Source: Candidatus Latescibacterota bacterium | GTDB lineage: Bacteria; Latescibacterota; UBA2968; UBA8231 | Direction: 5' to 3' | Assembly (NCBI GenBank): GCA_965208105.1 | Contig: OZ242318.1 | Location: forward strand, 2,016,001-2,080,000 | DNA length: 64,000 bases | In this document: positions 1 to 64,000 of the stretch, one piece after another | How positions within the stretch are numbered: the first letter of the stretch is position 1 | How the letters are laid out: each line of letters opens with the position of its first letter | The notes under the pieces: generated by a model | What the model was told of the DNA's origin: nothing | What the model saw: the letters and a program-made list of their open reading frames with translations, nothing else | The model's database searches: none | Program-made: the position numbers and the translations under genes

Positions 1-199
1 GAAAACAACAAGGTCACAAGCACGTTGTAAAAAAAGGAGAAGACTGGTTACGTCACTGTATCCAACGACTGCCTTACGGACATCCCTTATTTCTGGCTTT
101 CCCACATGGAACAGATGTGAGCCGACTTTAATTTCATGCAGCGATGAGAGGTCAGGCATGTCAGCTGTGTTCCGTACGATTTGCTCGACTTGAGCATGT

Positions 200-286
200 C
201 ACATAATGTTTTCACCGGGCCCGAACCGCGAAGCTGTTGCGCGAAGGCGCGTCAGCGCCGAAGCCCGGGCACGGTTGTGTTATATG
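200..286 (-). repeat. attC-like site 1 (core mutated TAAC>TAAT)
   Basis: cacataat...ccgggcccg/cccgggcacgg...gttatatg. Confidence 0.8.
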
Positions 287-309
287 CCCTGCCTCCGTCG
301 CACCGAGGA

Positions 310-912
310 TCAATTGCTCTCCTCCAGTCGATGCAAGTGGTAGGCATTGTTGTATTGGACAAGGGTCCAGATTCCCTCAGACAGAGACCATTCGGTAATG
401 CCTGTATTCAAAGGTTGCAGCCAGACCTTGGTCTCGGTTCCTGAAAAAAGCCTTTTCGTTGAGCCGGCGATGAATCCGCCATGAGTCACTGCTACTACTG
501 TTTGTCCGGCGAATCGTTGCGAGTAGGACAACAAGGCCGAATGTGCTCTGTCAGACAGCTCCTGGAAGGTTTCGGCGCCCGGAGGCGTGGAATCTCCATA
601 CTTTGCCTGGATCTGAGAGGTGGTGAGACCCTCGGCTTGTCCCATTCGCAGCTCACATAGATCTGGATCCTCCATTACGCATTGTGCCGGCAATACATCC
701 AACAGAATCTTGGCGGTCTGACGCGCTCGCGCAATAGTGCTGCTGAGCAGTGTTTGACAATCGGAGAATTCGCCTGACTCTCGCAGATGTGTCGCAAGCG
801 CATGAACTTGCTCCCTGCCCAGGTCTGTGAGGCCTGAGCACGTGCGCTCACCCGAGTTCGTCTCGGTAAGCTGGTCTTTGCCTTGTCCGTGCCGGACGAG
901 TACTATCCGCAT
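310..912 (-). CDS. Histidine phosphatase (phosphoglycerate mutase-like) family protein, cassette
   Basis: N-terminal LVRHGQ, SS-x-x-RA-x-QTA, VTHGGFI motifs. Confidence 0.88.
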   Translation of the reverse strand: MRIVLVRHGQGKDQLTETNSGERTCSGLTDLGREQVHALATHLRESGEFSDCQTLLSSTIARARQTAKILLDVLPAQCVMEDPDLCELRMGQAEGLTTSQIQAKYGDSTPPGAETFQELSDRAHSALLSYSQRFAGQTVVAVTHGGFIAGSTKRLFSGTETKVWLQPLNTGITEWSLSEGIWTLVQYNNAYHLHRLEESN

Positions 913-944
913 TGGATGCTAGCTTCACGAAGATTCTGGCATGA

Positions 945-1016
945 CATATAACGTCTCCACGGTTGCCAACAGGCCAAGCCACCGAAGGCGGCGCGGCGGG
1001 AGCCGGTTGTTTGAGG
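945..1016 (-). repeat. attC-like site 2 (degenerate)
   Basis: catataac...gtttgagg. Confidence 0.7.
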
Positions 1017-1026
1017 AGGTGAAAAC

Positions 1027-1914
1027 CTACCAAACCCCCGTGGCGCGTTCCGGACTTGCGACGCCTTCAGGGAAAAACCTGTAGCCTCGTTCCCAGTTTT
1101 CCCGCTGGCGACTTCGTGCACCCCACTCCAGTTCCCTCATCGCTCGCCCAAACCAGAACCAACGGCCTCTTTGCTTCAAATCATCCGTGTTAAAGCAGTA
1201 GCTGGAGAGAACCCCGTCGATGAACCCCTCTCCAAGCTCCCATAGCCATCCGAAGTCGCATGCGGGGTCCCCAATGACCACATCCCCGAAGTCAATTACC
1301 CCGGCAAAGCGACCACCATCCACCAGAATGTGCGGCGGTTCGATATCGGCATGGATTACACTGCGTAAAATCTCGCTTGAGAGGTCTGCCGCCATGATCT
1401 CCCGGACCACTTTGTCACAGTACGACAATTCGTCAGGGGTCAGAGTGCCTTGTCTCACGATCCGTATGTAGTCGAACAAGAAACCTCTCACCTCGTCATA
1501 CCACGGATCGTCTTGAGGGATGCCTAAGGATTCGGCTTCCCCCAGGGGAAGGCCGTGGAGGGCATTGAGAACCGCTGCGACACCACCCGCGAGGCCGAGG
1601 CGTTGATCCTCTGCCAGGGAGATGAATTCTTCATACGTCAGGGAATGTCCGGGAATCGAAGGATATCCAGCGACGCGGTACTCGCCGTCAACGTGTGTAT
1701 AGTCGGGAACTGGCAATCCCGTCTCTCGAAGACGCCTAAGCAGCTTGACCTCTTGCTCAAGGGGTTCGTGCTCCGGATCTTCACAGGCAAATCGAAATAC
1801 GTACGAGTCGTCAAGGAGCACTACATCGTGATCGTAGTGCAGTAACTCAGCCTCCTCCCAATCGAGATCAGGCCACAGTCGCCGCAATTCACCTAGACGC
1901 TGTTCGAGTTCCAC
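1027..1914 (-). CDS. Aminoglycoside phosphotransferase (APH/choline kinase-like) family protein, cassette
   Basis: IHADIEPPHIL and GVIDFGDVVIGDPACDF motifs. Confidence 0.85.
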   Translation of the reverse strand: MELEQRLGELRRLWPDLDWEEAELLHYDHDVVLLDDSYVFRFACEDPEHEPLEQEVKLLRRLRETGLPVPDYTHVDGEYRVAGYPSIPGHSLTYEEFISLAEDQRLGLAGGVAAVLNALHGLPLGEAESLGIPQDDPWYDEVRGFLFDYIRIVRQGTLTPDELSYCDKVVREIMAADLSSEILRSVIHADIEPPHILVDGGRFAGVIDFGDVVIGDPACDFGWLWELGEGFIDGVLSSYCFNTDDLKQRGRWFWFGRAMRELEWGARSRQRENWERGYRFFPEGVASPERATGVW

Positions 1915-1947
1915 GTGGATTTCTGTCCTTTGTCTACGCTTCCATGT

Positions 1948-2035
1948 CCTCTAACGTTATGCCGATATGCGAACCCGCGTCAGCGGGGTTGAGCGATGAC
2001 CGCCAGGCCAAAGCCGGGCACGGTCGTGTTGACCG
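1948..2035 (-). repeat. attC-like site 3
   Basis: cctctaac...gttgaccg. Confidence 0.75.
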
Positions 2036-2069
2036 ATGGCGGCACCCTCAACATGTCTCCACAACCGTT

Positions 2070-3002
2070 TCATGCTGCTCCTCGGAATAGCGGACCATGC
2101 CTCAATTTCCAAACACACTCATCAACCTCAGACTCATTATCGGTCTGCAAGAAACACATTAACCCCGAAAATTCACGAAGGATCCACAGCTGGCGCACGC
2201 GATGTTCAAGTAAACCGTCCATCCCACCACATTCCTGTGTGTAGGCCGCCAAAACCGCCTCGGCGAACTCTTGACCCAGGTGATGCTGGACCGCCAAATC
2301 CTGGGCGGGATCCCCCAAAGTGGCATCCTCGAAGTCTAGAACAGCCGCAACTTCTGAAACATCCTCGTCGACCAGGACGTTGGCGTAAAACAGATCGCCG
2401 TGAACAAGAACGGGCTCGTAGGTCTGCATTCGCTCGTCGGCTACAAACTTTTCCCACCAGCGACGCACCTCATGGTATTCGCCCAGCGATAGGGCAGTCT
2501 CAAGATGCGGCAATACGTTCTGTTGCATCGGGTTGAGGGCTTCCGGCCTGCTGTGAAAGAGCGGGAGATCGAGATCGACAAATTCCTCTACCGGAGTGCT
2601 GTGGAGCTGCCGGAGAAATCTGCCCAGGTCATCGGCGATCCGGTGCCAATCGAGAATTTCCAGGTGGCCCTTGTGCAAGGGCACGCCAGTGAGTTTTGGA
2701 TAGCCCAAAACTCCATACGGAGCCAGCTTGGAAGGCGAGGCGCACCACTTGGGATTGGGGACTGATAGATCGAGGTAGGGCGCTGCTCTCAGAAGCACCT
2801 GGGCTTCCCTATCGTAGCCTGCGGCAACAGACTCATTCTTGCTCAAGCGAAACACAATGCCGGCGGCGGATTCAACTACCAGGCTGGACACGCCGGCATC
2901 CAGCCGCTTCAGTGGAGCAATGCGTCCTAAATCCGGAAAAAGATCGCCCAGGTCCTGTTGAACTCTGGTGAGGTCGTTGAAATGATCCTGGTCGTCCAAC
3001 AA
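2070..3002 (-). CDS. APH-family phosphotransferase, cassette
   Basis: LVHGDLFYANVL and VLDFEDATLGDPAQDL motifs. Confidence 0.85.
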   Translation of the reverse strand: MLDDQDHFNDLTRVQQDLGDLFPDLGRIAPLKRLDAGVSSLVVESAAGIVFRLSKNESVAAGYDREAQVLLRAAPYLDLSVPNPKWCASPSKLAPYGVLGYPKLTGVPLHKGHLEILDWHRIADDLGRFLRQLHSTPVEEFVDLDLPLFHSRPEALNPMQQNVLPHLETALSLGEYHEVRRWWEKFVADERMQTYEPVLVHGDLFYANVLVDEDVSEVAAVLDFEDATLGDPAQDLAVQHHLGQEFAEAVLAAYTQECGGMDGLLEHRVRQLWILREFSGLMCFLQTDNESEVDECVWKLRHGPLFRGAA

Positions 3003-3038
3003 CTCTGTCTCTCTGACGCGTATGCCGTTAGCCGCTTT

Positions 3039-3115
3039 CGCTTAACTTCTCAGTGCCCCCGAACCGGCGCGGCGGTTGGGCGAAGGGCCTGGAGGCTGGG
3101 GCACGGGATTAGGCG
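3039..3115 (-). repeat. attC-like site 4 (degenerate)
   Basis: cgcttaac...gtgcccc/ggggcac...attaggcg. Confidence 0.7.
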
Positions 3116-4017
3116 AGGTCGGCCCCCCTGGAATTTCCAGGACTCGCTATCCCACTTTTTCGTAAAAAGACCATCAGATCTTCACGCACCCCAACACTTC
3201 TTTGGACAGGGCTGTGTGATTCATCCGGATACATCCGAAATTCGGCTCCGGGAATCCTCATTGCAAGATCCCGGCCCCAATCCACGGGCACTTCTCTGTC
3301 TTTATCCCCGTGAACGACAAGTGTGGGAGCCCCTATCCGACCACATTCGACAATCACATCTCTACGAAGGTATGCGCCAATCGCTTGCAACTGGGTTCCA
3401 TACCATTGCACACGCTCTATCAAGCTGGACCTCTCCACAAGTTTCTGTATTCGTTCTTCGTATTCTCGCAAGGTTCCTCGCTCCTTCATCTCCTCGCGTT
3501 CCCACAGGATGTCTAGAGAAAGCTCAACACCCTTTGGTCGATTCTTCCAAGCTGCCGCCGCATCCTGTTTCTCAAGGATTTCGACCTGTTCTTTGACAAT
3601 TGCGGTAATCGGGTCTTCCTCGGGCCAAAGATTCGCAGCGGTACCAGCCAAAACGAGTGTATTGACTCTCTCCGGATAGATCGTTGCAAACAACACTGCA
3701 ACTGGACCCCCTGCAGAAGAACCAATCAGGTGCGCCCTTTCCACTTCAAGGTAGCCTAGCAGCTCAGACAAATCCCGCACCTGATTCTCAATATCATAGC
3801 CACCCTCCGGACGAGAAGACAGCCAGCAGCCCCGGCGATCGTAGATCACAAATCGGAAATCTGAAGTGAAATCCGTCTCCCATCCCCACATACCACTCGA
3901 TTGCGCACGGAGATGCATGTCAAGAGAGGGGAATCCTCCGTGTATAAACACGACGACCTCGCCCTCGCCTCGTGCATCGTAGAACATCCGGAAGCCGTTT
4001 ACAGACGCATATGGCAT
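3109..4017 (-). CDS. Alpha/beta-fold hydrolase, cassette
   Basis: FIHGG, YDRRGC, GSSAGG nucleophile elbow, HGDKD. Confidence 0.88.
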   Translation of the reverse strand: MPYASVNGFRMFYDARGEGEVVVFIHGGFPSLDMHLRAQSSGMWGWETDFTSDFRFVIYDRRGCWLSSRPEGGYDIENQVRDLSELLGYLEVERAHLIGSSAGGPVAVLFATIYPERVNTLVLAGTAANLWPEEDPITAIVKEQVEILEKQDAAAAWKNRPKGVELSLDILWEREEMKERGTLREYEERIQKLVERSSLIERVQWYGTQLQAIGAYLRRDVIVECGRIGAPTLVVHGDKDREVPVDWGRDLAMRIPGAEFRMYPDESHSPVQRSVGVREDLMVFLRKSGIASPGNSRGADLA

Positions 4018-4053
4018 AGTTCCATCTCAGTAAGCTTTGCGGAGCCGACTTAT

Positions 4054-4135
4054 CGTATAACCTACCAGGGTTGCAGACGCCTGCCGCGGGAAGGTGTGCC
4101 GTCAGCGCCGAAGCCCGGGGGCTCAGTGTTAACTG
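4054..4135 (-). repeat. attC-like site 5 (degenerate)
   Basis: cgtataac...gttaactg. Confidence 0.7.
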
Positions 4136-4180
4136 ATGTTGTGGCCGGTATTGACTTCAAAACGCAGGGGGCGACGTACA

Positions 4181-4697
4181 CTACTTCTCCACGACAAAGT
4201 GAACATGGTCTGTTGCATCCCTGAACTGAGGCAGCTCCGAAGTCTCCGATGCGAATTCCACGACGTTCTCATATGCCGCTTGTTCATTCTTCCTGAGCGA
4301 CTCAAGAAGTGGTGCCATGCCTCCGACGAAGCTTTCTACACCCGCATAGCTGACGATTCGCAGCCCTACATCTTGGATTTCCTTGCCAGCGACCTCAGGG
4401 TTGGACCAGTGACATTCGGTAAAACCGGAAAGCTCACAAGCTTGGAAAGTCTTTTCGTCGAGCATGCTCCTCAGAAAGGTAGAATTCCTGAAGCGCTCTG
4501 GGAAATCGACTACCCCGGTTCTGATCAGCCCCCATGAATTGAGGAAGGCCACAATCGCCCTACTGTCCGGCTTTAGAATGCGAACCAGCTCGCTCAGAGC
4601 CTGAGATCGATCATCACTTTTGATAAAGCCCTGCATCCAACCGATCCCACTCGCTTTCAGGCGCTGAGTCGTAGTGGGTTTTGACGTACTTGCTCAT
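4181..4697 (-). pseudogene. Class I SAM methyltransferase with internal deletion/frameshift
   Basis: ATG at 4697 gives MSKYVKTHYDSAPESEWDRLD, out of frame with the C-terminal ALSELVRILKP segment; SAM-binding motif I is absent. Confidence 0.7.
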
Positions 4698-4710
4698 TCA
4701 AGCACAATTT

Positions 4711-4839
4711 CAGTTAAGGTTTTCCGCTTTGCGAACTAGGCGCGTCCCGAAGGGCTGGTGCGAGCTTTGCGAACCGAGAATCGGTTGCCACAGGCCCAAG
4801 GCGCCAAAGGCGCCGCAGCGCAAAACGTGCTGTTAAGTG
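4711..4839 (-). repeat. attC-like site 6 (long, internal duplication; core TAAC>TAAG)
   Basis: cagttaag...gctttgcgaac twice...gttaagtg. Confidence 0.75.
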
Positions 4840-4889
4840 AGGTAGCATCAACTAACTTAGTCTAAGCTCCTCATAACACGTCACTTAAC
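4832..4889 (-). other. Gene-less mini cassette body (~42 bp between sites)
   Basis: gttaagtga at 4832 matches tcacttaac at 4881-4889; no room for an ORF. Confidence 0.8.
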
Positions 4890-4969
4890 GTTTCAGTGCC
4901 CCCCAACCGGCGCGGCGGTTGGGCGAAGGGCCGAATTGCCCGGAGCAGGGAGCACGGACGTGTTACCTG
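4882..4969 (-). repeat. attC-like site 7
   Basis: cacttaac...gttacctg. Confidence 0.8.
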
Positions 4970-5796
4970 ACCGGGACAGTCTCAATTTGTCGCATTCTCG
5001 CCACAAAAGCCCATGGAATCTCCCTGAACTTTGACTGGCCTAGCTCCCTCTCCTCCCGAGGTTCAAATACGGGCTCGGCAATACCGTCCATGACTAATCC
5101 GGCATCGAAGAGGATTGAGAGCAGTGCAGACAAAGGTCTGTGGTAGTAGTGCTGAATGTCTCTTCCGCAGATGCCTCTTCCCACGCCTGCCACAGGCGTG
5201 ATATAAGAGCTAACCTTTATCGTGTGAATCTGCTGTCTTCCTTGCTCACCGTAACTTTCCTCAACGACCCTGGAAGTACCAGCGACGTTGTTGAAGCATG
5301 GATGCATAACTGAGAAAACAAATCTCCCCTCCGATTTCAGGATTCGAGGTATGGTCTGAGCAAGGGGACGAAGCTGGGCCAAATCCATTAGGGCCATGTT
5401 GCAAACAACGGCGTCGTAAGTTTCTCCATTAAGCGCCGCCAGCTGCTCCTCTGAGGTGACATCCATCACCTTGTATTTGATCTGTTCCTCATTCTCGCGG
5501 GTTCGCCGCCTGGCCATATCGATCATTACCTGGCTCACGTCAATCGCTGTGACCAAAATGCCTAACCGTGCTAGATGGCGAGCATAGATACCATTTCCGC
5601 AGCCGACATCGAGAATAACCTCTCCATTAGTGGGAAATAGCAGTTCATCGACCGAGGGTCTCACAAGCTCCAGATGGAAATCATTCCCTTGGTCTCCCAT
5701 CCGGCTGTCCCAAATGTCGGCCTGCTCATCCCACTCTCTCTTGGCAATATCAGAATTTTCGGGCCACTCGTCCGGGGGCTGATCCATTGATTTCAA
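4963..5796 (-). CDS. Class I SAM-dependent methyltransferase, cassette
   Basis: ILDVGCGNG, YDAVVCNMALMD; stop codon lies in the attC arm. Confidence 0.88.
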   Translation of the reverse strand: MKSMDQPPDEWPENSDIAKREWDEQADIWDSRMGDQGNDFHLELVRPSVDELLFPTNGEVILDVGCGNGIYARHLARLGILVTAIDVSQVMIDMARRRTRENEEQIKYKVMDVTSEEQLAALNGETYDAVVCNMALMDLAQLRPLAQTIPRILKSEGRFVFSVMHPCFNNVAGTSRVVEESYGEQGRQQIHTIKVSSYITPVAGVGRGICGRDIQHYYHRPLSALLSILFDAGLVMDGIAEPVFEPREERELGQSKFREIPWAFVARMRQIETVPVR

Positions 5797-5841
5797 TCCG
5801 CGATTCCTCTCTCAAGGATGATTTGCCTCATTCTTCAACGG

Positions 5842-5934
5842 CAGGTAAGGTTTCGCCGCTTTGCGAACCAGCGAAGCGGGTTGCCGAAGGCCAAGCCGCG
5901 ATCATCGTCCTTGCGCAAAACGCGCTGTTAGCCG
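5842..5934 (-). repeat. attC-like site 8 (core TAAC>TAAG)
   Basis: caggtaag...tttgcg/cgcaaa...gttagccg. Confidence 0.78.
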
Positions 5935-5968
5935 CCGTAGCTAAGCAATGATCCGGGATCAAGTTGCT

Positions 5969-6355
5969 CTACTCAAATAATCGCCGAACCGCAAGGGCAT
6001 TATGAACGAAAGTCTCTTCGAAAGGCGTGCGCCCATTCAAATTCCTGGACTCCCGTTCAGCTCCCCGATCTAATAGCAACTCCGCCACCTGTCGTTGGTT
6101 GCCGTGTGCAGCAGCATGAAGAGGTGTTGTGCCCCAGTGGGAGTTTTGGTTGTGCGCATTGATGCTTGCTCCTTGATCGAGCAAGTACGCCACTACCTCG
6201 GCATGACCCTTCCACGCGGCGCAGTGGAGTGGCATTGAACCATCCTTGTCTGTTGCGGCTAGAAGGGCTGCATCCCTGTTTATCAACAGCTTGACCGTCT
6301 TGATGTCGCCTCGCTTGGCCGCTTTGATTACCTGTTTCTCTTCCTCGGTTCCCAT
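5969..6355 (-). CDS. Ankyrin repeat protein, cassette
   Basis: Repeated PLHCAAWKGH, TPLHAAAHGN, GRTP motifs. Confidence 0.9.
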   Translation of the reverse strand: MGTEEEKQVIKAAKRGDIKTVKLLINRDAALLAATDKDGSMPLHCAAWKGHAEVVAYLLDQGASINAHNQNSHWGTTPLHAAAHGNQRQVAELLLDRGAERESRNLNGRTPFEETFVHNALAVRRLFE

Positions 6356-6435
6356 TTTTATCCTCTAAAAGGTGGAATGGTGATGAACCCCAGCCCGATC
6401 GTCAAAATTCGCTATAGGAGCTGGGTACCCGGAGG

Positions 6436-6466
6436 TCGGCGCAGCGCAAAACCGTGATGTTGTGGG
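6436..6466 (-). repeat. attC-like half site 9 (one arm deleted; cassette fusion)
   Basis: gcgcagcgcaaaaccgtgatgttgtggg only; no upstream TAAC arm. Confidence 0.65.
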
Positions 6467-6500
6467 AAGTGCGCTTTTCCACCGGCGCATCAAAACATTT

Positions 6501-7388
6501 CTATTTGCGCGGAAGGATCCAGGTCTCGTACGCCAGATGCCAATCCTCCAGATGATTGAGAAGGACTCCACTCTTGATCGATCGATCACAACCTGTAAGC
6601 CTGTGGATTTCTGCCTGTCGTGTCTCGGGATGCTCACGATTCAGTAAGTTGCGTTGAAACCAATCGAGTCGCGTGCGGTCTATTTCGCCTATTTGAGTGG
6701 TCACCCAGCTTTCAAACGCCATGTAGGTCGGTTGGTTCTCCGTGACGAAGGAGATCATCGCATCACGGTCGAGGCCAAGAACGTCCAATACGTGCTGATC
6801 CAATCCCCTGCCACATGCCGGGTAATCAGTGCGGAGCAATCCCCTGGACTTCAGGAGAACTTTGTGCCAGGTACGGGCAAGTTGCAGGACATCGAGGGGA
6901 CCTACGTCGATACTGCTGACCAAAGGAGGAATTCCAGCAGGAATCTGACCTTTGACAAAGTCATTGGCGTGAAATAGATGCCAGTCCTGAAGCGTATTCA
7001 GCAACAAAACAGATGTATAAGTATCTGCTTCGGGATCGAATCCAATATCTTCATAGGTCTCCGTAATTTTGTGTGGCCGAATGTGGCGCCGATATTTGAC
7101 GATTTCATTGAATCTCGCGATCTGAGCTGTGGGCAATTGACCGATTTTTCTAGTGATGATCCACCGTTCGAACGAAACATAGTCGGGTAGTTCTGATCGG
7201 AGATAGTCGTATATCTCGTCGACATCCAAATTCATCGCCTGGAGACAAAAGGTGTCCAGGCCACCACTATTGTCCGGGTAACCGGGATCAAGAAGATCAA
7301 CAGCCCGTGTCACCGCCTTCCACCACGTTCGAGGCAGCTGGCAAACGCCAATGCTGCCCCTGCAGATACTACTGATCAGGGGGACCAT
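6501..7388 (-). CDS. Tandem DUF5069-like domain protein, cassette
   Basis: Two internal repeats (PLISS..G.IGVCQLPRTWWK / PLVSS..VGPLDVLQLARTWHK; DYP..G.GLD; P.Y..FE.W). Confidence 0.65.
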   Translation of the reverse strand: MVPLISSICRGSIGVCQLPRTWWKAVTRAVDLLDPGYPDNSGGLDTFCLQAMNLDVDEIYDYLRSELPDYVSFERWIITRKIGQLPTAQIARFNEIVKYRRHIRPHKITETYEDIGFDPEADTYTSVLLLNTLQDWHLFHANDFVKGQIPAGIPPLVSSIDVGPLDVLQLARTWHKVLLKSRGLLRTDYPACGRGLDQHVLDVLGLDRDAMISFVTENQPTYMAFESWVTTQIGEIDRTRLDWFQRNLLNREHPETRQAEIHRLTGCDRSIKSGVLLNHLEDWHLAYETWILPRK

Positions 7389-7443
7389 AGTAGATTCGTC
7401 CGGTCTGAAGCCTTTTGATAATCAACGGGCCTATCACGCATTT

Positions 7444-7527
7444 CCCATAACTTTCTCGCCGTGCCCCTTCCGCGAAGCGGTTGCGCGAAGGGCGATGTCC
7501 CGAAGCCTGGCACGAAGGTGTTACGCG
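7444..7527 (-). repeat. attC-like site 10
   Basis: cccataac...gttacgcg. Confidence 0.8.
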
Positions 7528-7611
7528 ATGGCGTGCCTGATACGTGCTTGCCGGGACGGCAAGTACGCTCGCTCACCTGAGTCACTGTAACTTTCCGCTC
7601 ACTGCACAAGA

Positions 7612-8427
7612 TTACGTCTTGTCGCCGTTCAGAGAGACTGAATGCTCCTTGACGATCATCCTATCTGCAAGAAGGGTGACAAAGTTGAAGCAAGGCGGAT
7701 GCTCTTCGTCAAAGTTCACTTCCTGTTCATGGGGCCAATAGTTGAGTTGGCAAAAGGTGCTGCCTACACTGATATAGGCAATGCCATCCTTGTGGATATG
7801 GGTCCCCCGATGAACATGACCGAAGAAAACGCCTCGGAGACGCTCTCTTGCCGGCAACAGTGCTTCATGTAAATCAGTGCCATTAAGCATGCCCACGTCT
7901 CTTGAATACCACTTGGAATCCAAATCGAGGGGCGAGTGATGAATAAAAACAGTCAATGAGCCGTTCTGCCGGCTAACCTCCGCTCGAACAAAATCAAGCT
8001 GGTCTTCTGTTACTTTACCAAAGTGGCCGACCTCTTCATATGGCTGCTGGGCATCCAGCACCAGAAACCGTTCGCCCTGATACGAGAATCGATAGCAGTT
8101 CAGGTCCGAATTGGATAGAACATCCTCTTTAGGACCCATTGTCAGATGCTTGCGCATATAATCACGCGTGTCATGATTGCCTGTTACAAAGTAGGTCGGG
8201 ATGTTGATTTGAGAAAATGCTTCCGCCGCCAGTTCGTAAGCGACCTCAGTATTATGATTCGCTACGTCCCCTGTATGAATCACAAATTGGGGGCGTGTCG
8301 GCAGGCTATTTATGGCTTCAAGGACCCGCAATAGATTACGGAATGGATTGTTGCCTAGCGCGATCCAATCTCTCAAATGTCCTAAGTGTGTGTCACTGAT
8401 ATGGACGAAATGCAGGGAATCTGCCAT
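7612..8427 (-). CDS. Calcineurin-like metallophosphoesterase (CpdA/Icc-like), cassette
   Basis: HISDTHLG, HTGDV, GNHD, GHVH; start at ATG 8427 after GGAGGAGG. Confidence 0.9.
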   Translation of the reverse strand: MADSLHFVHISDTHLGHLRDWIALGNNPFRNLLRVLEAINSLPTRPQFVIHTGDVANHNTEVAYELAAEAFSQINIPTYFVTGNHDTRDYMRKHLTMGPKEDVLSNSDLNCYRFSYQGERFLVLDAQQPYEEVGHFGKVTEDQLDFVRAEVSRQNGSLTVFIHHSPLDLDSKWYSRDVGMLNGTDLHEALLPARERLRGVFFGHVHRGTHIHKDGIAYISVGSTFCQLNYWPHEQEVNFDEEHPPCFNFVTLLADRMIVKEHSVSLNGDKT

Positions 8428-8521
8428 GTTTTCCTCCTCCACCAGGAGATGGGTCCAATGACTTATACAAGGGGTCCGAGGCCCATGGATGGGCCGCGCC
8501 AGCTGTTCAAGGGCACACTTG

Positions 8522-8617
8522 CGGGTAACGTTCTCGCCACTTGCGAATCCGCGTAGCGGGTTGCCCTCAGGCCGAAGGGAGCGAATGCAACCGAAGCGCA
8601 AGTGGACGTGATATAGG
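8522..8617 (-). repeat. attC-like site 11 (GAT instead of GTT)
   Basis: cgggtaac...ccacttgcg/cgcaagtgg...gatatagg. Confidence 0.82.
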
Positions 8618-8666
8618 AAGTGCCAGCCGGAGTGGTAGGGTGACGCCCTGCCACAGACGACTGGAT

Positions 8667-9083
8667 CTAATGATCCTGGCCTGCGTAGATCCACATCGGT
8701 TCCGTTTTGCCTGCCCTGGCGAACCCGCACTTCTTGTAGAAGTCGATTGCCCTGCCATCTGCAACAAGCATATGTTGATGAAAGCCCTCATAATTTGACA
8801 TCAGCCTCTTCATCAATTCCGATCCTACTCCTTGCCCCTGATATTCGGGATGAACCAGCAAGTGTGGATAGTACACAACGAGATGGCCGTCAGAGATGGC
8901 GTTGCCCAATCCTATCAGACGGTCTCCGTCCCAAGCAGTCAGCAAGGAATGTGAGTTCAGTAACGCATTACGAAGTTCGGTCGGCTTTCTTGCTGAAGAC
9001 CAATCATTAGCCGAATAGAGTCCCAGTATGGCATCAAGTGGAATATCCCGTGTTTCTCTGTATCTAATCGAGGAGCCACTCAT
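8667..9083 (-). CDS. GNAT N-acetyltransferase, cassette
   Basis: LLVHPEYQGQGVGSELM, AIDFYKKCGF. Confidence 0.9.
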   Translation of the reverse strand: MSGSSIRYRETRDIPLDAILGLYSANDWSSARKPTELRNALLNSHSLLTAWDGDRLIGLGNAISDGHLVVYYPHLLVHPEYQGQGVGSELMKRLMSNYEGFHQHMLVADGRAIDFYKKCGFARAGKTEPMWIYAGQDH

Positions 9084-9182
9084 ACTTACCACCTGTTCTG
9101 CGATTACTTTCTAGGGAAAGCCGTTCTGCTCGCCCAAAAGGCGTTTCCACCACCTGCCCATGGGGGCTTTAGGTTGGTATTA

Positions 9183-9266
9183 CCTATATCGCTTTCACCG
9201 TGCCCGAACCGCGTAGTGGTTGCGCGAAGGGCGTTAGCTCGAAGCCGGGCACGGACGTGTTAGACG
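9183..9266 (-). repeat. attC-like site 12 (TATC instead of TAAC)
   Basis: cctatatc...ccgtgcccg/cgggcacgg...gttagacg. Confidence 0.82.
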
Positions 9267-9286
9267 TTCGTGCCGCTTCATTCGCA

Positions 9287-9835
9287 TTATTGGCTGGCGA
9301 TGTAGTCACGTAGCTTCTCGATCGCCGGCGGGTCTACATCTCGAAGTGGTGCGCCAGCTCGGTGCTTGTGAAAATTGACTTTCTCGTCCAGTTGCGCTTC
9401 AGCGCTTAGGATCGGGCAAGTAAGAGCGCCCAATTGGCCATCTGGAGCAGAGAAAGCTCCTTGTGGATATGGCCAATCGGTCCATCGGCCAGAGGTCACA
9501 ACTTCGCCCGATCCGGTCCTTTCGAGAAGCCCAAAACTGACAAACTGATCAAGTTTGTAGAATCCAATGTGTTCTTCCGGATGACGTAGCACTTGGGGAA
9601 CATATCCAAGTGCTGTAAGACAGGTGGTTACTGTGGAGACATCTGCCTTCCAAATCGCCCAATCTATGTCGCTGTGGACGCGCAAGACTTCGCCTAACAA
9701 GAAGTCCACAGCCCAACCCCCACCCAACCAGTGCTGAGCAGAGCAAGCAGTCAATGCCTCGTGGATCTCTCTAATCAAGCCAAGCTGGGTGGGGTTCGGC
9801 TCTTCCATACACCCACGGATTCCAGTCTCAGACAT
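9287..9835 (-). CDS. Nucleotidyltransferase, ANT(2'')/LinA-like family, cassette
   Basis: WLGGGWAVD...R.HSDID signature. Confidence 0.8.
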   Translation of the reverse strand: MSETGIRGCMEEPNPTQLGLIREIHEALTACSAQHWLGGGWAVDFLLGEVLRVHSDIDWAIWKADVSTVTTCLTALGYVPQVLRHPEEHIGFYKLDQFVSFGLLERTGSGEVVTSGRWTDWPYPQGAFSAPDGQLGALTCPILSAEAQLDEKVNFHKHRAGAPLRDVDPPAIEKLRDYIASQ

Positions 9836-9883
9836 AGGTTCAACTCAGGAAAGAACAATTACCAACACTCTGAAGCGGCATGA

Positions 9884-9971
9884 CGGCTAACTGCCTGTAT
9901 TCGAACCCACGAAGTGGGTTGCCGAGGGCCAAGGCGCGTAGCGCCGCAGCGCAACACCGTGCTGTCAGCCG
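9884..9971 (-). repeat. attC-like site 13 with attI-like left arm
   Basis: ctaactgcctgtattcgaacc matches 45046-45066 except one base; ends gtcagccg. Confidence 0.8.
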
Positions 9972-9979
9972 TTGGCGGG

Positions 9980-10750
9980 TCAATCCTGTGCCTTTCGATA
10001 GTAGTCGATCGGACCTCTGAACTCGAACGTTGCCTCTTTTAACGGAAAGTATGCGGGAACTTCACTATCTAACCATGCAGAAACCGATTCGAGGGACTCT
10101 TTTCCTTCCTCCACCGCGGCAATCACGTTCGTTTGGCTCAGGAGGTACTCGATGAGATGTGAGGATGTAAACGTGACATCGTTCTCGTACTTCTCGGAGC
10201 CCAACAAGAGAAATCCCTCCTCTTGGGCTTCTTCTTCCGTGAACTGAGTCATGTTCCGTGGCGGAGATGGATACCTCTTGAGATGAGTACCGTGAATCCA
10301 GTCGTGGAATTTCGGATTTTCCTTCATGTTGCCGGTGAACGTGTTGTTGTAGATGACCATGGGCGACGATTGCCGTAAAACCCGTCGTGCTTCTGCCAAG
10401 AAGGGTGGTCGATCGAACCAATGGAATGCGCAGGCCGCGGTAATGAGATCGACACAGTCTCCGTCGATCGGAATGTCGTCGGCGGACGCCACGTGATAGA
10501 TTATCTTTTCATCCAGTTCTGCGAGAGCTATCATCTCTGGGGATCGATCAATTGCGACGATTTTGGTGGCGACTTCTCGCAGTGCGATGCTCGACTGACC
10601 AGTGCCGCAAGCTACATCCAAGGCTGTGCCGACCGGTCTATCGATGCCCAGGAATGCCTTGATGCGGCTGATTACGACTGGATGGAAATAGGGCCGGGCA
10701 TCCCTGTATCTTTTGGCTGCGCTTTTATGATCGAAGTAACCGGGACTCAA
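9980..10750 (-). CDS. Class I SAM-dependent methyltransferase, cassette
   Basis: YRDARPYF, ALDVACGTG, AFHWFD. Confidence 0.88.
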   Translation of the reverse strand: MSPGYFDHKSAAKRYRDARPYFHPVVISRIKAFLGIDRPVGTALDVACGTGQSSIALREVATKIVAIDRSPEMIALAELDEKIIYHVASADDIPIDGDCVDLITAACAFHWFDRPPFLAEARRVLRQSSPMVIYNNTFTGNMKENPKFHDWIHGTHLKRYPSPPRNMTQFTEEEAQEEGFLLLGSEKYENDVTFTSSHLIEYLLSQTNVIAAVEEGKESLESVSAWLDSEVPAYFPLKEATFEFRGPIDYYRKAQD

Positions 10751-10777
10751 CTGAAACCTCCAATACGAACCCGCTTA

Positions 10778-10865
10778 CGGCTAACGGCTGGCCATTCACG
10801 AAGCCGCGTAGCGGCTTTCAGCGAAGGGGCGTATGCCCCGAAGCCGTGAATGGGCTTGTTAGGTG
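10778..10865 (-). repeat. attC-like site 14
   Basis: cggctaac...ccattcacg/cgtgaatgg...gttaggtg. Confidence 0.85.
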
Positions 10866-11560
10866 TCGTCGCAACGTTCTATCATGGCCCTACAGTGGCC
10901 CTCAAGATGGCGAAGATCGTCCTGATCCAGACTGCAATCGCTGCTGCAGACATACGAATCAAGATCCATTTGAATCAGTTGATGAAAACGGGCATCCAAT
11001 ACTCTCAAGCCCCATTCGCCGGCCTCTATCTTAGTGCAGAGATGACATTCCACCAGGGTAAATGCAACTCGGCAAAACATCAACGCAGGATTCTTGAATT
11101 TGGTTCGTATCTGCGGAACTACGTGCCGAATGCACTGCCGCAGTAAAGGCCACGGAACGCGTTTCAGAATCCTGTTGTGAGGTGTACCGAGAAGATCCCT
11201 CCCTGATTCAAAAATATCTTGCCTGAATAAAAGAAAATCTTTGCTACCATCAGGCTTGAGGATAATTGTATTGTTCATCTTGAGAAGGAAATCAACAGGA
11301 GTGGGGAAAACGTCGGCATTGATATGGTCTATCGTTGCTGCTGTTATGTCGTAAGACAGAGACTGTGATTTTACGAGTTCCAGGAGATGTACCCTTTTCT
11401 CCGACGGAGTGAGACGCTTCGTGGCAAGAAGAAGGTCAACATCACTCGTCTCAGGGTTGCCAAATTCCCGAGCGCGTGAGCCACCCATCCAAACCGATTC
11501 CAGTTCTCCTTCGTAAATCTCACCGAGTCCCTCCACAAAGCCATCTATTGCACTTCTCAT
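10859..11560 (-). CDS. Nucleotidyltransferase, AadA/DUF4111-like, cassette
   Basis: GGSRA...SDVDLL NTase motif; C-terminal TKIEAGEW. Confidence 0.72.
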   Translation of the reverse strand: MRSAIDGFVEGLGEIYEGELESVWMGGSRAREFGNPETSDVDLLLATKRLTPSEKRVHLLELVKSQSLSYDITAATIDHINADVFPTPVDFLLKMNNTIILKPDGSKDFLLFRQDIFESGRDLLGTPHNRILKRVPWPLLRQCIRHVVPQIRTKFKNPALMFCRVAFTLVECHLCTKIEAGEWGLRVLDARFHQLIQMDLDSYVCSSDCSLDQDDLRHLEGHCRAMIERCDDT

Positions 11561-11673
11561 AGCAAGAAATTCCGGGGAGAAATAAATCGGGCTCCTGTCC
11601 GACCTCTATCTAACATCGAGGAAGCATATCCTGGAGTGATGTCAATAAGGCCAGCTTCACTCATATGCGATGA

Positions 11674-11754
11674 CACCAAACGTTCAGTGGCTCACGAACC
11701 CGCGATATCGGGTTTGTGCGGAGCGAAGCGGAGCCGTGAGCCACATGTTATGCG
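11674..11754 (-). repeat. attC-like site 15
   Basis: caccaaac...gtggctcacg/cgtgagccac...gttatgcg. Confidence 0.82.
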
Positions 11755-11798
11755 CATGTGAGGTTATCTGGACCCGCCAAACACGAGGGGGACGAAGC

Positions 11799-12578
11799 TT
11801 AGCATCCGTCTTTTTGAAGCACAATCTGCCGGAAGCCCCATTCTATCTGAGTGGTTCCCCCGCCCTCAGAGACAATTGCTTCCAACTCACGTTCCAGCGC
11901 TCCAATTTCTTGCTCCCCATAGTTCGCTTGAATGAAAGGCTCATTCTTCCACGACTGGATGTTCAAGGTAAACATAGTCGCTGCCTGGAAGTTGGACACG
12001 CCTATACGTGCGACGTTACTTGTGGCCTTGTCCAAGCCGTCGGGAATGTCCATCTTTTCCAGCGTAGGTCCGACACAAAGTTGGGTAGATTGGTCGGCCA
12101 AAAGAGCCTCCACAATACCGACATACTTGGAGAAAACGTGGTGACTGGTTTCAATCCATTCAACTTCTTCCAACAGCAAGAGCCCATTGTGTACCATCTG
12201 GCTGGCCCAATTTCGGATTACTTTTCTCGGCTCTCTAAAATGCGTCAGCAAGAGCCGGCAGAATAGGAAATTGGCAGCCCCGACGGGAAATGGAACCACA
12301 GTTATATCGTGCAGTTGAAACGATACCCTATCGGTCTCTCCCTCTTTGGCGAGGGAGATGAAGCGGTCTGAATTGTCAAGGCCAACGATCTTATCCGCGT
12401 GCGTCGCTTCTGCGAGCATATGTGTCGAGTATCCGGGACCGCATCCCAAATCTAAGGCTAGCTGAGGACGGTTTCTGAGAGATCTCAGGATGAATTCTCG
12501 GGACGAGGCTGCGTATACTTCGGCCAGATACTTAAGGCGCCTAGCAGCCAGATCCGTGTCCGTGAATTGGTATTTCAC
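11799..12578 (-). CDS. Class I SAM-dependent methyltransferase, cassette
   Basis: LDLGCGPG, VGLDNS. Confidence 0.88.
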   Translation of the reverse strand: MKYQFTDTDLAARRLKYLAEVYAASSREFILRSLRNRPQLALDLGCGPGYSTHMLAEATHADKIVGLDNSDRFISLAKEGETDRVSFQLHDITVVPFPVGAANFLFCRLLLTHFREPRKVIRNWASQMVHNGLLLLEEVEWIETSHHVFSKYVGIVEALLADQSTQLCVGPTLEKMDIPDGLDKATSNVARIGVSNFQAATMFTLNIQSWKNEPFIQANYGEQEIGALERELEAIVSEGGGTTQIEWGFRQIVLQKDGC

Positions 12579-12668
12579 TGTGCTTATGGTCTTTCTGAAC
12601 TCAATGTCCCAACTGTAATCCCTTCGTTCCCTCTCTCCTACCGCCCTATTTTCCCGATACCACCATTG

Positions 12669-12753
12669 CGCATAACGTTCTCGCCGTGCCCGAACCGCGA
12701 ATGCGGTTGCGTGAAGGGCGCATTCCCGAAGCCGGGCACGGACGTGTTATGCG
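12669..12753 (-). repeat. attC-like site 16 (prototype)
   Basis: cgcataac gttctcg ccgtgcccg aaccgcgaatgcggtt ... cgggcacgg acgt gttatgcg. Confidence 0.9.
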
Positions 12754-12781
12754 GAGCTGGTGACGTCCAGCCTCGAGCTAC

Positions 12782-13690
12782 CTATGCAGGTGTGTAGTTG
12801 AAATAGCTATAGGTCAAGTCAACGACCTGAAATCCCGTATTGCTGTAAAGCAACTGAGCTCGATAGTTATCAAACCGGGTGTTTAGAATTGCGTTTTCGT
12901 ATCCGCACTTGTGTAGTTCATGCAGTGATCTTCTTAGGAGAAAAGCACCCACTCCTTTTGACCGGTCGGCTTTGGATACGTTTAGACTTGCAATGTAGGC
13001 ACACTTCTGAGCTGCTGGTGCATGAATCTGCATACCCGCCGAGAAGCATTGTATTTCGGCCACCGTCTTGCTATCTCGGCAAAGCTGGATATTCAGACTG
13101 GGCAGGTTGCTTTCTCCATTCGACGTCCTTACAAGTTCTTCCAATCTTGAAACGATTCCAGGGGGCTTCGGAACAGAGTCAGTCTCTACCAGACTGCGAT
13201 TCATGAAATACCACCCAGAGTACTTTTTATATCCGTTTGCACCGAATAGTCCGTGAACATGAGCCAATCGGTCAGACAAACTGGGCACGTCAAAGCGATA
13301 AAAAGAGTAGATCTTCGGAAAAAATGCCTGTATCCGGTCAAAACCCAATTCTCCGAAGTAATTTTCGGCGGCTTCGAGGATCAGCTGACCCAGTTTGCGA
13401 TGGCCGGGCTTGTAAGAAAGAAAACGAATCAATCCCGCGTCCGGGCTACCCTTTCTCTTTTCTTTTAGTCCTGCAAGGTGCGCGAAACCGACGATTCTGC
13501 TGTCTGTAAGCCCAACGATAAGCTTCTCAGAGTAGAGATCGTAGTCCGAAGCTTCTTTTTCCCAACTCCACACGTCACGTCTGAGTTCCTCACCCGTTAC
13601 CGGATAACAAAACGGTATACTAGCAACTTGCTGGTTGTAGGATTCAGCAAGCTGCGCAATGTCGTTGATGTGCCATAGCGATATTTCCAT
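12782..13690 (-). CDS. Tandem-domain GNAT acetyltransferase, cassette
   Basis: HRKLGQLILE and DRSKGVGAFLL motif A; NYRAQLLYSNTGF. Confidence 0.8.
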   Translation of the reverse strand: MEISLWHINDIAQLAESYNQQVASIPFCYPVTGEELRRDVWSWEKEASDYDLYSEKLIVGLTDSRIVGFAHLAGLKEKRKGSPDAGLIRFLSYKPGHRKLGQLILEAAENYFGELGFDRIQAFFPKIYSFYRFDVPSLSDRLAHVHGLFGANGYKKYSGWYFMNRSLVETDSVPKPPGIVSRLEELVRTSNGESNLPSLNIQLCRDSKTVAEIQCFSAGMQIHAPAAQKCAYIASLNVSKADRSKGVGAFLLRRSLHELHKCGYENAILNTRFDNYRAQLLYSNTGFQVVDLTYSYFNYTPA

Positions 13691-13796
13691 TAGGCCTTCA
13701 AATCCTAGCTTCCATCAAAAACCCAATGCCGAGTTTCGAGACCCGCCGAAAGTAGAAGCGATCTCTTGCCCAAACCGATCCTCAGGACGACAGTTT

Positions 13797-13881
13797 CGCA
13801 TAACGATTTCGCCGTGCCCGAACCGCGAAGCGGTTGCGCGAGGCGGCCTGGCGCCGAAGCCGGGCACGGACGTGTTATGGG
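13797..13881 (-). repeat. attC-like site 17
   Basis: cgcataac...gttatggg. Confidence 0.88.
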
Positions 13882-14279
13882 CCTGTGCCTCGCTTGATTG
13901 CCCGCGCACATCGCCGCTCTACAGAAAAGCGAATTCCGTCGTATTCGCTCTTTGGCCGATAGCCTCCAAGGGAATCTGCCTCCTCGAGGCAACGCAAAGC
14001 CTTCTTCGGTTCGCCCGTTTTGGAAAGTGGACTCGCAAGCCAAGTCCATGCCCGTGCTGCCTTTGCAGTTGGCAAACCAAGCTCAAGTGCTTTCCTGTAA
14101 GCCGGTATCGCATCGACCTCCTATCCCCGATTGTCCCTCGTTACAGCGAGCCAATACCAGGCATCCGACGAATCCGGTTCGGCAGCGACTGCGGATTCGA
14201 ATTGATCAATCGCAGCTTTCCACCGACGAGCATCTCGAAGCCTAAGTCCCTCTTTCAGAGGGAGTGCCGCCGACCCCAT
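13875..14279 (-). pseudogene. TPR-repeat protein with in-frame TAG (14121-14123)
   Basis: MGSAALPLKEGLRLRDARRWKAAIDQFESAVAAEPDSSDAWYWLA...RG*EVDAIPAYRKALEL. Confidence 0.75.
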
Positions 14280-14336
14280 TGAAGGCCCCTTTCTTTACCA
14301 AGTCCCCGATAGCTCGCCAACTCAATAGAAGCATGG

Positions 14337-14408
14337 CCTATAACGCTTTCCGGTTGCCGAAGGCCAAGGCGCCCGAGGGCGCCGCAGCGGCAACCGCGCT
14401 GTTATCGG
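14337..14408 (-). repeat. attC-like site 18 (short, single inner hairpin)
   Basis: cctataac...cggttgccg/cggcaaccg...gttatcgg. Confidence 0.85.
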
Positions 14409-14436
14409 CTGTCGCGTCTGGGCTCCTTTTGGATAT

Positions 14437-15438
14437 TCAATGTGCGATACGATCGATCCAATCACCTACATGCTCGAGAGCAATCAATGATATACGCTCT
14501 CCAAGCTCTGCATACTCCGCTGGTGATCCCGTTTTCGCAAGTTGCAAGCGATGGTTTAGACCGGGCAAATCGGCGATCTGACAATTGACCCTCGTCTCTC
14601 GCAATATTCTGAGAAGGGCTTTCTTGTTCTGAGGTGGCAGGACTTGCCAGTCCTTTTCAGCGTACAAGGCGAGCAGCGGGCACCGAATCTTCTTGAGATC
14701 ACTGGATGGTGCATAGTCCGGAAGAAATCTGAACCAGGGAGACCGAAGCTCCGCAACGAACTCCTCATCTAAGGAACGTTCCACCTCGGAACGCAAGCCT
14801 GAAACTGCGTCGAGGATCTCAGCGTTGGTTTTGTTTTGCCGAACGCCGTTGACAACAAGAGCCAGGTAGCGTCGCTCATTTTCGAGCTGCCGGTCACTTG
14901 CCCCTTCATGCTTGAGATGCAACTCCTTTTGCAATTGCAGCGTCTCCTCGATTCCGACTACTGGATACGCCAGTAGGACTGCGAAGGAAACATCTTGCCT
15001 CCGTGCTGCAACCATAACCGCAACCAACGACCCCTCACTGTGACCAATTAACCCGACGCGATTTGGTCTAACGCGCTCGTCTTGACGAAGCAAATCAAAT
15101 CCTGCCGCCACATCGTTTGCAAGATCCCGTGTTGTTGCCTCTTCCAAATTACCTGACGACTTCCCAGTACCTCGCTTGTCGGCTCTCAGGACAGCCCAAC
15201 CACGACCTGCGAGATACTGGGATGTGGCAACGAGCATGGGTTCGTCTCGTGTTTGCGGACCGTCTCCGCCAATTAAGATGACTGCGGGATGGGGTCCATT
15301 TGATTTGGGAAGCTGAAGACTTGCGGACAGTTCAATACCGTCCGCAGGATTCATGAAGGACACTTCAAGGACGTTCGCGACAGCTTGGTCTCCCATGCTG
15401 CCCACTGCGAACGCTACCAAGATTCCCATCACACTCAA
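14437..15438 (-). CDS. Alpha/beta hydrolase (peptidase S9/S15-like), possibly secreted, cassette
   Basis: GPHPAVILIGG.GP, DKRGTGKS, GHSEGS, LNH. Confidence 0.85.
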   Translation of the reverse strand: MSVMGILVAFAVGSMGDQAVANVLEVSFMNPADGIELSASLQLPKSNGPHPAVILIGGDGPQTRDEPMLVATSQYLAGRGWAVLRADKRGTGKSSGNLEEATTRDLANDVAAGFDLLRQDERVRPNRVGLIGHSEGSLVAVMVAARRQDVSFAVLLAYPVVGIEETLQLQKELHLKHEGASDRQLENERRYLALVVNGVRQNKTNAEILDAVSGLRSEVERSLDEEFVAELRSPWFRFLPDYAPSSDLKKIRCPLLALYAEKDWQVLPPQNKKALLRILRETRVNCQIADLPGLNHRLQLAKTGSPAEYAELGERISLIALEHVGDWIDRIAH

Positions 15439-15465
15439 AATACGGAACTCCGCATTACGCGATTG

Positions 15466-15549
15466 CCGATAACGTTTTCGTGCCCCCGAAACGCAAAGCG
15501 GTTGGGCGAAGGGCCGAACGGCCCGAAGCCGGAGACCCGGTGTTACCTG
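15466..15549 (-). repeat. attC-like site 19
   Basis: ccgataac...gttacctg. Confidence 0.82.
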
Positions 15550-15584
15550 GAGTTGTGGCCTGGGGGCGAGCGGTTGAAGGAGCC

Positions 15585-15899
15585 CTATACTTTAAGCCCT
15601 ATGTCACGTGGCTCAATCGCCTCTAGTTCTTCGGCCTCAGATCGGGTGGCATGATACAGATCCCAGCGAAGTTGGAGATTCAGCCAAAACGCGGGCGACA
15701 CATCGAAATATCTCGCTAGACGCAGGGCTGTGCTCGGAGTAATACCACGTCTACCGTTTACCAGTTCGTTGACCCTTTGATAGGGAACATGAATGGCGGC
15801 AGCCAATTCGCGCTGCGTTAAATTTAGAGGATTCAGAAATTCCTCCAATAGCATCTCACCCGGATGAGTCGGAACACGATCTGTTGGAATACGCACCAT
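15585..15899 (-). CDS. higA: HigA-family antitoxin (XRE HTH)
   Basis: PTHPGEMLLEEFL...ITPSTALRLARYF..SPAFWLNLQ. Confidence 0.92.
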   Translation of the reverse strand: MVRIPTDRVPTHPGEMLLEEFLNPLNLTQRELAAAIHVPYQRVNELVNGRRGITPSTALRLARYFDVSPAFWLNLQLRWDLYHATRSEAEELEAIEPRDIGLKV

Positions 15900-16215
15900 G
15901 ATCGACACCTCTCGTTAGTCGTTCGTGATAGTCGACAATCTCGACATCCTTAGGACCAGCATCCGACCATACAAAGCAAATTCGGTATTGGTCATTGATC
16001 CGGAAACTGTGTTGTCCAGACCGCCTGCCCCGCAAGACCTCGAGATGATTACCAGGTGGACTGTGTAGATCGCGCAGCTCATCAGCCGAGTCCAGTTGTT
16101 CGAGCTTTCGTGCAGCTACAGTCCACAATTGCGATGGACAAGTGCCACGTGCGGCGCGTGTGTCCCGTCCATTGAAGATATCCTCTGCGCCGGCACGCCG
16201 AAACGATTGAATCAT
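15856..16215 (-). CDS. higB: HigB (RelE/ParE-like) toxin, C-terminally extended
   Basis: MIQSF...PPGNHLE.L.G.R.GQHSFRINDQYRICFVW....DVEIVDYH; toxin upstream of antitoxin. Confidence 0.9.
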   Translation of the reverse strand: MIQSFRRAGAEDIFNGRDTRAARGTCPSQLWTVAARKLEQLDSADELRDLHSPPGNHLEVLRGRRSGQHSFRINDQYRICFVWSDAGPKDVEIVDYHERLTRGVDHGAYSNRSCSDSSG

Positions 16216-16221
16216 GATAGC

Positions 16222-16250
16222 ATAATAACACGGAATCCATGCTAGGTCAA
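16222..16250 (-). promoter_or_regulatory. sigma70-type promoter of higBA (leaderless), flanked by TAGCAT/ATGCTA inverted repeat
   Basis: TTGACC-17 bp-TATTAT, ATG 6 nt downstream. Confidence 0.7.
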
Positions 16251-16310
16251 TGTATCAGACTACATTCGCGGTTGGTGTTTTCAGATGACCATGCAGCCCG
16301 GCCACAATTT

Positions 16311-16400
16311 CAGGTAACGTTCCGCCGGTTTGCGAACCGCGAAGCGGTTGCTGATGGCCAAGGCGGCAAGGCCGCCACAGCGGAAACCGGATGTTACCTG
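16311..16400 (-). repeat. attC-like site 20
   Basis: caggtaac...ccggttt/aaaccgg...gttacctg. Confidence 0.87.
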
Positions 16401-16444
16401 CCGTCACAGCCGGGGATTCCGAAAATCGAAGGTCAATGGCCCGA

Positions 16445-17458
16445 CTAATCCAGTTTCATCGACATCCCGCCAAACCCCAAATACCAGTATCGGTATCCTA
16501 CAGAATGAAGAATCGACCGAACAGGGCTATGGACACTTGACACTTCGTAACCGCACTCGGCGCCTTGCCGAACCATTTCTGCTACAGCATGATGGTAGAG
16601 GACTTTCCCAATACCGCGTCTACGGAAACCCGGCACGACATAGAGACCGCATACCCTTGCCATCACTTCACGTTGCTGCCGGTCAGGCTCAACGTGTCCG
16701 AGCCACCCTACCAGATCTTCATCTACCAACGCAGCAAAGGTCGTCTGTGTAGTTGGCACCAGATCAGCCGGTGGACCTCCCGTATCCATGCGCCTTAGAC
16801 TACCAAGTTCGTCCACCGTGCAAGATCTGACAGTGATACCCTCGGCGCCGAGAAACTCGATCATCTGCCGGATCTCGGACGACAGCCCGAAACCTTCCAG
16901 AGATCCACCCATGAAGACCTCATATCCCGCGTCCGTGTAAATCCATGACCTTCCTTCCTCGACCAGAGTTTGCTCCCAATTCTCTTCCCACGAGAACCCC
17001 GCTTCGAGAACAGCCATGTGGATTGGAGATTCGACCTCCACCGCTCCGCTGGGGCCTACCAGGGCCTTCTTGAGCCCGAATCCACGGAAAGATTTAAGAG
17101 CTTCGCCCAGGAGAGCATCCGCGATTTGCTGCCCTGTGTGATCTTTGTGCATAAACGCAGATAGGATATACCCAACAAGCTCTTCCCTGTTTACCGAACA
17201 GATAAGGATGCCAACAGGCACATCCCCCCTTCGGGCTACAATTACTGTTTCTGGAAATACCTCGCCTCTCCACTGTGAAACGGCCCGACCCTCAAGTGCT
17301 TCTTCCATATAAGACGTAAACGTATGGAGACCAACCGAGGCCACATTTGGATGCTCGTACCCATCGGGACGGATCACGTATGGCCTTTTTCCATAGAGTT
17401 GCCACCAGAATTCAGCACATTCGTCAGATATGCTTTCGCGATATTTAACCAAAGTCAT
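16445..17458 (-). CDS. Tandem-domain GNAT acetyltransferase, cassette
   Basis: GLYVVPGFRRRGIGKVL. Confidence 0.78.
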   Translation of the reverse strand: MTLVKYRESISDECAEFWWQLYGKRPYVIRPDGYEHPNVASVGLHTFTSYMEEALEGRAVSQWRGEVFPETVIVARRGDVPVGILICSVNREELVGYILSAFMHKDHTGQQIADALLGEALKSFRGFGLKKALVGPSGAVEVESPIHMAVLEAGFSWEENWEQTLVEEGRSWIYTDAGYEVFMGGSLEGFGLSSEIRQMIEFLGAEGITVRSCTVDELGSLRRMDTGGPPADLVPTTQTTFAALVDEDLVGWLGHVEPDRQQREVMARVCGLYVVPGFRRRGIGKVLYHHAVAEMVRQGAECGYEVSSVHSPVRSILHSVGYRYWYLGFGGMSMKLD

Positions 17459-17528
17459 TGAAAGACCTCCACGATTGAACAGGTCCTGACTTCACAAGAT
17501 GTCCCTCCCCCCGGACGGGGCTTAATGG

Positions 17529-17613
17529 CAGGTAACGTCTTCGCCGTGCCCGAACCGCGAATGCAGTTGCGCGAAGGGCGAATGCCCGAACCCGGGCACG
17601 GACGTGTTAGGCG
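17529..17613 (-). repeat. attC-like site 21
   Basis: caggtaac...gttaggcg. Confidence 0.88.
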
Positions 17614-17624
17614 TAGTGCACCCT

Positions 17625-18034
17625 CTAGCGATAATGCCTGACTTTTGGATCTCGAAATCTCATCGCCGAGGTATGCCATAGATTGAAACCGATTCCTCCA
17701 CTGTTGTATGAGTCATCAGTAAGCCGGTTTACCAGATGCCCATCAATGTAGCTTGTCAGCGATTGGCCCCGAGCAGCGATCACGATTTCGTATTCGCGGC
17801 CAATTTCAGTGGGAAAATCAATCACATCAAGCCAGATAACCCCGCCTGTATCCGGACCCCGCTTGCTGATAGCGACCGATAGCGGTGTCCAGAAGTCCAG
17901 CATATAGAAAGACTTGCCTCGCGCAGCAGGGACTCCCATTCGAAGGGCTGCTCCGATTCGTGGTGGACGGCAGCTGCTGGTATGGCAAAAGCCAGCAGAC
18001 CCACGGCCAACAGTGTTCCCCATTCGAATGTCAT
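17625..18034 (-). pseudogene. Secreted ConA-like/DUF1080-type protein remnant, frameshifted or internally deleted
   Basis: Signal peptide MTFEWGTLLAVGLLAFAIPAAA in one frame; C-terminal G.EYEIVI.ARG..LTSYIDG.LV...D.SY.SGGIG in another. Confidence 0.6.
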
Positions 18035-18056
18035 GATGCCCTCCATCTGTGCATTA

Positions 18057-18138
18057 CGCCTTGTTCTCGCCGTGCCCGAACCGCGAATGCGGTTGCGCGA
18101 AGGGCATAGCCCGAAGCCGGGCACGGACGTGTTATAGG
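18057..18138 (-). repeat. attC-like site 22 (AAC core deleted)
   Basis: cgccttgttctcgccgtgcccg...gttatagg. Confidence 0.82.
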
Positions 18139-18181
18139 AAATGCCAGCTGGTGCGCCGAAGTAATTCTCAGAGGATTAAGC

Positions 18182-18754
18182 CTAACTCCTAATCTGGATT
18201 TCCCAGTTCGATCTGGCCATAACATAGATCGCGCCCTCCCACCACTTATCAGACCGGAGTAGGCACTTCTCCCTGATTTCGGCCAGCCTGAATCCAAGAC
18301 GTTCAGGTATTGCCCGACTTGCCTGGTTGACAGTCGCAGCGCAGACCGTCACTGTGCCCAAACGTAGCTCCGTAAATGCGATATCAAGTAGTGACTTGCA
18401 GCACTTGGTTATGATCCCCTTTCCTCTGTAGGATTTAAAGAGCCAGTAGCCAAGGTCCCCAGTATCTCCGACTTTGATTCCAGAAATCCGACATGTTCCA
18501 GCGACTTTCCCTCCTAGTTCGACCGCCCCTCCGAGCCGGGTGGAGGTCTTCAGGGCTTCGTTCACACGATAAATCTCCGCATGGAGGTCCGCAATGTTTT
18601 CCATCGTGTTGATCGAATGAATCCAAAATAAGTCATCTTTCTCATTTTCGATCAGGTGATATAACTTGGCAACATCAGTCTTGGAATAGGGCCTGATGCA
18701 CAGCCCATCCTCGACTTGAATGGTTTGCGTGCAATCGTATGTAGTCGCGGCCAT
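18182..18754 (-). CDS. RimJ/RimL-family GNAT acetyltransferase, cassette
   Basis: LGYWLFKSYRGKGIIT, NQASRAIPERLGF. Confidence 0.9.
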   Translation of the reverse strand: MAATTYDCTQTIQVEDGLCIRPYSKTDVAKLYHLIENEKDDLFWIHSINTMENIADLHAEIYRVNEALKTSTRLGGAVELGGKVAGTCRISGIKVGDTGDLGYWLFKSYRGKGIITKCCKSLLDIAFTELRLGTVTVCAATVNQASRAIPERLGFRLAEIREKCLLRSDKWWEGAIYVMARSNWEIQIRS

Positions 18755-18810
18755 GAGATCCCCTCAGTCAGGAGGTTTTAAAAGATCGCATATGTCCAAA
18801 ATTTGGCTTT

Positions 18811-18894
18811 CCTATAACGTTTTTTGGCTACCCGACCTGCTCAGCAGGTCCCGAAGGGCCGGGCGAAGCCCGAGCGGGTAGACGATGTTAGGCG
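18811..18894 (-). repeat. attC-like site 23
   Basis: cctataac...ctacccg/cgggtag...gttaggcg. Confidence 0.83.
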
Positions 18895-18944
18895 ACGTGA
18901 GATTTTACTTTCATAAACCACAGTGATCAAAGACCTCTCAAAAT

Positions 18945-19676
18945 CTATTCATAAAACTGAAGAAATACAGATAGCGGCGCTTCCAAGGCCAGAATGGGGC
19001 AGGGGAAGGCACGTTGCAGGTCCGAAAAGGCCTCTACCTCAGGTGCGTTTATCGAATGCAGAAATTGATCGACTAGGTCGCGCTTTACTTCGCCTTCATG
19101 ATTAAGGAATTGCCCCCAGTTACCATAATACTTCAGTTCCTTCAAGGGCGCCGATGTCGCCGTGTCCAAGTAGGACGGTGGGAAAAGCCGGCGGTAGGCC
19201 TCAATGCTGTAGAGCCAGGAACATCCAACCACTGTACGAGCATTCGGCACTTGCTTGCTGATGTGATCAATGAGGGCGTCCAACTCCGACTTGCGGACCG
19301 AGGATCGGACTATCGACAGCGGCCCATGTCCTGACGTGTCGCTGTTGCGAAAGTGCAGGCGTATTCTGCCACCGTCCCGCACCTCATAGCGGAAACAGCC
19401 AAATGTGGGCTCGTCCGAGGAGGTATTGGACGAATCTCTCTCCCGATTTTTGAGATATATCTCATAGATGCACGCAAGCGGGTCGGCCGCCGTCTCGATG
19501 GTTTTGCAATAATCGGTCCAGCGTCCCTCATCTTTCGAGTCTTATTCGGCAATCCCCAGACGCAGCGGAATGTTGGTCCACTCCTTTAGGACCGTGGCTA
19601 TAGGCCCGTGTATAATCCGGGCGACTACTAGACCGAAAGCGTAGTTCACCTCAAAGTATTCGATTGGTAGTGCCAT
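18945..19676 (-). pseudogene. Hypothetical protein with in-frame TAA (19542-19544)
   Basis: ATG 19676 (MALPIEYFEVNYAFG...) is in frame with track ORF 18945..19382, with one stop between. Confidence 0.7.
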
Positions 19677-19794
19677 CTGCTATTTCTGTTTTTCAGGAAG
19701 TCAGAAAAAATGGCGATTCGGTGTCTCACTTCAATTCACACCTTACCTTCATTTCACCAGATCCCCTCAAAGAAATCCACCGCTTTTTTCATGT

Positions 19795-19886
19795 TGCCAA
19801 ACGTTATGCCGGTTGCCGAACTCGCGAAGCGAGTTGCCGTAGGCCAGGGAGCACCTGCGCCGAAGCGGCAAACATGCTGTTAGCCG
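19795..19886 (-). repeat. attC-like site 24
   Basis: tgccaaac...ttgccg/cggcaa...gttagccg. Confidence 0.8.
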
Positions 19887-19915
19887 ACGTTGGTCGACTC
19901 TTCCTTGAAATGGCC

Positions 19916-20596
19916 TCAAGAAGACATACCCTCGAGGTGATCAAATAGATCGTCGATGCAGTCGACCGAAGCCAGCTTAGGGGCAGTCTCCCATGCAATG
20001 TCCCGAGATGCATACCATTTGGCTTGCACCGGCCGCATGCCCACAGCCGCAGCACCTTGCAATTCATCAAACCCACCGTCGCCCACAAAAACGCCCTCTT
20101 TTGGTCTGAATTGGAGGCGCTCGCACGCTAGATGATATATCTCGGCTTCGGGCTTCATGGTATTCACTTGGCACGAGAAAACATGATCATCGACAACATC
20201 CCGCAGGGGGCACTCTGGCCAACAGACGATCTCGTCAGGTGTCGCATTACTCAGGATTCCGACCCGCCAACCGCTAGCCCGAAGCCGTGACAGCAAGCGT
20301 ATCGTCTTGGGCTCGACCTCAAGCAAATAGTCTCGCTTACGTGACTCCCTATCCTTGCTGAGTTCATCTAAGGTTGCGGCATCCACTGAAGTGCATAGTG
20401 CCTCGCACAACGCTGATAAGGTTTCCCTATACGATGCAAACTTGCCGGTCATTCGGTCTCTGCTGCTAGTTCGCCACCATGCCCTGACGTCTTCCAACTC
20501 CAAACCGAGCCGATCAGCAAACGACTGCTGCGTCGGACGATCCGGATACTGCTGTGTTACGAGCGTTTCGAAGAGATCGAATAGAGCCGCTTTCAC
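19916..20596 (-). CDS. HAD-superfamily hydrolase, cassette
   Basis: FDLFETL, LSN, KPEAEIY, FVGD motifs. Confidence 0.9.
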   Translation of the reverse strand: MKAALFDLFETLVTQQYPDRPTQQSFADRLGLELEDVRAWWRTSSRDRMTGKFASYRETLSALCEALCTSVDAATLDELSKDRESRKRDYLLEVEPKTIRLLSRLRASGWRVGILSNATPDEIVCWPECPLRDVVDDHVFSCQVNTMKPEAEIYHLACERLQFRPKEGVFVGDGGFDELQGAAAVGMRPVQAKWYASRDIAWETAPKLASVDCIDDLFDHLEGMSS

Positions 20597-20653
20597 AAGG
20601 TCTCTAATTCACATGGCTGGAGCCATCAAATCGAGGGTCTCCCAACCCAATGT

Positions 20654-20752
20654 CGGCTAACGTTCCGCCGGTTTGCGAAGCCCGAGCTTGTCGAGGGGTT
20701 GCCGAAGGCCGGGCGCCAAAGGCGCCGCAGCGCAACACCGCGCTGTTACCTG
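20654..20752 (-). repeat. attC-like site 25
   Basis: cggctaac...gttacctg. Confidence 0.87.
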
Positions 20753-20773
20753 AAAGTGGAACACGAATCCGAA

Positions 20774-21307
20774 CTATCCATCTGCAGTGTCTTTTGTCAA
20801 GTAAACGTAAAGTTCCTCGTCGCGTTGAGGCTGGCCATCTGCATCATAGTACGTGTAACCTGAAAGAAATTCTCCGTATCCAGCATCTTGGTAACCAAGT
20901 CTCCTATATAGTTCACGTGCCACATCCTGGCTTGGATTGTGTGCTGTGACCTCAAGACCGACGAGTTTCACGCCCCTGTTTCGAACAAGGTTTTCAGCCG
21001 ACTCCATTAGCAATCTGCCAAACCCCTTTCCGCGAGCGTCTTCCGAAACCGTGAGGTCGCCAATCTCCGCACAGCCAAGTTCACCTGCCTGATATGTCCG
21101 GTCGCAGCGCCCACCCGGCCATCGTACAAGGACGTATCCAATTGGAATGCAATCATCCCACGCAACAAGGAAGGATAGCTCACCGGACCTCTGCCATCCG
21201 AAATACTTGATATGACGATTGCCAGGTGTACCAGGTTTCTCAGGAAAAGCCGCGACTAAGTGAGGTATGTCGGCTTCTTCTGCAACTCGAACCATTGACG
21301 TTTTCAT
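20774..21307 (-). CDS. GNAT acetyltransferase, cassette
   Basis: DLTVSEDARGKGFGRLLM, ARELYRRLGY. Confidence 0.9.
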   Translation of the reverse strand: MKTSMVRVAEEADIPHLVAAFPEKPGTPGNRHIKYFGWQRSGELSFLVAWDDCIPIGYVLVRWPGGRCDRTYQAGELGCAEIGDLTVSEDARGKGFGRLLMESAENLVRNRGVKLVGLEVTAHNPSQDVARELYRRLGYQDAGYGEFLSGYTYYDADGQPQRDEELYVYLTKDTADG

Positions 21308-21313
21308 CCATTT

Positions 21314-21398
21314 CAGGTAACGATATCGCCGTGCCCGAACCGCGAATGCGGTTGCGTAAAGGGCGTAACCCCGAAGCCGGGCACGGACGTGTTAGCCG
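21314..21398 (-). repeat. attC-like site 26
   Basis: caggtaac...gttagccg; interior identical to site 38. Confidence 0.9.
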
Positions 21399-22084
21399 TT
21401 GGGCCCCGCTTTAGAGGACAACCATTGAGCCAGAATCTCGGCGACACTGCTCATTGCCATCTGAAGATTTGTCTTGAAATCATCAGGTGCGGATTCGTCG
21501 GCATCGTCCGTGACTCCTCTCATCTCAAGGTACGGGACTTCGCTGAACCTGCACGCGCGCGCCCCGCCGGCGCCCTCCCAGGCGACAACCAGAGCTTGAG
21601 TCCGCTCACGAACCTGCACTCTCCGACTGGGTTCGACGATGTCCTCATCACCGCTTGCGATTACACCGAAGTGGACTTCGTGGCCCTCCACAGCCGCCGG
21701 CATCCCACGCAAACTCTGGAGCGCTGTCGGATCACCCTCGAATGAGGGCACCGGACTGTCGTTGAACCTGTTGATGTAATCGTGCTCAACCGTTCGGGTG
21801 CCGACCACCACATCCCCGACGCGCAGTCCATCCGCCAGCCCCCCAGCGGCACCTGTGCAAATCACGAGGTCCCAACCTGATCCCGCATCCAGAAGATGCT
21901 GCAGCTGAACTCCGAACTGAGCCTTGCCTGTGCCACCCACCGCAAGAGTGAGTCCGAGGTCGGGGAACTGGGTGACAGGCAGCCGCCCTATGGTCTTAGC
22001 TCGTTGATCATGCCCGGCCGCCACGAGATCGTCGCGAATGGCTTCCAGCTCTTCTAGCATTGGTGCTACAGCGGCCACTTGCAT
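21392..22084 (-). CDS. MTA/SAH nucleosidase (PNP_UDP_1) family protein, cassette copy 1
   Basis: PMLEEL, GGTGKA, TGAAGG, GDVVVG, IASGD, RGVTD. Confidence 0.88.
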   Translation of the reverse strand: MQVAAVAPMLEELEAIRDDLVAAGHDQRAKTIGRLPVTQFPDLGLTLAVGGTGKAQFGVQLQHLLDAGSGWDLVICTGAAGGLADGLRVGDVVVGTRTVEHDYINRFNDSPVPSFEGDPTALQSLRGMPAAVEGHEVHFGVIASGDEDIVEPSRRVQVRERTQALVVAWEGAGGARACRFSEVPYLEMRGVTDDADESAPDDFKTNLQMAMSSVAEILAQWLSSKAGPNG

Positions 22085-22132
22085 CTAATTCACATCCCAA
22101 GTGTCCCTTTGTGCTTCCCTTAGGGGGCCTTA

Positions 22133-22216
22133 CGGCTAAAGTTTTCGTGCCCCCGAGCCGCGCTGGGGTTGGGCGAAAGGCCGAATGGCCTGAAGCCGGG
22201 GGCAGGGTGTTATAGG
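22133..22216 (-). repeat. attC-like site 27 (core TAAC>TAAA)
   Basis: cggctaaa...gttatagg; paralogous to site 34. Confidence 0.83.
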
Positions 22217-22250
22217 CCGTGACAGCCTGCAAACAATCAATTAGGAGCGG

Positions 22251-23051
22251 CTATAGCACCTGTATTTTCGATGCAAATCTCTGAAATCGATCAAGTGTTA
22301 TATTCGCCCAACCGACAACAGTCTCAGAGGGTTGCTCAGTTTGCAATTCATTTAGCGCAGAGACTTCGAAATATGAACCATAGATAGCGCCGCAGATATA
22401 ATAATCGCGCACGGGATCTGTAGACTCAACCGAAAGCCTACCCATGTAGGATTCGATCAGCGATTCTATGTTCAAAAGTTTTGGATACGGCGTAACTTGC
22501 GCTCCGGTCCGGAGGACCAGATCGGCAAACGGAGAACTCAACCAGGATAGGCCCAAGTCGAACGCGACGATCTTCTTGCCTAACATGCCTAGATTGGAAT
22601 TGGCCGGATCACCATGCGAGACGCAGGTGCACCGGCTTGCAACCATTTTCTGAAACTCACGGAATATGTACGAGGCAGAGGGTAAGGCACCGAAGTCACT
22701 GCGATAAAGCCGCGAATTAGGGTCCCCCGCTTCGGCAACGAGCTGCGACATGACCGTCCAGTATGATGAAAAGTAGCCAAGATTGCACGGCGGATACTCT
22801 ACCACGCTAACAGAATTGAACTCCACGACCCAATGGAGAACGCGTTCGAAACCAGCTATTTCGGACGTGTCAAACGGCAAGGGCGCGGCCTTTTCCAGGA
22901 CTATCTTCCGCCTACAGCCGTCTTCAATCACGTCAAGCAACTGCACAACGGGCGCACCCGCATCGTTGAGGGCTTTATACTTCTCGACCTCTGAAAACCC
23001 GGGTCTCTCTGGCTTGATCACGTAGGTGCCACAGTCTTGAACCTGAGACAT
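22251..23051 (-). CDS. APH-like phosphotransferase, cassette copy 1
   Basis: VSHGDPANSN, IVAFDLG...PFADL. Confidence 0.7.
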   Translation of the reverse strand: MSQVQDCGTYVIKPERPGFSEVEKYKALNDAGAPVVQLLDVIEDGCRRKIVLEKAAPLPFDTSEIAGFERVLHWVVEFNSVSVVEYPPCNLGYFSSYWTVMSQLVAEAGDPNSRLYRSDFGALPSASYIFREFQKMVASRCTCVSHGDPANSNLGMLGKKIVAFDLGLSWLSSPFADLVLRTGAQVTPYPKLLNIESLIESYMGRLSVESTDPVRDYYICGAIYGSYFEVSALNELQTEQPSETVVGWANITLDRFQRFASKIQVL

Positions 23052-23086
23052 TTGATCGGCTTAGTACACAGCGTCATCTGGTATGG

Positions 23087-23170
23087 CCTATAACGTTTCC
23101 GTGCCCCCGAACCGCGCAGCGGTTGGGCGAAGGGTCGAACGGCCCGGAGCCGGGGGCACGGTGTTATAGG
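23087..23170 (-). repeat. attC-like site 28
   Basis: cctataac...gtgcccccg/cgggggcac...gttatagg. Confidence 0.9.
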
Positions 23171-23215
23171 ATGTGCCAGCCGAGCTTGGAGTACACACGG
23201 CTCTGAGTTCCACCA

Positions 23216-24181
23216 TCACGCTTCAACCGCTTCCGCGATAAAATGGGTGTATGCGTCGCGGTAATCAGGCTGCCATTCTGTCAGATCTGATCCCCATTGA
23301 CGAGCAGCCATCCAACCAAGAGCAATCTTCCCTGCAGTAACCAAGTCGGGCCCTTCAAGGCTTCTAAGTCCTGCCTCGCTGCGCTTGACGGCCATTCTGT
23401 GAATGAGATCTCGATGCCCCGGCCGACCGCTCTCGCCCGAATTGAGAACCTGAAGATAAGCTGGATCCAGAATCCAGGACTGACGCTTTGGGTGAATATC
23501 AATTAGAACCACACGCTCTCCATCCGGAGGCGGATCTCTCACCAAGCCGTTGCAGAGGTGGAAGTCATCGAAGCAAATGTCAGATCCGCACTTCTCTAGG
23601 AGAAAGCGCCAATGGAGGTCGACTTTTTGTAGAAGTTTATCAACGGATCCCGGAGGGTTCCGGTCAATCGATCCCTGAAGCCAACGGGAAACTTCCATCG
23701 GAGTTGTCTCATTCAAACTGGGGTCTTGTATTTTTTCTGCCTGTTGGTAGAAGCGAATTCCCGCGTCAAGCAGCAATTCGAACTCCCTGCCGTTCCAGGC
23801 ACTCCCCAAAGGTCCAAATGGAATGGCTTCCAAAGCGAGCCAATGCACATCAATTCTTCCCAGCCGAGATCCTGAAGCGTAGACCTTGGGCACTAGGTCA
23901 GGTGCAAAGCGATTGAGTTCATTACACCAGAAATTTTCTCGTGTACTGGTACCAACTTTGATAATCACTACGAGGCCTGTCTTTCGATGTAGACCTCGGA
24001 GATGAACAGCGACCATTCCATACTCTTGAAGGAAAGGCTGGATATCGCTAGCGATCGCAGTGATTGCTTCTGTTTGGTTGGCGGCTTTGAGAATCTCACC
24101 CAAGACCGCGCCTGATCGGGATACCCGGCCGTCGCCTTCAAAGATTTTCACGTCTGCACTCCTCTTGGATCTGGCTGGCAT
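23216..24181 (-). CDS. Hypothetical kinase-like (APH-fold?) protein, cassette
   Basis: VIIKVG, VPKVYASG, WLALE, FDDFHLCN, VLID; start uncertain. Confidence 0.55.
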   Translation of the reverse strand: MPARSKRSADVKIFEGDGRVSRSGAVLGEILKAANQTEAITAIASDIQPFLQEYGMVAVHLRGLHRKTGLVVIIKVGTSTRENFWCNELNRFAPDLVPKVYASGSRLGRIDVHWLALEAIPFGPLGSAWNGREFELLLDAGIRFYQQAEKIQDPSLNETTPMEVSRWLQGSIDRNPPGSVDKLLQKVDLHWRFLLEKCGSDICFDDFHLCNGLVRDPPPDGERVVLIDIHPKRQSWILDPAYLQVLNSGESGRPGHRDLIHRMAVKRSEAGLRSLEGPDLVTAGKIALGWMAARQWGSDLTEWQPDYRDAYTHFIAEAVEA

Positions 24182-24183
24182 TT

Positions 24184-24276
24184 CCTATAACGTTACGCCG
24201 ATTGCCGAACCTGCGAAGCAGGTTGCCAGATGCCAAGGCGCGACGAGCGCCGCAGGGGAAAACGAGTTGTTATGCG
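24184..24276 (-). repeat. attC-like site 29
   Basis: cctataac...gttatgcg. Confidence 0.82.
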
Positions 24277-24287
24277 ATCGGCACTCG

Positions 24288-25373
24288 TCAAGAAGATCGA
24301 AATGGTCCTCCATATCTGACCAAAACGTGCCACAAGTATTTCAGGAGTCCGCGCACTTTCCGAGGATCACCCCAGTTGCTCCACTCAGAAGGATTTCTCC
24401 CCAGGTCCATTGCCGCAGATCCAATCACTCTTGGATCCACGCGGCCATCAATGGCCACGTGTGTGGCAAATGGCGGCATCACGGGACCCCTGAAATCGCT
24501 TGGCACCTCATCAGCTGGCAACGTGAAACCCATGTGCCAGAAACAATCGATGGAATACTCGGAACACACTTCCTCGAGAACTTCGCCGATATGTGTATTC
24601 TTGAAAGAAGGATCAACAACCATTATGTCGGCATCGGTGCGCAGACAAACGTCACCGTGAACCTGTGCCTCGATGTAGTGATTCAAATTGCGGTTGGCCT
24701 CTCGTCCAGATGGATCCTTGAAAGGTTGCTCAAGTTCAGTGAATAGATGCTCGACAAGCCTCCCAGTAGTCAGGTTCCGTTCACCTATCGCAAAATCGCT
24801 GAAGAACGCGTCTTTCATCATGGCGGCAAGTATGCCGTCGAAAGCCTTGTACGTACCATTGGAGCCCGAGTGCGATGAATCCAAGTACGTAAACGTCGTC
24901 CGAGTTGAGACCTCCGGTTTTAAGAGCAGAAAGCAGCATCCAAACCGAGGTGAAGGTCCGTCAGGATGCAACATTAGATCGAGCGCCCCGTACTTGGGCC
25001 GTTCCTCGTCGGAGGTTTCGTTATTGTGATACGCACCACCGAAGAGCCTATCTTCCCACCTGTCGCGCTCACCACCGGAATAAGCAGTTTCGCCACCGCT
25101 CGACATTTTGGTCACGAACTGGTTTCGATAGATTCCCTGTTCTAGCAACGCCTGGGCTACTGGTTTCAGGTCTGGATCTGGTCTGTCCGGATGGAAGTGC
25201 AACCCGACTCGGGCGTGAGACTTGAGCTTGGCGACAGTCTGGTCGAATCGTTCCGGGGCAATATCCGATTGGTAAAGGATGTCGGACAGCCATTTCAGCG
25301 CCCAGTCTCTTTGCTCTCGCCCACAGTGGGTGAAATGATCTAGAGCGGCTAATTGCGATTTTGTCAGATTCAT
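24288..25373 (-). CDS. DUF3626-family protein, cassette
   Basis: LHFHPDR, YRNQF.T..S.G, ERPKYGALD, SPRFG, YIEAQVHG. Confidence 0.8.
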   Translation of the reverse strand: MNLTKSQLAALDHFTHCGREQRDWALKWLSDILYQSDIAPERFDQTVAKLKSHARVGLHFHPDRPDPDLKPVAQALLEQGIYRNQFVTKMSSGGETAYSGGERDRWEDRLFGGAYHNNETSDEERPKYGALDLMLHPDGPSPRFGCCFLLLKPEVSTRTTFTYLDSSHSGSNGTYKAFDGILAAMMKDAFFSDFAIGERNLTTGRLVEHLFTELEQPFKDPSGREANRNLNHYIEAQVHGDVCLRTDADIMVVDPSFKNTHIGEVLEEVCSEYSIDCFWHMGFTLPADEVPSDFRGPVMPPFATHVAIDGRVDPRVIGSAAMDLGRNPSEWSNWGDPRKVRGLLKYLWHVLVRYGGPFRSS

Positions 25374-25413
25374 AGAACAATCGGTGCGGGCACTATTCAG
25401 ACTTGAACTTACC

Positions 25414-26573
25414 TAGTGCTCTGTTAAGGATTCAGGCTTGTACTTTTTCGTACATGTTGGTATCATGGGGACATATGTCCATTTTTCTGGGAGGGTCCTG
25501 CCATGTGCCTCCATGCTCGAACACCGGATGCTGCCGAATCGAAAGAACTGGGCCGATGGCTGAAGCGGCCACGCAATGCCGTACAGATGCGACGAGGGCA
25601 ATTGATCTCCCTCAGTGCCCAGGGTATGCGGGTCCAGGAGCTGTCGGCGACGCTGCATCTGCACGAGGAATACATCCGCTCCCTGGTCCGACGATACAAC
25701 GAGGAAGGGCTGGCGTCGCTTCGCACGCGAGCCCACCCGGGGCGCACCCCAGCGCTGACGCCCGAAGACGAGTCCGTGGTGGTGGAGATCGCCAAGATGC
25801 CCCCTCGGGCTTTCGGCCAACCCTTCAACCAGTGGTCGCTGCGCAAGCTGACCGACTGTCTGGTCGGGCGCAAGATGATCCCCAAGGTCTCGCACGTGAC
25901 CATCGCCAAGGTCTTGGACCGGCATAAGGTCACCTACCAACGTACCCGCACCTGGAAGGAGTCGAAGGATCCGGATTTCTCCTCGAAAAAAAACGCATCG
26001 ACCGCCTCTACCGGCGTGCGCCGAAGGACTCGGTCGTAGTCTGCTTCGACGAAATGGGGCCCGTGCAGATCAAGCCCCATGCCGGCTCCTCCTGGGCGCC
26101 GCAGAAGCACCCGGTGCGGCACCGAGCCACCTACACCCGGCACGCCGGGGTCAGCTATTTCTTCGGCGCCTACAACGTCCACGAGGACGTCCTGTGGATG
26201 CATCACAAGCGAAAGAAGCACGCCTCGGAGGTGCTCACTTTCCTCAAGGCCATCCGGCACCGCTACCGCAAGGCCCAACGCATCTACCTCGTTCTGGACA
26301 ATTTGTCGACGCACGCGACCCCAAAGATTCGGCAATGGTGTCGGCAGCATCGAGTCTCCCTCGTCTTCACCGCTACCAACGCCTCCTGGATGAACCGTCT
26401 CGAATGCCATCTGACCGCCGCCCACTACTTCGTCATCAAGAACAGCGACCCAAGGGACCATCGAGACATCGGCCAGCGCATGCAGGAATACCTCGTATGG
26501 AGAAATCGAAACCAGGACGATGCCAAGCTCGCCAAAATACAAAATTCAATGCCCACTCTTTAACAGCGCACTA
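25414..26573 (+). mobile_element. IS630-family insertion sequence inside the 5' region of the DUF3626 cassette
   Basis: TIRs (TA)GTGCTCTGTTAA / TTAACAGCGCAC(TA); CTAG target with TA duplication. Confidence 0.9.
25503..26563 (+). CDS. IS630 transposase with probable programmed -1 frameshift at A8 (25986-25993)
   Basis: HTH ORF 25503.. joins the -1 frame ...VCFDEMG...VLDNLSTH...WMNRLE (DDE triad). Confidence 0.88.
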
Positions 26574-26582
26574 GTGCCCGTT

Positions 26583-26666
26583 CGCATAACGTTTCCGCCG
26601 TGCCCGAACCGCGCAAGCGGTTGCGCGAAGGGCGTAGCCCGAAGCCGGGCACGGACGTGTTATCTG
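26583..26666 (-). repeat. attC-like site 30
   Basis: cgcataac...gttatctg. Confidence 0.9.
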
Positions 26667-26711
26667 ACGTGCGATTCACTGCGTAGTCCACCAGGAACTT
26701 CGAGCGTGCGT

Positions 26712-27542
26712 CTATTTGGTGACCACCCAGTAGGTGTCGGTCTCGTTTTGAGATCCTATGTACGGTCCACAGTCGTGGCTCCCGTAGAGCTCCCAACGCT
26801 CAAATCCAGCTAGGCGCAGCGGCAACTGGAACTCTGCCGGATAGATCCATCGTGCCTGCATCGGTACTTTCGACGTTTCCCCACTGTGCCTGAAGGTCCA
26901 CGTATAGCTTTCTCTTTGAGATGCAAGATCGCAGCTCTTGGCGTAGCTAACCTCGATCTCTTTACCTGTCTCGGGATGAATGAATACACCGAATTCCTCC
27001 TCAGGAGGAGTGGAATCCAGGTGGAGGAGCAAGTCGCCGGTGTAAGAAGGAACGTAGAAATTCAACAACAAGCGTCCTCCAGGATGCAGACAATTGTAGA
27101 CTCTGCTCAGGCACGCGATTTGGATCGCCCGCGTCGATAGCATCATGATGGAACTGGCAGGGATCAGCACTGTTCTAAACCGGTTATCGTAGGTGAAGTC
27201 CCCGAGGTCCTGATGGGAAATTCGCGTGGCGATGTCCGCGATGCCCAGATCGATTCCTTTACCTATGAGCACGTCCAACATGGGCAAAGAAGAATCAAAC
27301 CCGAAAACATCAAATCCGTCCGCGAGCAGAGGCAGCATGATCGAGCCCGTTCCGCAAGCCGCCTCCAAAGTAGCACCTTGCGTGTCATGCAGCTGACCTC
27401 GGTAAAACGCCAATTCGTGTTGACGCTGTGCCGATCTTCCACCGCTCTCACTCCACTGGTCGTAGATCAGCGACCACCACAGGCTGTTATAGCCAATTTC
27501 GTTCTCCTGCAAGGCGGTTCCGATATTCGGTCGATCTAGCAT
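26712..27542 (-). CDS. Class I SAM-dependent methyltransferase, cassette
   Basis: LEAACGTG, GFDSS..ML, LHPGGRLLL. Confidence 0.88.
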   Translation of the reverse strand: MLDRPNIGTALQENEIGYNSLWWSLIYDQWSESGGRSAQRQHELAFYRGQLHDTQGATLEAACGTGSIMLPLLADGFDVFGFDSSLPMLDVLIGKGIDLGIADIATRISHQDLGDFTYDNRFRTVLIPASSIMMLSTRAIQIACLSRVYNCLHPGGRLLLNFYVPSYTGDLLLHLDSTPPEEEFGVFIHPETGKEIEVSYAKSCDLASQRESYTWTFRHSGETSKVPMQARWIYPAEFQLPLRLAGFERWELYGSHDCGPYIGSQNETDTYWVVTK

Positions 27543-27549
27543 CGCATGT

Positions 27550-27637
27550 CAGATAACGTTCTCGCCGTTGCCCGAACCGCGAATGCGGTTGCGCGAAGGC
27601 GCCTCAGCGCCGAAGCCGGGCACGGACGTGTTACCTG
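27550..27637 (-). repeat. attC-like site 31
   Basis: cagataac...gttacctg. Confidence 0.9.
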
Positions 27638-27681
27638 CCGTGGCCATCCTGCGCGGATGAAAATTCCTCGTAGCACCCGAT

Positions 27682-28479
27682 TCACACCTCTGGCTTAAAG
27701 CCTACGGCGCGACACCACGCAAAGGCCGCATAGGCATCGGGAGATACCGACCACTCCTCCCAGGCTTCGGTTATTGCTTTCAACTCGTCATCTGTTGCAA
27801 GTGCGTGTTCTTGCGCGTTCTGAACAAAGGCTCCGTCCTGGAAGTAGTGCACTTGTCTGGTCCCAAACGTCTTCACTTTGTCCTCAGTTCCATAGCAGAG
27901 ATACTTGGAAGTGACAGTCACATCTTTAAAACTCGCGCCATTCAATAGACCGCGAAGTTCGCGGCCGCAATATGGACCGCCTGTGCCTTTGAGAGTCCAG
28001 AGCTGCTCTCGAATTGAATAGCTGCGTCGAAGTAAGGACGAACGTGGTCCGCCGACGATGAAACCACCGTATTCCACGTCCGCGATTCCTAATACCCCAC
28101 CGGGTTTGAGGACGCGCTTCACCTCCAGGAGTGCGTCTTGTGGGCGATCCAGGGTCTCGACCACCGAGTGGCAGAGGCAGGCATCGAAGCTATTGTCTGC
28201 GAAATCGAGTCCGTAGACATCACCGACGCAAAAGTCAACGTTTCCAATCGCGTGGACGCGAGCATACGTTTCAGCATCTCCGAAACCATCATCACTATGA
28301 TCAACACCGACTACGCTACGCACCTTCTCGGCCACACCCAAAGCAATGCTTCCGCCACCGCATCCTACGTCCAGGACTTTGAACTCTGGTGCCAAGTGTG
28401 GAAACAGGAACTCGGCATAATCGTCCGCGTTCCGGCCGGCCATGTAGTCTTCAAAGCTCATGCCAGAGGTGTCTTCCAA
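27682..28479 (-). CDS. UbiE-like SAM methyltransferase, cassette copy 1
   Basis: VLDVGCGGG, FADNSFDA, RVLKPGG. Confidence 0.9.
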   Translation of the reverse strand: MEDTSGMSFEDYMAGRNADDYAEFLFPHLAPEFKVLDVGCGGGSIALGVAEKVRSVVGVDHSDDGFGDAETYARVHAIGNVDFCVGDVYGLDFADNSFDACLCHSVVETLDRPQDALLEVKRVLKPGGVLGIADVEYGGFIVGGPRSSLLRRSYSIREQLWTLKGTGGPYCGRELRGLLNGASFKDVTVTSKYLCYGTEDKVKTFGTRQVHYFQDGAFVQNAQEHALATDDELKAITEAWEEWSVSPDAYAAFAWCRAVGFKPEV

Positions 28480-28494
28480 TGCGGAAAGCCATGG

Positions 28495-28588
28495 CAGGTA
28501 ACGCTTTCCGGTTGCCGAACTCGCGAAGCGAGTTGCCGGAGGCCCAGACGCCCAGAGGGCGGCGCAGCGGCAAACGTGTTGTTACATG
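28495..28588 (-). repeat. attC-like site 32
   Basis: caggtaac...gttacatg. Confidence 0.87.
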
Positions 28589-28661
28589 AAGTGCAATCGT
28601 GGAGTGTGGCCAGGACGGCCACCTCCATTCCCCTGAGTTGCGAGGCCTGTGGCTGCAACAC

Positions 28662-28922
28662 TCAGGCCGCAGCAGTCTGCCTCACTTCCCATCCTGGAAA
28701 CACCAGAACTGCCGGATGGCACTGCAGTGCTTGAGCCAAAACTTTCGCACGTTCTACTCCCAGCTGCACCCGATCGTTCTCAATGGCAGAAATAGTGGAT
28801 TGAGGAATCCCAGTTCGGCGTGACAGCTCGTTCTGGCTCAATTCCTGCAGCTCTCTGACTATCCGTACTGACTCACCCACGGACACTTCAATCCGCTTCC
28901 TGGCTGGACGGTAGTTCTTCAT
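28662..28922 (-). CDS. XRE-family HTH antitoxin
   Basis: VRELQELSQNELSRRTGIPQSTISAIEN. Confidence 0.87.
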   Translation of the reverse strand: MKNYRPARKRIEVSVGESVRIVRELQELSQNELSRRTGIPQSTISAIENDRVQLGVERAKVLAQALQCHPAVLVFPGWEVRQTAAA

Positions 28923-28923
28923 T

Positions 28924-29205
28924 TCACTTTCTCCGATAATCGTGGACTGTAATATCCACTACCTTCACAAGGATCTCGCTTGCAACAACCTCATAAATGA
29001 CTCGAAAATGAAGACCAAGCCTCGATGATCTGTGGCCCTTCCATTCGCCCCGCAGGGCTTCGTCGTGAAACCCCTTGATGAGCCTCAGGCCAGCGGGGCC
29101 GGACACCGCAACGATGTCCTTCCACTTCTCGTAGCGTTTGAGAACCTCGTCAGGCATGGTTCGGAGTCTTTTCTCGACTCTCCGATGCTCAAGGAGGGTC
29201 CACAT
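28924..29205 (-). CDS. RelE/YafQ-like mRNA interferase toxin
   Basis: GFHDEALRGEWKGHRSSRL...RVIY...HDY; directly upstream of the HTH gene. Confidence 0.87.
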   Translation of the reverse strand: MWTLLEHRRVEKRLRTMPDEVLKRYEKWKDIVAVSGPAGLRLIKGFHDEALRGEWKGHRSSRLGLHFRVIYEVVASEILVKVVDITVHDYRRK

Positions 29206-29212
29206 ACCAGGT

Positions 29213-29240
29213 AAGATATATACTCATTTAGATATGTCAA
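29213..29240 (-). promoter_or_regulatory. sigma70-type promoter of the TA cassette (leaderless)
   Basis: TTGACA-16 bp-TATCTT, ATG 7 nt downstream. Confidence 0.65.
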
Positions 29241-29285
29241 CATGGGATCGGTTCATGGGCGGCCATGGATGGCCGACCTACATTT

Positions 29286-29384
29286 CATGTAACGTTCCGC
29301 CGGTTTGCGAAGCCCGAGCTTGTCGAGGGGTTGCCGAAGGCCGGGCGCCAAAGGCGGCGCAGCGCAACACCGCGCTGTTATACG
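29286..29384 (-). repeat. attC-like site 33
   Basis: catgtaac...gttatacg; near-identical to site 25. Confidence 0.88.
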
Positions 29385-29968
29385 ACGGCGTGATCATCCC
29401 CGCCCTCGACGCTCCAGCATGTCTCGACCACACCGAAGTCAGGCCGAGACAGGACGATCCAAGATGGCAGCCCCAACTGTTTCCACAAAGCAAACGGTTC
29501 CAGCGCTGAAATGCGGCTCACGAAAAGGCTCAGCACCGTCCCGTGAGTTATGAGAGCCAAATTCGCCTGTGGAAATCGGTCTGATAGTTCATACACGGCC
29601 TTCGAAAATCTGTTGTACGCTGTATCCGCCGTCTCCTCGCCGAAAATAAATTCAGTTGGTCGAGAGAAAAAACGACCGATCGACTCCTCAAAGCGCTCCT
29701 TTTCCAGGAAGCCAACGTTGCATCGTTCATGTTCTTGCAACCCATCAACGACTTCTACCGGCGTTTTCAGAAAGCGCGCTGAGATTTCAGCTGTTTCTAC
29801 GGCTTTAGGTTCGGTGCTACTGACAATCACATCGAGATCATATTGGACCAATTTCTCAGCGAGTATCTGAGAACGGACGCGGCCTTCCCGCGACAGATGC
29901 CATTCATTGGCTGGGACCGTAGAATCGATCTCCGGTAGCGAATGCTTCACCAAAACGATCATCTGCAT
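29378..29968 (-). CDS. Histidine phosphatase family protein, cassette
   Basis: LVKHS, SSTEPKAVETA, ITHGT. Confidence 0.82.
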   Translation of the reverse strand: MQMIVLVKHSLPEIDSTVPANEWHLSREGRVRSQILAEKLVQYDLDVIVSSTEPKAVETAEISARFLKTPVEVVDGLQEHERCNVGFLEKERFEESIGRFFSRPTEFIFGEETADTAYNRFSKAVYELSDRFPQANLALITHGTVLSLFVSRISALEPFALWKQLGLPSWIVLSRPDFGVVETCWSVEGGDDHAVV

Positions 29969-30001
29969 CTTCTCGGTTCTTCTTCTCGTCTAATCTGCTG
30001 T

Positions 30002-30085
30002 CGTATAACGTTTTCGTGCCTCCGAGCCGCGCTGCGGTTGGGCGAAAGACCGAATGGCCTGAAGCCGGGGGCACGGTGTTATAGG
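30002..30085 (-). repeat. attC-like site 34
   Basis: cgtataac...gttatagg. Confidence 0.88.
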
Positions 30086-30119
30086 CCGTGACAGCCTGCA
30101 AGCAATCAATTAGGAGCGG

Positions 30120-30920
30120 CTATACCACCTGTATTTTCGATGCAAATCTCTGAAATCGATCAAGTGTTATATTCGCCCAACCGACAACAGTCTCAGAGGG
30201 TTGCTCAGTTTGCAATTCATTTAGCGCAGAGACTTCGAAATATGAACCATAGATAGCGCCACAGATATAATAATCGCGCACGGGATCTGTAGACTCAACC
30301 GAAAGCCTACCCATGTAGGATTCGATCAGCGATTCTATGTTCAAAAGTTTTGGATACGGCGTAACTTGCGCTCCGGTCCGGAGGACCAGATCGGCAAACG
30401 GAGAACTCAACCAGGATAGGCCCAAGTCGAACGCGACGATCTTCTTGCCTAACATGCCTAGATTGGAATTGGCCGGATCACCATGCGAGACGCAGGTGCA
30501 CCGGCTTGCAACCATTTTCTGAAACTCGCGGAATATGTACGAGGCAGAGGGTAAGGCACCGAAGTCACTGCGATAAAGCCGCGAATTAGGGTCCCCCGCT
30601 TCGGCAACGAGCTGCGACATGACCGTCCAGTATGATGAAAAGTAGCCAAGATTGCACGGCGGATACTCTACCACGCTAACAGAATTGAACTCCACGACCC
30701 AATGGAGAACGCGTTCGAAACCAGCTATTTCGGACGTGTCAAACGGCAAGGGCGCGGCCTTTTCCAGGACTATCTTCCGCCTACAGCCGTCTTCAATCAC
30801 GTCAAGCAACTGCACAACAGGCGCACCCGCATCGTTGAGGGCTTTATACTTCTCGACCTCTGAAAACCCGGGTCTCTCTGGCTTGATCACGTAGGTGCCG
30901 CAGTCTTCAACTTGAGACAT
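30120..30920 (-). CDS. APH-like phosphotransferase, cassette copy 2
   Basis: Near-identical to 22251..23051. Confidence 0.7.
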   Translation of the reverse strand: MSQVEDCGTYVIKPERPGFSEVEKYKALNDAGAPVVQLLDVIEDGCRRKIVLEKAAPLPFDTSEIAGFERVLHWVVEFNSVSVVEYPPCNLGYFSSYWTVMSQLVAEAGDPNSRLYRSDFGALPSASYIFREFQKMVASRCTCVSHGDPANSNLGMLGKKIVAFDLGLSWLSSPFADLVLRTGAQVTPYPKLLNIESLIESYMGRLSVESTDPVRDYYICGAIYGSYFEVSALNELQTEQPSETVVGWANITLDRFQRFASKIQVV

Positions 30921-30955
30921 TTGATCGGCTTAGTACACAGCGTCATCTGGCATGG

Positions 30956-31040
30956 CCTATAACGTTTCAGTGCCCCCGAACCGCGAAGCGGTTGGGCGAA
31001 GGGCCGAATGGCCCGTAGCCGGGCACGGACGTGTTATAGG
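30956..31040 (-). repeat. attC-like site 35
   Basis: cctataac...gttatagg. Confidence 0.88.
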
Positions 31041-31073
31041 AAGTGCCAAACCTCTTGCCTTGGCACAGCAATC

Positions 31074-31739
31074 TCAATTCCTCGCACATCCTCGCCAGAC
31101 GGCTTTGAAAGGCTCGCCTGTGATTCTATCGGGTACGAATAGGTGCTCGATCTGAAGATGCGTCCACTCTTGAAAGTGACCTTCAAGCTCGGATTGGGAG
31201 AAGAAGTGAACTGTTTGGCCACCCGCTTCAAGCACCCGGTTTGGCCCTAGCTTCTTGGATACGCGCCTTCGGCGTGCTCGAAGCTCAAGGTCATCAACTG
31301 AGTTCACGTGAAAGATGAAAATCCCTGAGGGGCGCAGAATGCGCCTTACCTCCTGAATGACGGTCATCGTCGTCATGTCGTCGAACATGTGAAGCGCCAC
31401 GTTGGAAAAAACGGCATCGAAGCACTGTTTGGGAAAGGGAAGCCCTCTGGCCATATCAGCCCTCACAAAATCGGCCCCGGGGATCCGCTTTGAACGGGCG
31501 ATGTCTAGGGCCTTTTCAGAAAAATCCAGGCCCACGGCTTGGAGGCCTAACGTTGCAAGACGACGTACGTCGTTCCCAGTCCCACATCCCAGATCCAGAA
31601 CCTTTCTGCATCTACACGCGGCCAGAGTGCCCAAAAAAGGATCTATCCAGAGCCCGCCCCAATTCAGATCACCTTCGCGTTCGAAGCGGTCATTCCAAAC
31701 CGCGGAATCCCCGTAGAAAGTATCATCGCTTGGGGTCAA
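31074..31739 (-). CDS. Class I SAM-dependent methyltransferase, cassette
   Basis: VLDLGCGTG, GLDFS, FDAVFSNVALH. Confidence 0.88.
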   Translation of the reverse strand: MTPSDDTFYGDSAVWNDRFEREGDLNWGGLWIDPFLGTLAACRCRKVLDLGCGTGNDVRRLATLGLQAVGLDFSEKALDIARSKRIPGADFVRADMARGLPFPKQCFDAVFSNVALHMFDDMTTMTVIQEVRRILRPSGIFIFHVNSVDDLELRARRRRVSKKLGPNRVLEAGGQTVHFFSQSELEGHFQEWTHLQIEHLFVPDRITGEPFKAVWRGCARN

Positions 31740-31748
31740 TTGGCATTT

Positions 31749-31813
31749 CCTATAACGTTATGCCGGTTGCCGAAGGCGCGAATGCGCCGCAGCGGTAACC
31801 GTGCTGTTAGCCG
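31749..31813 (-). repeat. attC-like site 36 (shortest, 65 bp)
   Basis: cctataac...cggttgccg/cggtaaccg...gttagccg. Confidence 0.87.
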
Positions 31814-31889
31814 CTGGCCAGTCCTCACTTTTACCCTCGTGGCATCCTAAGATCAAGTGGCTTCGCTAGTCTGAGAAAGAAGTAACCTA

Positions 31890-33176
31890 TCACGACTTTC
31901 CGCCGACCCAGCTCACTAGGGCGGGCAGGAGCTTCCTCTCCACTTCACCTACGGGCGTCTTGAGCCCGTGGTGGAAGCCTGTCACCGCAACTCGTCCCTT
32001 GCCGACCTTGCCCGCAACCCCAACCGCCTCGCCCGCACTGTTTCGCAGCAGCACGGTTCCCGCCTTGCCGGGTTCGAACGCCAAACCGACCTCCGCCCGT
32101 GTCGAGAACCGCTTCCCTTTCGGCAGACTCGTCGCAGGATGCTTGTCGCCGGACACAAGGTCCTGCTCGACATCTTTGGTCCTCCCCGAGGTGTGGAATG
32201 TCCGAAGCGAGACCTCCGGAAAGGGGTGGCTGTTTATGAGCCAGCTTCGCTTGCTCTTCTGTCGGGCGTCGCCGATCCACAGGCCGCCTCCCTTTTCGAC
32301 GAAACCGCGCAGCTTGCCTAGAAAGGGGTGTCCAGGCGCCATCGCCCGCGAATGATTCAAAAAGAAGGCCACGTTCGCGGTTTCCAGGTAGCCCTCGATG
32401 GTTTCGATCTTGCAAGTGCCGTACGCCGGCACCTCGTCGATATCGAACTGCTCTCCTTCGGATAGCACCTTGAGAACGGGATGGAACCCCGTAACCACCC
32501 TCAGGCGAGCCGACTGGTCGGGCTTCCACTGAAGCTGCGAACACAGAACTCTCTGGAGGGCCGTCTTCTCCTGGTCGCTCAACCTGTGGACGGTATCTGC
32601 TCCGTCCACCGAGTTCTGGCGCGCCAAGTAGTCGACCCTCGCGTTTGCGAACTCTGTGAAACGTTGCTTCTGTTTCGGCGCGATGTGCGGAGCGAAGCTG
32701 ACGCCCCATTCCCCGTCCTTAAGTCCGATGACGTGGCTTGGGAACAAGAAGTGTTTCCCCCGGTAATTCCAACGGAAGACGCTCATGCCGGGCGTGTGGC
32801 CCGGAAAGTAGAACGCTTCGAGGTCAGAACCAAGCTTCAGCCCCTCGTCGCCGAACTCCTTCGCGGGACACTTCGTCTTCGTGCGAATGCCGGGGCGCTC
32901 GGCTTCGTGGTAGCAAAGCTCGCTGCCGAACCGGTCGTAGAGCTGCTGGTGCAGATCGCCGCGCTTGGCGTCGTGGAAGTGGGGGACAAGCTGTAGGCTG
33001 ATACCTCCGAGCTTGTCGATCTCGTCGTAGTAATCCACAACGGACGAACCATTCTTGCAGTGACACACCAGGATGTTCCCCTGTTTTCGGACGAGCAGGT
33101 ATGTGTGACTAATGCCCCTGTCCTTGCGCCTGTGGGGGAAGTCGAACCGGTAGATGTTGGACAAGACGCGTTCCAT
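31890..33176 (-). CDS. MBL-fold domain fused to a GATase/ThuA-like domain, cassette
   Basis: HFHDA, FPGHTPG; C-terminal LRGFVEKGGGL...HP...GKVGKGRVAVTG. Confidence 0.6.
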   Translation of the reverse strand: MERVLSNIYRFDFPHRRKDRGISHTYLLVRKQGNILVCHCKNGSSVVDYYDEIDKLGGISLQLVPHFHDAKRGDLHQQLYDRFGSELCYHEAERPGIRTKTKCPAKEFGDEGLKLGSDLEAFYFPGHTPGMSVFRWNYRGKHFLFPSHVIGLKDGEWGVSFAPHIAPKQKQRFTEFANARVDYLARQNSVDGADTVHRLSDQEKTALQRVLCSQLQWKPDQSARLRVVTGFHPVLKVLSEGEQFDIDEVPAYGTCKIETIEGYLETANVAFFLNHSRAMAPGHPFLGKLRGFVEKGGGLWIGDARQKSKRSWLINSHPFPEVSLRTFHTSGRTKDVEQDLVSGDKHPATSLPKGKRFSTRAEVGLAFEPGKAGTVLLRNSAGEAVGVAGKVGKGRVAVTGFHHGLKTPVGEVERKLLPALVSWVGGKS

Positions 33177-33269
33177 GGGTCCTCCATTATAGGGCGAAAC
33201 CGCCGAGTGAAGGATGCGGCCCGAGGTGCCGGCAGCTCCGCAGCTGCGGCTTGGACGCTCTCCTGCTGG

Positions 33270-33354
33270 CGGCTAACGTTTTCGCCGTGCCCGAACCGCG
33301 AATGCGGTTGCGCGAAGGGCGCATGCCCGAAGCCGGACACGGACGTGTTAGCGG
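33270..33354 (-). repeat. attC-like site 37
   Basis: cggctaac...gttagcgg. Confidence 0.88.
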
Positions 33355-33487
33355 CTGTGGGCAACCCGGCACATCGGGTTTCTGCACCAGATGGATAGTC
33401 CCAGAGAATCCACGATGAAAGACAACGGAACACTGCAATTGAGTGTTGCCGTTGCCACATGTGATCTTGTTCGATCCACTACTGTGG

Positions 33488-34021
33488 TTACTCGGGTATC
33501 TCGAACACTTTGGCCAAGAAGTCATCTTTGTACCCGTTATTAGCGTCAGCCGTAGGAATTCCCTTGTTTACTGCACTCATTTTCAACGCGGCGTATTCAT
33601 CAAATAAATCAGGATCACTTAGCATTCTGTCTCTGAAAATCATAGCATCTCGGTATCGCTCCGAGTCTCTCGAGGTAATGTGAGCATGTATATTGAATTG
33701 GTTGCCGTCTGTTACGATCCCGGCGAACATGACGGGGGAGCTGTCATTACCCGAAGGCTCTCGCCAATCAGCATCGTGAAAGCCAAGTGATTTCAAAGTA
33801 GAGATGACCGCTGGTATCCTGTGTTCGTCAATGAGGACGAAGATGTCAATGATCGGCTTGCTAACCATGCCGGCAATCGATGTGCTCCCGAAGTGTGCAA
33901 CTTTACATGAAGTGACTTCCGATTCAACCAATTTTTTTATTCTGGAGAATACTCTCCCATAGATTGGATTGTGTGGAAGCATTTTCACGGGTTCGTATCG
34001 GTACCTTACAAGTTGTGTCAC
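33488..34021 (-). CDS. GrpB (UPF0157) family protein, cassette
   Basis: HFGSTSIAGMVSKPIIDI, FRD, Y..LK. Confidence 0.87.
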   Translation of the reverse strand: MTQLVRYRYEPVKMLPHNPIYGRVFSRIKKLVESEVTSCKVAHFGSTSIAGMVSKPIIDIFVLIDEHRIPAVISTLKSLGFHDADWREPSGNDSSPVMFAGIVTDGNQFNIHAHITSRDSERYRDAMIFRDRMLSDPDLFDEYAALKMSAVNKGIPTADANNGYKDDFLAKVFEIPE

Positions 34022-34058
34022 CTCTCACCCTTTCTAACGTCCATTTCTATGCCCATTC

Positions 34059-34143
34059 CCGCTAACGATATCGCCGTGCCCGAACCGCGAATGCGGTTGC
34101 GTAAAGGGCGTAACCCCGAAGCCGGGCACGGACGTGTTAGCCG
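34059..34143 (-). repeat. attC-like site 38
   Basis: ccgctaac...gttagccg. Confidence 0.9.
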
Positions 34144-34829
34144 TTGGGCCCCGCTTTAGAGGACAACCATTGAGCCAGAATCTCGGCGACACTGCTCATT
34201 GCCATCTGAAGATTTGTCTTGAAATCATCAGGTGCGGATTCGTCGGCATCGTCCGTGACTCCTCTCATCTCAAGGTACGGGACTTCGCTGAACCTGCACG
34301 CGCGCGCCCCGCCGGCGCCCTCCCAGGCGACAACCAGAGCTTGAGTCCGCTCACGAACCTGCACTCTCCGACTGGGTTCGACGATGTCCTCATCACCGCT
34401 TGCGATTACACCGAAGTGGACTTCGTGGCCCTCCACAGCCGCCGGCATCCCACGCAAACTCTGGAGCGCTGTCGGATCACCCTCGAATGAGGGCACCGGA
34501 CTGTCGTTGAACCTGTTGATGTAATCGTGCTCAACCGTTCGGGTGCCGACCACCACATCCCCGACGCGCAGTCCATCCGCCAGCCCCCCAGCGGCACCTG
34601 TGCAAATCACGAGGTCCCAACCTGATCCCGCATCCAGAAGATGCTGCAGCTGAACTCCGAACTGAGCCTTGCCTGTGCCACCCACCGCAAGAGTGAGTCC
34701 GAGGTCGGGGAACTGGGTGACAGGCAGCCGCCCTATGGTCTTAGCTCGTTGATCATGCCCGGCCGCCACGAGATCGTCGCGAATGGCTTCCAGCTCTTCT
34801 AGCATTGGTGCTACAGCGGCCACTTGCAT
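34137..34829 (-). CDS. MTA/SAH nucleosidase family protein, cassette copy 2
   Basis: Protein identical to 21392..22084. Confidence 0.88.
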   Translation of the reverse strand: MQVAAVAPMLEELEAIRDDLVAAGHDQRAKTIGRLPVTQFPDLGLTLAVGGTGKAQFGVQLQHLLDAGSGWDLVICTGAAGGLADGLRVGDVVVGTRTVEHDYINRFNDSPVPSFEGDPTALQSLRGMPAAVEGHEVHFGVIASGDEDIVEPSRRVQVRERTQALVVAWEGAGGARACRFSEVPYLEMRGVTDDADESAPDDFKTNLQMAMSSVAEILAQWLSSKAGPNG

Positions 34830-34877
34830 CTAATTCACATCCCAAGTGTCCCTTTGTGCTTCCCTTAGGGGGCCTTT

Positions 34878-34953
34878 CGGCTAACGTCCCCGCCGTGCCC
34901 GAACCGCGAAGCGGTTGCGCGGAGGGCGTAGCCGGGCACGGTCGTGTTAGCTG
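34878..34953 (-). repeat. attC-like site 39
   Basis: cggctaac...gttagctg. Confidence 0.87.
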
Positions 34954-35435
34954 CTGGCTCTGTTCTCTCTCAGCCAATTTCTCAAGAAATCTGCTCTATC
35001 TGACCTGCCAAGTGCTTCGTACGCCGAACACTCGTAAGCCAAGTTTAGCACAGGAACCTGAATGCCTTCCGTTTCGACTGACAGTCTGTGCTCTGCAGGA
35101 TCAATTGGGTCCTCCCATGATCCATCTGAAAGAAGTTTTTGCACATCTCCCATGATCTCTACTCGTACTCCTCCGATTTCAAGCACACCAAAGTGAGATC
35201 GGATATTGCCAGAAGTCGAAAAACCTACCTTCTCGGTGGAGTACTCGCACAAGAGGTCTTCGATTTTGTAGGCCCCCGCGCCATCTGTTTGGAGATCAAT
35301 ATCGTGGACATCCACCGGCACTCCTTGCAATCGAAAACCCAAACTGCCGGTGATTGCCCAATTCACGTCGGCCCCATCGAGGCGCTCAACGACCTTGGCT
35401 AATGCTTGTCCGATCGTAGTAGGAACTGTAACCAT
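34947..35435 (-). CDS. Nucleotidyltransferase-domain protein, cassette
   Basis: WAITGSLG..LQGV.V.VHDIDLQTD. Confidence 0.78.
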   Translation of the reverse strand: MVTVPTTIGQALAKVVERLDGADVNWAITGSLGFRLQGVPVDVHDIDLQTDGAGAYKIEDLLCEYSTEKVGFSTSGNIRSHFGVLEIGGVRVEIMGDVQKLLSDGSWEDPIDPAEHRLSVETEGIQVPVLNLAYECSAYEALGRSDRADFLRNWLRENRASS

Positions 35436-35450
35436 GTGCTTCGGAGCTTG

Positions 35451-35553
35451 CAGCTAACGTATTGCCAGTTTGCGAACGCCGAGCTTGTCGAGGCGTTTCC
35501 CGAAGGGACAAGGCGCCAAAAGGCGCCGAAGCGCAACACCGTGCTGTTATGCG
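35451..35553 (-). repeat. attC-like site 40
   Basis: cagctaac...gttatgcg. Confidence 0.85.
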
Positions 35554-35568
35554 AAGATCGCCCTGACC

Positions 35569-36219
35569 CTAGTTCCGAGAACGTTCCAAAGCCAATCTTG
35601 CTCCCAATCCAACAAATATCACCCCTGCAAGACGCTGAATGGCCATCATGGCCCGAGTCGATGGCCGGAGCGCCCTTGACATCCTTGCAGCAAAGGTCGC
35701 CACAACTAGGCACCAAACAGTACCAGTGAATACGAACGTGCTACCCAAGACAAAGAATGCGAATGGTCTATAAGAGCTACTAGCGTCGATAAACTGGGGC
35801 AGAAATGCCAGAAAGAACATTGCAACCTTCGGGTTTAGGAGATTCGTGACTATGCCTCGCCGATATGTTGTCGTGACCCCTCTGAGATGCATTCCTTCGT
35901 TCGAACAAATGTCTGTCGACTGTCGGCGAAGCAGCATATCAACTCCCAAGTATACGAGGTACGCAGCGCCGAGTAGCTTCACTGCTGCGAAGGCAGCTGG
36001 CGACGTGGTTATTATGGCCGAGAGTCCCAGTGTTGCTAGCGCAAGATGAATAACGCCACCCGTGCTGACGCCGAGTGCTGATGCAAGCCCTGATATCCGA
36101 CCCTCCGCGACGCTGCGCGTGACGATGTAGATGGTATCCTGACCTGGTGTGATATTCAGAATAATGCCCGCCGTTACGAACACCCAGAAATTTACAATGC
36201 CGAGTGATTGGATATCCAT
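35569..36219 (-). CDS. LysE/RhtB family translocator, cassette
   Basis: LNITPGQD, GAAYLVYLG, NLLNPKVAMFFLAFLPQF. Confidence 0.92.
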   Translation of the reverse strand: MDIQSLGIVNFWVFVTAGIILNITPGQDTIYIVTRSVAEGRISGLASALGVSTGGVIHLALATLGLSAIITTSPAAFAAVKLLGAAYLVYLGVDMLLRRQSTDICSNEGMHLRGVTTTYRRGIVTNLLNPKVAMFFLAFLPQFIDASSSYRPFAFFVLGSTFVFTGTVWCLVVATFAARMSRALRPSTRAMMAIQRLAGVIFVGLGARLALERSRN

Positions 36220-36269
36220 GTCCACCTCACAAATATGTTCCAAAATTTGACGAATCTACGGAGCGAATT

Positions 36270-36362
36270 CACATAACGTTATGCCGGTTTGCGAACCCAC
36301 GAAGTGAATTGCCAAAGGCTAAGGCGCGAACAGCGCCGAAGCGCAAACCGTGCTGTTACCCG
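36270..36362 (-). repeat. attC-like site 41
   Basis: cacataac...cggtttgcg/cgcaaaccg...gttacccg. Confidence 0.87.
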
Positions 36363-36390
36363 ATGTGTCAAACCACCCGACGCGCCGGCG

Positions 36391-36771
36391 CTACTTCACT
36401 GGCTCTCGAGGAACGGCACGAATTGCATCATCTAGCTGGCGCGACAATGGCGAAAATTCGGCACCAGATTTCGGATCAATCACTGCAATCGTGTAGTCAA
36501 CTGTGGTATCAGCGTAAACCTGAACAACCTTGTAGTCGATGGACGGGTTCGGATCCACAACGCGGATTGAATACTTAGCGCCCAACTCAGGAACATGCAC
36601 ATGGCGCATTTGTTTCAAAGCGTGCTCGACCCTTCGAACCGAAGACGAGTCACCTTGAACGACCAGCGATAATGGCTCTTCAGCGGGCTCGTCGCAGCTA
36701 GTCACCAGGAGTGCCCCTACTGCTGAACAGATAATCCAGAGTCGTGGTCGCATCATGTTCTGATCTCGCAT
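36391..36771 (-). CDS. Hypothetical lipoprotein, cassette
   Basis: Hydrophobic N-terminus ending LLVTSC. Confidence 0.55.
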   Translation of the reverse strand: MRDQNMMRPRLWIICSAVGALLVTSCDEPAEEPLSLVVQGDSSSVRRVEHALKQMRHVHVPELGAKYSIRVVDPNPSIDYKVVQVYADTTVDYTIAVIDPKSGAEFSPLSRQLDDAIRAVPREPVK

Positions 36772-36773
36772 TT

Positions 36774-36866
36774 CCTATAACGGGTTGCCGATGTGCGAAC
36801 TCGCGGAGCGAGTTGGCGAAGCCCCAAGGCCCGAATGGGCCGCAGCGCACAACGCGCTGTTATACG
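36774..36866 (-). repeat. attC-like site 42
   Basis: cctataac...gtgcg/cgcac...gttatacg. Confidence 0.85.
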
Positions 36867-36906
36867 GCGTGAATCTCTGCTTCAGATTGAGCGCTATTTT
36901 CCTTAC

Positions 36907-37215
36907 TCAAATAGAGCAGTGTTGAGCCACGGGCACGACATCCGCCTGGCTCCGATCGTCCGAACCGGCCAGTCGAATCATCGTCGACTCATGGAGGAAG
37001 TCGTCGATGTCAAACCGTCTTGTAGGCCCGGGCAAGCCAAAGGACTGCTGCTCGAGCCCCTTCGCGAGTGAGGACTTGCCAGCGCAGTTCATCCCAGGGA
37101 TGCCAACGAGGTAATGCCGGGCGACTCCCTCAGCTCCTTCCGCGATCCGCTGGGCCACATGGTTCAGCAGGCCCGACTGTCGGACGCGAACGGTCGTGGT
37201 GTCTTGATCCGTCAT
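36907..37215 (-). pseudogene. Truncated uridine-kinase-like P-loop protein fragment
   Basis: VGIPGMNCAGKSSLA Walker A and IDDFL, then ends prematurely. Confidence 0.55.
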
Positions 37216-37269
37216 CTCGCTTCCGATCTCACGACTCGGCATGGGCCGCCATGCCTGATGGTTGCAAAT

Positions 37270-37328
37270 GGATAACGTCGCGGATCAGGCGCGGCTACTC
37301 GCCGTCGCCTGCATCCGGCTGGTTCGGC
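37270..37328 (-). repeat. Classical 59-bp attC (59-base element), unrelated to the array's own site family
   Basis: Minus strand: GCCGAAC cagcc GGATGCAGGCG ... CGCGCCTGATCC gcgac GTTATCC; extra base in L''. Confidence 0.8.
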
Positions 37329-38764
37329 GACCCTTCGTTCACATTTCGGAACCTGAAACTGTAAAGATCGGTATCCTTCATCTCGAATCGCAGACGAATA
37401 GTCTGTCCAGCCAACCGCTTCACATCGCTGCCGCTCTTCCAGGCAACGACGCAATCGATTTCGTCGCCTTTTAGGAGGCGGCATGCAACCAGTCCAAAGC
37501 CGTCGAGCGGCGTGCCTCTTTCGTCCTGGACTTCCACTCGCAGACTGCCGCCTTCCCGTGTAACGAAGTTCAGGACAAGTTGCCCGCCATCGAACGTGAT
37601 GGGCTTGGTCACCAATTCGCCCCCTTGGGTCCCGGCCCGGACTGATGCAAATCCGTCAACCCGGTACGTGAACCGGCGCAGCCTGGACTGTCCGGCGTCC
37701 TCGTACCCTTCGGAAGCATAGACGGAGACCTCCTTGTCTCCGGTCCGCACTATCCCCCACTGCATGTAATTGCCGCGATTGCCCTGGCGATCTTTCGGAG
37801 CGGTACGCGGGATCACCGGTTCCTTGCCCCAGAAATAGAACCGACGCCCGTTGCGACTGGCCATCAAGTAGGGCTCCGTCGATTCATCTTTCATCAGCCG
37901 CGTCGGAAAGCCGATATAGATTTGCGGTGCCCGCTCGTACGGCAGCACGGCGTTCGTGTACAGTTGAAACCCATCGCCGTAGACATCGGTGTTGGCGTAC
38001 GACAAACGTTCTGACCGGTCGTATTGCCATCTCTCGAAATCGTCTGAGGTAACAGTACGAATCATGCGCTGCTGGCCGTCCCACTCACGAAAAAACATGA
38101 CGTATGTCTTACGCAATGCATCCCAGAAAACCAGGTTCTGGGAATCGAAGAAGTGGCGTTGCCCCACGTGGATCTTTCCATCCGGAACAAGAGTCGGGTC
38201 ACCCTTATTGACCGGATGCCAATGAATGGCGTCCGACGACACGTAACCGTAAAGGGCGGCACTCCCCCGCTCCGCGATTGCCTTGTACCGGGCATGGGAC
38301 GGGCAGTCTGGATTGGTGTCTTTGAAGGGCGTGAAAGCGCTCGTGCCCAGCCTGGGATCGGAACCCAGAATCAGGTTGTTGGTTTTCGAGCCGGCGAACT
38401 CCACTAGTCCAAGACTTGGCTTATGCCAATGGATACCATCAGTACTTTGCGCATAACCCACACGGGGATTCTTCCAGTCGTCCCGGCGGCGGCCGGAAGC
38501 GCGATAGTACATCCGGTACGTCTCTGCATCTTTGAATATGGTAGCAGACATCGATGTGCAACCCTCCCACTGCGCGTCATACACCGCCGCCACCTCCCGC
38601 GGCACGGGTCTATGCAAATGCAGACGGACATCGTCCCCAATCCTGTCGATCAGCGCGTCATCTACAAACAACTGCCTGCGGTCCGCGATACTCTTCGGTT
38701 GTGTCATTTCTCCTCCTTGTGCCATGGCGGTCTGGCCGCCCAACAAGGCCAAAGCGACTTTCAA
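37295..38764 (-). CDS. Five-bladed beta-propeller glycoside hydrolase-like protein, cassette (start uncertain)
   Basis: RRQLFVDD, YRMYY, YAQSTDGIHWHKP, FDSQN, R.DGFASV. Confidence 0.7.
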   Translation of the reverse strand: MKVALALLGGQTAMAQGGEMTQPKSIADRRQLFVDDALIDRIGDDVRLHLHRPVPREVAAVYDAQWEGCTSMSATIFKDAETYRMYYRASGRRRDDWKNPRVGYAQSTDGIHWHKPSLGLVEFAGSKTNNLILGSDPRLGTSAFTPFKDTNPDCPSHARYKAIAERGSAALYGYVSSDAIHWHPVNKGDPTLVPDGKIHVGQRHFFDSQNLVFWDALRKTYVMFFREWDGQQRMIRTVTSDDFERWQYDRSERLSYANTDVYGDGFQLYTNAVLPYERAPQIYIGFPTRLMKDESTEPYLMASRNGRRFYFWGKEPVIPRTAPKDRQGNRGNYMQWGIVRTGDKEVSVYASEGYEDAGQSRLRRFTYRVDGFASVRAGTQGGELVTKPITFDGGQLVLNFVTREGGSLRVEVQDERGTPLDGFGLVACRLLKGDEIDCVVAWKSGSDVKRLAGQTIRLRFEMKDTDLYSFRFRNVNEGSPNQPDAGDGE

Positions 38765-38802
38765 AATGCATTATAATAACACCAATTCGTTTTTTCTCAT
38801 GC

Positions 38803-38901
38803 CGTATAACGTTGTGCCGGTTTGCGAACGCCGAGCTTGTTGAGGCGTTGCCGAAGGCCAAGCCGCCGTAGGCGGCGAAGCGGAAACAGGTGTGTTAGAT
38901 G
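38803..38901 (-). repeat. attC-like site 43
   Basis: cgtataac...gttagatg. Confidence 0.85.
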
Positions 38902-38949
38902 AAGTGGGATTCAAACCAATGCCAAATCTGCATAGAAAACATCTTGAGA

Positions 38950-39594
38950 TCAGTCGCCGGTGCCTTGTCCGGTCAGTTGCGTCGTTTGGTTCAACGGCTT
39001 TCTCGCCACGGCCTTGTTGATTGGGTGCGTGTGCCGAATACTACCCGGATGCTCATCCTCAATGGTGTAGCTCTCTTCTAATTCGATGTCCCAATCCTCA
39101 TAGAGTGAGAACAATTTGCCTTCTTGGAACAGTCCGAGGCAGTGCGCTTCCAGATCCGCTGGCGGAGGAATCCTGTCAGTGAAAACGACAACGACGTTCG
39201 TGCCGCCCGGAATTGTATGAGACTTGAATTCCGAGACTAACTTCATCCATTGTTTTCGAGCGATCAGATGCAGACACCCGTGCGAGACAATGAGGTCGAA
39301 CTTGCCAGAGAATGAATACTGACGCATATCAGCGACATCGGCGCGTATGCTGATTCCATCACGGTCCGCCAGCATTTGCAACTTCCGGATGCCTGACTCC
39401 GAAATATCGACTGCCGTAACATCAAACCCCTGCTTCGCAAGGAAGAGTGCATTCCGTCCTTCTCCGCAACCTAAGTCCAAAACTTTTGCTCCCTGCACCA
39501 TCTGATTTGCAAGTTCTAGGATCTCAGCACTCGGATCGCCAAATGTCTTAGCCTCAAGATCCGCGTACCCTTTGGTCCATGGAAAATCAATCAT
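38950..39594 (-). CDS. TehB-like SAM methyltransferase, cassette
   Basis: VLDLGCGEGRNALFLAKQGFDVTAVDIS; start taken as ATG 39594. Confidence 0.87.
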   Translation of the reverse strand: MIDFPWTKGYADLEAKTFGDPSAEILELANQMVQGAKVLDLGCGEGRNALFLAKQGFDVTAVDISESGIRKLQMLADRDGISIRADVADMRQYSFSGKFDLIVSHGCLHLIARKQWMKLVSEFKSHTIPGGTNVVVVFTDRIPPPADLEAHCLGLFQEGKLFSLYEDWDIELEESYTIEDEHPGSIRHTHPINKAVARKPLNQTTQLTGQGTGD

Positions 39595-39702
39595 CGAATT
39601 CACTGGCTGTCGAACTTGCGCTTGAGTGGCGACTATGAAAGTATATCTCCAGAAAAATATTGGGAGATACACTGCAAGGCCCCGACTATACTTTTCCCAT
39701 TT

Positions 39703-39786
39703 CATCTAACGTTCTCGCCGTGCCCGAACCGCGAAGCGGTTGCGCGAAGGGCGAAAGCACGAAGCCGGGCACGGACGTGTTACCTG
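39703..39786 (-). repeat. attC-like site 44
   Basis: catctaac...gttacctg. Confidence 0.9.
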
Positions 39787-39831
39787 CCGTGGCCATCCTG
39801 CACGAATGAAAAATTCCTCGTAGCAGCCGAT

Positions 39832-40629
39832 TCACACCTCTGGCTTAAAGCCTACGGCGCGACACCACGCAAAGGCCGCATAGGCATCGGGAGATACCGA
39901 CCACTCCTCCCAGGCTTCGGTTATTGCTTTCAACTCGTCATCTGTAGCAAGTCCGTGTTCTTGCGCGTTCTGAACAAAGGCTCCGTCCTGGAAGTAGTGC
40001 ACTTGTCTGCTCCCAAACGTCTTCACTTTGTCCTCAGTTCCATAGCAGAGATATTTGGAAGTGGCAGTCACATCATTAAAACTCGCGCCATTCAATAGAC
40101 CGCGAAGTTCGCGGCCGCAATATGGACCGCCGGTGCCTTTCAGAGTCCAGAGCTGCTCTCGAATTGAATAGCTGCGTCGAAGTAAGGACGAACGTGGTCC
40201 GCTGACGATGAAACCACCGTATTCCACGTCTGCGATTCCTAATACCCCACCGGGTTTGAGGACGCGCTTCACCTCCAGGAGTGCGTCTTGTGGGCGATCC
40301 AGGGTCTCGGCCACCGAGTGGCAGAGGCAGGCATCGAAGCTATTGTCTGCGAAATCGAGTTTGTAAACATCACCGACGCAAAAATCAATGTTTCCAATCG
40401 CGTGGACGCGAGCATACGTTTCAGCATCTCCGAAACCATCATCGCTAAGATCAACACCGACTACGCTACGCACCTTCTCGGCCACACCCAAAGCAATGCT
40501 TCCGCCACCGCATCCTACGTCCAGGACTTTGAACTCTGGTGCCAAGTGTGGAAACAGGAACTCGGCATAATCGTCCGCGTTCCGGCCGGCCATGTAGTCT
40601 TCAAAGCTCATGCCAAAGGTGTCTTCCAA
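39832..40629 (-). CDS. UbiE-like SAM methyltransferase, cassette copy 2 (diverged)
   Basis: Paralogue of 27682..28479 with several substitutions. Confidence 0.9.
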   Translation of the reverse strand: MEDTFGMSFEDYMAGRNADDYAEFLFPHLAPEFKVLDVGCGGGSIALGVAEKVRSVVGVDLSDDGFGDAETYARVHAIGNIDFCVGDVYKLDFADNSFDACLCHSVAETLDRPQDALLEVKRVLKPGGVLGIADVEYGGFIVSGPRSSLLRRSYSIREQLWTLKGTGGPYCGRELRGLLNGASFNDVTATSKYLCYGTEDKVKTFGSRQVHYFQDGAFVQNAQEHGLATDDELKAITEAWEEWSVSPDAYAAFAWCRAVGFKPEV

Positions 40630-40644
40630 TGCGGAAAGCCATGG

Positions 40645-40804
40645 CAGGTAACGTTCTTAAGTGGCCGAACTGGCAAAGCCACAACTCATCCTAACCGCTG
40701 TGCCGCTCGGGCAGCCACTACTCCTTCCCAACGTCCGCACGTTAGGGCCAGTTGGGACGGAGGCCGCCGCAGGGCGGCCGCAGCCGGCCACTGTGTGTTA
40801 TGCG
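40645..40804 (-). repeat. attC-like site 45 (160 bp, expanded inner arm)
   Basis: caggtaac...agtggccg/cggccact...gttatgcg; aactggc/gccagtt encloses cctaac...gttagg. Confidence 0.8.
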
Positions 40805-40856
40805 AAGGTGCCCCCCGAGGCTACCCGCACCGCGTTCCACTACCCTCACAATGCTG

Positions 40857-41450
40857 TCATGTCGAGGTCCTCAATAGATGACGAACGGGCTCGTCAGACC
40901 ACAGCTGCACCTCAATGAACCGCTCCACAGGTGTCCCCCAGTAGTTGTCGTATTCAACTCGAGGCATTCCGTACTCCCCGATCACGGCCTCAAGTTCATC
41001 GATGAGGTACACGCGATCGTGATACGGTCTCGCCTCCTGGCGCGGGATTCCGAAATCCGCCCCGAAACCCATGGCCTCGAAACTGTCAGAATAGGTGAAG
41101 CTAGTGACGGGTGACGGGAGGTCGTTCAGAGCGACCACGACTTCCTTGGTGTCGGGAGCGAGCTGCTTGAACCACTCGGATCTACCCAGGACAAAGTAGT
41201 GTGGAGCGCTCCGCTCGGGCCGTCCGCCCCGGGCGACGAAGAGGCCTCGGAGCCGTTCCTCCGTCAGCCGTCGCATTTCAATATACTTGCGGCCGAACGG
41301 CCGCTTGTGATCACGGACTCGTCGGAGTTCCTGAAGCCCCTGCCGCACACCCTCAAGGTCTGTCTCAGCGAGGTCTGACAGGTTCAGAAACGGATGTCTG
41401 TCGGACAGGTGATAGTGCGTTACGAATTCTGGAATCTTCAATCGCGCCAT
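40857..41450 (-). CDS. Hypothetical protein, cassette
   Basis: 197-aa ORF filling the cassette (PFLNLSDL, PHYFVLG, IEVQLWSD). Confidence 0.75.
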   Translation of the reverse strand: MARLKIPEFVTHYHLSDRHPFLNLSDLAETDLEGVRQGLQELRRVRDHKRPFGRKYIEMRRLTEERLRGLFVARGGRPERSAPHYFVLGRSEWFKQLAPDTKEVVVALNDLPSPVTSFTYSDSFEAMGFGADFGIPRQEARPYHDRVYLIDELEAVIGEYGMPRVEYDNYWGTPVERFIEVQLWSDEPVRHLLRTST

Positions 41451-41500
41451 CTCCGACTACCGCTAGGACCCCTCCCTTCCAAATACGTTCCTGGCACTTT

Positions 41501-41592
41501 TGCATAACGTTCTGCCGGTTTGCGAACCCGCGCAGCGGGTTGCCGAAGGCCAAGGCGCGTCTGCGCCGCAGCGAAAACCGATGTGTTATCTG
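41501..41592 (-). repeat. attC-like site 46
   Basis: tgcataac...gttatctg. Confidence 0.87.
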
Positions 41593-41634
41593 ACATGCAA
41601 TTCGGTGAGCTCCAAGTCGAATAGATGCATTCCT

Positions 41635-42084
41635 CTATACGAACTCCTGAGCACGTACAGTGAATGGTGAAGTTGTATATGACTGAAACAAAACCCGCCC
41701 ATCAAATGACAGAAGCTGCCGAAGCCTTCGGCTGTAGCCAGGGTGATCTATCATCTTATCGGCATCTGTCTTCTGAACCCACGAAACATCAAGAGTCTCC
41801 TCTCCAATCCGGGCGTCGCCAGACAACCAAGATCCAAGGAAATCGAAAATAACTCGACGCTCACTAAGGTTGGTATACACCCCAACAAGTCGATTAGCCG
41901 AGGCCAGGATGTTGGCCTCTTCTCTGACTTCACGGATGACCCCATCGAGGATGGACTCACCTTCCTCTATTTGGCCACCTGGAAACTCCCACCCCCTTCG
42001 TGGGGTTTTAACCAGAAGGACATCGTCTCCTCGTTCCACGAGAATTCCAGCAGCGACGATATGTTTCGGTGGGTTCGGATGCAT
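41635..42084 (-). CDS. NUDIX hydrolase, cassette
   Basis: WEFPGGQIEEGESILDGVIREVREEA Nudix box. Confidence 0.92.
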   Translation of the reverse strand: MHPNPPKHIVAAGILVERGDDVLLVKTPRRGWEFPGGQIEEGESILDGVIREVREEANILASANRLVGVYTNLSERRVIFDFLGSWLSGDARIGEETLDVSWVQKTDADKMIDHPGYSRRLRQLLSFDGRVLFQSYTTSPFTVRAQEFV

Positions 42085-42174
42085 TTGTTGCCTTCAGGAT
42101 GACCTTAAATTCCGGTCGATTCGGAATATCCAACCGGACGGGGATGGTAAGATAGTAGCCAAAAAAATGCATGT

Positions 42175-42259
42175 CAGATAACGTTCTCGCCGTGCCCGAA
42201 CCGCGAATGCGGTTGCGCGAAGGGCGAATGCCCGAAGCCGGGCACGGACGTGTTATAGG
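42175..42259 (-). repeat. attC-like site 47
   Basis: cagataac...gttatagg. Confidence 0.9.
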
Positions 42260-42302
42260 ATGTGCCAGATTGGGTGGAGGGGAAAGACATTCCACCAGCA
42301 CA

Positions 42303-42799
42303 TTATGTCCAATATTTTCGGCAGATAAAGGCCAATTCATAGAGAGCCGCGAAATCCTGGTCGTCAGCGGAAAACAGATCTGTTGCCTTATCGTACTCGA
42401 TAGTCCGCACTTCAGTGATCGAACCTCCCGCACATGAATGGGGTGGGGGAAATGAGGTAGCCTGGGCTGGGCCTCTTGTGAAACGCAATGGTACATCCCG
42501 ATCGGTTTGACGTGGCTCAAAGCTGCGCCCGTTTCCTCCATCATTTCCCGATGTGCAGCCTGCAACTAGCTCTCCCCAGGTTCCAGCGTCCCGCCAGGCA
42601 ACACCCACCTGCCATTCTCGCGACGGGTCACGAGGCACTCAGTCGCCGAGACAAATGGAATTACATAGGACGAGCCGCAACACGAATCTACGACTTCGCG
42701 ATCGAAATTGACGAAATCAATGCCCTGCCTCCCGCGATCCCGCAATGCTGGAAGATCTCGGACAAATCTGTCGAAATCTGAGTCATCCAGAGATTTCAC
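42303..42799 (-). pseudogene. NUDIX hydrolase pseudogene (TAG in the Nudix box plus downstream frameshift)
   Basis: LPGGTLEPGES*LQAAHREMMEETG; C-terminus in another frame. Confidence 0.8.
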
Positions 42800-42821
42800 A
42801 GCACTTCCCTATCTGGCATTT

Positions 42822-42911
42822 CCTATAACGTTCCCGCGGGCTGCGAACCCGTGCAGCGGGTTTTCTGCGAAGGCGCGAATGCGCCGAAGCCGTAGCCCGT
42901 CGTGTTAGCCG
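42822..42911 (-). repeat. attC-like site 48
   Basis: cctataac...cgggctgcg/cgtagcccg...gttagccg. Confidence 0.88.
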
Positions 42912-42962
42912 TGTGTGCAGCCCGCACTGGCCTTGCCAGGACGGCAAGGCCTCTTGATTTGC

Positions 42963-43514
42963 TTAGGCATCCGTGGGACCAGGCGACCAGCCGATCGATT
43001 GGGCCCAACCGTCCGCACGGGACATGATTTCCCAGATTATTGGATTTTTTGAATCGGTGTACCTCTTCCTGTCCTCTCGGTACTTCATAGCCAACTCCCG
43101 TTTAACCTTCTCGTAACGTTTCTGCTCTTCCAAGTGTTCTCGGAGATAGTCACGAAACAACAAGGCGAACTGCTCAGACCAGCTGCCAGCCTTGCGGACG
43201 TGGATATGTGTTCGTCTCTTCCCTGGCAGTTCTCGAAAATACCGCTTTGTCCTTTCAGGGTTGTCCTTCCGCCAGATGTAGCCAATTTGCTCCAGCGGAA
43301 CTCGAAACGGATCAACGGGGTCGAGTTCCTTCACTGAAATCTGCACATCAATGATGGGCTTGGCTGCCAGACCTGCGATTGAGGTAGATCCAATATGGTC
43401 AATCCGGATCGCCACGTTCCCAAGAGCTTCCTTCATCCTGATCCCGAGCTCGCGGAAGAGCATTGGCCACTCATCCGAGTAGTCCTTGATCTCAATCACG
43501 TAAGGTGTCGTCAT
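42963..43514 (-). CDS. GrpB (UPF0157) family protein, cassette
   Basis: IDHIGSTSIAGLAAKPIIDVQ, RTHIHVR, LFRDYLR. Confidence 0.9.
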   Translation of the reverse strand: MTTPYVIEIKDYSDEWPMLFRELGIRMKEALGNVAIRIDHIGSTSIAGLAAKPIIDVQISVKELDPVDPFRVPLEQIGYIWRKDNPERTKRYFRELPGKRRTHIHVRKAGSWSEQFALLFRDYLREHLEEQKRYEKVKRELAMKYREDRKRYTDSKNPIIWEIMSRADGWAQSIGWSPGPTDA

Positions 43515-43583
43515 TGATCGACTGCTCAGTTCATGGATTTGGCGGCGCAGGAGGCGCCGCCGCATTCTTTGCGGGCTGCATTA

Positions 43584-43688
43584 CGGCTAACGTTCTCGCG
43601 GGCTGCGAACCTGCCGCAGGCAGGTTTCCTGCGAAGGCCGAATGGCCGGAGCCGCAGCCCGCCGCAGCGTAAACCGCTGTGTTATCGG
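43584..43688 (-). repeat. attC-like site 49
   Basis: cggctaac...gttatcgg. Confidence 0.83.
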
Positions 43689-43712
43689 AAGGTCAATACA
43701 TCCCTCGCGTGC

Positions 43713-44489
43713 CTACTTGACCGCCAAAAGGTTGATCCTGCGGAAGGTTTCGAAACACGTGCCATCCGTTTGACGCGTCTCCTCAACCATTCGTTTTGTT
43801 ACAACCTCGTGAAATCGACTCCCTGTTTCAGAATCGAGGTACTGCTTGAATGGTATCACTGCCGGATGGTCAACCCAACCTAACATTGTCTGCGTATCGG
43901 GGAAGAATCGATCAGCGTTCTCTCCCCATACCCGCAGACTCGAAAAGGATGAGTTTCCTACGAGCTTCTCGTATGCTTCCACTGAAGGCATGTACCAAGG
44001 CCATTCGAAATCTGAAAAAGCTCCGGAAAATTCCTCGCTGGCCATTACCTCCAAGGCTACACGATTGAACGTGCCGCAGTTCCCCTCACCTGCAAAATTA
44101 ACCCTAACTACGCCAGAGCGTTTGAGAGCACGACAAAAGATCTCGAGGAGCATCTGGTGGTCCTTGATCCAGTGCAAAGTGGCATTGGAGAATATCACAT
44201 CGAACTCGTCCTGAAATTCTGCGTCGAGAATATCGATCAGTCGGAACGAAAGATTGGCTCGGTGGATATTCTGTGCCGCCTCGATCATTCCTTCAGAGGT
44301 GTCGATTCCAACAACTGAACCGGCGGAAACTGCGTCAGCGAGATTCGCGGTGAGGGTGCCGTCGCCGCAACCTACATCCAGAATGCACTCGTTGCCGGCG
44401 AGATCAAGTTCGTCGATCAATCGCGCTCCCCATTCTTTCTGGTGAGCGGACGTCTCCTGGTAGCGCTTTCCGTCGAAATCTACTCTCAA
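43713..44489 (-). CDS. Trans-aconitate methyltransferase-like SAM methyltransferase, cassette
   Basis: ILDVGCGDG, FDVIFSNATLHWI; start taken as TTG 44489 (the track ORF runs into the attC). Confidence 0.87.
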   Translation of the reverse strand: MRVDFDGKRYQETSAHQKEWGARLIDELDLAGNECILDVGCGDGTLTANLADAVSAGSVVGIDTSEGMIEAAQNIHRANLSFRLIDILDAEFQDEFDVIFSNATLHWIKDHQMLLEIFCRALKRSGVVRVNFAGEGNCGTFNRVALEVMASEEFSGAFSDFEWPWYMPSVEAYEKLVGNSSFSSLRVWGENADRFFPDTQTMLGWVDHPAVIPFKQYLDSETGSRFHEVVTKRMVEETRQTDGTCFETFRRINLLAVK

Positions 44490-44503
44490 CTCACTTTGAC
44501 TTT

Positions 44504-44601
44504 CCGATAACGTTCCGCCGGTTTGCGAACGCCGAGCTTGACGAAGGGTTGCCGAAGGCCAAGGCGCGACAGCGCCGCAGCGCAAACCGTGCTGTTAGAT
44601 G
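44504..44601 (-). repeat. attC-like site 50 (first cassette)
   Basis: ccgataac...cggtttgcg/cgcaaaccg...gttagatg. Confidence 0.9.
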
Positions 44602-44624
44602 AAGCTCTCTCAGAAGTCAGATCT

Positions 44625-44990
44625 TTACGCGTCAATGGCTTCACGTGTAACGGATGGTTCGAAAAAACGCTCCTGGAACTCCGTCAAAGCCAGGATCTGC
44701 TCGTCTGAGTAGTCTCTACCGGCAGGTACGACAATGAGCTTATCATCATCGTCGTCCGATCGTTGAATGACGGCGATACATCTGCCTGTAAAAGCCTCTA
44801 TCGGTTTGAAGACACCCAGGATATAGGCGTCCATATTTTCTCCGTCAGGCGCCGGAACGTCCGGAAGAAATCCGTAGTTGACAGGATAGATGAAGCCCGC
44901 TTCAGGATGCCTGGAGCCAAGGGGTCGATCAATCGTAAGATCGACCATTTCTCCGATGAACTTCCTCGCATCCACGAAATTCCCCGCCAT
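44625..44990 (-). CDS. Short inorganic pyrophosphatase-family protein, first cassette
   Basis: IDRPLGSRHP, YPVNYGF, DGENMDAY, DDDDKLIV. Confidence 0.87.
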   Translation of the reverse strand: MAGNFVDARKFIGEMVDLTIDRPLGSRHPEAGFIYPVNYGFLPDVPAPDGENMDAYILGVFKPIEAFTGRCIAVIQRSDDDDDKLIVVPAGRDYSDEQILALTEFQERFFEPSVTREAIDA

Positions 44991-45038
44991 GGTCGTTTAA
45001 TCTCCCAGCCATGTTGAAGTGAGGCAACGCTGCTCCGA

Positions 45039-45080
45039 GTTTCATCTAACTGCCTGTATGCGAACCATTGGTTCGTATAA
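45039..45080 (-). other. attI-like primary recombination site
   Basis: tttcatctaac complements the far end of the first cassette (gttagatgaa 44594) and has no partner attC arm; arm-6 bp-arm GTTTCATCTAA-CTGCCT-GTATGCGAACC plus an extra arm GGTTCGTATAA. Confidence 0.75.
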
Positions 45081-45251
45081 TGGCCGCCAAGTGCTACCTA
45101 TCTGAAACGAAGGTACCTATTGTTGTGAACAGTCGCAACCAGTATCCTCGAGGTCGTATATTCTCGTAACTCTTTGCGACTGTTCGAGATATATCGATTC
45201 TTCTGAGGTCCGGCGCATCTGGCATGCATTTCTCTGGCAAAGGTTTGGAGT

Positions 45252-46190
45252 ATGCACGCAATGCGGAAATATCGCGGACACCCGGGCCTGACCGATGAAG
45301 AGGTAGCTGTCCTCAGCCGGGTCGAGTTGGAGCTGAAGCTGAGGGGATACGCCAGGAAGACGCGGAAGTCGTACATGGGCCACTGCCGGCGATTCCTTCA
45401 ATGGAAACGGGGCTACCGCGGCTAAGGGCAGGAGGAAGTGCGGTCGCATCTGGGTTGGCTCCTCGCCCGGGGGGTGAGCCGCTCCGCCTTCAACACCACC
45501 TACAGTGCCTTGAGCTTTCTCTATAGGGAAGTTCTGATGCAGCCCGCCTCCCTGGAGAGGCTGCGAAGACCGAGGGGCGGACGGCAGCTTCCCGAAATCC
45601 TCAGCCAGCGGGAAGTGCTGCGTATCCTCGATTCTCTCCGCAATCCGAAGCACCGGCTCATCCTTGCCCTGCTGTATGCCGGGGGCCTGCGTGTGGGAGA
45701 GGTCGTGCGTCTCAAGGTGAGCGATATCGACAGCGATCGCATGCTGATCCGCGTTCGCCAAGGCAAGGGACGAAAAGACCGATATACCTTGCTGCCCCGG
45801 TCGATTCTCGAGGATCTCCGGTCTTACTGGAAGGCGTACCGGCCGTCGACATGGCTGTACCCCGGAGCCCGGGAAGGACGGCATCTCACCGAACGGTCGG
45901 TGCAGAAGATGTTCTCCCGTGCGGTCGTCGCCGCGGGAATCCGCAAACGGGTGACCGTGCACACCCTGAGACACAGCTTTGCGACGCACCTGCTCGAAGG
46001 GGGAACCGATCTGCGCTACATCCAGGAGCTCCTCGGGCACAGAAACTCGAAAACGACGGAAATCTACACCCACGTGCAGCGCAAGGACCTGGTGCGCATC
46101 GAGAGTCCGCTCGACGCGCTGTTGGGTCACGGCGGTAGCCCTGAGCAGGTTAGAGGACGCACCTTTCCGCGCCACGGCGATGAGAGGTGA
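45252..46190 (+). pseudogene. Tyrosine recombinase (integron-integrase-like, lacking the IntI I2 insertion) with in-frame TAA at 45423-45425
   Basis: N-terminal ELKLRGYARKTRKSY (SAM-like domain) in frame with LLYAGGLRVGE, GKGRKDR, HTLRHSFATHLLE, IQELLGH, TTEIYTHV, SPLD. Confidence 0.85.
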
Positions 46191-46406
46191 TGGGTTAAAC
46201 GATCGCTGGTCCTCGTTGTCCTGTAGCTGTCCATCTGGTGATAGATGATTCCGGTAGGCTAGACGACGGATATGCAGACCTCGTCGAGGTCGATAGCGGG
46301 TTCTTCAGCACCCACTGACCTGATGCCCTTGAGACCAGGAGCGAATTGGGTTTAATTTCCCATCTTCCATGCAGGTTACGATCTTCCATGTTAGGAGGAT
46401 GACGCC

Positions 46407-47267
46407 ATGTCGGTCCAATTCGATCCCGCATTCAAGGCCCGGCCGACTCAGGACGAACTGAGCCGAATGGAGCGCGACCTGCGCTTCTTCCCGAGCACCG
46501 TCGATGACCCGTCCACCCTCACAGCCGGCCAGGTCGCCGCTTTCAACCGGGACGGTTATCTCAAGGGCTTTCGCATTTTCGACGCCGCCGGGATCGCCGG
46601 GCACCGGGCATTCTTCGACGGCCAGCTGCGCAAGGTCCAGGCCGCCGGCTACGGCAGCTTCTCCATCAGCTCGGCGCACCTCAAGTTCGCCAAGGTCTAC
46701 GACCTGATGCTTCATCCCGGTATCCTCGCTCACGTCCACGATCTCCTCGGCCCCGAGCTCGTCGGCCTGGCCTCGCACTACTTCTGCAAGCTGCCCAGGG
46801 ACGGCACCACCGTCTCCTGGCACCAGGACGCCAGCTACTGGCCGCTGACCCCGTCGAAGACGGCCACCGTCTGGCTGGCCATCGACGACGCCGATACCGG
46901 CAATGGCTGCATGCGCTTCGTCGCGGGCTCGCACCTCCACGGCCAGCTCGAATTCCGCCCCAGCGACGCCGCCGAAAACAACGTCCTCGATCAGACGGTG
47001 GACGAGGTGGAGCGCTATGGCGAGATCGTCGACGTCGAGCTCGAGGCCGGCGAAATCTCAATCCACTCCGACCTGCTGTTGCACAGCTCGCACTACAACG
47101 AGTCGGACCGCCGCCGTTGCGGCCTGACCCTTCGCTACTGCACTCCCGACGTGCGCGCCATCCCCGGCTACGCCTGGGAGAAGGAGGGGGTGCTGATCAA
47201 CGCCTCCGACCCGTCCGGCCACTGGGGCAATCCGCCAAGGCCCGCGAGGGACTACGAGGCGGCCTGA
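46407..47267 (+). CDS. Phytanoyl-CoA dioxygenase (PhyH) family protein
   Basis: WHQDASYW, VWLAIDD...NGCM, LLHSS..N.S..RR. Confidence 0.9.
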   Translation: MSVQFDPAFKARPTQDELSRMERDLRFFPSTVDDPSTLTAGQVAAFNRDGYLKGFRIFDAAGIAGHRAFFDGQLRKVQAAGYGSFSISSAHLKFAKVYDLMLHPGILAHVHDLLGPELVGLASHYFCKLPRDGTTVSWHQDASYWPLTPSKTATVWLAIDDADTGNGCMRFVAGSHLHGQLEFRPSDAAENNVLDQTVDEVERYGEIVDVELEAGEISIHSDLLLHSSHYNESDRRRCGLTLRYCTPDVRAIPGYAWEKEGVLINASDPSGHWGNPPRPARDYEAA

Positions 47268-47334
47268 GCCGCCTGGCGCAAACCGCAGGGACTTCACCTC
47301 CCCGGGTCTGCACAGACCAAGCCGTCGGAGCGCC

Positions 47335-48780
47335 GTGAAACCAGGCAATTTCCTCTTCATCCTGTCCGACCAGCACCAGCGGCTCGCCAGCGGCTGCTAC
47401 GGCCATCCGCTGGTGCAGACCCCGCACCTGGACGCCCTGGCCGCGCGCGGCACCCGCTTCGGGAACGCCTACACCAACTGCCCGATCTGCGTCCCCGCCC
47501 GCGCCTCGCTGGCCACCGGCCGCTACGTACACCGGATCGGCTACTGGGACAACGGGCATCCCTATGACGGCACCCCCGTCTCCTGGCACCGGCGCCTGCG
47601 CCAACAGGGCTTCCGCTGCGACTCGATCGGCAAGCTGCACTTCAAGGGGCAGGGCGCGGACCACGGATTCGGCGAGGAGATCGAGCCCTTGCACGTGGTG
47701 GACGGCGTCGGCGATGTCCTCGGCTGCATCCGCGATCGCCCTCCCCTCCGCGACAAGCACGGCGAGCTTGGACGGGCGGGCCCGGGCGATTCGACCTATC
47801 TGCGCTACGACGCCCGCTGCGCCGAACACGCCCTGCGCTGGCTCGCCGCGCACCGCGGCGATTCCAGACCCTGGGTGGTCTTCCTCAATTTCGTCTGCCC
47901 CCATCCACCCTACATCGCGCCGCCGGAGATCTACGCCCGATACCCGCCCGCTGACCTTCCCCTGCCGCCGCAGTGGACGCCCGACACCTGGCCCGGCCAT
48001 CTGGCGATGGACTACTTCCGCCGCTTTTTCCGCTTCGACCAGGGGCACAGCGAGGAGACGGTGCGGCGAGTTACAGCCGCCTACTATGGGACCACGACCT
48101 ATCTCGACCGTCAGATCGGCCGCGTGCTCGCCGCGCTCGACGACTATGGCCTGATGGACTCCACCCGCGTGCTCTATACTTCCGACCACGGCGAGTGCCT
48201 GGGCGCCAGGGGCATCTTCGGCAAGTTCACGCTATACGACGAAGCCGCTGCCGTTCCCATGATCATGGCGGGGCCTGAGGTTCCGGAGGGCAAGGTGGTG
48301 CAGACTCCAGTCTCTTTGGTGGATTGCTTCCCCACGGCCCTGGAGTGCGTCGGGGCTGAACTGGCCGGCGAAGACCTGCCCGGCCGCTCGCTGTGGCAGA
48401 TCGCGCTGGAGGACGATCACGAGCGCACGGTCTTCAGCGAGTATCACGCCCTGGGCACCGAGCACGGCAGCTACATGCTGCGCCGCATGCGCTACAAGTA
48501 CAACCACTACGTCGGCGCGCCGCCGCAGCTTTTCGACATGGCGGAGGATCCCGAGGAGCTCAACGACTTGTCAGGCAGGCCGGATCACCAGGACCTGCTG
48601 CGGGACTGCGAAAGGGAATTGCGCGCCATGCTCGACCCGGAAGCGGTGGACGGGCGCGCCCATGCCAGCCAGCGGGCCACCATCGAGGCGGCGGGAGGGA
48701 CTGCAGCGGTAATCCGGCGCGGCGCCTTCGACCACTCGCCGACCCCTGGGGAAAAGGCCGCGTTCAGGGCGCACGGATGA
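47335..48780 (+). CDS. Sulfatase (choline-sulfatase-like)
   Basis: NFLFILSDQH, CVPARASL (CxPxR), GKLH, YTSDHG. Confidence 0.92.
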   Translation: MKPGNFLFILSDQHQRLASGCYGHPLVQTPHLDALAARGTRFGNAYTNCPICVPARASLATGRYVHRIGYWDNGHPYDGTPVSWHRRLRQQGFRCDSIGKLHFKGQGADHGFGEEIEPLHVVDGVGDVLGCIRDRPPLRDKHGELGRAGPGDSTYLRYDARCAEHALRWLAAHRGDSRPWVVFLNFVCPHPPYIAPPEIYARYPPADLPLPPQWTPDTWPGHLAMDYFRRFFRFDQGHSEETVRRVTAAYYGTTTYLDRQIGRVLAALDDYGLMDSTRVLYTSDHGECLGARGIFGKFTLYDEAAAVPMIMAGPEVPEGKVVQTPVSLVDCFPTALECVGAELAGEDLPGRSLWQIALEDDHERTVFSEYHALGTEHGSYMLRRMRYKYNHYVGAPPQLFDMAEDPEELNDLSGRPDHQDLLRDCERELRAMLDPEAVDGRAHASQRATIEAAGGTAAVIRRGAFDHSPTPGEKAAFRAHG

Positions 48781-48864
48781 CGATGGGCAGCAACCGTTGA
48801 TCGAGCTGATGCGCGAGCGTTGGGCGGAACCGCAGGCCGATTCGCCCGGACCTATTGCTCCGCC

Positions 48865-50118
48865 TTATTCCGCCGTCATCACCGGCGACTCGGCGGCGCG
48901 GGCGTGGAGGTCGGCGAATTCGGCGCTGCCGTCGTCGTCGAGCAATTCGGTGCTCGATCCCCATTCGTCGACGGGGTGGTTGCCGCCCTCGAAGAAGGTC
49001 CACTTCTGTGCGGAGTTGGCAAAGTAGAGGTTGATACCGCCGGCGCGGGTGACCTTGACCAGCCGTTTGGGCAGGCTGTGGTCGGCTTTTTCCACGCGGT
49101 ACTTCGCCAGCGCCCCTTCGTCGATCTCAACGCCCAGACCCGGCGCTTCGGGCACCCGGGCGTGGCCGCCGATGACCTCGATCCGCTTTTTGAGCAGGCT
49201 GTGCTCGTAGAGCTCGTGGCAGGTGATTGTCGGCCACTGGGCCTGGACCAGCACTGCGCTCAGGTGCAGCGAAAGTGCGGTGGTCGGCCCGGCACCGACC
49301 ATCTGCAGGAAGAAGGGCATGCGCAGCGCCTCGCAGGTGCAGCCCTGGCTGGTGATCCCGTTGACGCCGCCGACCAGGATCCAGCCGTCGCAGACGCCGC
49401 CCAGCTCCATGGCCTCGCGGGGGTGGATCACGCCGTAGTGATGGGCGATGGCGGTGCTGATCTGGGTGCGCAGGAAGCGGTTGCCGGATGCGTCGTGGCG
49501 CGGTATCGGGTCTTCGAAAATTTTTATCTTGGGGAAGGTTCCCTCCAACTCGCGCAGCAGGGGGATGGCGTTGGAGGCGTTGTTCAAAAAGGCGTTCCAG
49601 TCGGCGTCGATGCGGAAGTGGTCGGGAGTGACGGCGCTGATCTGGCGGATGGTCTCGCGTACGTCGAACCACGGCCGGGTCTTGATCTTTATGCAGGTGT
49701 AGCCGAGTTCGACGGCGGTTTGCGCCTCGATGGCGTACCGTTCCGGCGACATATCGTGGTCCCAGAACGAGATGGCGCACCAGTCGCGGCACTTGCTCCC
49801 CAACAGCCTGTAGAGCGGCACGCCGGCCAGTTTCCCCGCGGCGTCGAAGAGGGCCATCTGCAAGCCGGCGCCCAGGGAGTCGTCCCACATGACGGCAAAG
49901 GGCGACTGGCCGAGAACGCGCTCGTGGGTTTGGACGCGGCCCCAGGTGTAGTTCTGAATGGTCTCGCCCCAGCCGACGACGCCGGCGTCGGTTTCGACCC
50001 GGGTGATCTCAATCTCGGACCAGGTGTGGATGCCGGCGCGTTCCATCTCGCGCCGGACGCGCTCGACAAACGGCACCTGCAGGGTGAAGCGTTCGACGTG
50101 GGTGACAGTGGCAGTCAT
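48865..50118 (-). CDS. Mandelate racemase/muconate lactonizing enzyme family (enolase superfamily)
   Basis: VETDAGVVGWGE, MALFDAAGK, IKIK, FEDP; start ATG 50118 after AGGAAGG. Confidence 0.87.
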   Translation of the reverse strand: MTATVTHVERFTLQVPFVERVRREMERAGIHTWSEIEITRVETDAGVVGWGETIQNYTWGRVQTHERVLGQSPFAVMWDDSLGAGLQMALFDAAGKLAGVPLYRLLGSKCRDWCAISFWDHDMSPERYAIEAQTAVELGYTCIKIKTRPWFDVRETIRQISAVTPDHFRIDADWNAFLNNASNAIPLLRELEGTFPKIKIFEDPIPRHDASGNRFLRTQISTAIAHHYGVIHPREAMELGGVCDGWILVGGVNGITSQGCTCEALRMPFFLQMVGAGPTTALSLHLSAVLVQAQWPTITCHELYEHSLLKKRIEVIGGHARVPEAPGLGVEIDEGALAKYRVEKADHSLPKRLVKVTRAGGINLYFANSAQKWTFFEGGNHPVDEWGSSTELLDDDGSAEFADLHARAAESPVMTAE

Positions 50119-50351
50119 GGGCGGGCCTTCCTTGGTGTCGGGTGATATGGAGAAGGTAGTGTCGAACGGGGTAGCGGGGGTGTCAAGGCCGGAGGCCCCG
50201 GATCGGGCGCGGAATCGATCTAATGGACCTAGAGGACATGAGGTCGGCCAACCGCGAACCGCGCTGACCGGGGGAGGGGCAGGCTTTATCCGCCCGGGCC
50301 GCGGGCCATCCGCGGCCGCAAGGTTCCACAATCCCAGGAGCTGAGGCCGCC

Positions 50352-51080
50352 ATGCATACATCTGAAGAAATGGAATTCTTTCTCGAGCACGGCTACCTGC
50401 ACGTGCCCGGCGTCCTGGACGCAGATCAACTCGCCCGCTACCGCTCGGCATTCGACCGGGTCTGGGAGCGGGAACAGCCGAGGGTCAATCAGCACAAGCT
50501 TCTGAAGTACCGGGACTTCATCGACCTTATCGAACATCCTGGCATTCTGTCGCGCCAGCAGGCCGTATTCGGCAACCAGACCCAACTGCTGCAGTACGAT
50601 CTGCTGCGCCAGGGCCCCCGCAGCGATGCCCCCGCCCGCCGCTGGCACCGGGATTTCGCCTTCCCGGGCGACAGGCCCCTGAGCGTCAACTCCATCGTCT
50701 ACATGGATGACATGACTCTTGAACGCGGTCCTACCTGCGTGGTGCCCGGCACCCATCGCGGCGAGGCGCACCCTCCCCCGGACCGGACCCACGAACACCT
50801 GCCCGGAGAAGTGGAAGTAACCGCTGCCGCCGGCGACGTGGTCTTCATCAACGGCGCCGTCTGGCATTCCGGAAGCGCCAACCGTTCCGGCGGACTCCGG
50901 CGGGGCATCTTCCTCTATTTCGGCCACTGGTGGATGAAGCGCTATGAAGCCGAAACCGAGTTGCCCTGGCAGATTTTCGAGAACGCCAGCTCCCTGCGCC
51001 TCCAGCTCCTGGGCATCAGGATGCCTGACCGCGACCTCCATATGTACGATCCCCAAGCCCCCATCGAGGGGTCCTCATGA
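50352..51080 (+). CDS. PhyH-family dioxygenase
   Basis: FFLEHGYL, WHRD, GPTCVVPGTH, WHSGSANRS. Confidence 0.88.
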   Translation: MHTSEEMEFFLEHGYLHVPGVLDADQLARYRSAFDRVWEREQPRVNQHKLLKYRDFIDLIEHPGILSRQQAVFGNQTQLLQYDLLRQGPRSDAPARRWHRDFAFPGDRPLSVNSIVYMDDMTLERGPTCVVPGTHRGEAHPPPDRTHEHLPGEVEVTAAAGDVVFINGAVWHSGSANRSGGLRRGIFLYFGHWWMKRYEAETELPWQIFENASSLRLQLLGIRMPDRDLHMYDPQAPIEGSS

Positions 51081-51199
51081 CGAGCCCGCCTGCCATGTCG
51101 CCACCCTCGTGGGTCTGTCGGCCCGGGGCCTGGACCATGGCGTTGAAGTTGCCCCGGGGAGGCGAATTGTATTTCCAGTAATCCGATTTACCTGTTGCG

Positions 51200-51616
51200 C
51201 TACGGGTTCGGCGGGGATGTGCAGATCAAAACCTCCATGGACTCGTCGCCGGTATTCTCTATTCCATGCTCACACCACGGAGGCAGATGGATGAATGTTC
51301 CTGCCTCCACGGGCACCTTCTCACCGGCGAGGGTCATCGTTCCACTTCCCTTCAGGATCACGTAGCATTCCTCGGTGTGGTGGCTCCCGGGCTCGAGAAC
51401 CACGTGGGGCGGCACGAAAAACACCACCATGCCCAGGTTCTGCGCGGGAGCATTCGGATTGGCGGGATGCACTACGCGGACGCCGATACCCTCACAGCCG
51501 GGGTACTTTACAGGCACCCCGTCCTGGACCGTGACTACATTCGCCAGCACCTGGTGCGCGGGTTTCGGAACAGGCGGTTCCCCTTGATACCCTTTGAACA
51601 TGGTGATCTTTGCCAT
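51200..51616 (-). CDS. Cupin domain protein
   Basis: HHTEECYVILKGSG...HLPPWCEHGIEN. Confidence 0.85.
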   Translation of the reverse strand: MAKITMFKGYQGEPPVPKPAHQVLANVVTVQDGVPVKYPGCEGIGVRVVHPANPNAPAQNLGMVVFFVPPHVVLEPGSHHTEECYVILKGSGTMTLAGEKVPVEAGTFIHLPPWCEHGIENTGDESMEVLICTSPPNP

Positions 51617-51678
51617 TTCCTCTCCTTTGCAAAAATAAATTCCCGGCACTCGCCGCGTGCGGTCACGCCGGGGCTGAT

Positions 51679-52497
51679 CTACCAGTCTCGCGCATAGCCC
51701 GCGGTCCAGCCCCCGTCTACGGTGATGATGGAACCATTGATGTAGCTTGCATCCGGCGATACGAGAAAGAGCACCGCCGCCGCGATCTCGGCCGTTTGTC
51801 CCGGTCTCCCCAGGGGGATATGCGACAGCAGACTCGCCGCGTTTTCGGTGTATGCGCCGTCCTCACCGTAAAAAAGCGCCTCCGTGCCAAGCGTCAAGGT
51901 AGATCCCGGAGCGACGGCGTTCACCAGGATCCCTTCCGGTCCAAGCTCCAATGCCATTGAACGCGTCAGGTTGGCGACCCCTGCCTTCGCCGCTACGTAG
52001 GCGCTCTGCAGGCGCAGGGGCACCAGTCCTGCGACGGAACTGATGTTCACGATGCGTCCGGTGGCATGCCCGGCGCCGGACTCGCGGTGGGAATCGAGGA
52101 TGTGGGGAATAACCGCACGGCTGGCCGCAAACACGCCGGTGAGGTCTGTTTCCAGGATCCGCTGCCAGTCGTCCAAGGAGTACTGATGAATGGGAACCCT
52201 GTCACTCCGGGTGTTGATTCCGGCATTGTTCACCAGGATGTCGATTCCGCCGAAATGCCCTGCAATCCGAGCGGCCACGTCCTTCATCTCCTCGGCGTCC
52301 GCTACGTTGCCTTCCACGAACTGGCAGGTCCCACCCGCGGCCTCGATTTCTTCGGCGCTTCTCCTTCCCGCCTGTTCGTCGATGTCGACGATGGCCGCCT
52401 GTGCTCCACTGTCGACCAGCGCGTCCACAGTGGAGCGGCCGATGCCATTCGCGCCGCCCGTAACCACGGCCACCTTGCCCTCGAGTTCGACTTTCAC
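51679..52497 (-). CDS. Short-chain dehydrogenase/reductase
   Basis: TGGANGIG, NNAG, YVAAK, VNAVAPG. Confidence 0.93.
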   Translation of the reverse strand: MKVELEGKVAVVTGGANGIGRSTVDALVDSGAQAAIVDIDEQAGRRSAEEIEAAGGTCQFVEGNVADAEEMKDVAARIAGHFGGIDILVNNAGINTRSDRVPIHQYSLDDWQRILETDLTGVFAASRAVIPHILDSHRESGAGHATGRIVNISSVAGLVPLRLQSAYVAAKAGVANLTRSMALELGPEGILVNAVAPGSTLTLGTEALFYGEDGAYTENAASLLSHIPLGRPGQTAEIAAAVLFLVSPDASYINGSIITVDGGWTAGYARDW

Positions 52498-52673
52498 GTG
52501 AGTTCTCCTTTTCCTCCCCCGTTCTCCGCAATGGCGGGAGGTGGTGAAGCGCGCCCTTTCTACGGGCAGTGGAACCGGGAACTGATCTCTCTGAAGGTAG
52601 GGTCTACCGCGAATCGGTTCAGGAAGCTATGACCGCCGGTGGCTGCGCGGCGGACTGTGGGGCAGGCTTCCCC

Positions 52674-54143
52674 TCACACGGCATCAGGCGTCCAGATGCG
52701 GCTCTCCCGGGCTTCCAGAAAACCCTGGTTTGCGGGCCGCAGCTTCCAGATCTCGACCCTGCGGATCCTGATGGGAGGGGTGTCCTGCCTGCGGCCGAAG
52801 AGGTATGTCCTCATCTCGCTGCCCCCGTCCCGGTAGGCCATATGGGCGCACAATGCCGCCTGGCGGCCGTTGGCGAACACCTCCACCAGGTACTTGTCGA
52901 TGAAGACGCGCAGCTCCACGTCCTCCCCCGGCGGGAGGTCCGCCACCGCGAACGGCGCCTCGGTTTCGCCCACGCAGAGAGTGCCGGTTTCGGGCCTGAG
53001 CATGATCTGCAGCCCCTCGTCGGTGTCATCGGCGAAGAGTTGGATGCCGAAGCGCTTGCGCTCGGCCTCGGCCCGGTCTACCACTATCCGCGCCTCGAAG
53101 GCGTCGCCCTCCAGGTCGGCGATTCTTGCCGAGGTGTGGTAACCTTCGGCGGGAGGCGACAGCACCACGTCGTTGAAGGTCCGGGGGTCGTAGCGGAGCG
53201 TCTCGAGCTCGCGCAGCGGCTCGATCCTCAGGCGGCCGTCGGCGCCGAGGCTCAACTCGCGCGGCAGCGACTGGACCGTCCTCATGGTGATTTCCGCATC
53301 GAGAGTTCGGAGCCAGGCCCACATCACGCGGCGGCCGTCGCTGGTGAGCACGCTCTCGGGCGCGAAGAAGTCCCGGTAGTAAGGCTGGGTCAGCGATTGG
53401 CCGGGGCGCCGCCAGTTCATGCGTCCATGCTTCTGTGGCACGAACTGCTCCGCGGTCGCGTCCCAGTCGCCGATGTAGTAGCGGCAGCCGACGAAATGAC
53501 TGATGCACAGAAGCACCCACTTGCCGTCGAGCTGAAAGAAATTGGCGCAGGAAATGTCTTCCCCTATGGCCACGTCGGGCATGTCGTGCCTGAGGAAGGG
53601 CCCTACGTAGCTCCACTCGACGAGATCGGCGGACTTGCACAGGGGAACGTTTTCCGCCGCGGAATAGGCGTAGTAGCTGTCGCCGACGCGGAAGCAGTCC
53701 GGGTCGGCGAGCAGGCCCACGTCCCGGCCGTCGGGGCCGCCCTTGGGCAGCACGGGATAGGGCTTCTCCCAGCTGCCGAGGTCGTTGTCCCTGGCGATGG
53801 CGATGTAGGAATGCCCGGGCTCGGACAGGCCGGCGTAGATCGCCGCGGGCCGTCCTTCTTTGGTGAGGAAGCCAGTGCCGCTGAAGGTTCCGTGGCCGGT
53901 GAAGGAGGGCTGCAGCCTGGTGGGCTGCCATGACCAGTGCAGCATGTCCGGGCTGGTCACGTGGACGAAGGAGTAGGAAAACTCTCCCCGCCAGGGGTGC
54001 CGCAGGATGTAGTGGAGATGGTAGGTGCCGTTTAGACAGAAGGCGAGGTTGGGGTCTCCGGGCGCGCTGTCGCCGCCCGGATGCATCAGGTGGTAGTTGA
54101 GTGCCAGTTCGTCGGAGACCACGGTTTCGTCGGTTTGTAGCAT
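52674..54143 (-). CDS. Glycoside hydrolase family 32-like protein
   Basis: PGDPN, FSGTG, DPD, QSLPREL, VEVFANG. Confidence 0.82.
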   Translation of the reverse strand: MLQTDETVVSDELALNYHLMHPGGDSAPGDPNLAFCLNGTYHLHYILRHPWRGEFSYSFVHVTSPDMLHWSWQPTRLQPSFTGHGTFSGTGFLTKEGRPAAIYAGLSEPGHSYIAIARDNDLGSWEKPYPVLPKGGPDGRDVGLLADPDCFRVGDSYYAYSAAENVPLCKSADLVEWSYVGPFLRHDMPDVAIGEDISCANFFQLDGKWVLLCISHFVGCRYYIGDWDATAEQFVPQKHGRMNWRRPGQSLTQPYYRDFFAPESVLTSDGRRVMWAWLRTLDAEITMRTVQSLPRELSLGADGRLRIEPLRELETLRYDPRTFNDVVLSPPAEGYHTSARIADLEGDAFEARIVVDRAEAERKRFGIQLFADDTDEGLQIMLRPETGTLCVGETEAPFAVADLPPGEDVELRVFIDKYLVEVFANGRQAALCAHMAYRDGGSEMRTYLFGRRQDTPPIRIRRVEIWKLRPANQGFLEARESRIWTPDAV

Positions 54144-54162
54144 CAAGGCTGCCCTCCCGGAC

Positions 54163-54954
54163 TCAGGCGGTTCTTTCCCGGAGCGCCGCCTCGACGGCGC
54201 GAGCCAGGGCGGGCAGCAGCTGCGTCACTTCGCCCTCGAGTCGCATGTCGGCGAGCCGGTCGTGGGCGGTCTGCCCGCGGTTGATGATCGCATAGCGGGC
54301 GCCGGCCGCCGCGGCGGCCAGAGGCACGCCGGCAGCGGGATGCACTTCCAGGGTGGAGCCGATCGCCAGCACGAGATCGGCGCGGCGCGCGGCGTCCAAC
54401 GCCCGCTGCAGCTCCGCCTGCGGCATCGGCTGACCGAAAGACACTGTCGCGGTCTTCAGGACACCCCCGCAGGCCCGGCAGCGCGGACAGTCGCCCGTGG
54501 CCTCGAACTCCTCCAGGGCCGGCTCCGGCGCGCTGCGCTCTCCGCAGGAAAGGCATTCGGCGGCCCGGTTGGTGCCGTGCAGTTCGACCACCCGCGCGGG
54601 GTCGTGACCTGCATCCTGATGCAGGCCGTCCACGTTCTGAGTCACCAGGGTATCCAGCTTGCCGAGCCGCTCCAGCGCGACCAGCGCCAAGTGCCCGGCG
54701 TTGGGACGCGCCCGGGCGAAATCCCGGTGCCCGTCGGCCTTGTAGCGCCAATGCTCGCGGCGCGCGTGTTCCGAGGCGAGGAAGTCCTGGAACAACACCG
54801 GGCGGCGCTGCTTCCAGGTCCCCTGCGGGCCGCGGAAATCGGGGATCCCCGAGGCGGTGGACATTCCCGCCCCGGTGAACGCCAGCACTCGCTCGGCCTG
54901 AGTTACCGCCGCCGCCAGATGGTGCATCGTTCCAGCTTCCGCCGCCATCATCAA
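54163..54954 (-). CDS. cobB: Sir2-family NAD-dependent protein deacylase
   Basis: TGAGMSTASGIPDFRG, TQNVDGLH, LHG, CxxC...CxxC, GSTL.V.PA. Confidence 0.88.
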   Translation of the reverse strand: MMMAAEAGTMHHLAAAVTQAERVLAFTGAGMSTASGIPDFRGPQGTWKQRRPVLFQDFLASEHARREHWRYKADGHRDFARARPNAGHLALVALERLGKLDTLVTQNVDGLHQDAGHDPARVVELHGTNRAAECLSCGERSAPEPALEEFEATGDCPRCRACGGVLKTATVSFGQPMPQAELQRALDAARRADLVLAIGSTLEVHPAAGVPLAAAAAGARYAIINRGQTAHDRLADMRLEGEVTQLLPALARAVEAALRERTA

Positions 54955-55145
54955 CGCCTCGTCTTCCTGGCCCCGTCCATGATCGTCTCCATCGAGGCTG
55001 TAACAATCCCCTTTTCTCCATAGACGGTTCGGGAGGGTGACCCTGCAAAGCGAAAAAACAACCTCGCGCAGGGGAGGTCAAGGCGGCCATTGTTGGCCCG
55101 CAGCGGAAATTCTATATTTCGCCGCAGACAAAGGACGGAATTCCA

Positions 55146-56141
55146 ATGATCATCAGGACCAGGGCCTACGCGCGGGCGGGTCTGGTGGGCAATCCATCGG
55201 ATGGATACTTCGGCAAAACCATCAGCATAATTGTGAAGAACTACTGCGCCGAGGTGACCCTCTACGAAACCCCGCACCTGGAGATTCTGCCGGCGCAGCA
55301 GGACTCCCTGCGGCACGAATCGATGAAGCAACTGGCCTCGGAGGTCGAACTCTACGGTTACTACGGCGGCGTGCGCCTGCTGAAGGCGGCCATAAAGCGG
55401 TTCTACGACTATTGCCGGGAGAACTCGATCGACCTGCCGGAGCGCAACTTCTCCGTCGAATACCGCACCGACGTGCCGCAGCGGGTCGGGCTGGCTGGCT
55501 CGAGCGCGATCATCACCGCCACCCTGCGCGCCATGATGCGGTTTTTCCAGGTCTCAATCGAACTGCAGCAACTGGCCAACCTCACCCTGTCGGTGGAGAC
55601 CCGCGAGCTCGGGCTGCCTGCCGGGTTGCAGGACCGCGTAATCCAAGCCTACGAGGGCTGCGTTTACATGGACTTCTCGCGCGAGCTGATGGAGAGCCGC
55701 GGCTACGGCGACTACGAGGCCGTAGACCCCGAGCTGCTGCCGCCGCTGTACGTCGCCTGGCTCGGCCGCCTCTCCGAGGGAACCGAGGTGTTCCATTCGA
55801 ACATCAAGGGGCGCTGGGAAGCCGGCGAGCCCGAGGTTGTGAATGCCATGGACGACTTCGCCGCATATACCGAGGAAGTCCGCGGCCTTCTGCTGGATGG
55901 AAGGGGGGAGGAGATCGGACCGGTCCTCGACCGCAACTTCGACCGCCGCGCCTCCATATATCAGATCAGCGCGCAAAATCTCGAAATGATCCGCCGCGCG
56001 CGGGAAACCGGCGCCAGCGCCAAGTTTGCCGGCTCCGGAGGCGCCATCATCGGCACCTATCCGGACGAGGATGCCTACCGCGCCCTGCAGCGCACCCTTG
56101 CCGCCATCGGCGCCACCGTCATAAAGCCGGAGATCGCCTGA
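55146..56141 (+). CDS. GHMP kinase (glucuronokinase-like)
   Basis: RAGLVGNPSDGY, PQRVGLAGSSA, AGLQDR, KFAGSGGA. Confidence 0.85.
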   Translation: MIIRTRAYARAGLVGNPSDGYFGKTISIIVKNYCAEVTLYETPHLEILPAQQDSLRHESMKQLASEVELYGYYGGVRLLKAAIKRFYDYCRENSIDLPERNFSVEYRTDVPQRVGLAGSSAIITATLRAMMRFFQVSIELQQLANLTLSVETRELGLPAGLQDRVIQAYEGCVYMDFSRELMESRGYGDYEAVDPELLPPLYVAWLGRLSEGTEVFHSNIKGRWEAGEPEVVNAMDDFAAYTEEVRGLLLDGRGEEIGPVLDRNFDRRASIYQISAQNLEMIRRARETGASAKFAGSGGAIIGTYPDEDAYRALQRTLAAIGATVIKPEIA

Positions 56142-56345
56142 CAACCAGCTAGACCTGGTTGTCCTCGTCGCCATCCGATCCCTGCCGTGGCTCTCCGGGG
56201 ATCGTATTGCCCAGCGGCCATTCCCCACGCGCTCCCTCCCTCCGCAACTCGTCCGCCTCCCGACGCGGGCATCCGCTTGGCCCTCCGCCTCGAATGGATT
56301 CCGAGAGCGGCCTGTTCGGGAGTTCGATCGTCGCTTCAGAAGCCC

Positions 56346-57407
56346 TCAACCATGGCGCTCGCGCAGGATCTCCGCCGCCCGGCACATGGCTTTGAACTTC
56401 CGGCAGGCTTCGTCCAGGGTAACCGGGTTGTCGGGGTCCGAAGGCACAAAGCCGCAATCGGGATGCAGAACGATGCGCTCCTTGCCGACATAGCGCATGG
56501 CTTCCTCCACCCTCGCGGCCACCTCTTCCGGGCGCTCGACCCTGCGCTCGTAGCGGTCGATACATCCGAAACCCAGCCGCGGTCCTTCGGGGAAACGGGT
56601 CAGGGCCTCCAGCGGGCCGGCGACCGCTGTGGCGTACTCCATGGAAATGATGCCGGCGCGGAGCCTGGCAAGGGCCGGCATGATCAGCTCCGGATGGCCT
56701 ACCTGCACCCGGCCCCTGTGGGCGTGGCACAGATGGACCCCGGTGTCCATCCCCTCGATCCCTTCCAGCGTCTGGTTTATCAGGCCGGCGCAGCGGTCCA
56801 GCTCTGACTGCACGTCGCCAATCCCCTCCCTCTCCTGGTAGCGGCGCTGGACGAGCCGGCTGAGCCAGGGTTCGTCCAGCTGTATCGTGTCAGCCCCGGC
56901 CTCGCGAATCAGCTCGATCTCCCGGCGCAGCAGGGGCACGCATGCCTCCATGAACCCCTCGCGGGTAGGGTACGCCGCCCTGGAGCGCTCATGGTCCCAC
57001 AAGCGCCTGCCCACGAGGTAGGGCCCGGGCAAGGTGGCCTTCACCCGCCGCCGCGTGCGCCGGCGCACGAAGCGGATCTCCTCGGCGACGATGGGGCGGT
57101 GGTACTCCATCGGAGCCACCACCACCGGGGTTTGTGATCCTTCCTCGAAACCGCGCACGCGCTCGGCGAACACCGCGACGTAACTCAGGCGGCGCCACTC
57201 CCCATCGGTGATCTCGTCCAACCCTGCCCGCTCCTGCAGCGCCAGGGAGGTCTCGACCGCCCCGTCGAGGAGGCGGCCGGCATCCTCCTCTGAAATGCGG
57301 CCGCACCTGCGGTCGTCGATGACTTCCCGCACCCGGGCGGGCTGCGGCAGGCTGCCGATTACGGTGGTAGGAAAAAGCGAGTCCACGACGATGAGTCCCT
57401 CCTTCAA
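56346..57407 (-). CDS. Cobalamin-independent methionine synthase II (MetE-like) family protein
   Basis: TTVIGSLP, TDGEWRR, IQLDEP, HLC, PDCGF. Confidence 0.85.
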   Translation of the reverse strand: MKEGLIVVDSLFPTTVIGSLPQPARVREVIDDRRCGRISEEDAGRLLDGAVETSLALQERAGLDEITDGEWRRLSYVAVFAERVRGFEEGSQTPVVVAPMEYHRPIVAEEIRFVRRRTRRRVKATLPGPYLVGRRLWDHERSRAAYPTREGFMEACVPLLRREIELIREAGADTIQLDEPWLSRLVQRRYQEREGIGDVQSELDRCAGLINQTLEGIEGMDTGVHLCHAHRGRVQVGHPELIMPALARLRAGIISMEYATAVAGPLEALTRFPEGPRLGFGCIDRYERRVERPEEVAARVEEAMRYVGKERIVLHPDCGFVPSDPDNPVTLDEACRKFKAMCRAAEILRERHG

Positions 57408-57461
57408 AGCTCGGCAAAACCGGTGTGCCGCGGCAGGAAGGCAATATTGGTCTTTCCCCCG

Positions 57462-59336
57462 TCAAAGATCGGCGGCAGAGCGCCGCGGGGTCTGACCGTT
57501 CGTGCCCCAGTCGAGCCCGGGACGCAAATCCGCCACCGCTTCGGCCACCTGGCCCATATGGGTGCCGTCCACGGTTGCATCCAGGGTGAAAGCCTGGCGG
57601 CGGTAGGTTGCAGGTTGGCCGGCGGGCACCCGCAAAACGAAGTCGACCACCTGCTTATCACCGGGAGCCGCCGTGATCCTGCCGCGGTCCGGGCTGGCGG
57701 ACCAGCCCGCGGGCAAAACGAGGTGGTACTCAAGTGTCGATTCCCTGTCGAAGATGTTTTCGTACCAAACCTGCATCCGCACCTGCCCGCCGGGTGCCAC
57801 CGGCGGCTGGTAGGGATAGAGGAAGATGTAGTCGGGATAGATGGCCTGCTCGAGCACTGCGGGCGCGGCCAGATCGCGCCAGTGCTCCTGCTCCTTGAAA
57901 CACCAGTCGTGAAAGCCGCGCCAGTCCTCCGGGCCCATCTCGTGGGGACCGCCGTGGCCGGGGCAGGCGATCTCTGGCTGGTGCTCCAGATAGAGCCTGC
58001 CGGTTATTTCGTGGGAATTCGCGTGCACATGGTTGCGCCAGACATTGTTGGAAACATACCGTCCTTCGCCGCGCAAACCCACCTCATCGCCCGAAAACGC
58101 CACCCTCCTGCCGTCGATCTCGCCAAACATCGCCATGTGGTAGTCGGCGTGTCCCGGCGAATGAAATACCTGAAACTCGTACTCCTCCCATTTGAACCTC
58201 TCGCCCTGGGCCAGGCCCCGTTCGATCGCCACCGGTTCCGGGTAGGTGCAGCCCAGCTTGTAGCCGTGGGGGTGGCGCATGATGTCCACCATGTTCTCGA
58301 AACACCAGACGCGGGTGCCGTGGTGCCGCTGCAGGTAGGGCAGGCCGTTCACGTGGTCGTCGTGGTAGTGGCTGGGCAGGGCCAGGTCGATCTGCCGGAC
58401 GCCGAAATTGGCGCGCAGCAGGTCGAGGTTGTGCTCCTGCATGCGCAGCCGGTTGCCGGCCTCGAAAAAGACCGAGAACGAGTACATGAAGGTGAGGCTC
58501 TGGGAGCCGTAATCGACGAAAAGGGCCTTGCCCGAGTCGCTGACCACGATCCAGGTATTGGAGCAGCCGGAGATTTGCAGTAAATGGGGCAAGATGGCCC
58601 TGGGCCCAATGTCGTGGGTAGGCGTGTCGATGCTCCAGCGATGCTGCATGTAGGCGCGGAACTTCTCTTCCAGCGCCTGCAGCGCCGGTCCGGTGTCGCG
58701 CAGGGGGTCGCCGTGGGAGGGACAGAGCAGGCCGCAGCTCTGCTCGCGCATCTTGGCCAGTGAATAGACCATGTAGTCGCAGCCGTCGGCGGACCCATAG
58801 GCGAATTGCAGGTCGTAGAGGGTCTGCACCTTGCCCGGCGCCGCGATCAGATCGCCGCTGAAGCCGACGCGGACACCGTCGATCTGGGCAACCAGGGCAA
58901 TCTGGCCCAATGTGTGGCCCGGAGCAGGCTGGATGAAGAAGCTGTAGGAACCCCATGTAAAGGTCTCGTAATCCTCCAGAACCCGCGCGGTGCGCACGCT
59001 CTGCGCCAGGGTGAAGAAGGTCTGGCGCACATCGTAGATACCGTAGATCTGGCGCGAGCCCCAGAATACCTCCACCTCTTCGAAATAGGGAAGTTCGTGG
59101 GCCGGCACAGCAATGGGGATGTTGCGCTCGTTGGCCAGATGGTCTCCCTGGCACTGGTCGCGGTGGTGGTGGGTGTGCAGAATCCAGTCGACCTGCGCGA
59201 TCCCCAGCGTGGCGAGCTCGTCGAGCACGGCGCCGCTGCCGAAGTCGATGAGCACGGCCCTGGAGCCCTCGCGGACCACGTAGACATTGCAGACATCGCG
59301 GAAGAGAAAGAGATTGTCGGATAGTTTTTCCAGCAT
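57462..59336 (-). CDS. Tandem MBL-fold metallo-hydrolase
   Basis: THHHRDQ...PGHT and SHYHDDH...PGH. Confidence 0.85.
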   Translation of the reverse strand: MLEKLSDNLFLFRDVCNVYVVREGSRAVLIDFGSGAVLDELATLGIAQVDWILHTHHHRDQCQGDHLANERNIPIAVPAHELPYFEEVEVFWGSRQIYGIYDVRQTFFTLAQSVRTARVLEDYETFTWGSYSFFIQPAPGHTLGQIALVAQIDGVRVGFSGDLIAAPGKVQTLYDLQFAYGSADGCDYMVYSLAKMREQSCGLLCPSHGDPLRDTGPALQALEEKFRAYMQHRWSIDTPTHDIGPRAILPHLLQISGCSNTWIVVSDSGKALFVDYGSQSLTFMYSFSVFFEAGNRLRMQEHNLDLLRANFGVRQIDLALPSHYHDDHVNGLPYLQRHHGTRVWCFENMVDIMRHPHGYKLGCTYPEPVAIERGLAQGERFKWEEYEFQVFHSPGHADYHMAMFGEIDGRRVAFSGDEVGLRGEGRYVSNNVWRNHVHANSHEITGRLYLEHQPEIACPGHGGPHEMGPEDWRGFHDWCFKEQEHWRDLAAPAVLEQAIYPDYIFLYPYQPPVAPGGQVRMQVWYENIFDRESTLEYHLVLPAGWSASPDRGRITAAPGDKQVVDFVLRVPAGQPATYRRQAFTLDATVDGTHMGQVAEAVADLRPGLDWGTNGQTPRRSAADL

Positions 59337-59583
59337 AGGTCCGGCTCCTCAGGCCTGGGGCCGTAGATTGGGTTAAAGCTGCAGGCAACCTTAGTTTCTT
59401 CTCGACACGATGGCTCCGATTCCATTCCCCGGACAGCGCCACGGCGTCTTGCCCGGCGGCAACCTATTGTATACACTCGAAACCGCACCTCGTCAACCTG
59501 CCTGAGAACTCCCCCGCCGGTAAGCCCGGGATGGCCTGATTCGGGGCCTCGAACCCCCTGTTTTCTGCGAAAGGAAGGCGAAA

Positions 59584-60675
59584 ATGAACGCTAGATTCCG
59601 CGTCGGCGTCATCGCCAGCGGCCGCATCGCCAGGTCCCACGGACGCGGCTGGAGCCAGTGCGAGCACACCGAGATTGCCGCGATCGCCGATACCCACCCC
59701 GAAGCGCTGGCCAGCTATGCCGAGGACTTCGGGGTCGAGTCCCGCTACCACGATTACCGCGAAATGCTGGACAATGAAGACCTGGACATCGTCAGCGTCT
59801 GTTCATGGGATCCCCACCACGCCGAAATGACCATTGCCGCCTGTTCCCGCAAGCCCAGGGCGGTCCTCTGCGAAAAGCCCATGGCCGTCTCCCTGGGCGA
59901 GGCGGAGGCCATGATCGTTGCCGCCGAACGCAACGGCGTCAAGCTGGCCATCGGCCACCAGCGCCGGTTCTACCCGCGCTGGCGCGAGGCGCGGCGGCTG
60001 ATCGCCGACGGGGCCATCGGCAGGCCGCAGCGCCTGTGGTCGTCGGTCAGGTCCGGACTGATGAACACCGGCACCCACTGCCTGGATTGCCAGCTCTTCG
60101 TCCTTGGAGACCCCCGGGCCGAATGGGTCATGGGAGCGGTCGAACGCCACAGCGACCATCACATCTTCGGGCATAGAGTGGAGGACCGTTGCGCCGGTAT
60201 TATCGGATATCCCGGTGGGGTGGAAGGGGTGATCGAGAACGAGATGAACGATGCCAACCTGGTCGGCGCCGCCATCTACGGCGAAGAGGGAATGATGGTG
60301 GTGGACGACGACAGCCTGCGACTGATGACCGCAGCCACCGGGGGTTGGAGGGAAACCGGACCCGGCGGGCAGGCAGGAGCCGGCAACAGCGACGCCTTTG
60401 CCGAACAGGCCAACGGCATCTGCAGATGGATAGATGGTGAGTTCGACGACTACCCCGGCAAGGCCGAATACGGCAAGTCGGCCACCGAGATCATGATGGC
60501 GCTGTACGAGTCTGCCCGCCTGCACGAGCGCGTTATCCTGCCATTGCAGACCCGGGCAAACCCCCTGGACGTGGCCGTGGAGGAGGGCGTCATCCCGGTA
60601 ACCCGCCCGGGAGTTTGGGACGAGCGCTCTTTCCTGGTTCGAGGCGAAAGCATGAGCTGGATCGGGGACAAATGA
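59584..60675 (+). CDS. Gfo/Idh/MocA oxidoreductase
   Basis: VGVIASGRIA, LCEKPMA, GHQRRF. Confidence 0.9.
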   Translation: MNARFRVGVIASGRIARSHGRGWSQCEHTEIAAIADTHPEALASYAEDFGVESRYHDYREMLDNEDLDIVSVCSWDPHHAEMTIAACSRKPRAVLCEKPMAVSLGEAEAMIVAAERNGVKLAIGHQRRFYPRWREARRLIADGAIGRPQRLWSSVRSGLMNTGTHCLDCQLFVLGDPRAEWVMGAVERHSDHHIFGHRVEDRCAGIIGYPGGVEGVIENEMNDANLVGAAIYGEEGMMVVDDDSLRLMTAATGGWRETGPGGQAGAGNSDAFAEQANGICRWIDGEFDDYPGKAEYGKSATEIMMALYESARLHERVILPLQTRANPLDVAVEEGVIPVTRPGVWDERSFLVRGESMSWIGDK

Positions 60676-61143
60676 CGCGGAGAGCCAGGTGTTGAGCGAC
60701 CTGATCAATGGTGAGCAGGACCCTGGAGACCCTCGCCGCCGCCGAAGCAACCGCCGGATTCGGGCTCGGGAACACAGTGCAGGCGAACTCGGTAGCCGAC
60801 GCCCTCCGTTCATCCTTGTCCGGTTGCCCCGCATGGCTGCCCCTGTAGATGAAATCCAAATGACGCACCTATCAATGCCACCGAGCCTGTACCCAGCCAG
60901 GTTCCAAGGCCTACGGGCTCAGAGGCAGCCGGAATAGAAACCAAGGAACTCCTCCTCGATTTGTAGGCCAGCCTCTCAACTTCGAGCGTCCAGCCGCCCC
61001 GCTCCTGTTCGGTCAGCGCCCAATAGCACCAACTCCGTGTGGCTCATGCCTGAGCCCCGTTCATCTCCTCCGCGCTCCATCTTGAGTAGCGTTCCTCTTC
61101 GGAAAATCGTATATTCAGATGATAATATCTGAGTGAGGTCAAA

Positions 61144-61164
61144 GATGGATGGTTCAGGTCCATC
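61144..61164. promoter_or_regulatory. Inverted repeat upstream of rrf2, candidate Rrf2 operator
   Basis: GATGGA-N9-TCCATC, ending 26 bp before the ATG. Confidence 0.45.
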
Positions 61165-61190
61165 AGATGGTTCCCAATAGATAGTAGCGC

Positions 61191-61604
61191 ATGCTCCTCT
61201 CCCAATCCGCACGGTACGCCCTGCGCGCCGCCATCTATCTCGCCAAGCGCGACGGCGAGTGGCATCTGAGTCACGAAATTGCTGCTTCCCTTGGCGTGCC
61301 AGCCCAGTATCTTGCAAAGATCCTGAAGGACTTGACCCGTCATGGGGTGCTGACTTCCACCCGAGGACGGGGTGGCGGGTTCCGTCTGGCCCATCCCGCG
61401 GGGCAAATCGACTTGCTGCGTGTTGTCCAGGCCATCGATGTCCAGCGTTTCGACAAGCATTGCGTCCTCGGACTCCCCGACTGCTCCGATGAGAGGCCCT
61501 GCGTCCTGCACGAGTCGTGGAGCCACCTCCGCGATGAGATCTTGCGGATGCTGAAGGACACCTATCTTTCTGACCTATCCCGAGGACATCCACTCCGCGC
61601 CTGA
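61191..61604 (+). CDS. Rrf2-family transcriptional regulator with three C-terminal Cys
   Basis: YALRAAIYLA, YLAKILKDL, STRGRGGGFRL, C-x6-C-x5-C. Confidence 0.92.
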   Translation: MLLSQSARYALRAAIYLAKRDGEWHLSHEIAASLGVPAQYLAKILKDLTRHGVLTSTRGRGGGFRLAHPAGQIDLLRVVQAIDVQRFDKHCVLGLPDCSDERPCVLHESWSHLRDEILRMLKDTYLSDLSRGHPLRA

Positions 61605-61793
61605 AGCCAGCCTCGCCAACCGCTTCTCCCAATTCGGTCTCTGAGGGTCCGGCAGCTCAAGAACCAGATCCTACCACTTGAGTTCCATGACAGGCCCACT
61701 CGAACCTGATTAGAGACCACTGGGTAAATAGACAAACATATCCGAATATATTATATTAATCTTAATCTCTCAACTCATTTGAAGGGGACAACC

Positions 61794-62093
61794 GTGCCTG
61801 TCTGCAGCTATCTCGTCTTCCCTCGGCCCGGCGCCTCGGGCTTGGCTGGGCGGCTAGCGACCTTGCCGGGGTGTTTGGTGACGCCGGCCGAGAACGCCGA
61901 GGTGCTCATCCTGGTGACCGAGACCGCCGACGAGACCGCCGATGAAGAGCTGCGCGACACGTTGCGATTGGAGGATGACATCCAGTGCCTGGTGCTGACC
62001 TTCGGTGAGGTGGACCAGGATCCGGGGCCACGGGCTAGATGGAACCGGAACTGCCAAAAGGGACACGCAACGGCTCACAGGAGAGGCCGATGA
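61794..62093 (+). CDS. napD: NapD-like chaperone
   Basis: MPVCSYLV...LILVTET; ATGA overlap with napA. Confidence 0.65.
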   Translation: MPVCSYLVFPRPGASGLAGRLATLPGCLVTPAENAEVLILVTETADETADEELRDTLRLEDDIQCLVLTFGEVDQDPGPRARWNRNCQKGHATAHRRGR

Positions 62094-64000
62094 CCGAACC
62101 ACTGACTCGCAGAGACTTCATGCTCCGCATGGCACACTCTGCCGCGGCCGCGGCGGCGATGAGCCTGATCCCCGGGGTTTCCTTCGCCGCCTGGGAAGAG
62201 CTGGACGCCGACACCAGCGACATCGATTGGCGCAAGACGCCGTGCCGCTTTTGCGGTGTCGGCTGCGGCCTTCTGGTCGGTGTCGCCGCTGGCCGAGCCG
62301 TGGCGGTAAAGGGGGATCCGGCCTCGCCAGTAAACCGGGGGCTCGCCTGTGTCAAAGGCTACCACTCAGTGCAGGCCCTGTATGGCAGCGACCGGCTGAA
62401 GACCGCCTTTGTGCGGCACCAGAGGCGGCTCGTGGAAGTACCCGTGCAGGAGGCCCTCGACCTGGTGGCGGCGAAGATGCGGGAGACGATCGAGGATCAC
62501 GGAAAGGACGCTGTCGCAATCTACGGTTCGGGGCAGTGGACGATCCCCGACGGTTACGTCGCCAGCAAGCTGTTCAAAGGCGCCATCGGCACCAACAACG
62601 TCGAGGCCAACGCCCGCCTGTGCATGGCTTCGGCGGTGACTGGGTTTCTGACGAGTTTCGGCCTCGACGAGCCGATGGGCTGTTATGAAGACATAGACCA
62701 CGCCGATACCTTCGTCATCTGGGGCAACAACATGGCCGAGATGCACCCGGTGCTGTTCTCGCGCATCCTCGACCGAAGGTTGAAACACCCCGACACCGTG
62801 GTCGTCGATTTCGCCACGCGTACCACACGGACGAGTCACGCCGCGGACAAAGCGATCCTGTTCCACCCGCAAACCGATCTGGCCGTGGCCAACGCTATCT
62901 GCCATGAGATCATCGTCCACGGATGGGTGAACCGCGACTTCGTCCGACGCCACGTTGCCTTCAAGGCGGGAAAGACAAAGATCGGCTACGGCCTGGAGGA
63001 CCACTTCTCGTTCAGCGACCAAGCACGCGATATCTCCTTTGAGGACTACCGGCAGTTTCTCGCACAGTACACACCCGAGAAGGTAGAACAGATGTCCGGT
63101 GTCCCGGCCGATGACATCCGCTACCTGGCTGCCCTGTACGGCGATCCGGCACGCAAGGTGGTCTCCTTCTGGTGCATGGGCATGAACCAGCACACCCGCG
63201 GCACGTGGATCAACAACCTGGTCTATAACATCCACTTGCTCACTGGGAAGATCTCCCAGCCGGGCAACGGGCCGTTCTCATTGACCGGCCAGCCGAGCGC
63301 CTGCGGCACGGTGCGCGAGGTCGGCACCATGACCCACAAGTTGCCGCACGGCGTGGTGACCAAGGCGGAGCACCGGGCCCTGGCGGCCAAGATCTGGGGC
63401 GTACCCGTAGACAACATCCCGGCCAAGCCCACTTACCACACGGTGGAGATGTTCCGCGCCCTCGACCGCGGCGATGTGCGCTTCCTGTGGGTCCAGGTCA
63501 CCAACCCGATGGTTACGATGCCGAAGCTGAACCGCTACCGCGACGGAGCGCGCAAGGAAGGGCGCTTCGTCGTCGTGTCGGACGTGTACCCGACGCCCAC
63601 GACCCAGATCGCCGATGTCATTCTGCCGTCGGCCATGTGGATCGAGCGCGAGGGCCTGTACGGTAACTCGGAGCGACGCACCCAGCACTTCGACCAGCTG
63701 GTGGCGCCGCCGGGAGAGGCCATGTCGGATACCTGGCAGCTGATCGAAGTAGCGCGGCGTCTGGGATTCGAGAAGCAGTTCCCCTGGTCCTACGAGACCC
63801 ACATCGGCGCCATCTGGGAGGAATACCGCCAGTTCCACGACACCCCGAAACACGCGATGGCCTCCTACGACGAGCTGCGCCGGCGACCGGGCGTAATGTG
63901 GCCGTTCGTCGATGGCAAGGAGACCCAATGGCGCTACAACAGCGCCCTCGACCCGGCGGCCGACCCGTCCCGCGGCGCCTTCGACTTCTACGGCAAGCCC
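62090..64000 (+). CDS. napA: Periplasmic nitrate reductase catalytic subunit (partial, runs off window)
   Basis: Tat signal TRRDF, CRFCGVGC...CVKG, GSGQW, NARLCMASA, NMAEMHP, SLTGQPSACG. Confidence 0.92.
   Translation, partial: MTEPLTRRDFMLRMAHSAAAAAAMSLIPGVSFAAWEELDADTSDIDWRKTPCRFCGVGCGLLVGVAAGRAVAVKGDPASPVNRGLACVKGYHSVQALYGSDRLKTAFVRHQRRLVEVPVQEALDLVAAKMRETIEDHGKDAVAIYGSGQWTIPDGYVASKLFKGAIGTNNVEANARLCMASAVTGFLTSFGLDEPMGCYEDIDHADTFVIWGNNMAEMHPVLFSRILDRRLKHPDTVVVDFATRTTRTSHAADKAILFHPQTDLAVANAICHEIIVHGWVNRDFVRRHVAFKAGKTKIGYGLEDHFSFSDQARDISFEDYRQFLAQYTPEKVEQMSGVPADDIRYLAALYGDPARKVVSFWCMGMNQHTRGTWINNLVYNIHLLTGKISQPGNGPFSLTGQPSACGTVREVGTMTHKLPHGVVTKAEHRALAAKIWGVPVDNIPAKPTYHTVEMFRALDRGDVRFLWVQVTNPMVTMPKLNRYRDGARKEGRFVVVSDVYPTPTTQIADVILPSAMWIEREGLYGNSERRTQHFDQLVAPPGEAMSDTWQLIEVARRLGFEKQFPWSYETHIGAIWEEYRQFHDTPKHAMASYDELRRRPGVMWPFVDGKETQWRYNSALDPAADPSRGAFDFYGKP

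Follow-up and report, generated by a model that had tools for sequence, protein, structure and literature searches.

How does an intact classical attC come to lie inside a cassette whose ends are sites of another type? Integron cassettes normally have as their ends the sites that move them. The window analysed here (64,000 nucleotides of contig OZ242318.1 from a Candidatus Latescibacterota bacterium) harbors a cassette array in which a 59-bp element, at 37270-37328, departs from its neighbours. A previous reading of this DNA, made from its letters only and hereafter called the sequence-only reading, had inferred that, around this element, a piece of a conventional integron array was repackaged as one cassette of the local system. 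The features on which the question turns are the following:

36778 to 36872, minus strand: local-type site closing the composite cassette (nhmmer match 36775-36868, E 4.8e-14)
36907 to 37242, minus strand: open reading frame (ORF) of 111 aa, probable truncated P-loop kinase (by relatives, NF006743 and AAA_27)
37270 to 37328, minus strand: classical short attC of 59 bp, as assigned from its bulged stem and the best match of a surrogate model in the window
37273 to 38775, minus strand: segment shared with two other records, L030 and L036 (blastn), corresponding to a GH cassette minus its first 34 nt
37295 to 38764, minus strand: glycoside-hydrolase-like (GH-like) ORF of the beta-propeller family, 489 aa from a TTG (PF00251, GH130-type NCBIfam)
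38776 to 38810, minus strand: local-type cassette head, recognized by its sequence, its end complementarity and its lack of likeness to L030 and L036
38803 to 38904, minus strand: upstream local site opening the composite cassette, with crossover TAAC at 38807-38810 on the plus strand (nhmmer E 2.1e-12)

Structure of the 59-bp element

On the minus strand, the boxes of the element are R'' GCCGAAC (37328-37322) and R' GTTATCC (37276-37270). Its spacers are 5 nt and 5 nt long (or 4 and 4 with one further C-G pair), and its stem of 4 + 6 + 4 bp carries a 5-nt terminal loop within which sits the stop codon of the 489-aa ORF. With DNA parameters the hairpin folds stably at -18.7 kcal/mol. Two single bases bulge out of it, 7 nt apart and each on the R''-L'' arm (gene-sense strand); on the bottom strand they read C and then T. 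According to the available part of PMC2727003, the R''-L'' arm has two or three extrahelical bases, among them a bottom-strand G and T at a distance of 6-8 nt. The first extra base of the element is a C rather than the conserved G; in L030 and L036 it is paired, and their L' arm has one additional C. GCCGAAC departs from the consensus RYYYAAC at one position and the in-place GTTATCC from GTTRRRY at two, the last six bases of this R' box belonging to the following kinase cassette. As they stand, the two boxes pair through AAC/GTT and one pair only.

As a surrogate for the attC model of IntegronFinder, a covariance model (R1) was trained on 12 sites of class 1 integrons, several of which are closely related; its E-values are approximate only. 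The 59-bp element ranked first of its 23 window matches at E<=10 (21.2 bits, E 0.0023; next match 17.0 bits), the rank that the sequence-only reading had expected from attC covariance scoring. R1 gave 21.5 bits to the attC behind dfrA17, the one real site unlike the training set. Over 178 kb of other loci used as a control, all matches lay in class 1 integron loci, at an attC or on its opposite strand, and there was none in the non-integron loci forming part of these 178 kb. A genome-wide run gave no match among the 150 of 3112 first-look candidates that were scored, and is hence uninformative; the genome-wide negative is carried by the descriptor scan described next and by the 178 kb of control loci. 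Rfam had 0 matches in the window at gathering thresholds and thus supplied no attC model for use here. The 4.85-Mb genome was also scanned on both strands with a descriptor (AAC, spacer of 4-6 nt, hairpin of at least 12 bp, spacer of 4-6 nt, GTT), which returned six places: 37270-37328 was the sole bulged one and the other five were plain perfect hairpins. Judged by its structure and by the surrogate covariance model, 37270-37328 is a genuine classical attC. Boxes, stem, descriptor scan and R1 all agree with its earlier description as a textbook attC with 5-nt spacers and an extra base in L''.

Local sites and complementarity of cassette ends

The sites of the surrounding array have other properties. 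They span 57-97 bp from TAAC to GTTA. A single base is extra on their R''-L'' arm, and their spacers differ by 3 nt in 17 of 24 scorable sites (typically 7 versus 4), whereas those of the 59-bp attC are equal. Because of these uneven spacers, an ungapped search for arm complementarity found no sites. RNAalifold on a MAFFT alignment of 22 array sites gave 6 pairs only, and a sequence profile of these 22 sites (nhmmer) was therefore used instead. The profile recovered 47 minus-strand sites at E<0.05 and, when run with --max at E<=10, nothing at 37270-37328. Profile and spacers both bear out the claim that this attC is unlike the other sites of the array. The further contrast drawn between branched and unbranched sites stands in part: array-site folds are branched whereas the 59-bp attC is a single hairpin, but the terminal structure of the VCR sites of Vibrio is also branched (available part of PMC2727003), and branching alone does not separate the local sites from integrons.

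On the plus strand, the closing site displays TAAC on its crossover side (R', 36778-36781) and GTTA on its R'' side (36859-36862), the latter opening a 14-nt R'' end (36859-36872). The head at 38776-38810 consists of a crossover G (38810), a 14-nt end, an ATG (38800-38798) and a 9-codon ORF remnant ending in the TAA of TATAAT. GTTATACGGCGTGA at 36859 (plus) and GTTATACGGCATGA at 38810 (minus) match at 13 of 14 positions; beyond GTTA, 9 of 11 positions form Watson-Crick pairs, or 10 of 11 when G.T is counted. The sequence-only reading had noticed that matching ends skip over the 59-bp attC, and the rule behind it proved general: complementarity at 7 or more of the 11 nt beyond GTTA held in 26 of 34 adjacent site pairs (mean 7.7), and in three more cassettes once one missed site and an attI-like site were added. 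Flank-against-flank comparisons within single sites had a mean of 4.5 (n=33), and 35 end matches of at least 9/11 occurred among all 1548 pairings. At the 59-bp attC the rule fails, the flank behind its GTT showing no match to the head at 38810. The genome holds no other copy of the 34-nt head or of the 3' tail of the block.

The GH-like gene and its conventional cassette

The 59-bp attC belongs to the GH-like gene located upstream of it, for which an ATG at 38707, preceded by AAGGAGG, is the likelier start. Since its matches to GH32N-type (PF00251, E 0.0014) and GH130-type (NCBIfam) profiles are weak and below curated cut-offs, "glycoside-hydrolase-like" is a fair but soft label. Its clusters in a protein atlas are unnamed or GH32N-like, and solved structures gave no match. 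Dozens of paralogues are encoded in the genome, with matches ending at query residues 469-486, mostly 469-474. Among 41 related genomes, 28 had a match at E<=1e-60 and none a close copy (best 49% identity).

The GH gene together with its attC was also found in L030 (a MAG, 96.5% DNA identity) and L036 (a metagenome contig, 95.4%). These records differ by a 411-bp indel flanked by CCAAT, and count as one independent context because they represent the same locus in close kin. Their cassette starts with GTTCGGC, the complement of the window R'' GCCGAAC at 7/7 positions and of their own R'' GCTGAAC at 6/7. Pairing of R'' with the start of the same cassette is possible in L030 and L036 but not in the window, where the head reads TTATAC. 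The likeness between the window and the two records ends within the R' GTTA, which supports use of the G/TT crossover, and R1 scored the same site in L030 and L036 at 18.8 bits. From these comparisons, the GH gene and the 59-bp attC can be taken as a conventional integron cassette, of which a complete form exists elsewhere.

R1 found no further attC in L030 (next best 8.6 bits), the L030 genome had no integron integrase above the cut-off (10 matches, best 90.5 bits), and local-type sites were absent from both records. Next to the GH cassette in L030 lies a partial gene for a generic tyrosine recombinase; L030 also has three repeated pieces from the 3' part of a tyrosine recombinase gene. The sequence-only reading had proposed that the GH gene be sought in classical integrons; no recognisable integron surrounds it in L030 or L036, and the donor array was not found.

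The truncated kinase gene

The kinase ORF starts 33 nt past the attC crossover, like a next cassette. Its residues 18-94 align to residues 11-86 of relatives 223 and 217 aa long, and its residues 25-97 to positions 11-80 of the 217 in NF006743; Pfam AAA_27 matched at 20.9 bits, under its cut-off. Likeness to the full-length relatives stops near residue 94 (about 36961). Because the match covers only residues 11-86 of 223- and 217-aa relatives, the gene is, on alignment, truncated, with only the N-terminal ~40% of the protein present. Relatives were absent from the 168 genomes of the phylum beyond the genome itself and, in a word-index search, from among longer proteins, while 1.84 billion representatives held only two, both distant. 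These searches, with no closer relatives, thus yielded no donor for the kinase cassette. The 59-bp attC does separate a GH-like gene from a truncated P-loop kinase, as described earlier, the first label being soft and the truncation being measured against the two relatives.

The composite block in other data sets

The composite block comprises 2,033 bp between the local-type crossovers 36781 and 38810. In each of four sequencing runs from four studies, one contig matched from 36769, 36770 or 36778 to 38810 or 38835, with 5-9 differences. Contigs were longer than the matching part in three of the four runs, and the match ended at 38810 in those of X8, X9 and X12. Some contig ends at sites may be assembly breaks, as Logan contigs break at repeats. 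The letters of the loose end come from X8 only: its 30 letters at 38810 are unlike the upstream site of the window and resemble the attI-like stretch (24/30 by eye). The upstream cassette of the window (38928-39671) had a depth of 0 in three of the four runs. As read from these assemblies, the block has a different upstream neighbour in at least one of the four other studies' contigs.

At least 78% of the words of 36700-39000, a stretch of which the block makes up 88%, were found in 20 rows from nine studies. None of the 24 runs listed had a word share fitting the GH part alone, and no RNA data set held the block among the sequencing runs listed. To be set against these observations is one joint in X5, which runs from 36394 to 37298 across 18 intervening letters and reaches into the loop of the 59-bp attC. 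The 59-bp attC was internal to the block in five data sets. The view that the stretch between the matching ends behaves as a single cassette of the local array is supported by these occurrences.

Origin of the composite cassette

We propose, with a probability of about 0.78, that the body of an older local cassette was exchanged for a fragment of a conventional array, and that the whole now moves as one. This fragment would run from the GH cassette, minus its first 34 nt, through the undamaged attC into the kinase gene of the next cassette, of which it holds the first ~40%. Because its joins fall in the GH 5' leader on one side and within the kinase gene on the other, they would have been made without an integrase. 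The head of the old cassette, from the crossover to the 9-codon remnant, and its local-type site would have been retained; with both in place, the local system would treat all 2,033 bp as one cassette, cut and pasted at 36781 and 38810 with the classical attC as a passenger. The repackaging of a conventional array piece into one cassette, suggested by the sequence-only reading, gains from the likeness to L030 and L036 and from the contigs of the four other studies. These comparisons show that DNA of conventional cassettes has passed into the local system, since the attC is classical, the block appears to be one cassette, and its inner part is conventional elsewhere. Of the gene flow between the two systems claimed earlier, the direction from conventional to local is what the GH gene and attC found elsewhere display; the donor array is the missing part.

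We also considered whether an integrase had inserted the GH cassette, either into the upstream local site or into a secondary GTT site. Both options were rejected, because the left head that they predict (TTCGGC...) and the attC that they predict at the right join are both absent.

An improbable alternative has two ordinary neighbours, the GH gene with the 59-bp site and the kinase with the local site, so that the 59-bp site would be a working boundary and the end match coincidental. The 59-bp site is indeed intact and oriented as the array sites are, heterologous attC sites are known in chromosomal arrays (available part of PMC8352920), and families of ends recur, 20 of about 1514 non-neighbour pairings reaching at least 9/11. 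Each of the two supposed cassettes is nevertheless at odds with its own site: the GH part begins TTATAC, whereas its R'' box needs TTCGGC, and the kinase part begins GTTATCC, whose likeness to GTTATACGGC at the R'' end of its own site ceases after 5 letters. The kinase gene, moreover, is truncated and lacks a site of its own type. The two halves also occur together in the four other studies (5-9 differences) while their surroundings vary, and the lack, among the 24 runs listed, of any word share fitting the GH part alone also speaks against their independence.

Slightly less probable still is the reverse direction, in which the GH gene would have started out in the local array, with the form in L030 and L036 derived from it. 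From the crossover to TATAATGC, both 5' heads measure 34 nt, and the composite is seen in nine studies against two records of the conventional form, as this direction would have it. The head in L030 and L036, however, complements the window R'' at all seven positions, as in a complete conventional cassette, whereas the window head complements a distant local site instead. L030 and L036 are without any local-type site, and the truncated kinase behind the attC is more easily explained by a cut fragment.

Finally, the fold could be a GC-rich hairpin that arose by chance, or a terminator of transcription. Its stability, its place where the GH gene ends and the plain hairpins at the other five scan places might speak for this, but it is very improbable, given that no T run follows the element, that its bulges lie on the canonical arm of what is the top match of the attC model, and that the likeness to the other genome breaks at the crossover, with the cassette head of that genome complementing R''.

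The local recombinase and its substrates

One recombinase gene adjoins the array:

45252 to 46190, plus strand: tyrosine recombinase of 312 codons (PF00589, E 4.9e-41)

An in-frame TAA at 45423-45425 interrupts this gene. The local recombinase is thereby, on its predicted reading frame, broken in this genome, which is uninformative on what the enzyme can do because of this codon. In a genome of the same genus, an orthologue is intact, with a 327-aa open frame at 92% identity. The integron integrase profile TIGR02249 gave 210.8 bits against a cut-off of 265, leaving profile positions 180-234 unmatched, and had no match above the cut-off in the genome. Alignment to IntI1 displayed a gap of 43 residues, and the IntI-specific I2 insertion was lacking; I2 is the part of the integrase that reads attC (PMC7790495). 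An attI-like TAAC is located at 45047-45050, and the end of the first cassette fits the attI-like flank at 9/11 positions.

It is plausible that the local recombinase cannot use the classical attC, as the sequence-only reading had it, and the internal position of this site in five data sets fits such a view. Inactivity on the 59-bp site would be expected because the site lacks uneven spacers, a branched top and a long end-to-end stem, and because the enzyme lacks I2, which reads the extra bases of attC. A tentative extension, which we consider rather less likely than its negation, is that the array represents a separate integron-like branch, with an Xer-length recombinase without the I2 helix and its own folded sites, blind to classical attC. 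In that case, and with the same reserve, its own sites would be marked by long stems between cassette ends, by uneven spacers and by G.T pairs on the bottom strand.

Comparison with known systems

The 59-bp site resembles the 59-base elements of mobile integrons (the aadA1, cmlA1 and gcuF sites of locus L025) in its AAC/GTT boxes, 5-nt spacers and short terminal loop, in its extra bases on the R''-L'' arm, in its position over the stop codon of the gene and in its total of 59 bp. A GAC motif at the L'' end is common to it and to all 12 class 1 sites aligned. It is unlike them in that the fourth position of both boxes is off consensus, the first extra base is C and not G, the R' half comes from a fragment of the kinase cassette, and the site lies inside a cassette, not between cassettes.

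The fused gene cassettes of class 1 integrons, as described in the available part of PMC4670013, are similar in that two ORFs from different cassettes move as one unit. In the composite, however, the inner attC is complete, the second gene is truncated and the bounding sites are of another type; its complete inner attC places it outside the fused-cassette definition. Local sites share with the VCR sites of Vibrio (available part of PMC2727003) their length, a branched top, a likeness to one another within the array and one extra base on the R''-L'' arm. They differ in their uneven spacers, in a stem between head and R'' flank of at least 11 nt beyond GTTA, and in an adjoining enzyme without I2. 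As in taxon-specific attC families (PMC8352920, available part), a cassette from the integron of another host is recognizable by an attC of a different family, but here the foreign site is a passenger in a native-type cassette rather than a boundary in an array. The main texts of a limited collection of literature contained no account of a cassette that is delimited by sites of one type and encloses an intact attC of another.

Significance

An intact classical site inside a cassette moved by another kind of site would be an unusual arrangement, and with the composite, nature offers a ready test of how a canonical and a variant recombinase-site system differ in the substrates that they accept. 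If the array does form a separate branch, the composite cassette would be a natural record of orthogonality between the two systems, and the replacement of a body by foreign DNA, with head and site kept, would be one route of cassette birth. The array around it, together with a recombinase that has no I2, merits a study of its own as a platform. Through the head and tail of an old cassette, a foreign gene may become a cassette of a new system without having a site of its own for it, which would provide a concrete case for how cassettes arise, an open question in the field. Since the block is found in the data of nine studies, the event appears to have been successful and to be traceable in nature.

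Array layout and matching cassette ends

The window from about 200 to 44,600 was taken up by a long array of short ORFs, almost all of them minus-strand. Repeated sites set the ORFs apart; on the plus strand their low end carried ..TAAC GTT.. and their high end ..GTTA... With a recombinase gene at its high end on the other strand and an attI-like TAAC, the array has an integron layout.

Features of the array and of the composite cassette
36859-38810, composite cassette ("the block")
37295-38764 (-), glycoside-hydrolase-like (GH) ORF, 489 aa
37270-37328 (-), 59-bp element
36907-37242 (-), P-loop kinase ORF, 111 aa
36778-36872, local site at the low end of the block
45047-45050, attI-like TAAC
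45252-46190 (+, strand opposite to the array), tyrosine recombinase gene at the array's high end, PF00589 E 4.9e-41

A sequence profile built from 22 array sites yielded 62 matches at E ≤ 10 in the window, 47 being minus-strand sites at E < 0.05. At least one divergent local-type site (40649-40800, about 150 bp) was found by eye and not by the profile, and with it the interval 39779-41508 became two cassettes, with ends matching at 10 and 9 of 11 positions. Three cassettes or cassette pairs were duplicated within the array at 95.7-99.5% identity (22137-23178 and 30006-31048; 27542-28529 and 39695-40679; 21308-22139 and 34053-34884).

For each pair of neighbouring sites, the lower site contributed the 11 nt that follow GTTA at its high end, and the upper site the 11 nt that precede its TAAC, taken as reverse complement; the two stretches, being both ends of one cassette, were compared with each other. 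Neighbouring site pairs agreed at 7 or more of 11 positions in 26 of 34 cases (mean 7.7, or 8.8 with G.T pairs counted), while the two flanks of single sites agreed at 4.5 on average (n=33). Among the 1548 possible pairings, 35 agreed at 9 or more positions. Three cassettes were gained by including the missed site and the attI-like site, with end agreements of 10, 9 and 9 of 11. The complementary cassette head often included the ATG. Mismatches in the 26 good pairs were G.T on the plus strand 27 times and on the minus strand 4 times, a bias which suggests that the plus strand, the bottom one with respect to the genes, is the strand that folds. From the matching ends, the excised circle probably forms a long end-to-end stem.

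As the rule of matching ends holds in the array, a cassette can be identified by its ends, and the block fitted it at 9 of 11 positions (10 with G.T, 13 of 14 with GTT included). Cassettes with non-matching ends (2-5 of 11) were also present (36355-36781, 35546-36277, 5927-7451 and 42904-43591); additional sites may have been overlooked in them, or other rearranged cassettes concealed.

The 59-bp element is a classical attC

On the minus strand (37328-37270), the 59-bp element opened with R'' (GCCGAAC) and closed with R' (GTTATCC); a 5-nt spacer set each box apart from a central hairpin, which had a 5-nt loop. In the hairpin stem of 4 + 6 + 4 bp, the 5' (R''-L'') arm carried two single extra bases and the other arm none, and the GH stop codon TAG sat in the loop. 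In excerpts of PMC2727003, attC extrahelical bases lie by definition on the R''-L'' arm and number two or three; the conserved ones, in the same excerpts, are a bottom-strand G and T at a distance of 6-8 nt. The first extra base of the 59-bp element was a C and the second was the T, 7 nt from the first.

Both strands of the genome (4.85 Mb) were scanned for a hairpin of at least 12 bp set between AAC and GTT, with a spacer of 4-6 nt on each side, allowing up to two one-sided bulges, a loop of up to 12 nt and 35-70 nt from AAC to GTT. Six places were found genome-wide, five of them perfect hairpins, with bulges only in the 59-bp element.

A surrogate attC covariance model (R1), in which the R box and outer L stem pairs were modelled, was trained on 12 attC from class 1 integrons on plasmids (alignment A3), located behind aadA1, aadA2, qacL, gcuF, cmlA1, blaOXA-2, aacA4, dfrA27, dfrA14, dfrA12, blaOXA-1 and arr-3. 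Run with filters off, it matched the window 23 times at E ≤ 10. The sequence-only reading had predicted that the 59-bp element would score highest with an attC model, as it did with this surrogate (37268-37330 (-), 21.2 bits, E 0.0023); local sites reached at most 17.0 bits, on the same strand as the 59-bp element. A weak match at 2992-3035 (+) (14.2 bits, E 0.2) lay on the opposite strand, adjoining a half site (3041-3090). In a 178-kb control of other loci, all matches fell within class 1 integron loci, at an attC or its opposite strand, and none in the non-integron loci. Training sites scored 42-77 bits, as expected by construction, and the dfrA17 attC, the only real control site unlike the training set, scored 21.5 bits.

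By most membership tests the 59-bp element is a classical attC, and by those for the local site type it is not a local site. The earlier observation of a classical attC within one composite cassette is confirmed.

The GH cassette in other contexts

GH proteins with 93% and 91% identity were encoded in a MAG contig (L030, from a scan of one genome per species) and in a metagenome contig (L036, from a metagenome scan), respectively. DNA identity to window 38775-37273 was 96.5% for L030 and 95.4% for L036, and no other genome stretch matched. With 97.4% identity to each other, the two contigs represented one locus in close relatives. They differed by a CCAAT-flanked 411-bp indel. L030 also harbored three repeats of a tyrosine recombinase gene 3' end around the GH cassette (1188-1313, 2633-2758 and 4743-4868) and a 48-nt inverted repeat (2827-2874 and 4523-4570).

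The likeness ended, on its 3' side, inside GTTA of R', where the window continued with TCC... and the others with GGC..., a break at the classical crossover point. It started on the 5' side at TATAATGC, upstream of which both contigs carried 34 nt opening with G/TTCGGC. This opening was the exact complement of the window R'' (GCCGAAC) and matched the contigs' own GCTGAAC at 6 of 7 positions. As the opening complements the R'' box, the cassette in both contigs is complete in the conventional sense. Their site scored 18.8 bits with R1, and the first extra base is paired there because the L' arm has one more C. No integron was recognisable around the GH cassette in either contig, so the donor array was not seen.

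In the window, 34 different nt replaced the 34-nt head of these contigs (13 of 34 alike by eye), opening with G/TTATACGGCATGA and carrying an ATG with nine codons and a stop behind it. ORFs in the array usually start at such an ATG near the crossover, and the window's 34-nt head is probably the stump of an older local cassette. An upstream ATG was in frame with the TAA of a conserved TATAAT before the GH ORF (window 38771-38800, L030 2955-2997). This TAA is not a fresh nonsense mutation, since it was present in both contexts, and TATAAT may be a -10 box. The GH start is likely the ATG at 38707, behind AAGGAGG. Dozens of paralogues of the GH-like family were detected in the genome (tblastn, 20-42% identity), many sulfatase genes being nearby; the cassette copy had no close paralogue (best 36%).

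The kinase ORF began 33 nt past the attC crossover and encoded a Walker A motif. Its 111 aa aligned only to residues 11-86 of relatives of 223 and 217 aa, the last ~17 residues had no match, and about 95 nt of no assigned origin separated it from local site 36778-36872. If a conventional array had been cut, one cassette with its attC and the start of the next would be the expected remnant.

The block moves as one unit

Sampled words of 36700-39000, 88% of which is the block, were surveyed at a threshold of 78%. At least 78% of the words were present in 20 rows from 9 studies; four rows of the first study held all words and may be the window's own source. Logan contigs, which break at repeats, from four runs of four other studies were compared over 36200-39900, with one block-matching contig per run.

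Extent of the block-matching contigs
X12, 36769-38810, 8 differences
X5, 36778-38835, 8 differences
X8, 36778-38810, 5 differences
X9, 36770-38810, 9 differences

No change inside 37270-37328 was among the differences listed for the four contigs, which does not by itself prove identity there. Three of the four contigs extended past the matching part. The 30-letter loose end of X8 behind 38810 was unlike the window's upstream site and resembled the attI-like stretch from 45051 (24 of 30 by eye); a similar motif opens the site at 9892. The upstream cassette (38928-39671) had depth 0 in X8, X9 and X12. A joint in X5 linked 36394 to 37298 with 18 letters between.

The 2,033-bp block was bounded by local crossovers in five data sets, with the classical attC kept inside, and had a different upstream neighbour in at least one of them. 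It was inherited and moved as one unit, a chimera of a local head, the body of a conventional GH cassette, a classical attC, a kinase stump and a local site. Independent evidence, from the GH cassette of L030 and L036, the truncated kinase and the block contigs, supports the proposal that a single local cassette here repackages a piece of a conventional array.

The local recombinase and a possible origin of the block

The local recombinase differs from a standard integron integrase. TIGR02249 matched it at 210.8 bits (cut-off 265) in two stretches, leaving profile positions 180-234 unmatched, and alignment with IntI1 displayed a 43-residue gap at the IntI-specific insertion (I2). It has the length of a Xer protein. 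The gene was interrupted by an in-frame TAA (45423-45425) in this genome, and orthologues in related genomes were intact and equally short, including a same-genus one with 92% identity and a 327-aa open frame. Recombinase matches at E ≤ 1e-40 occurred in 30 of the 168 genomes of the phylum, and a local-type site lay within 1.5 kb of the orthologue in 6 of 11 such loci.

Illegitimate recombination may have made the two inner joins when it replaced an old local cassette's body. For excision of the unit, the local enzyme would recombine both local sites through their plus strands, and a 14-bp end-to-end stem would form in the excised circle. Towards this enzyme the classical site would be inert, because it is without the local features and the enzyme without the I2 helix; a canonical integrase in trans should still recognise it.

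Fused cassettes are defined by loss of the first attC in excerpts of PMC4670013, and the block is not a fused cassette in that sense. Foreign attC families in chromosomal arrays are known as origin markers from excerpts of PMC8352920; they form boundaries there, whereas the classical attC is a passenger here. A literature search in a limited collection returned no account of an intact attC lying within a cassette whose own sites are of another type. The sequence-only contrast of branched and unbranched sites does not set the two systems apart, since excerpts of PMC2727003 describe a branched top, like that of the local sites, also for VCR sites. The separating features are uneven spacers, long end stems and the I2-less enzyme. 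An I2-less enzyme serving a cassette array would be unusual in itself, and the surrounding I2-less platform may be of greater interest than the composite cassette.
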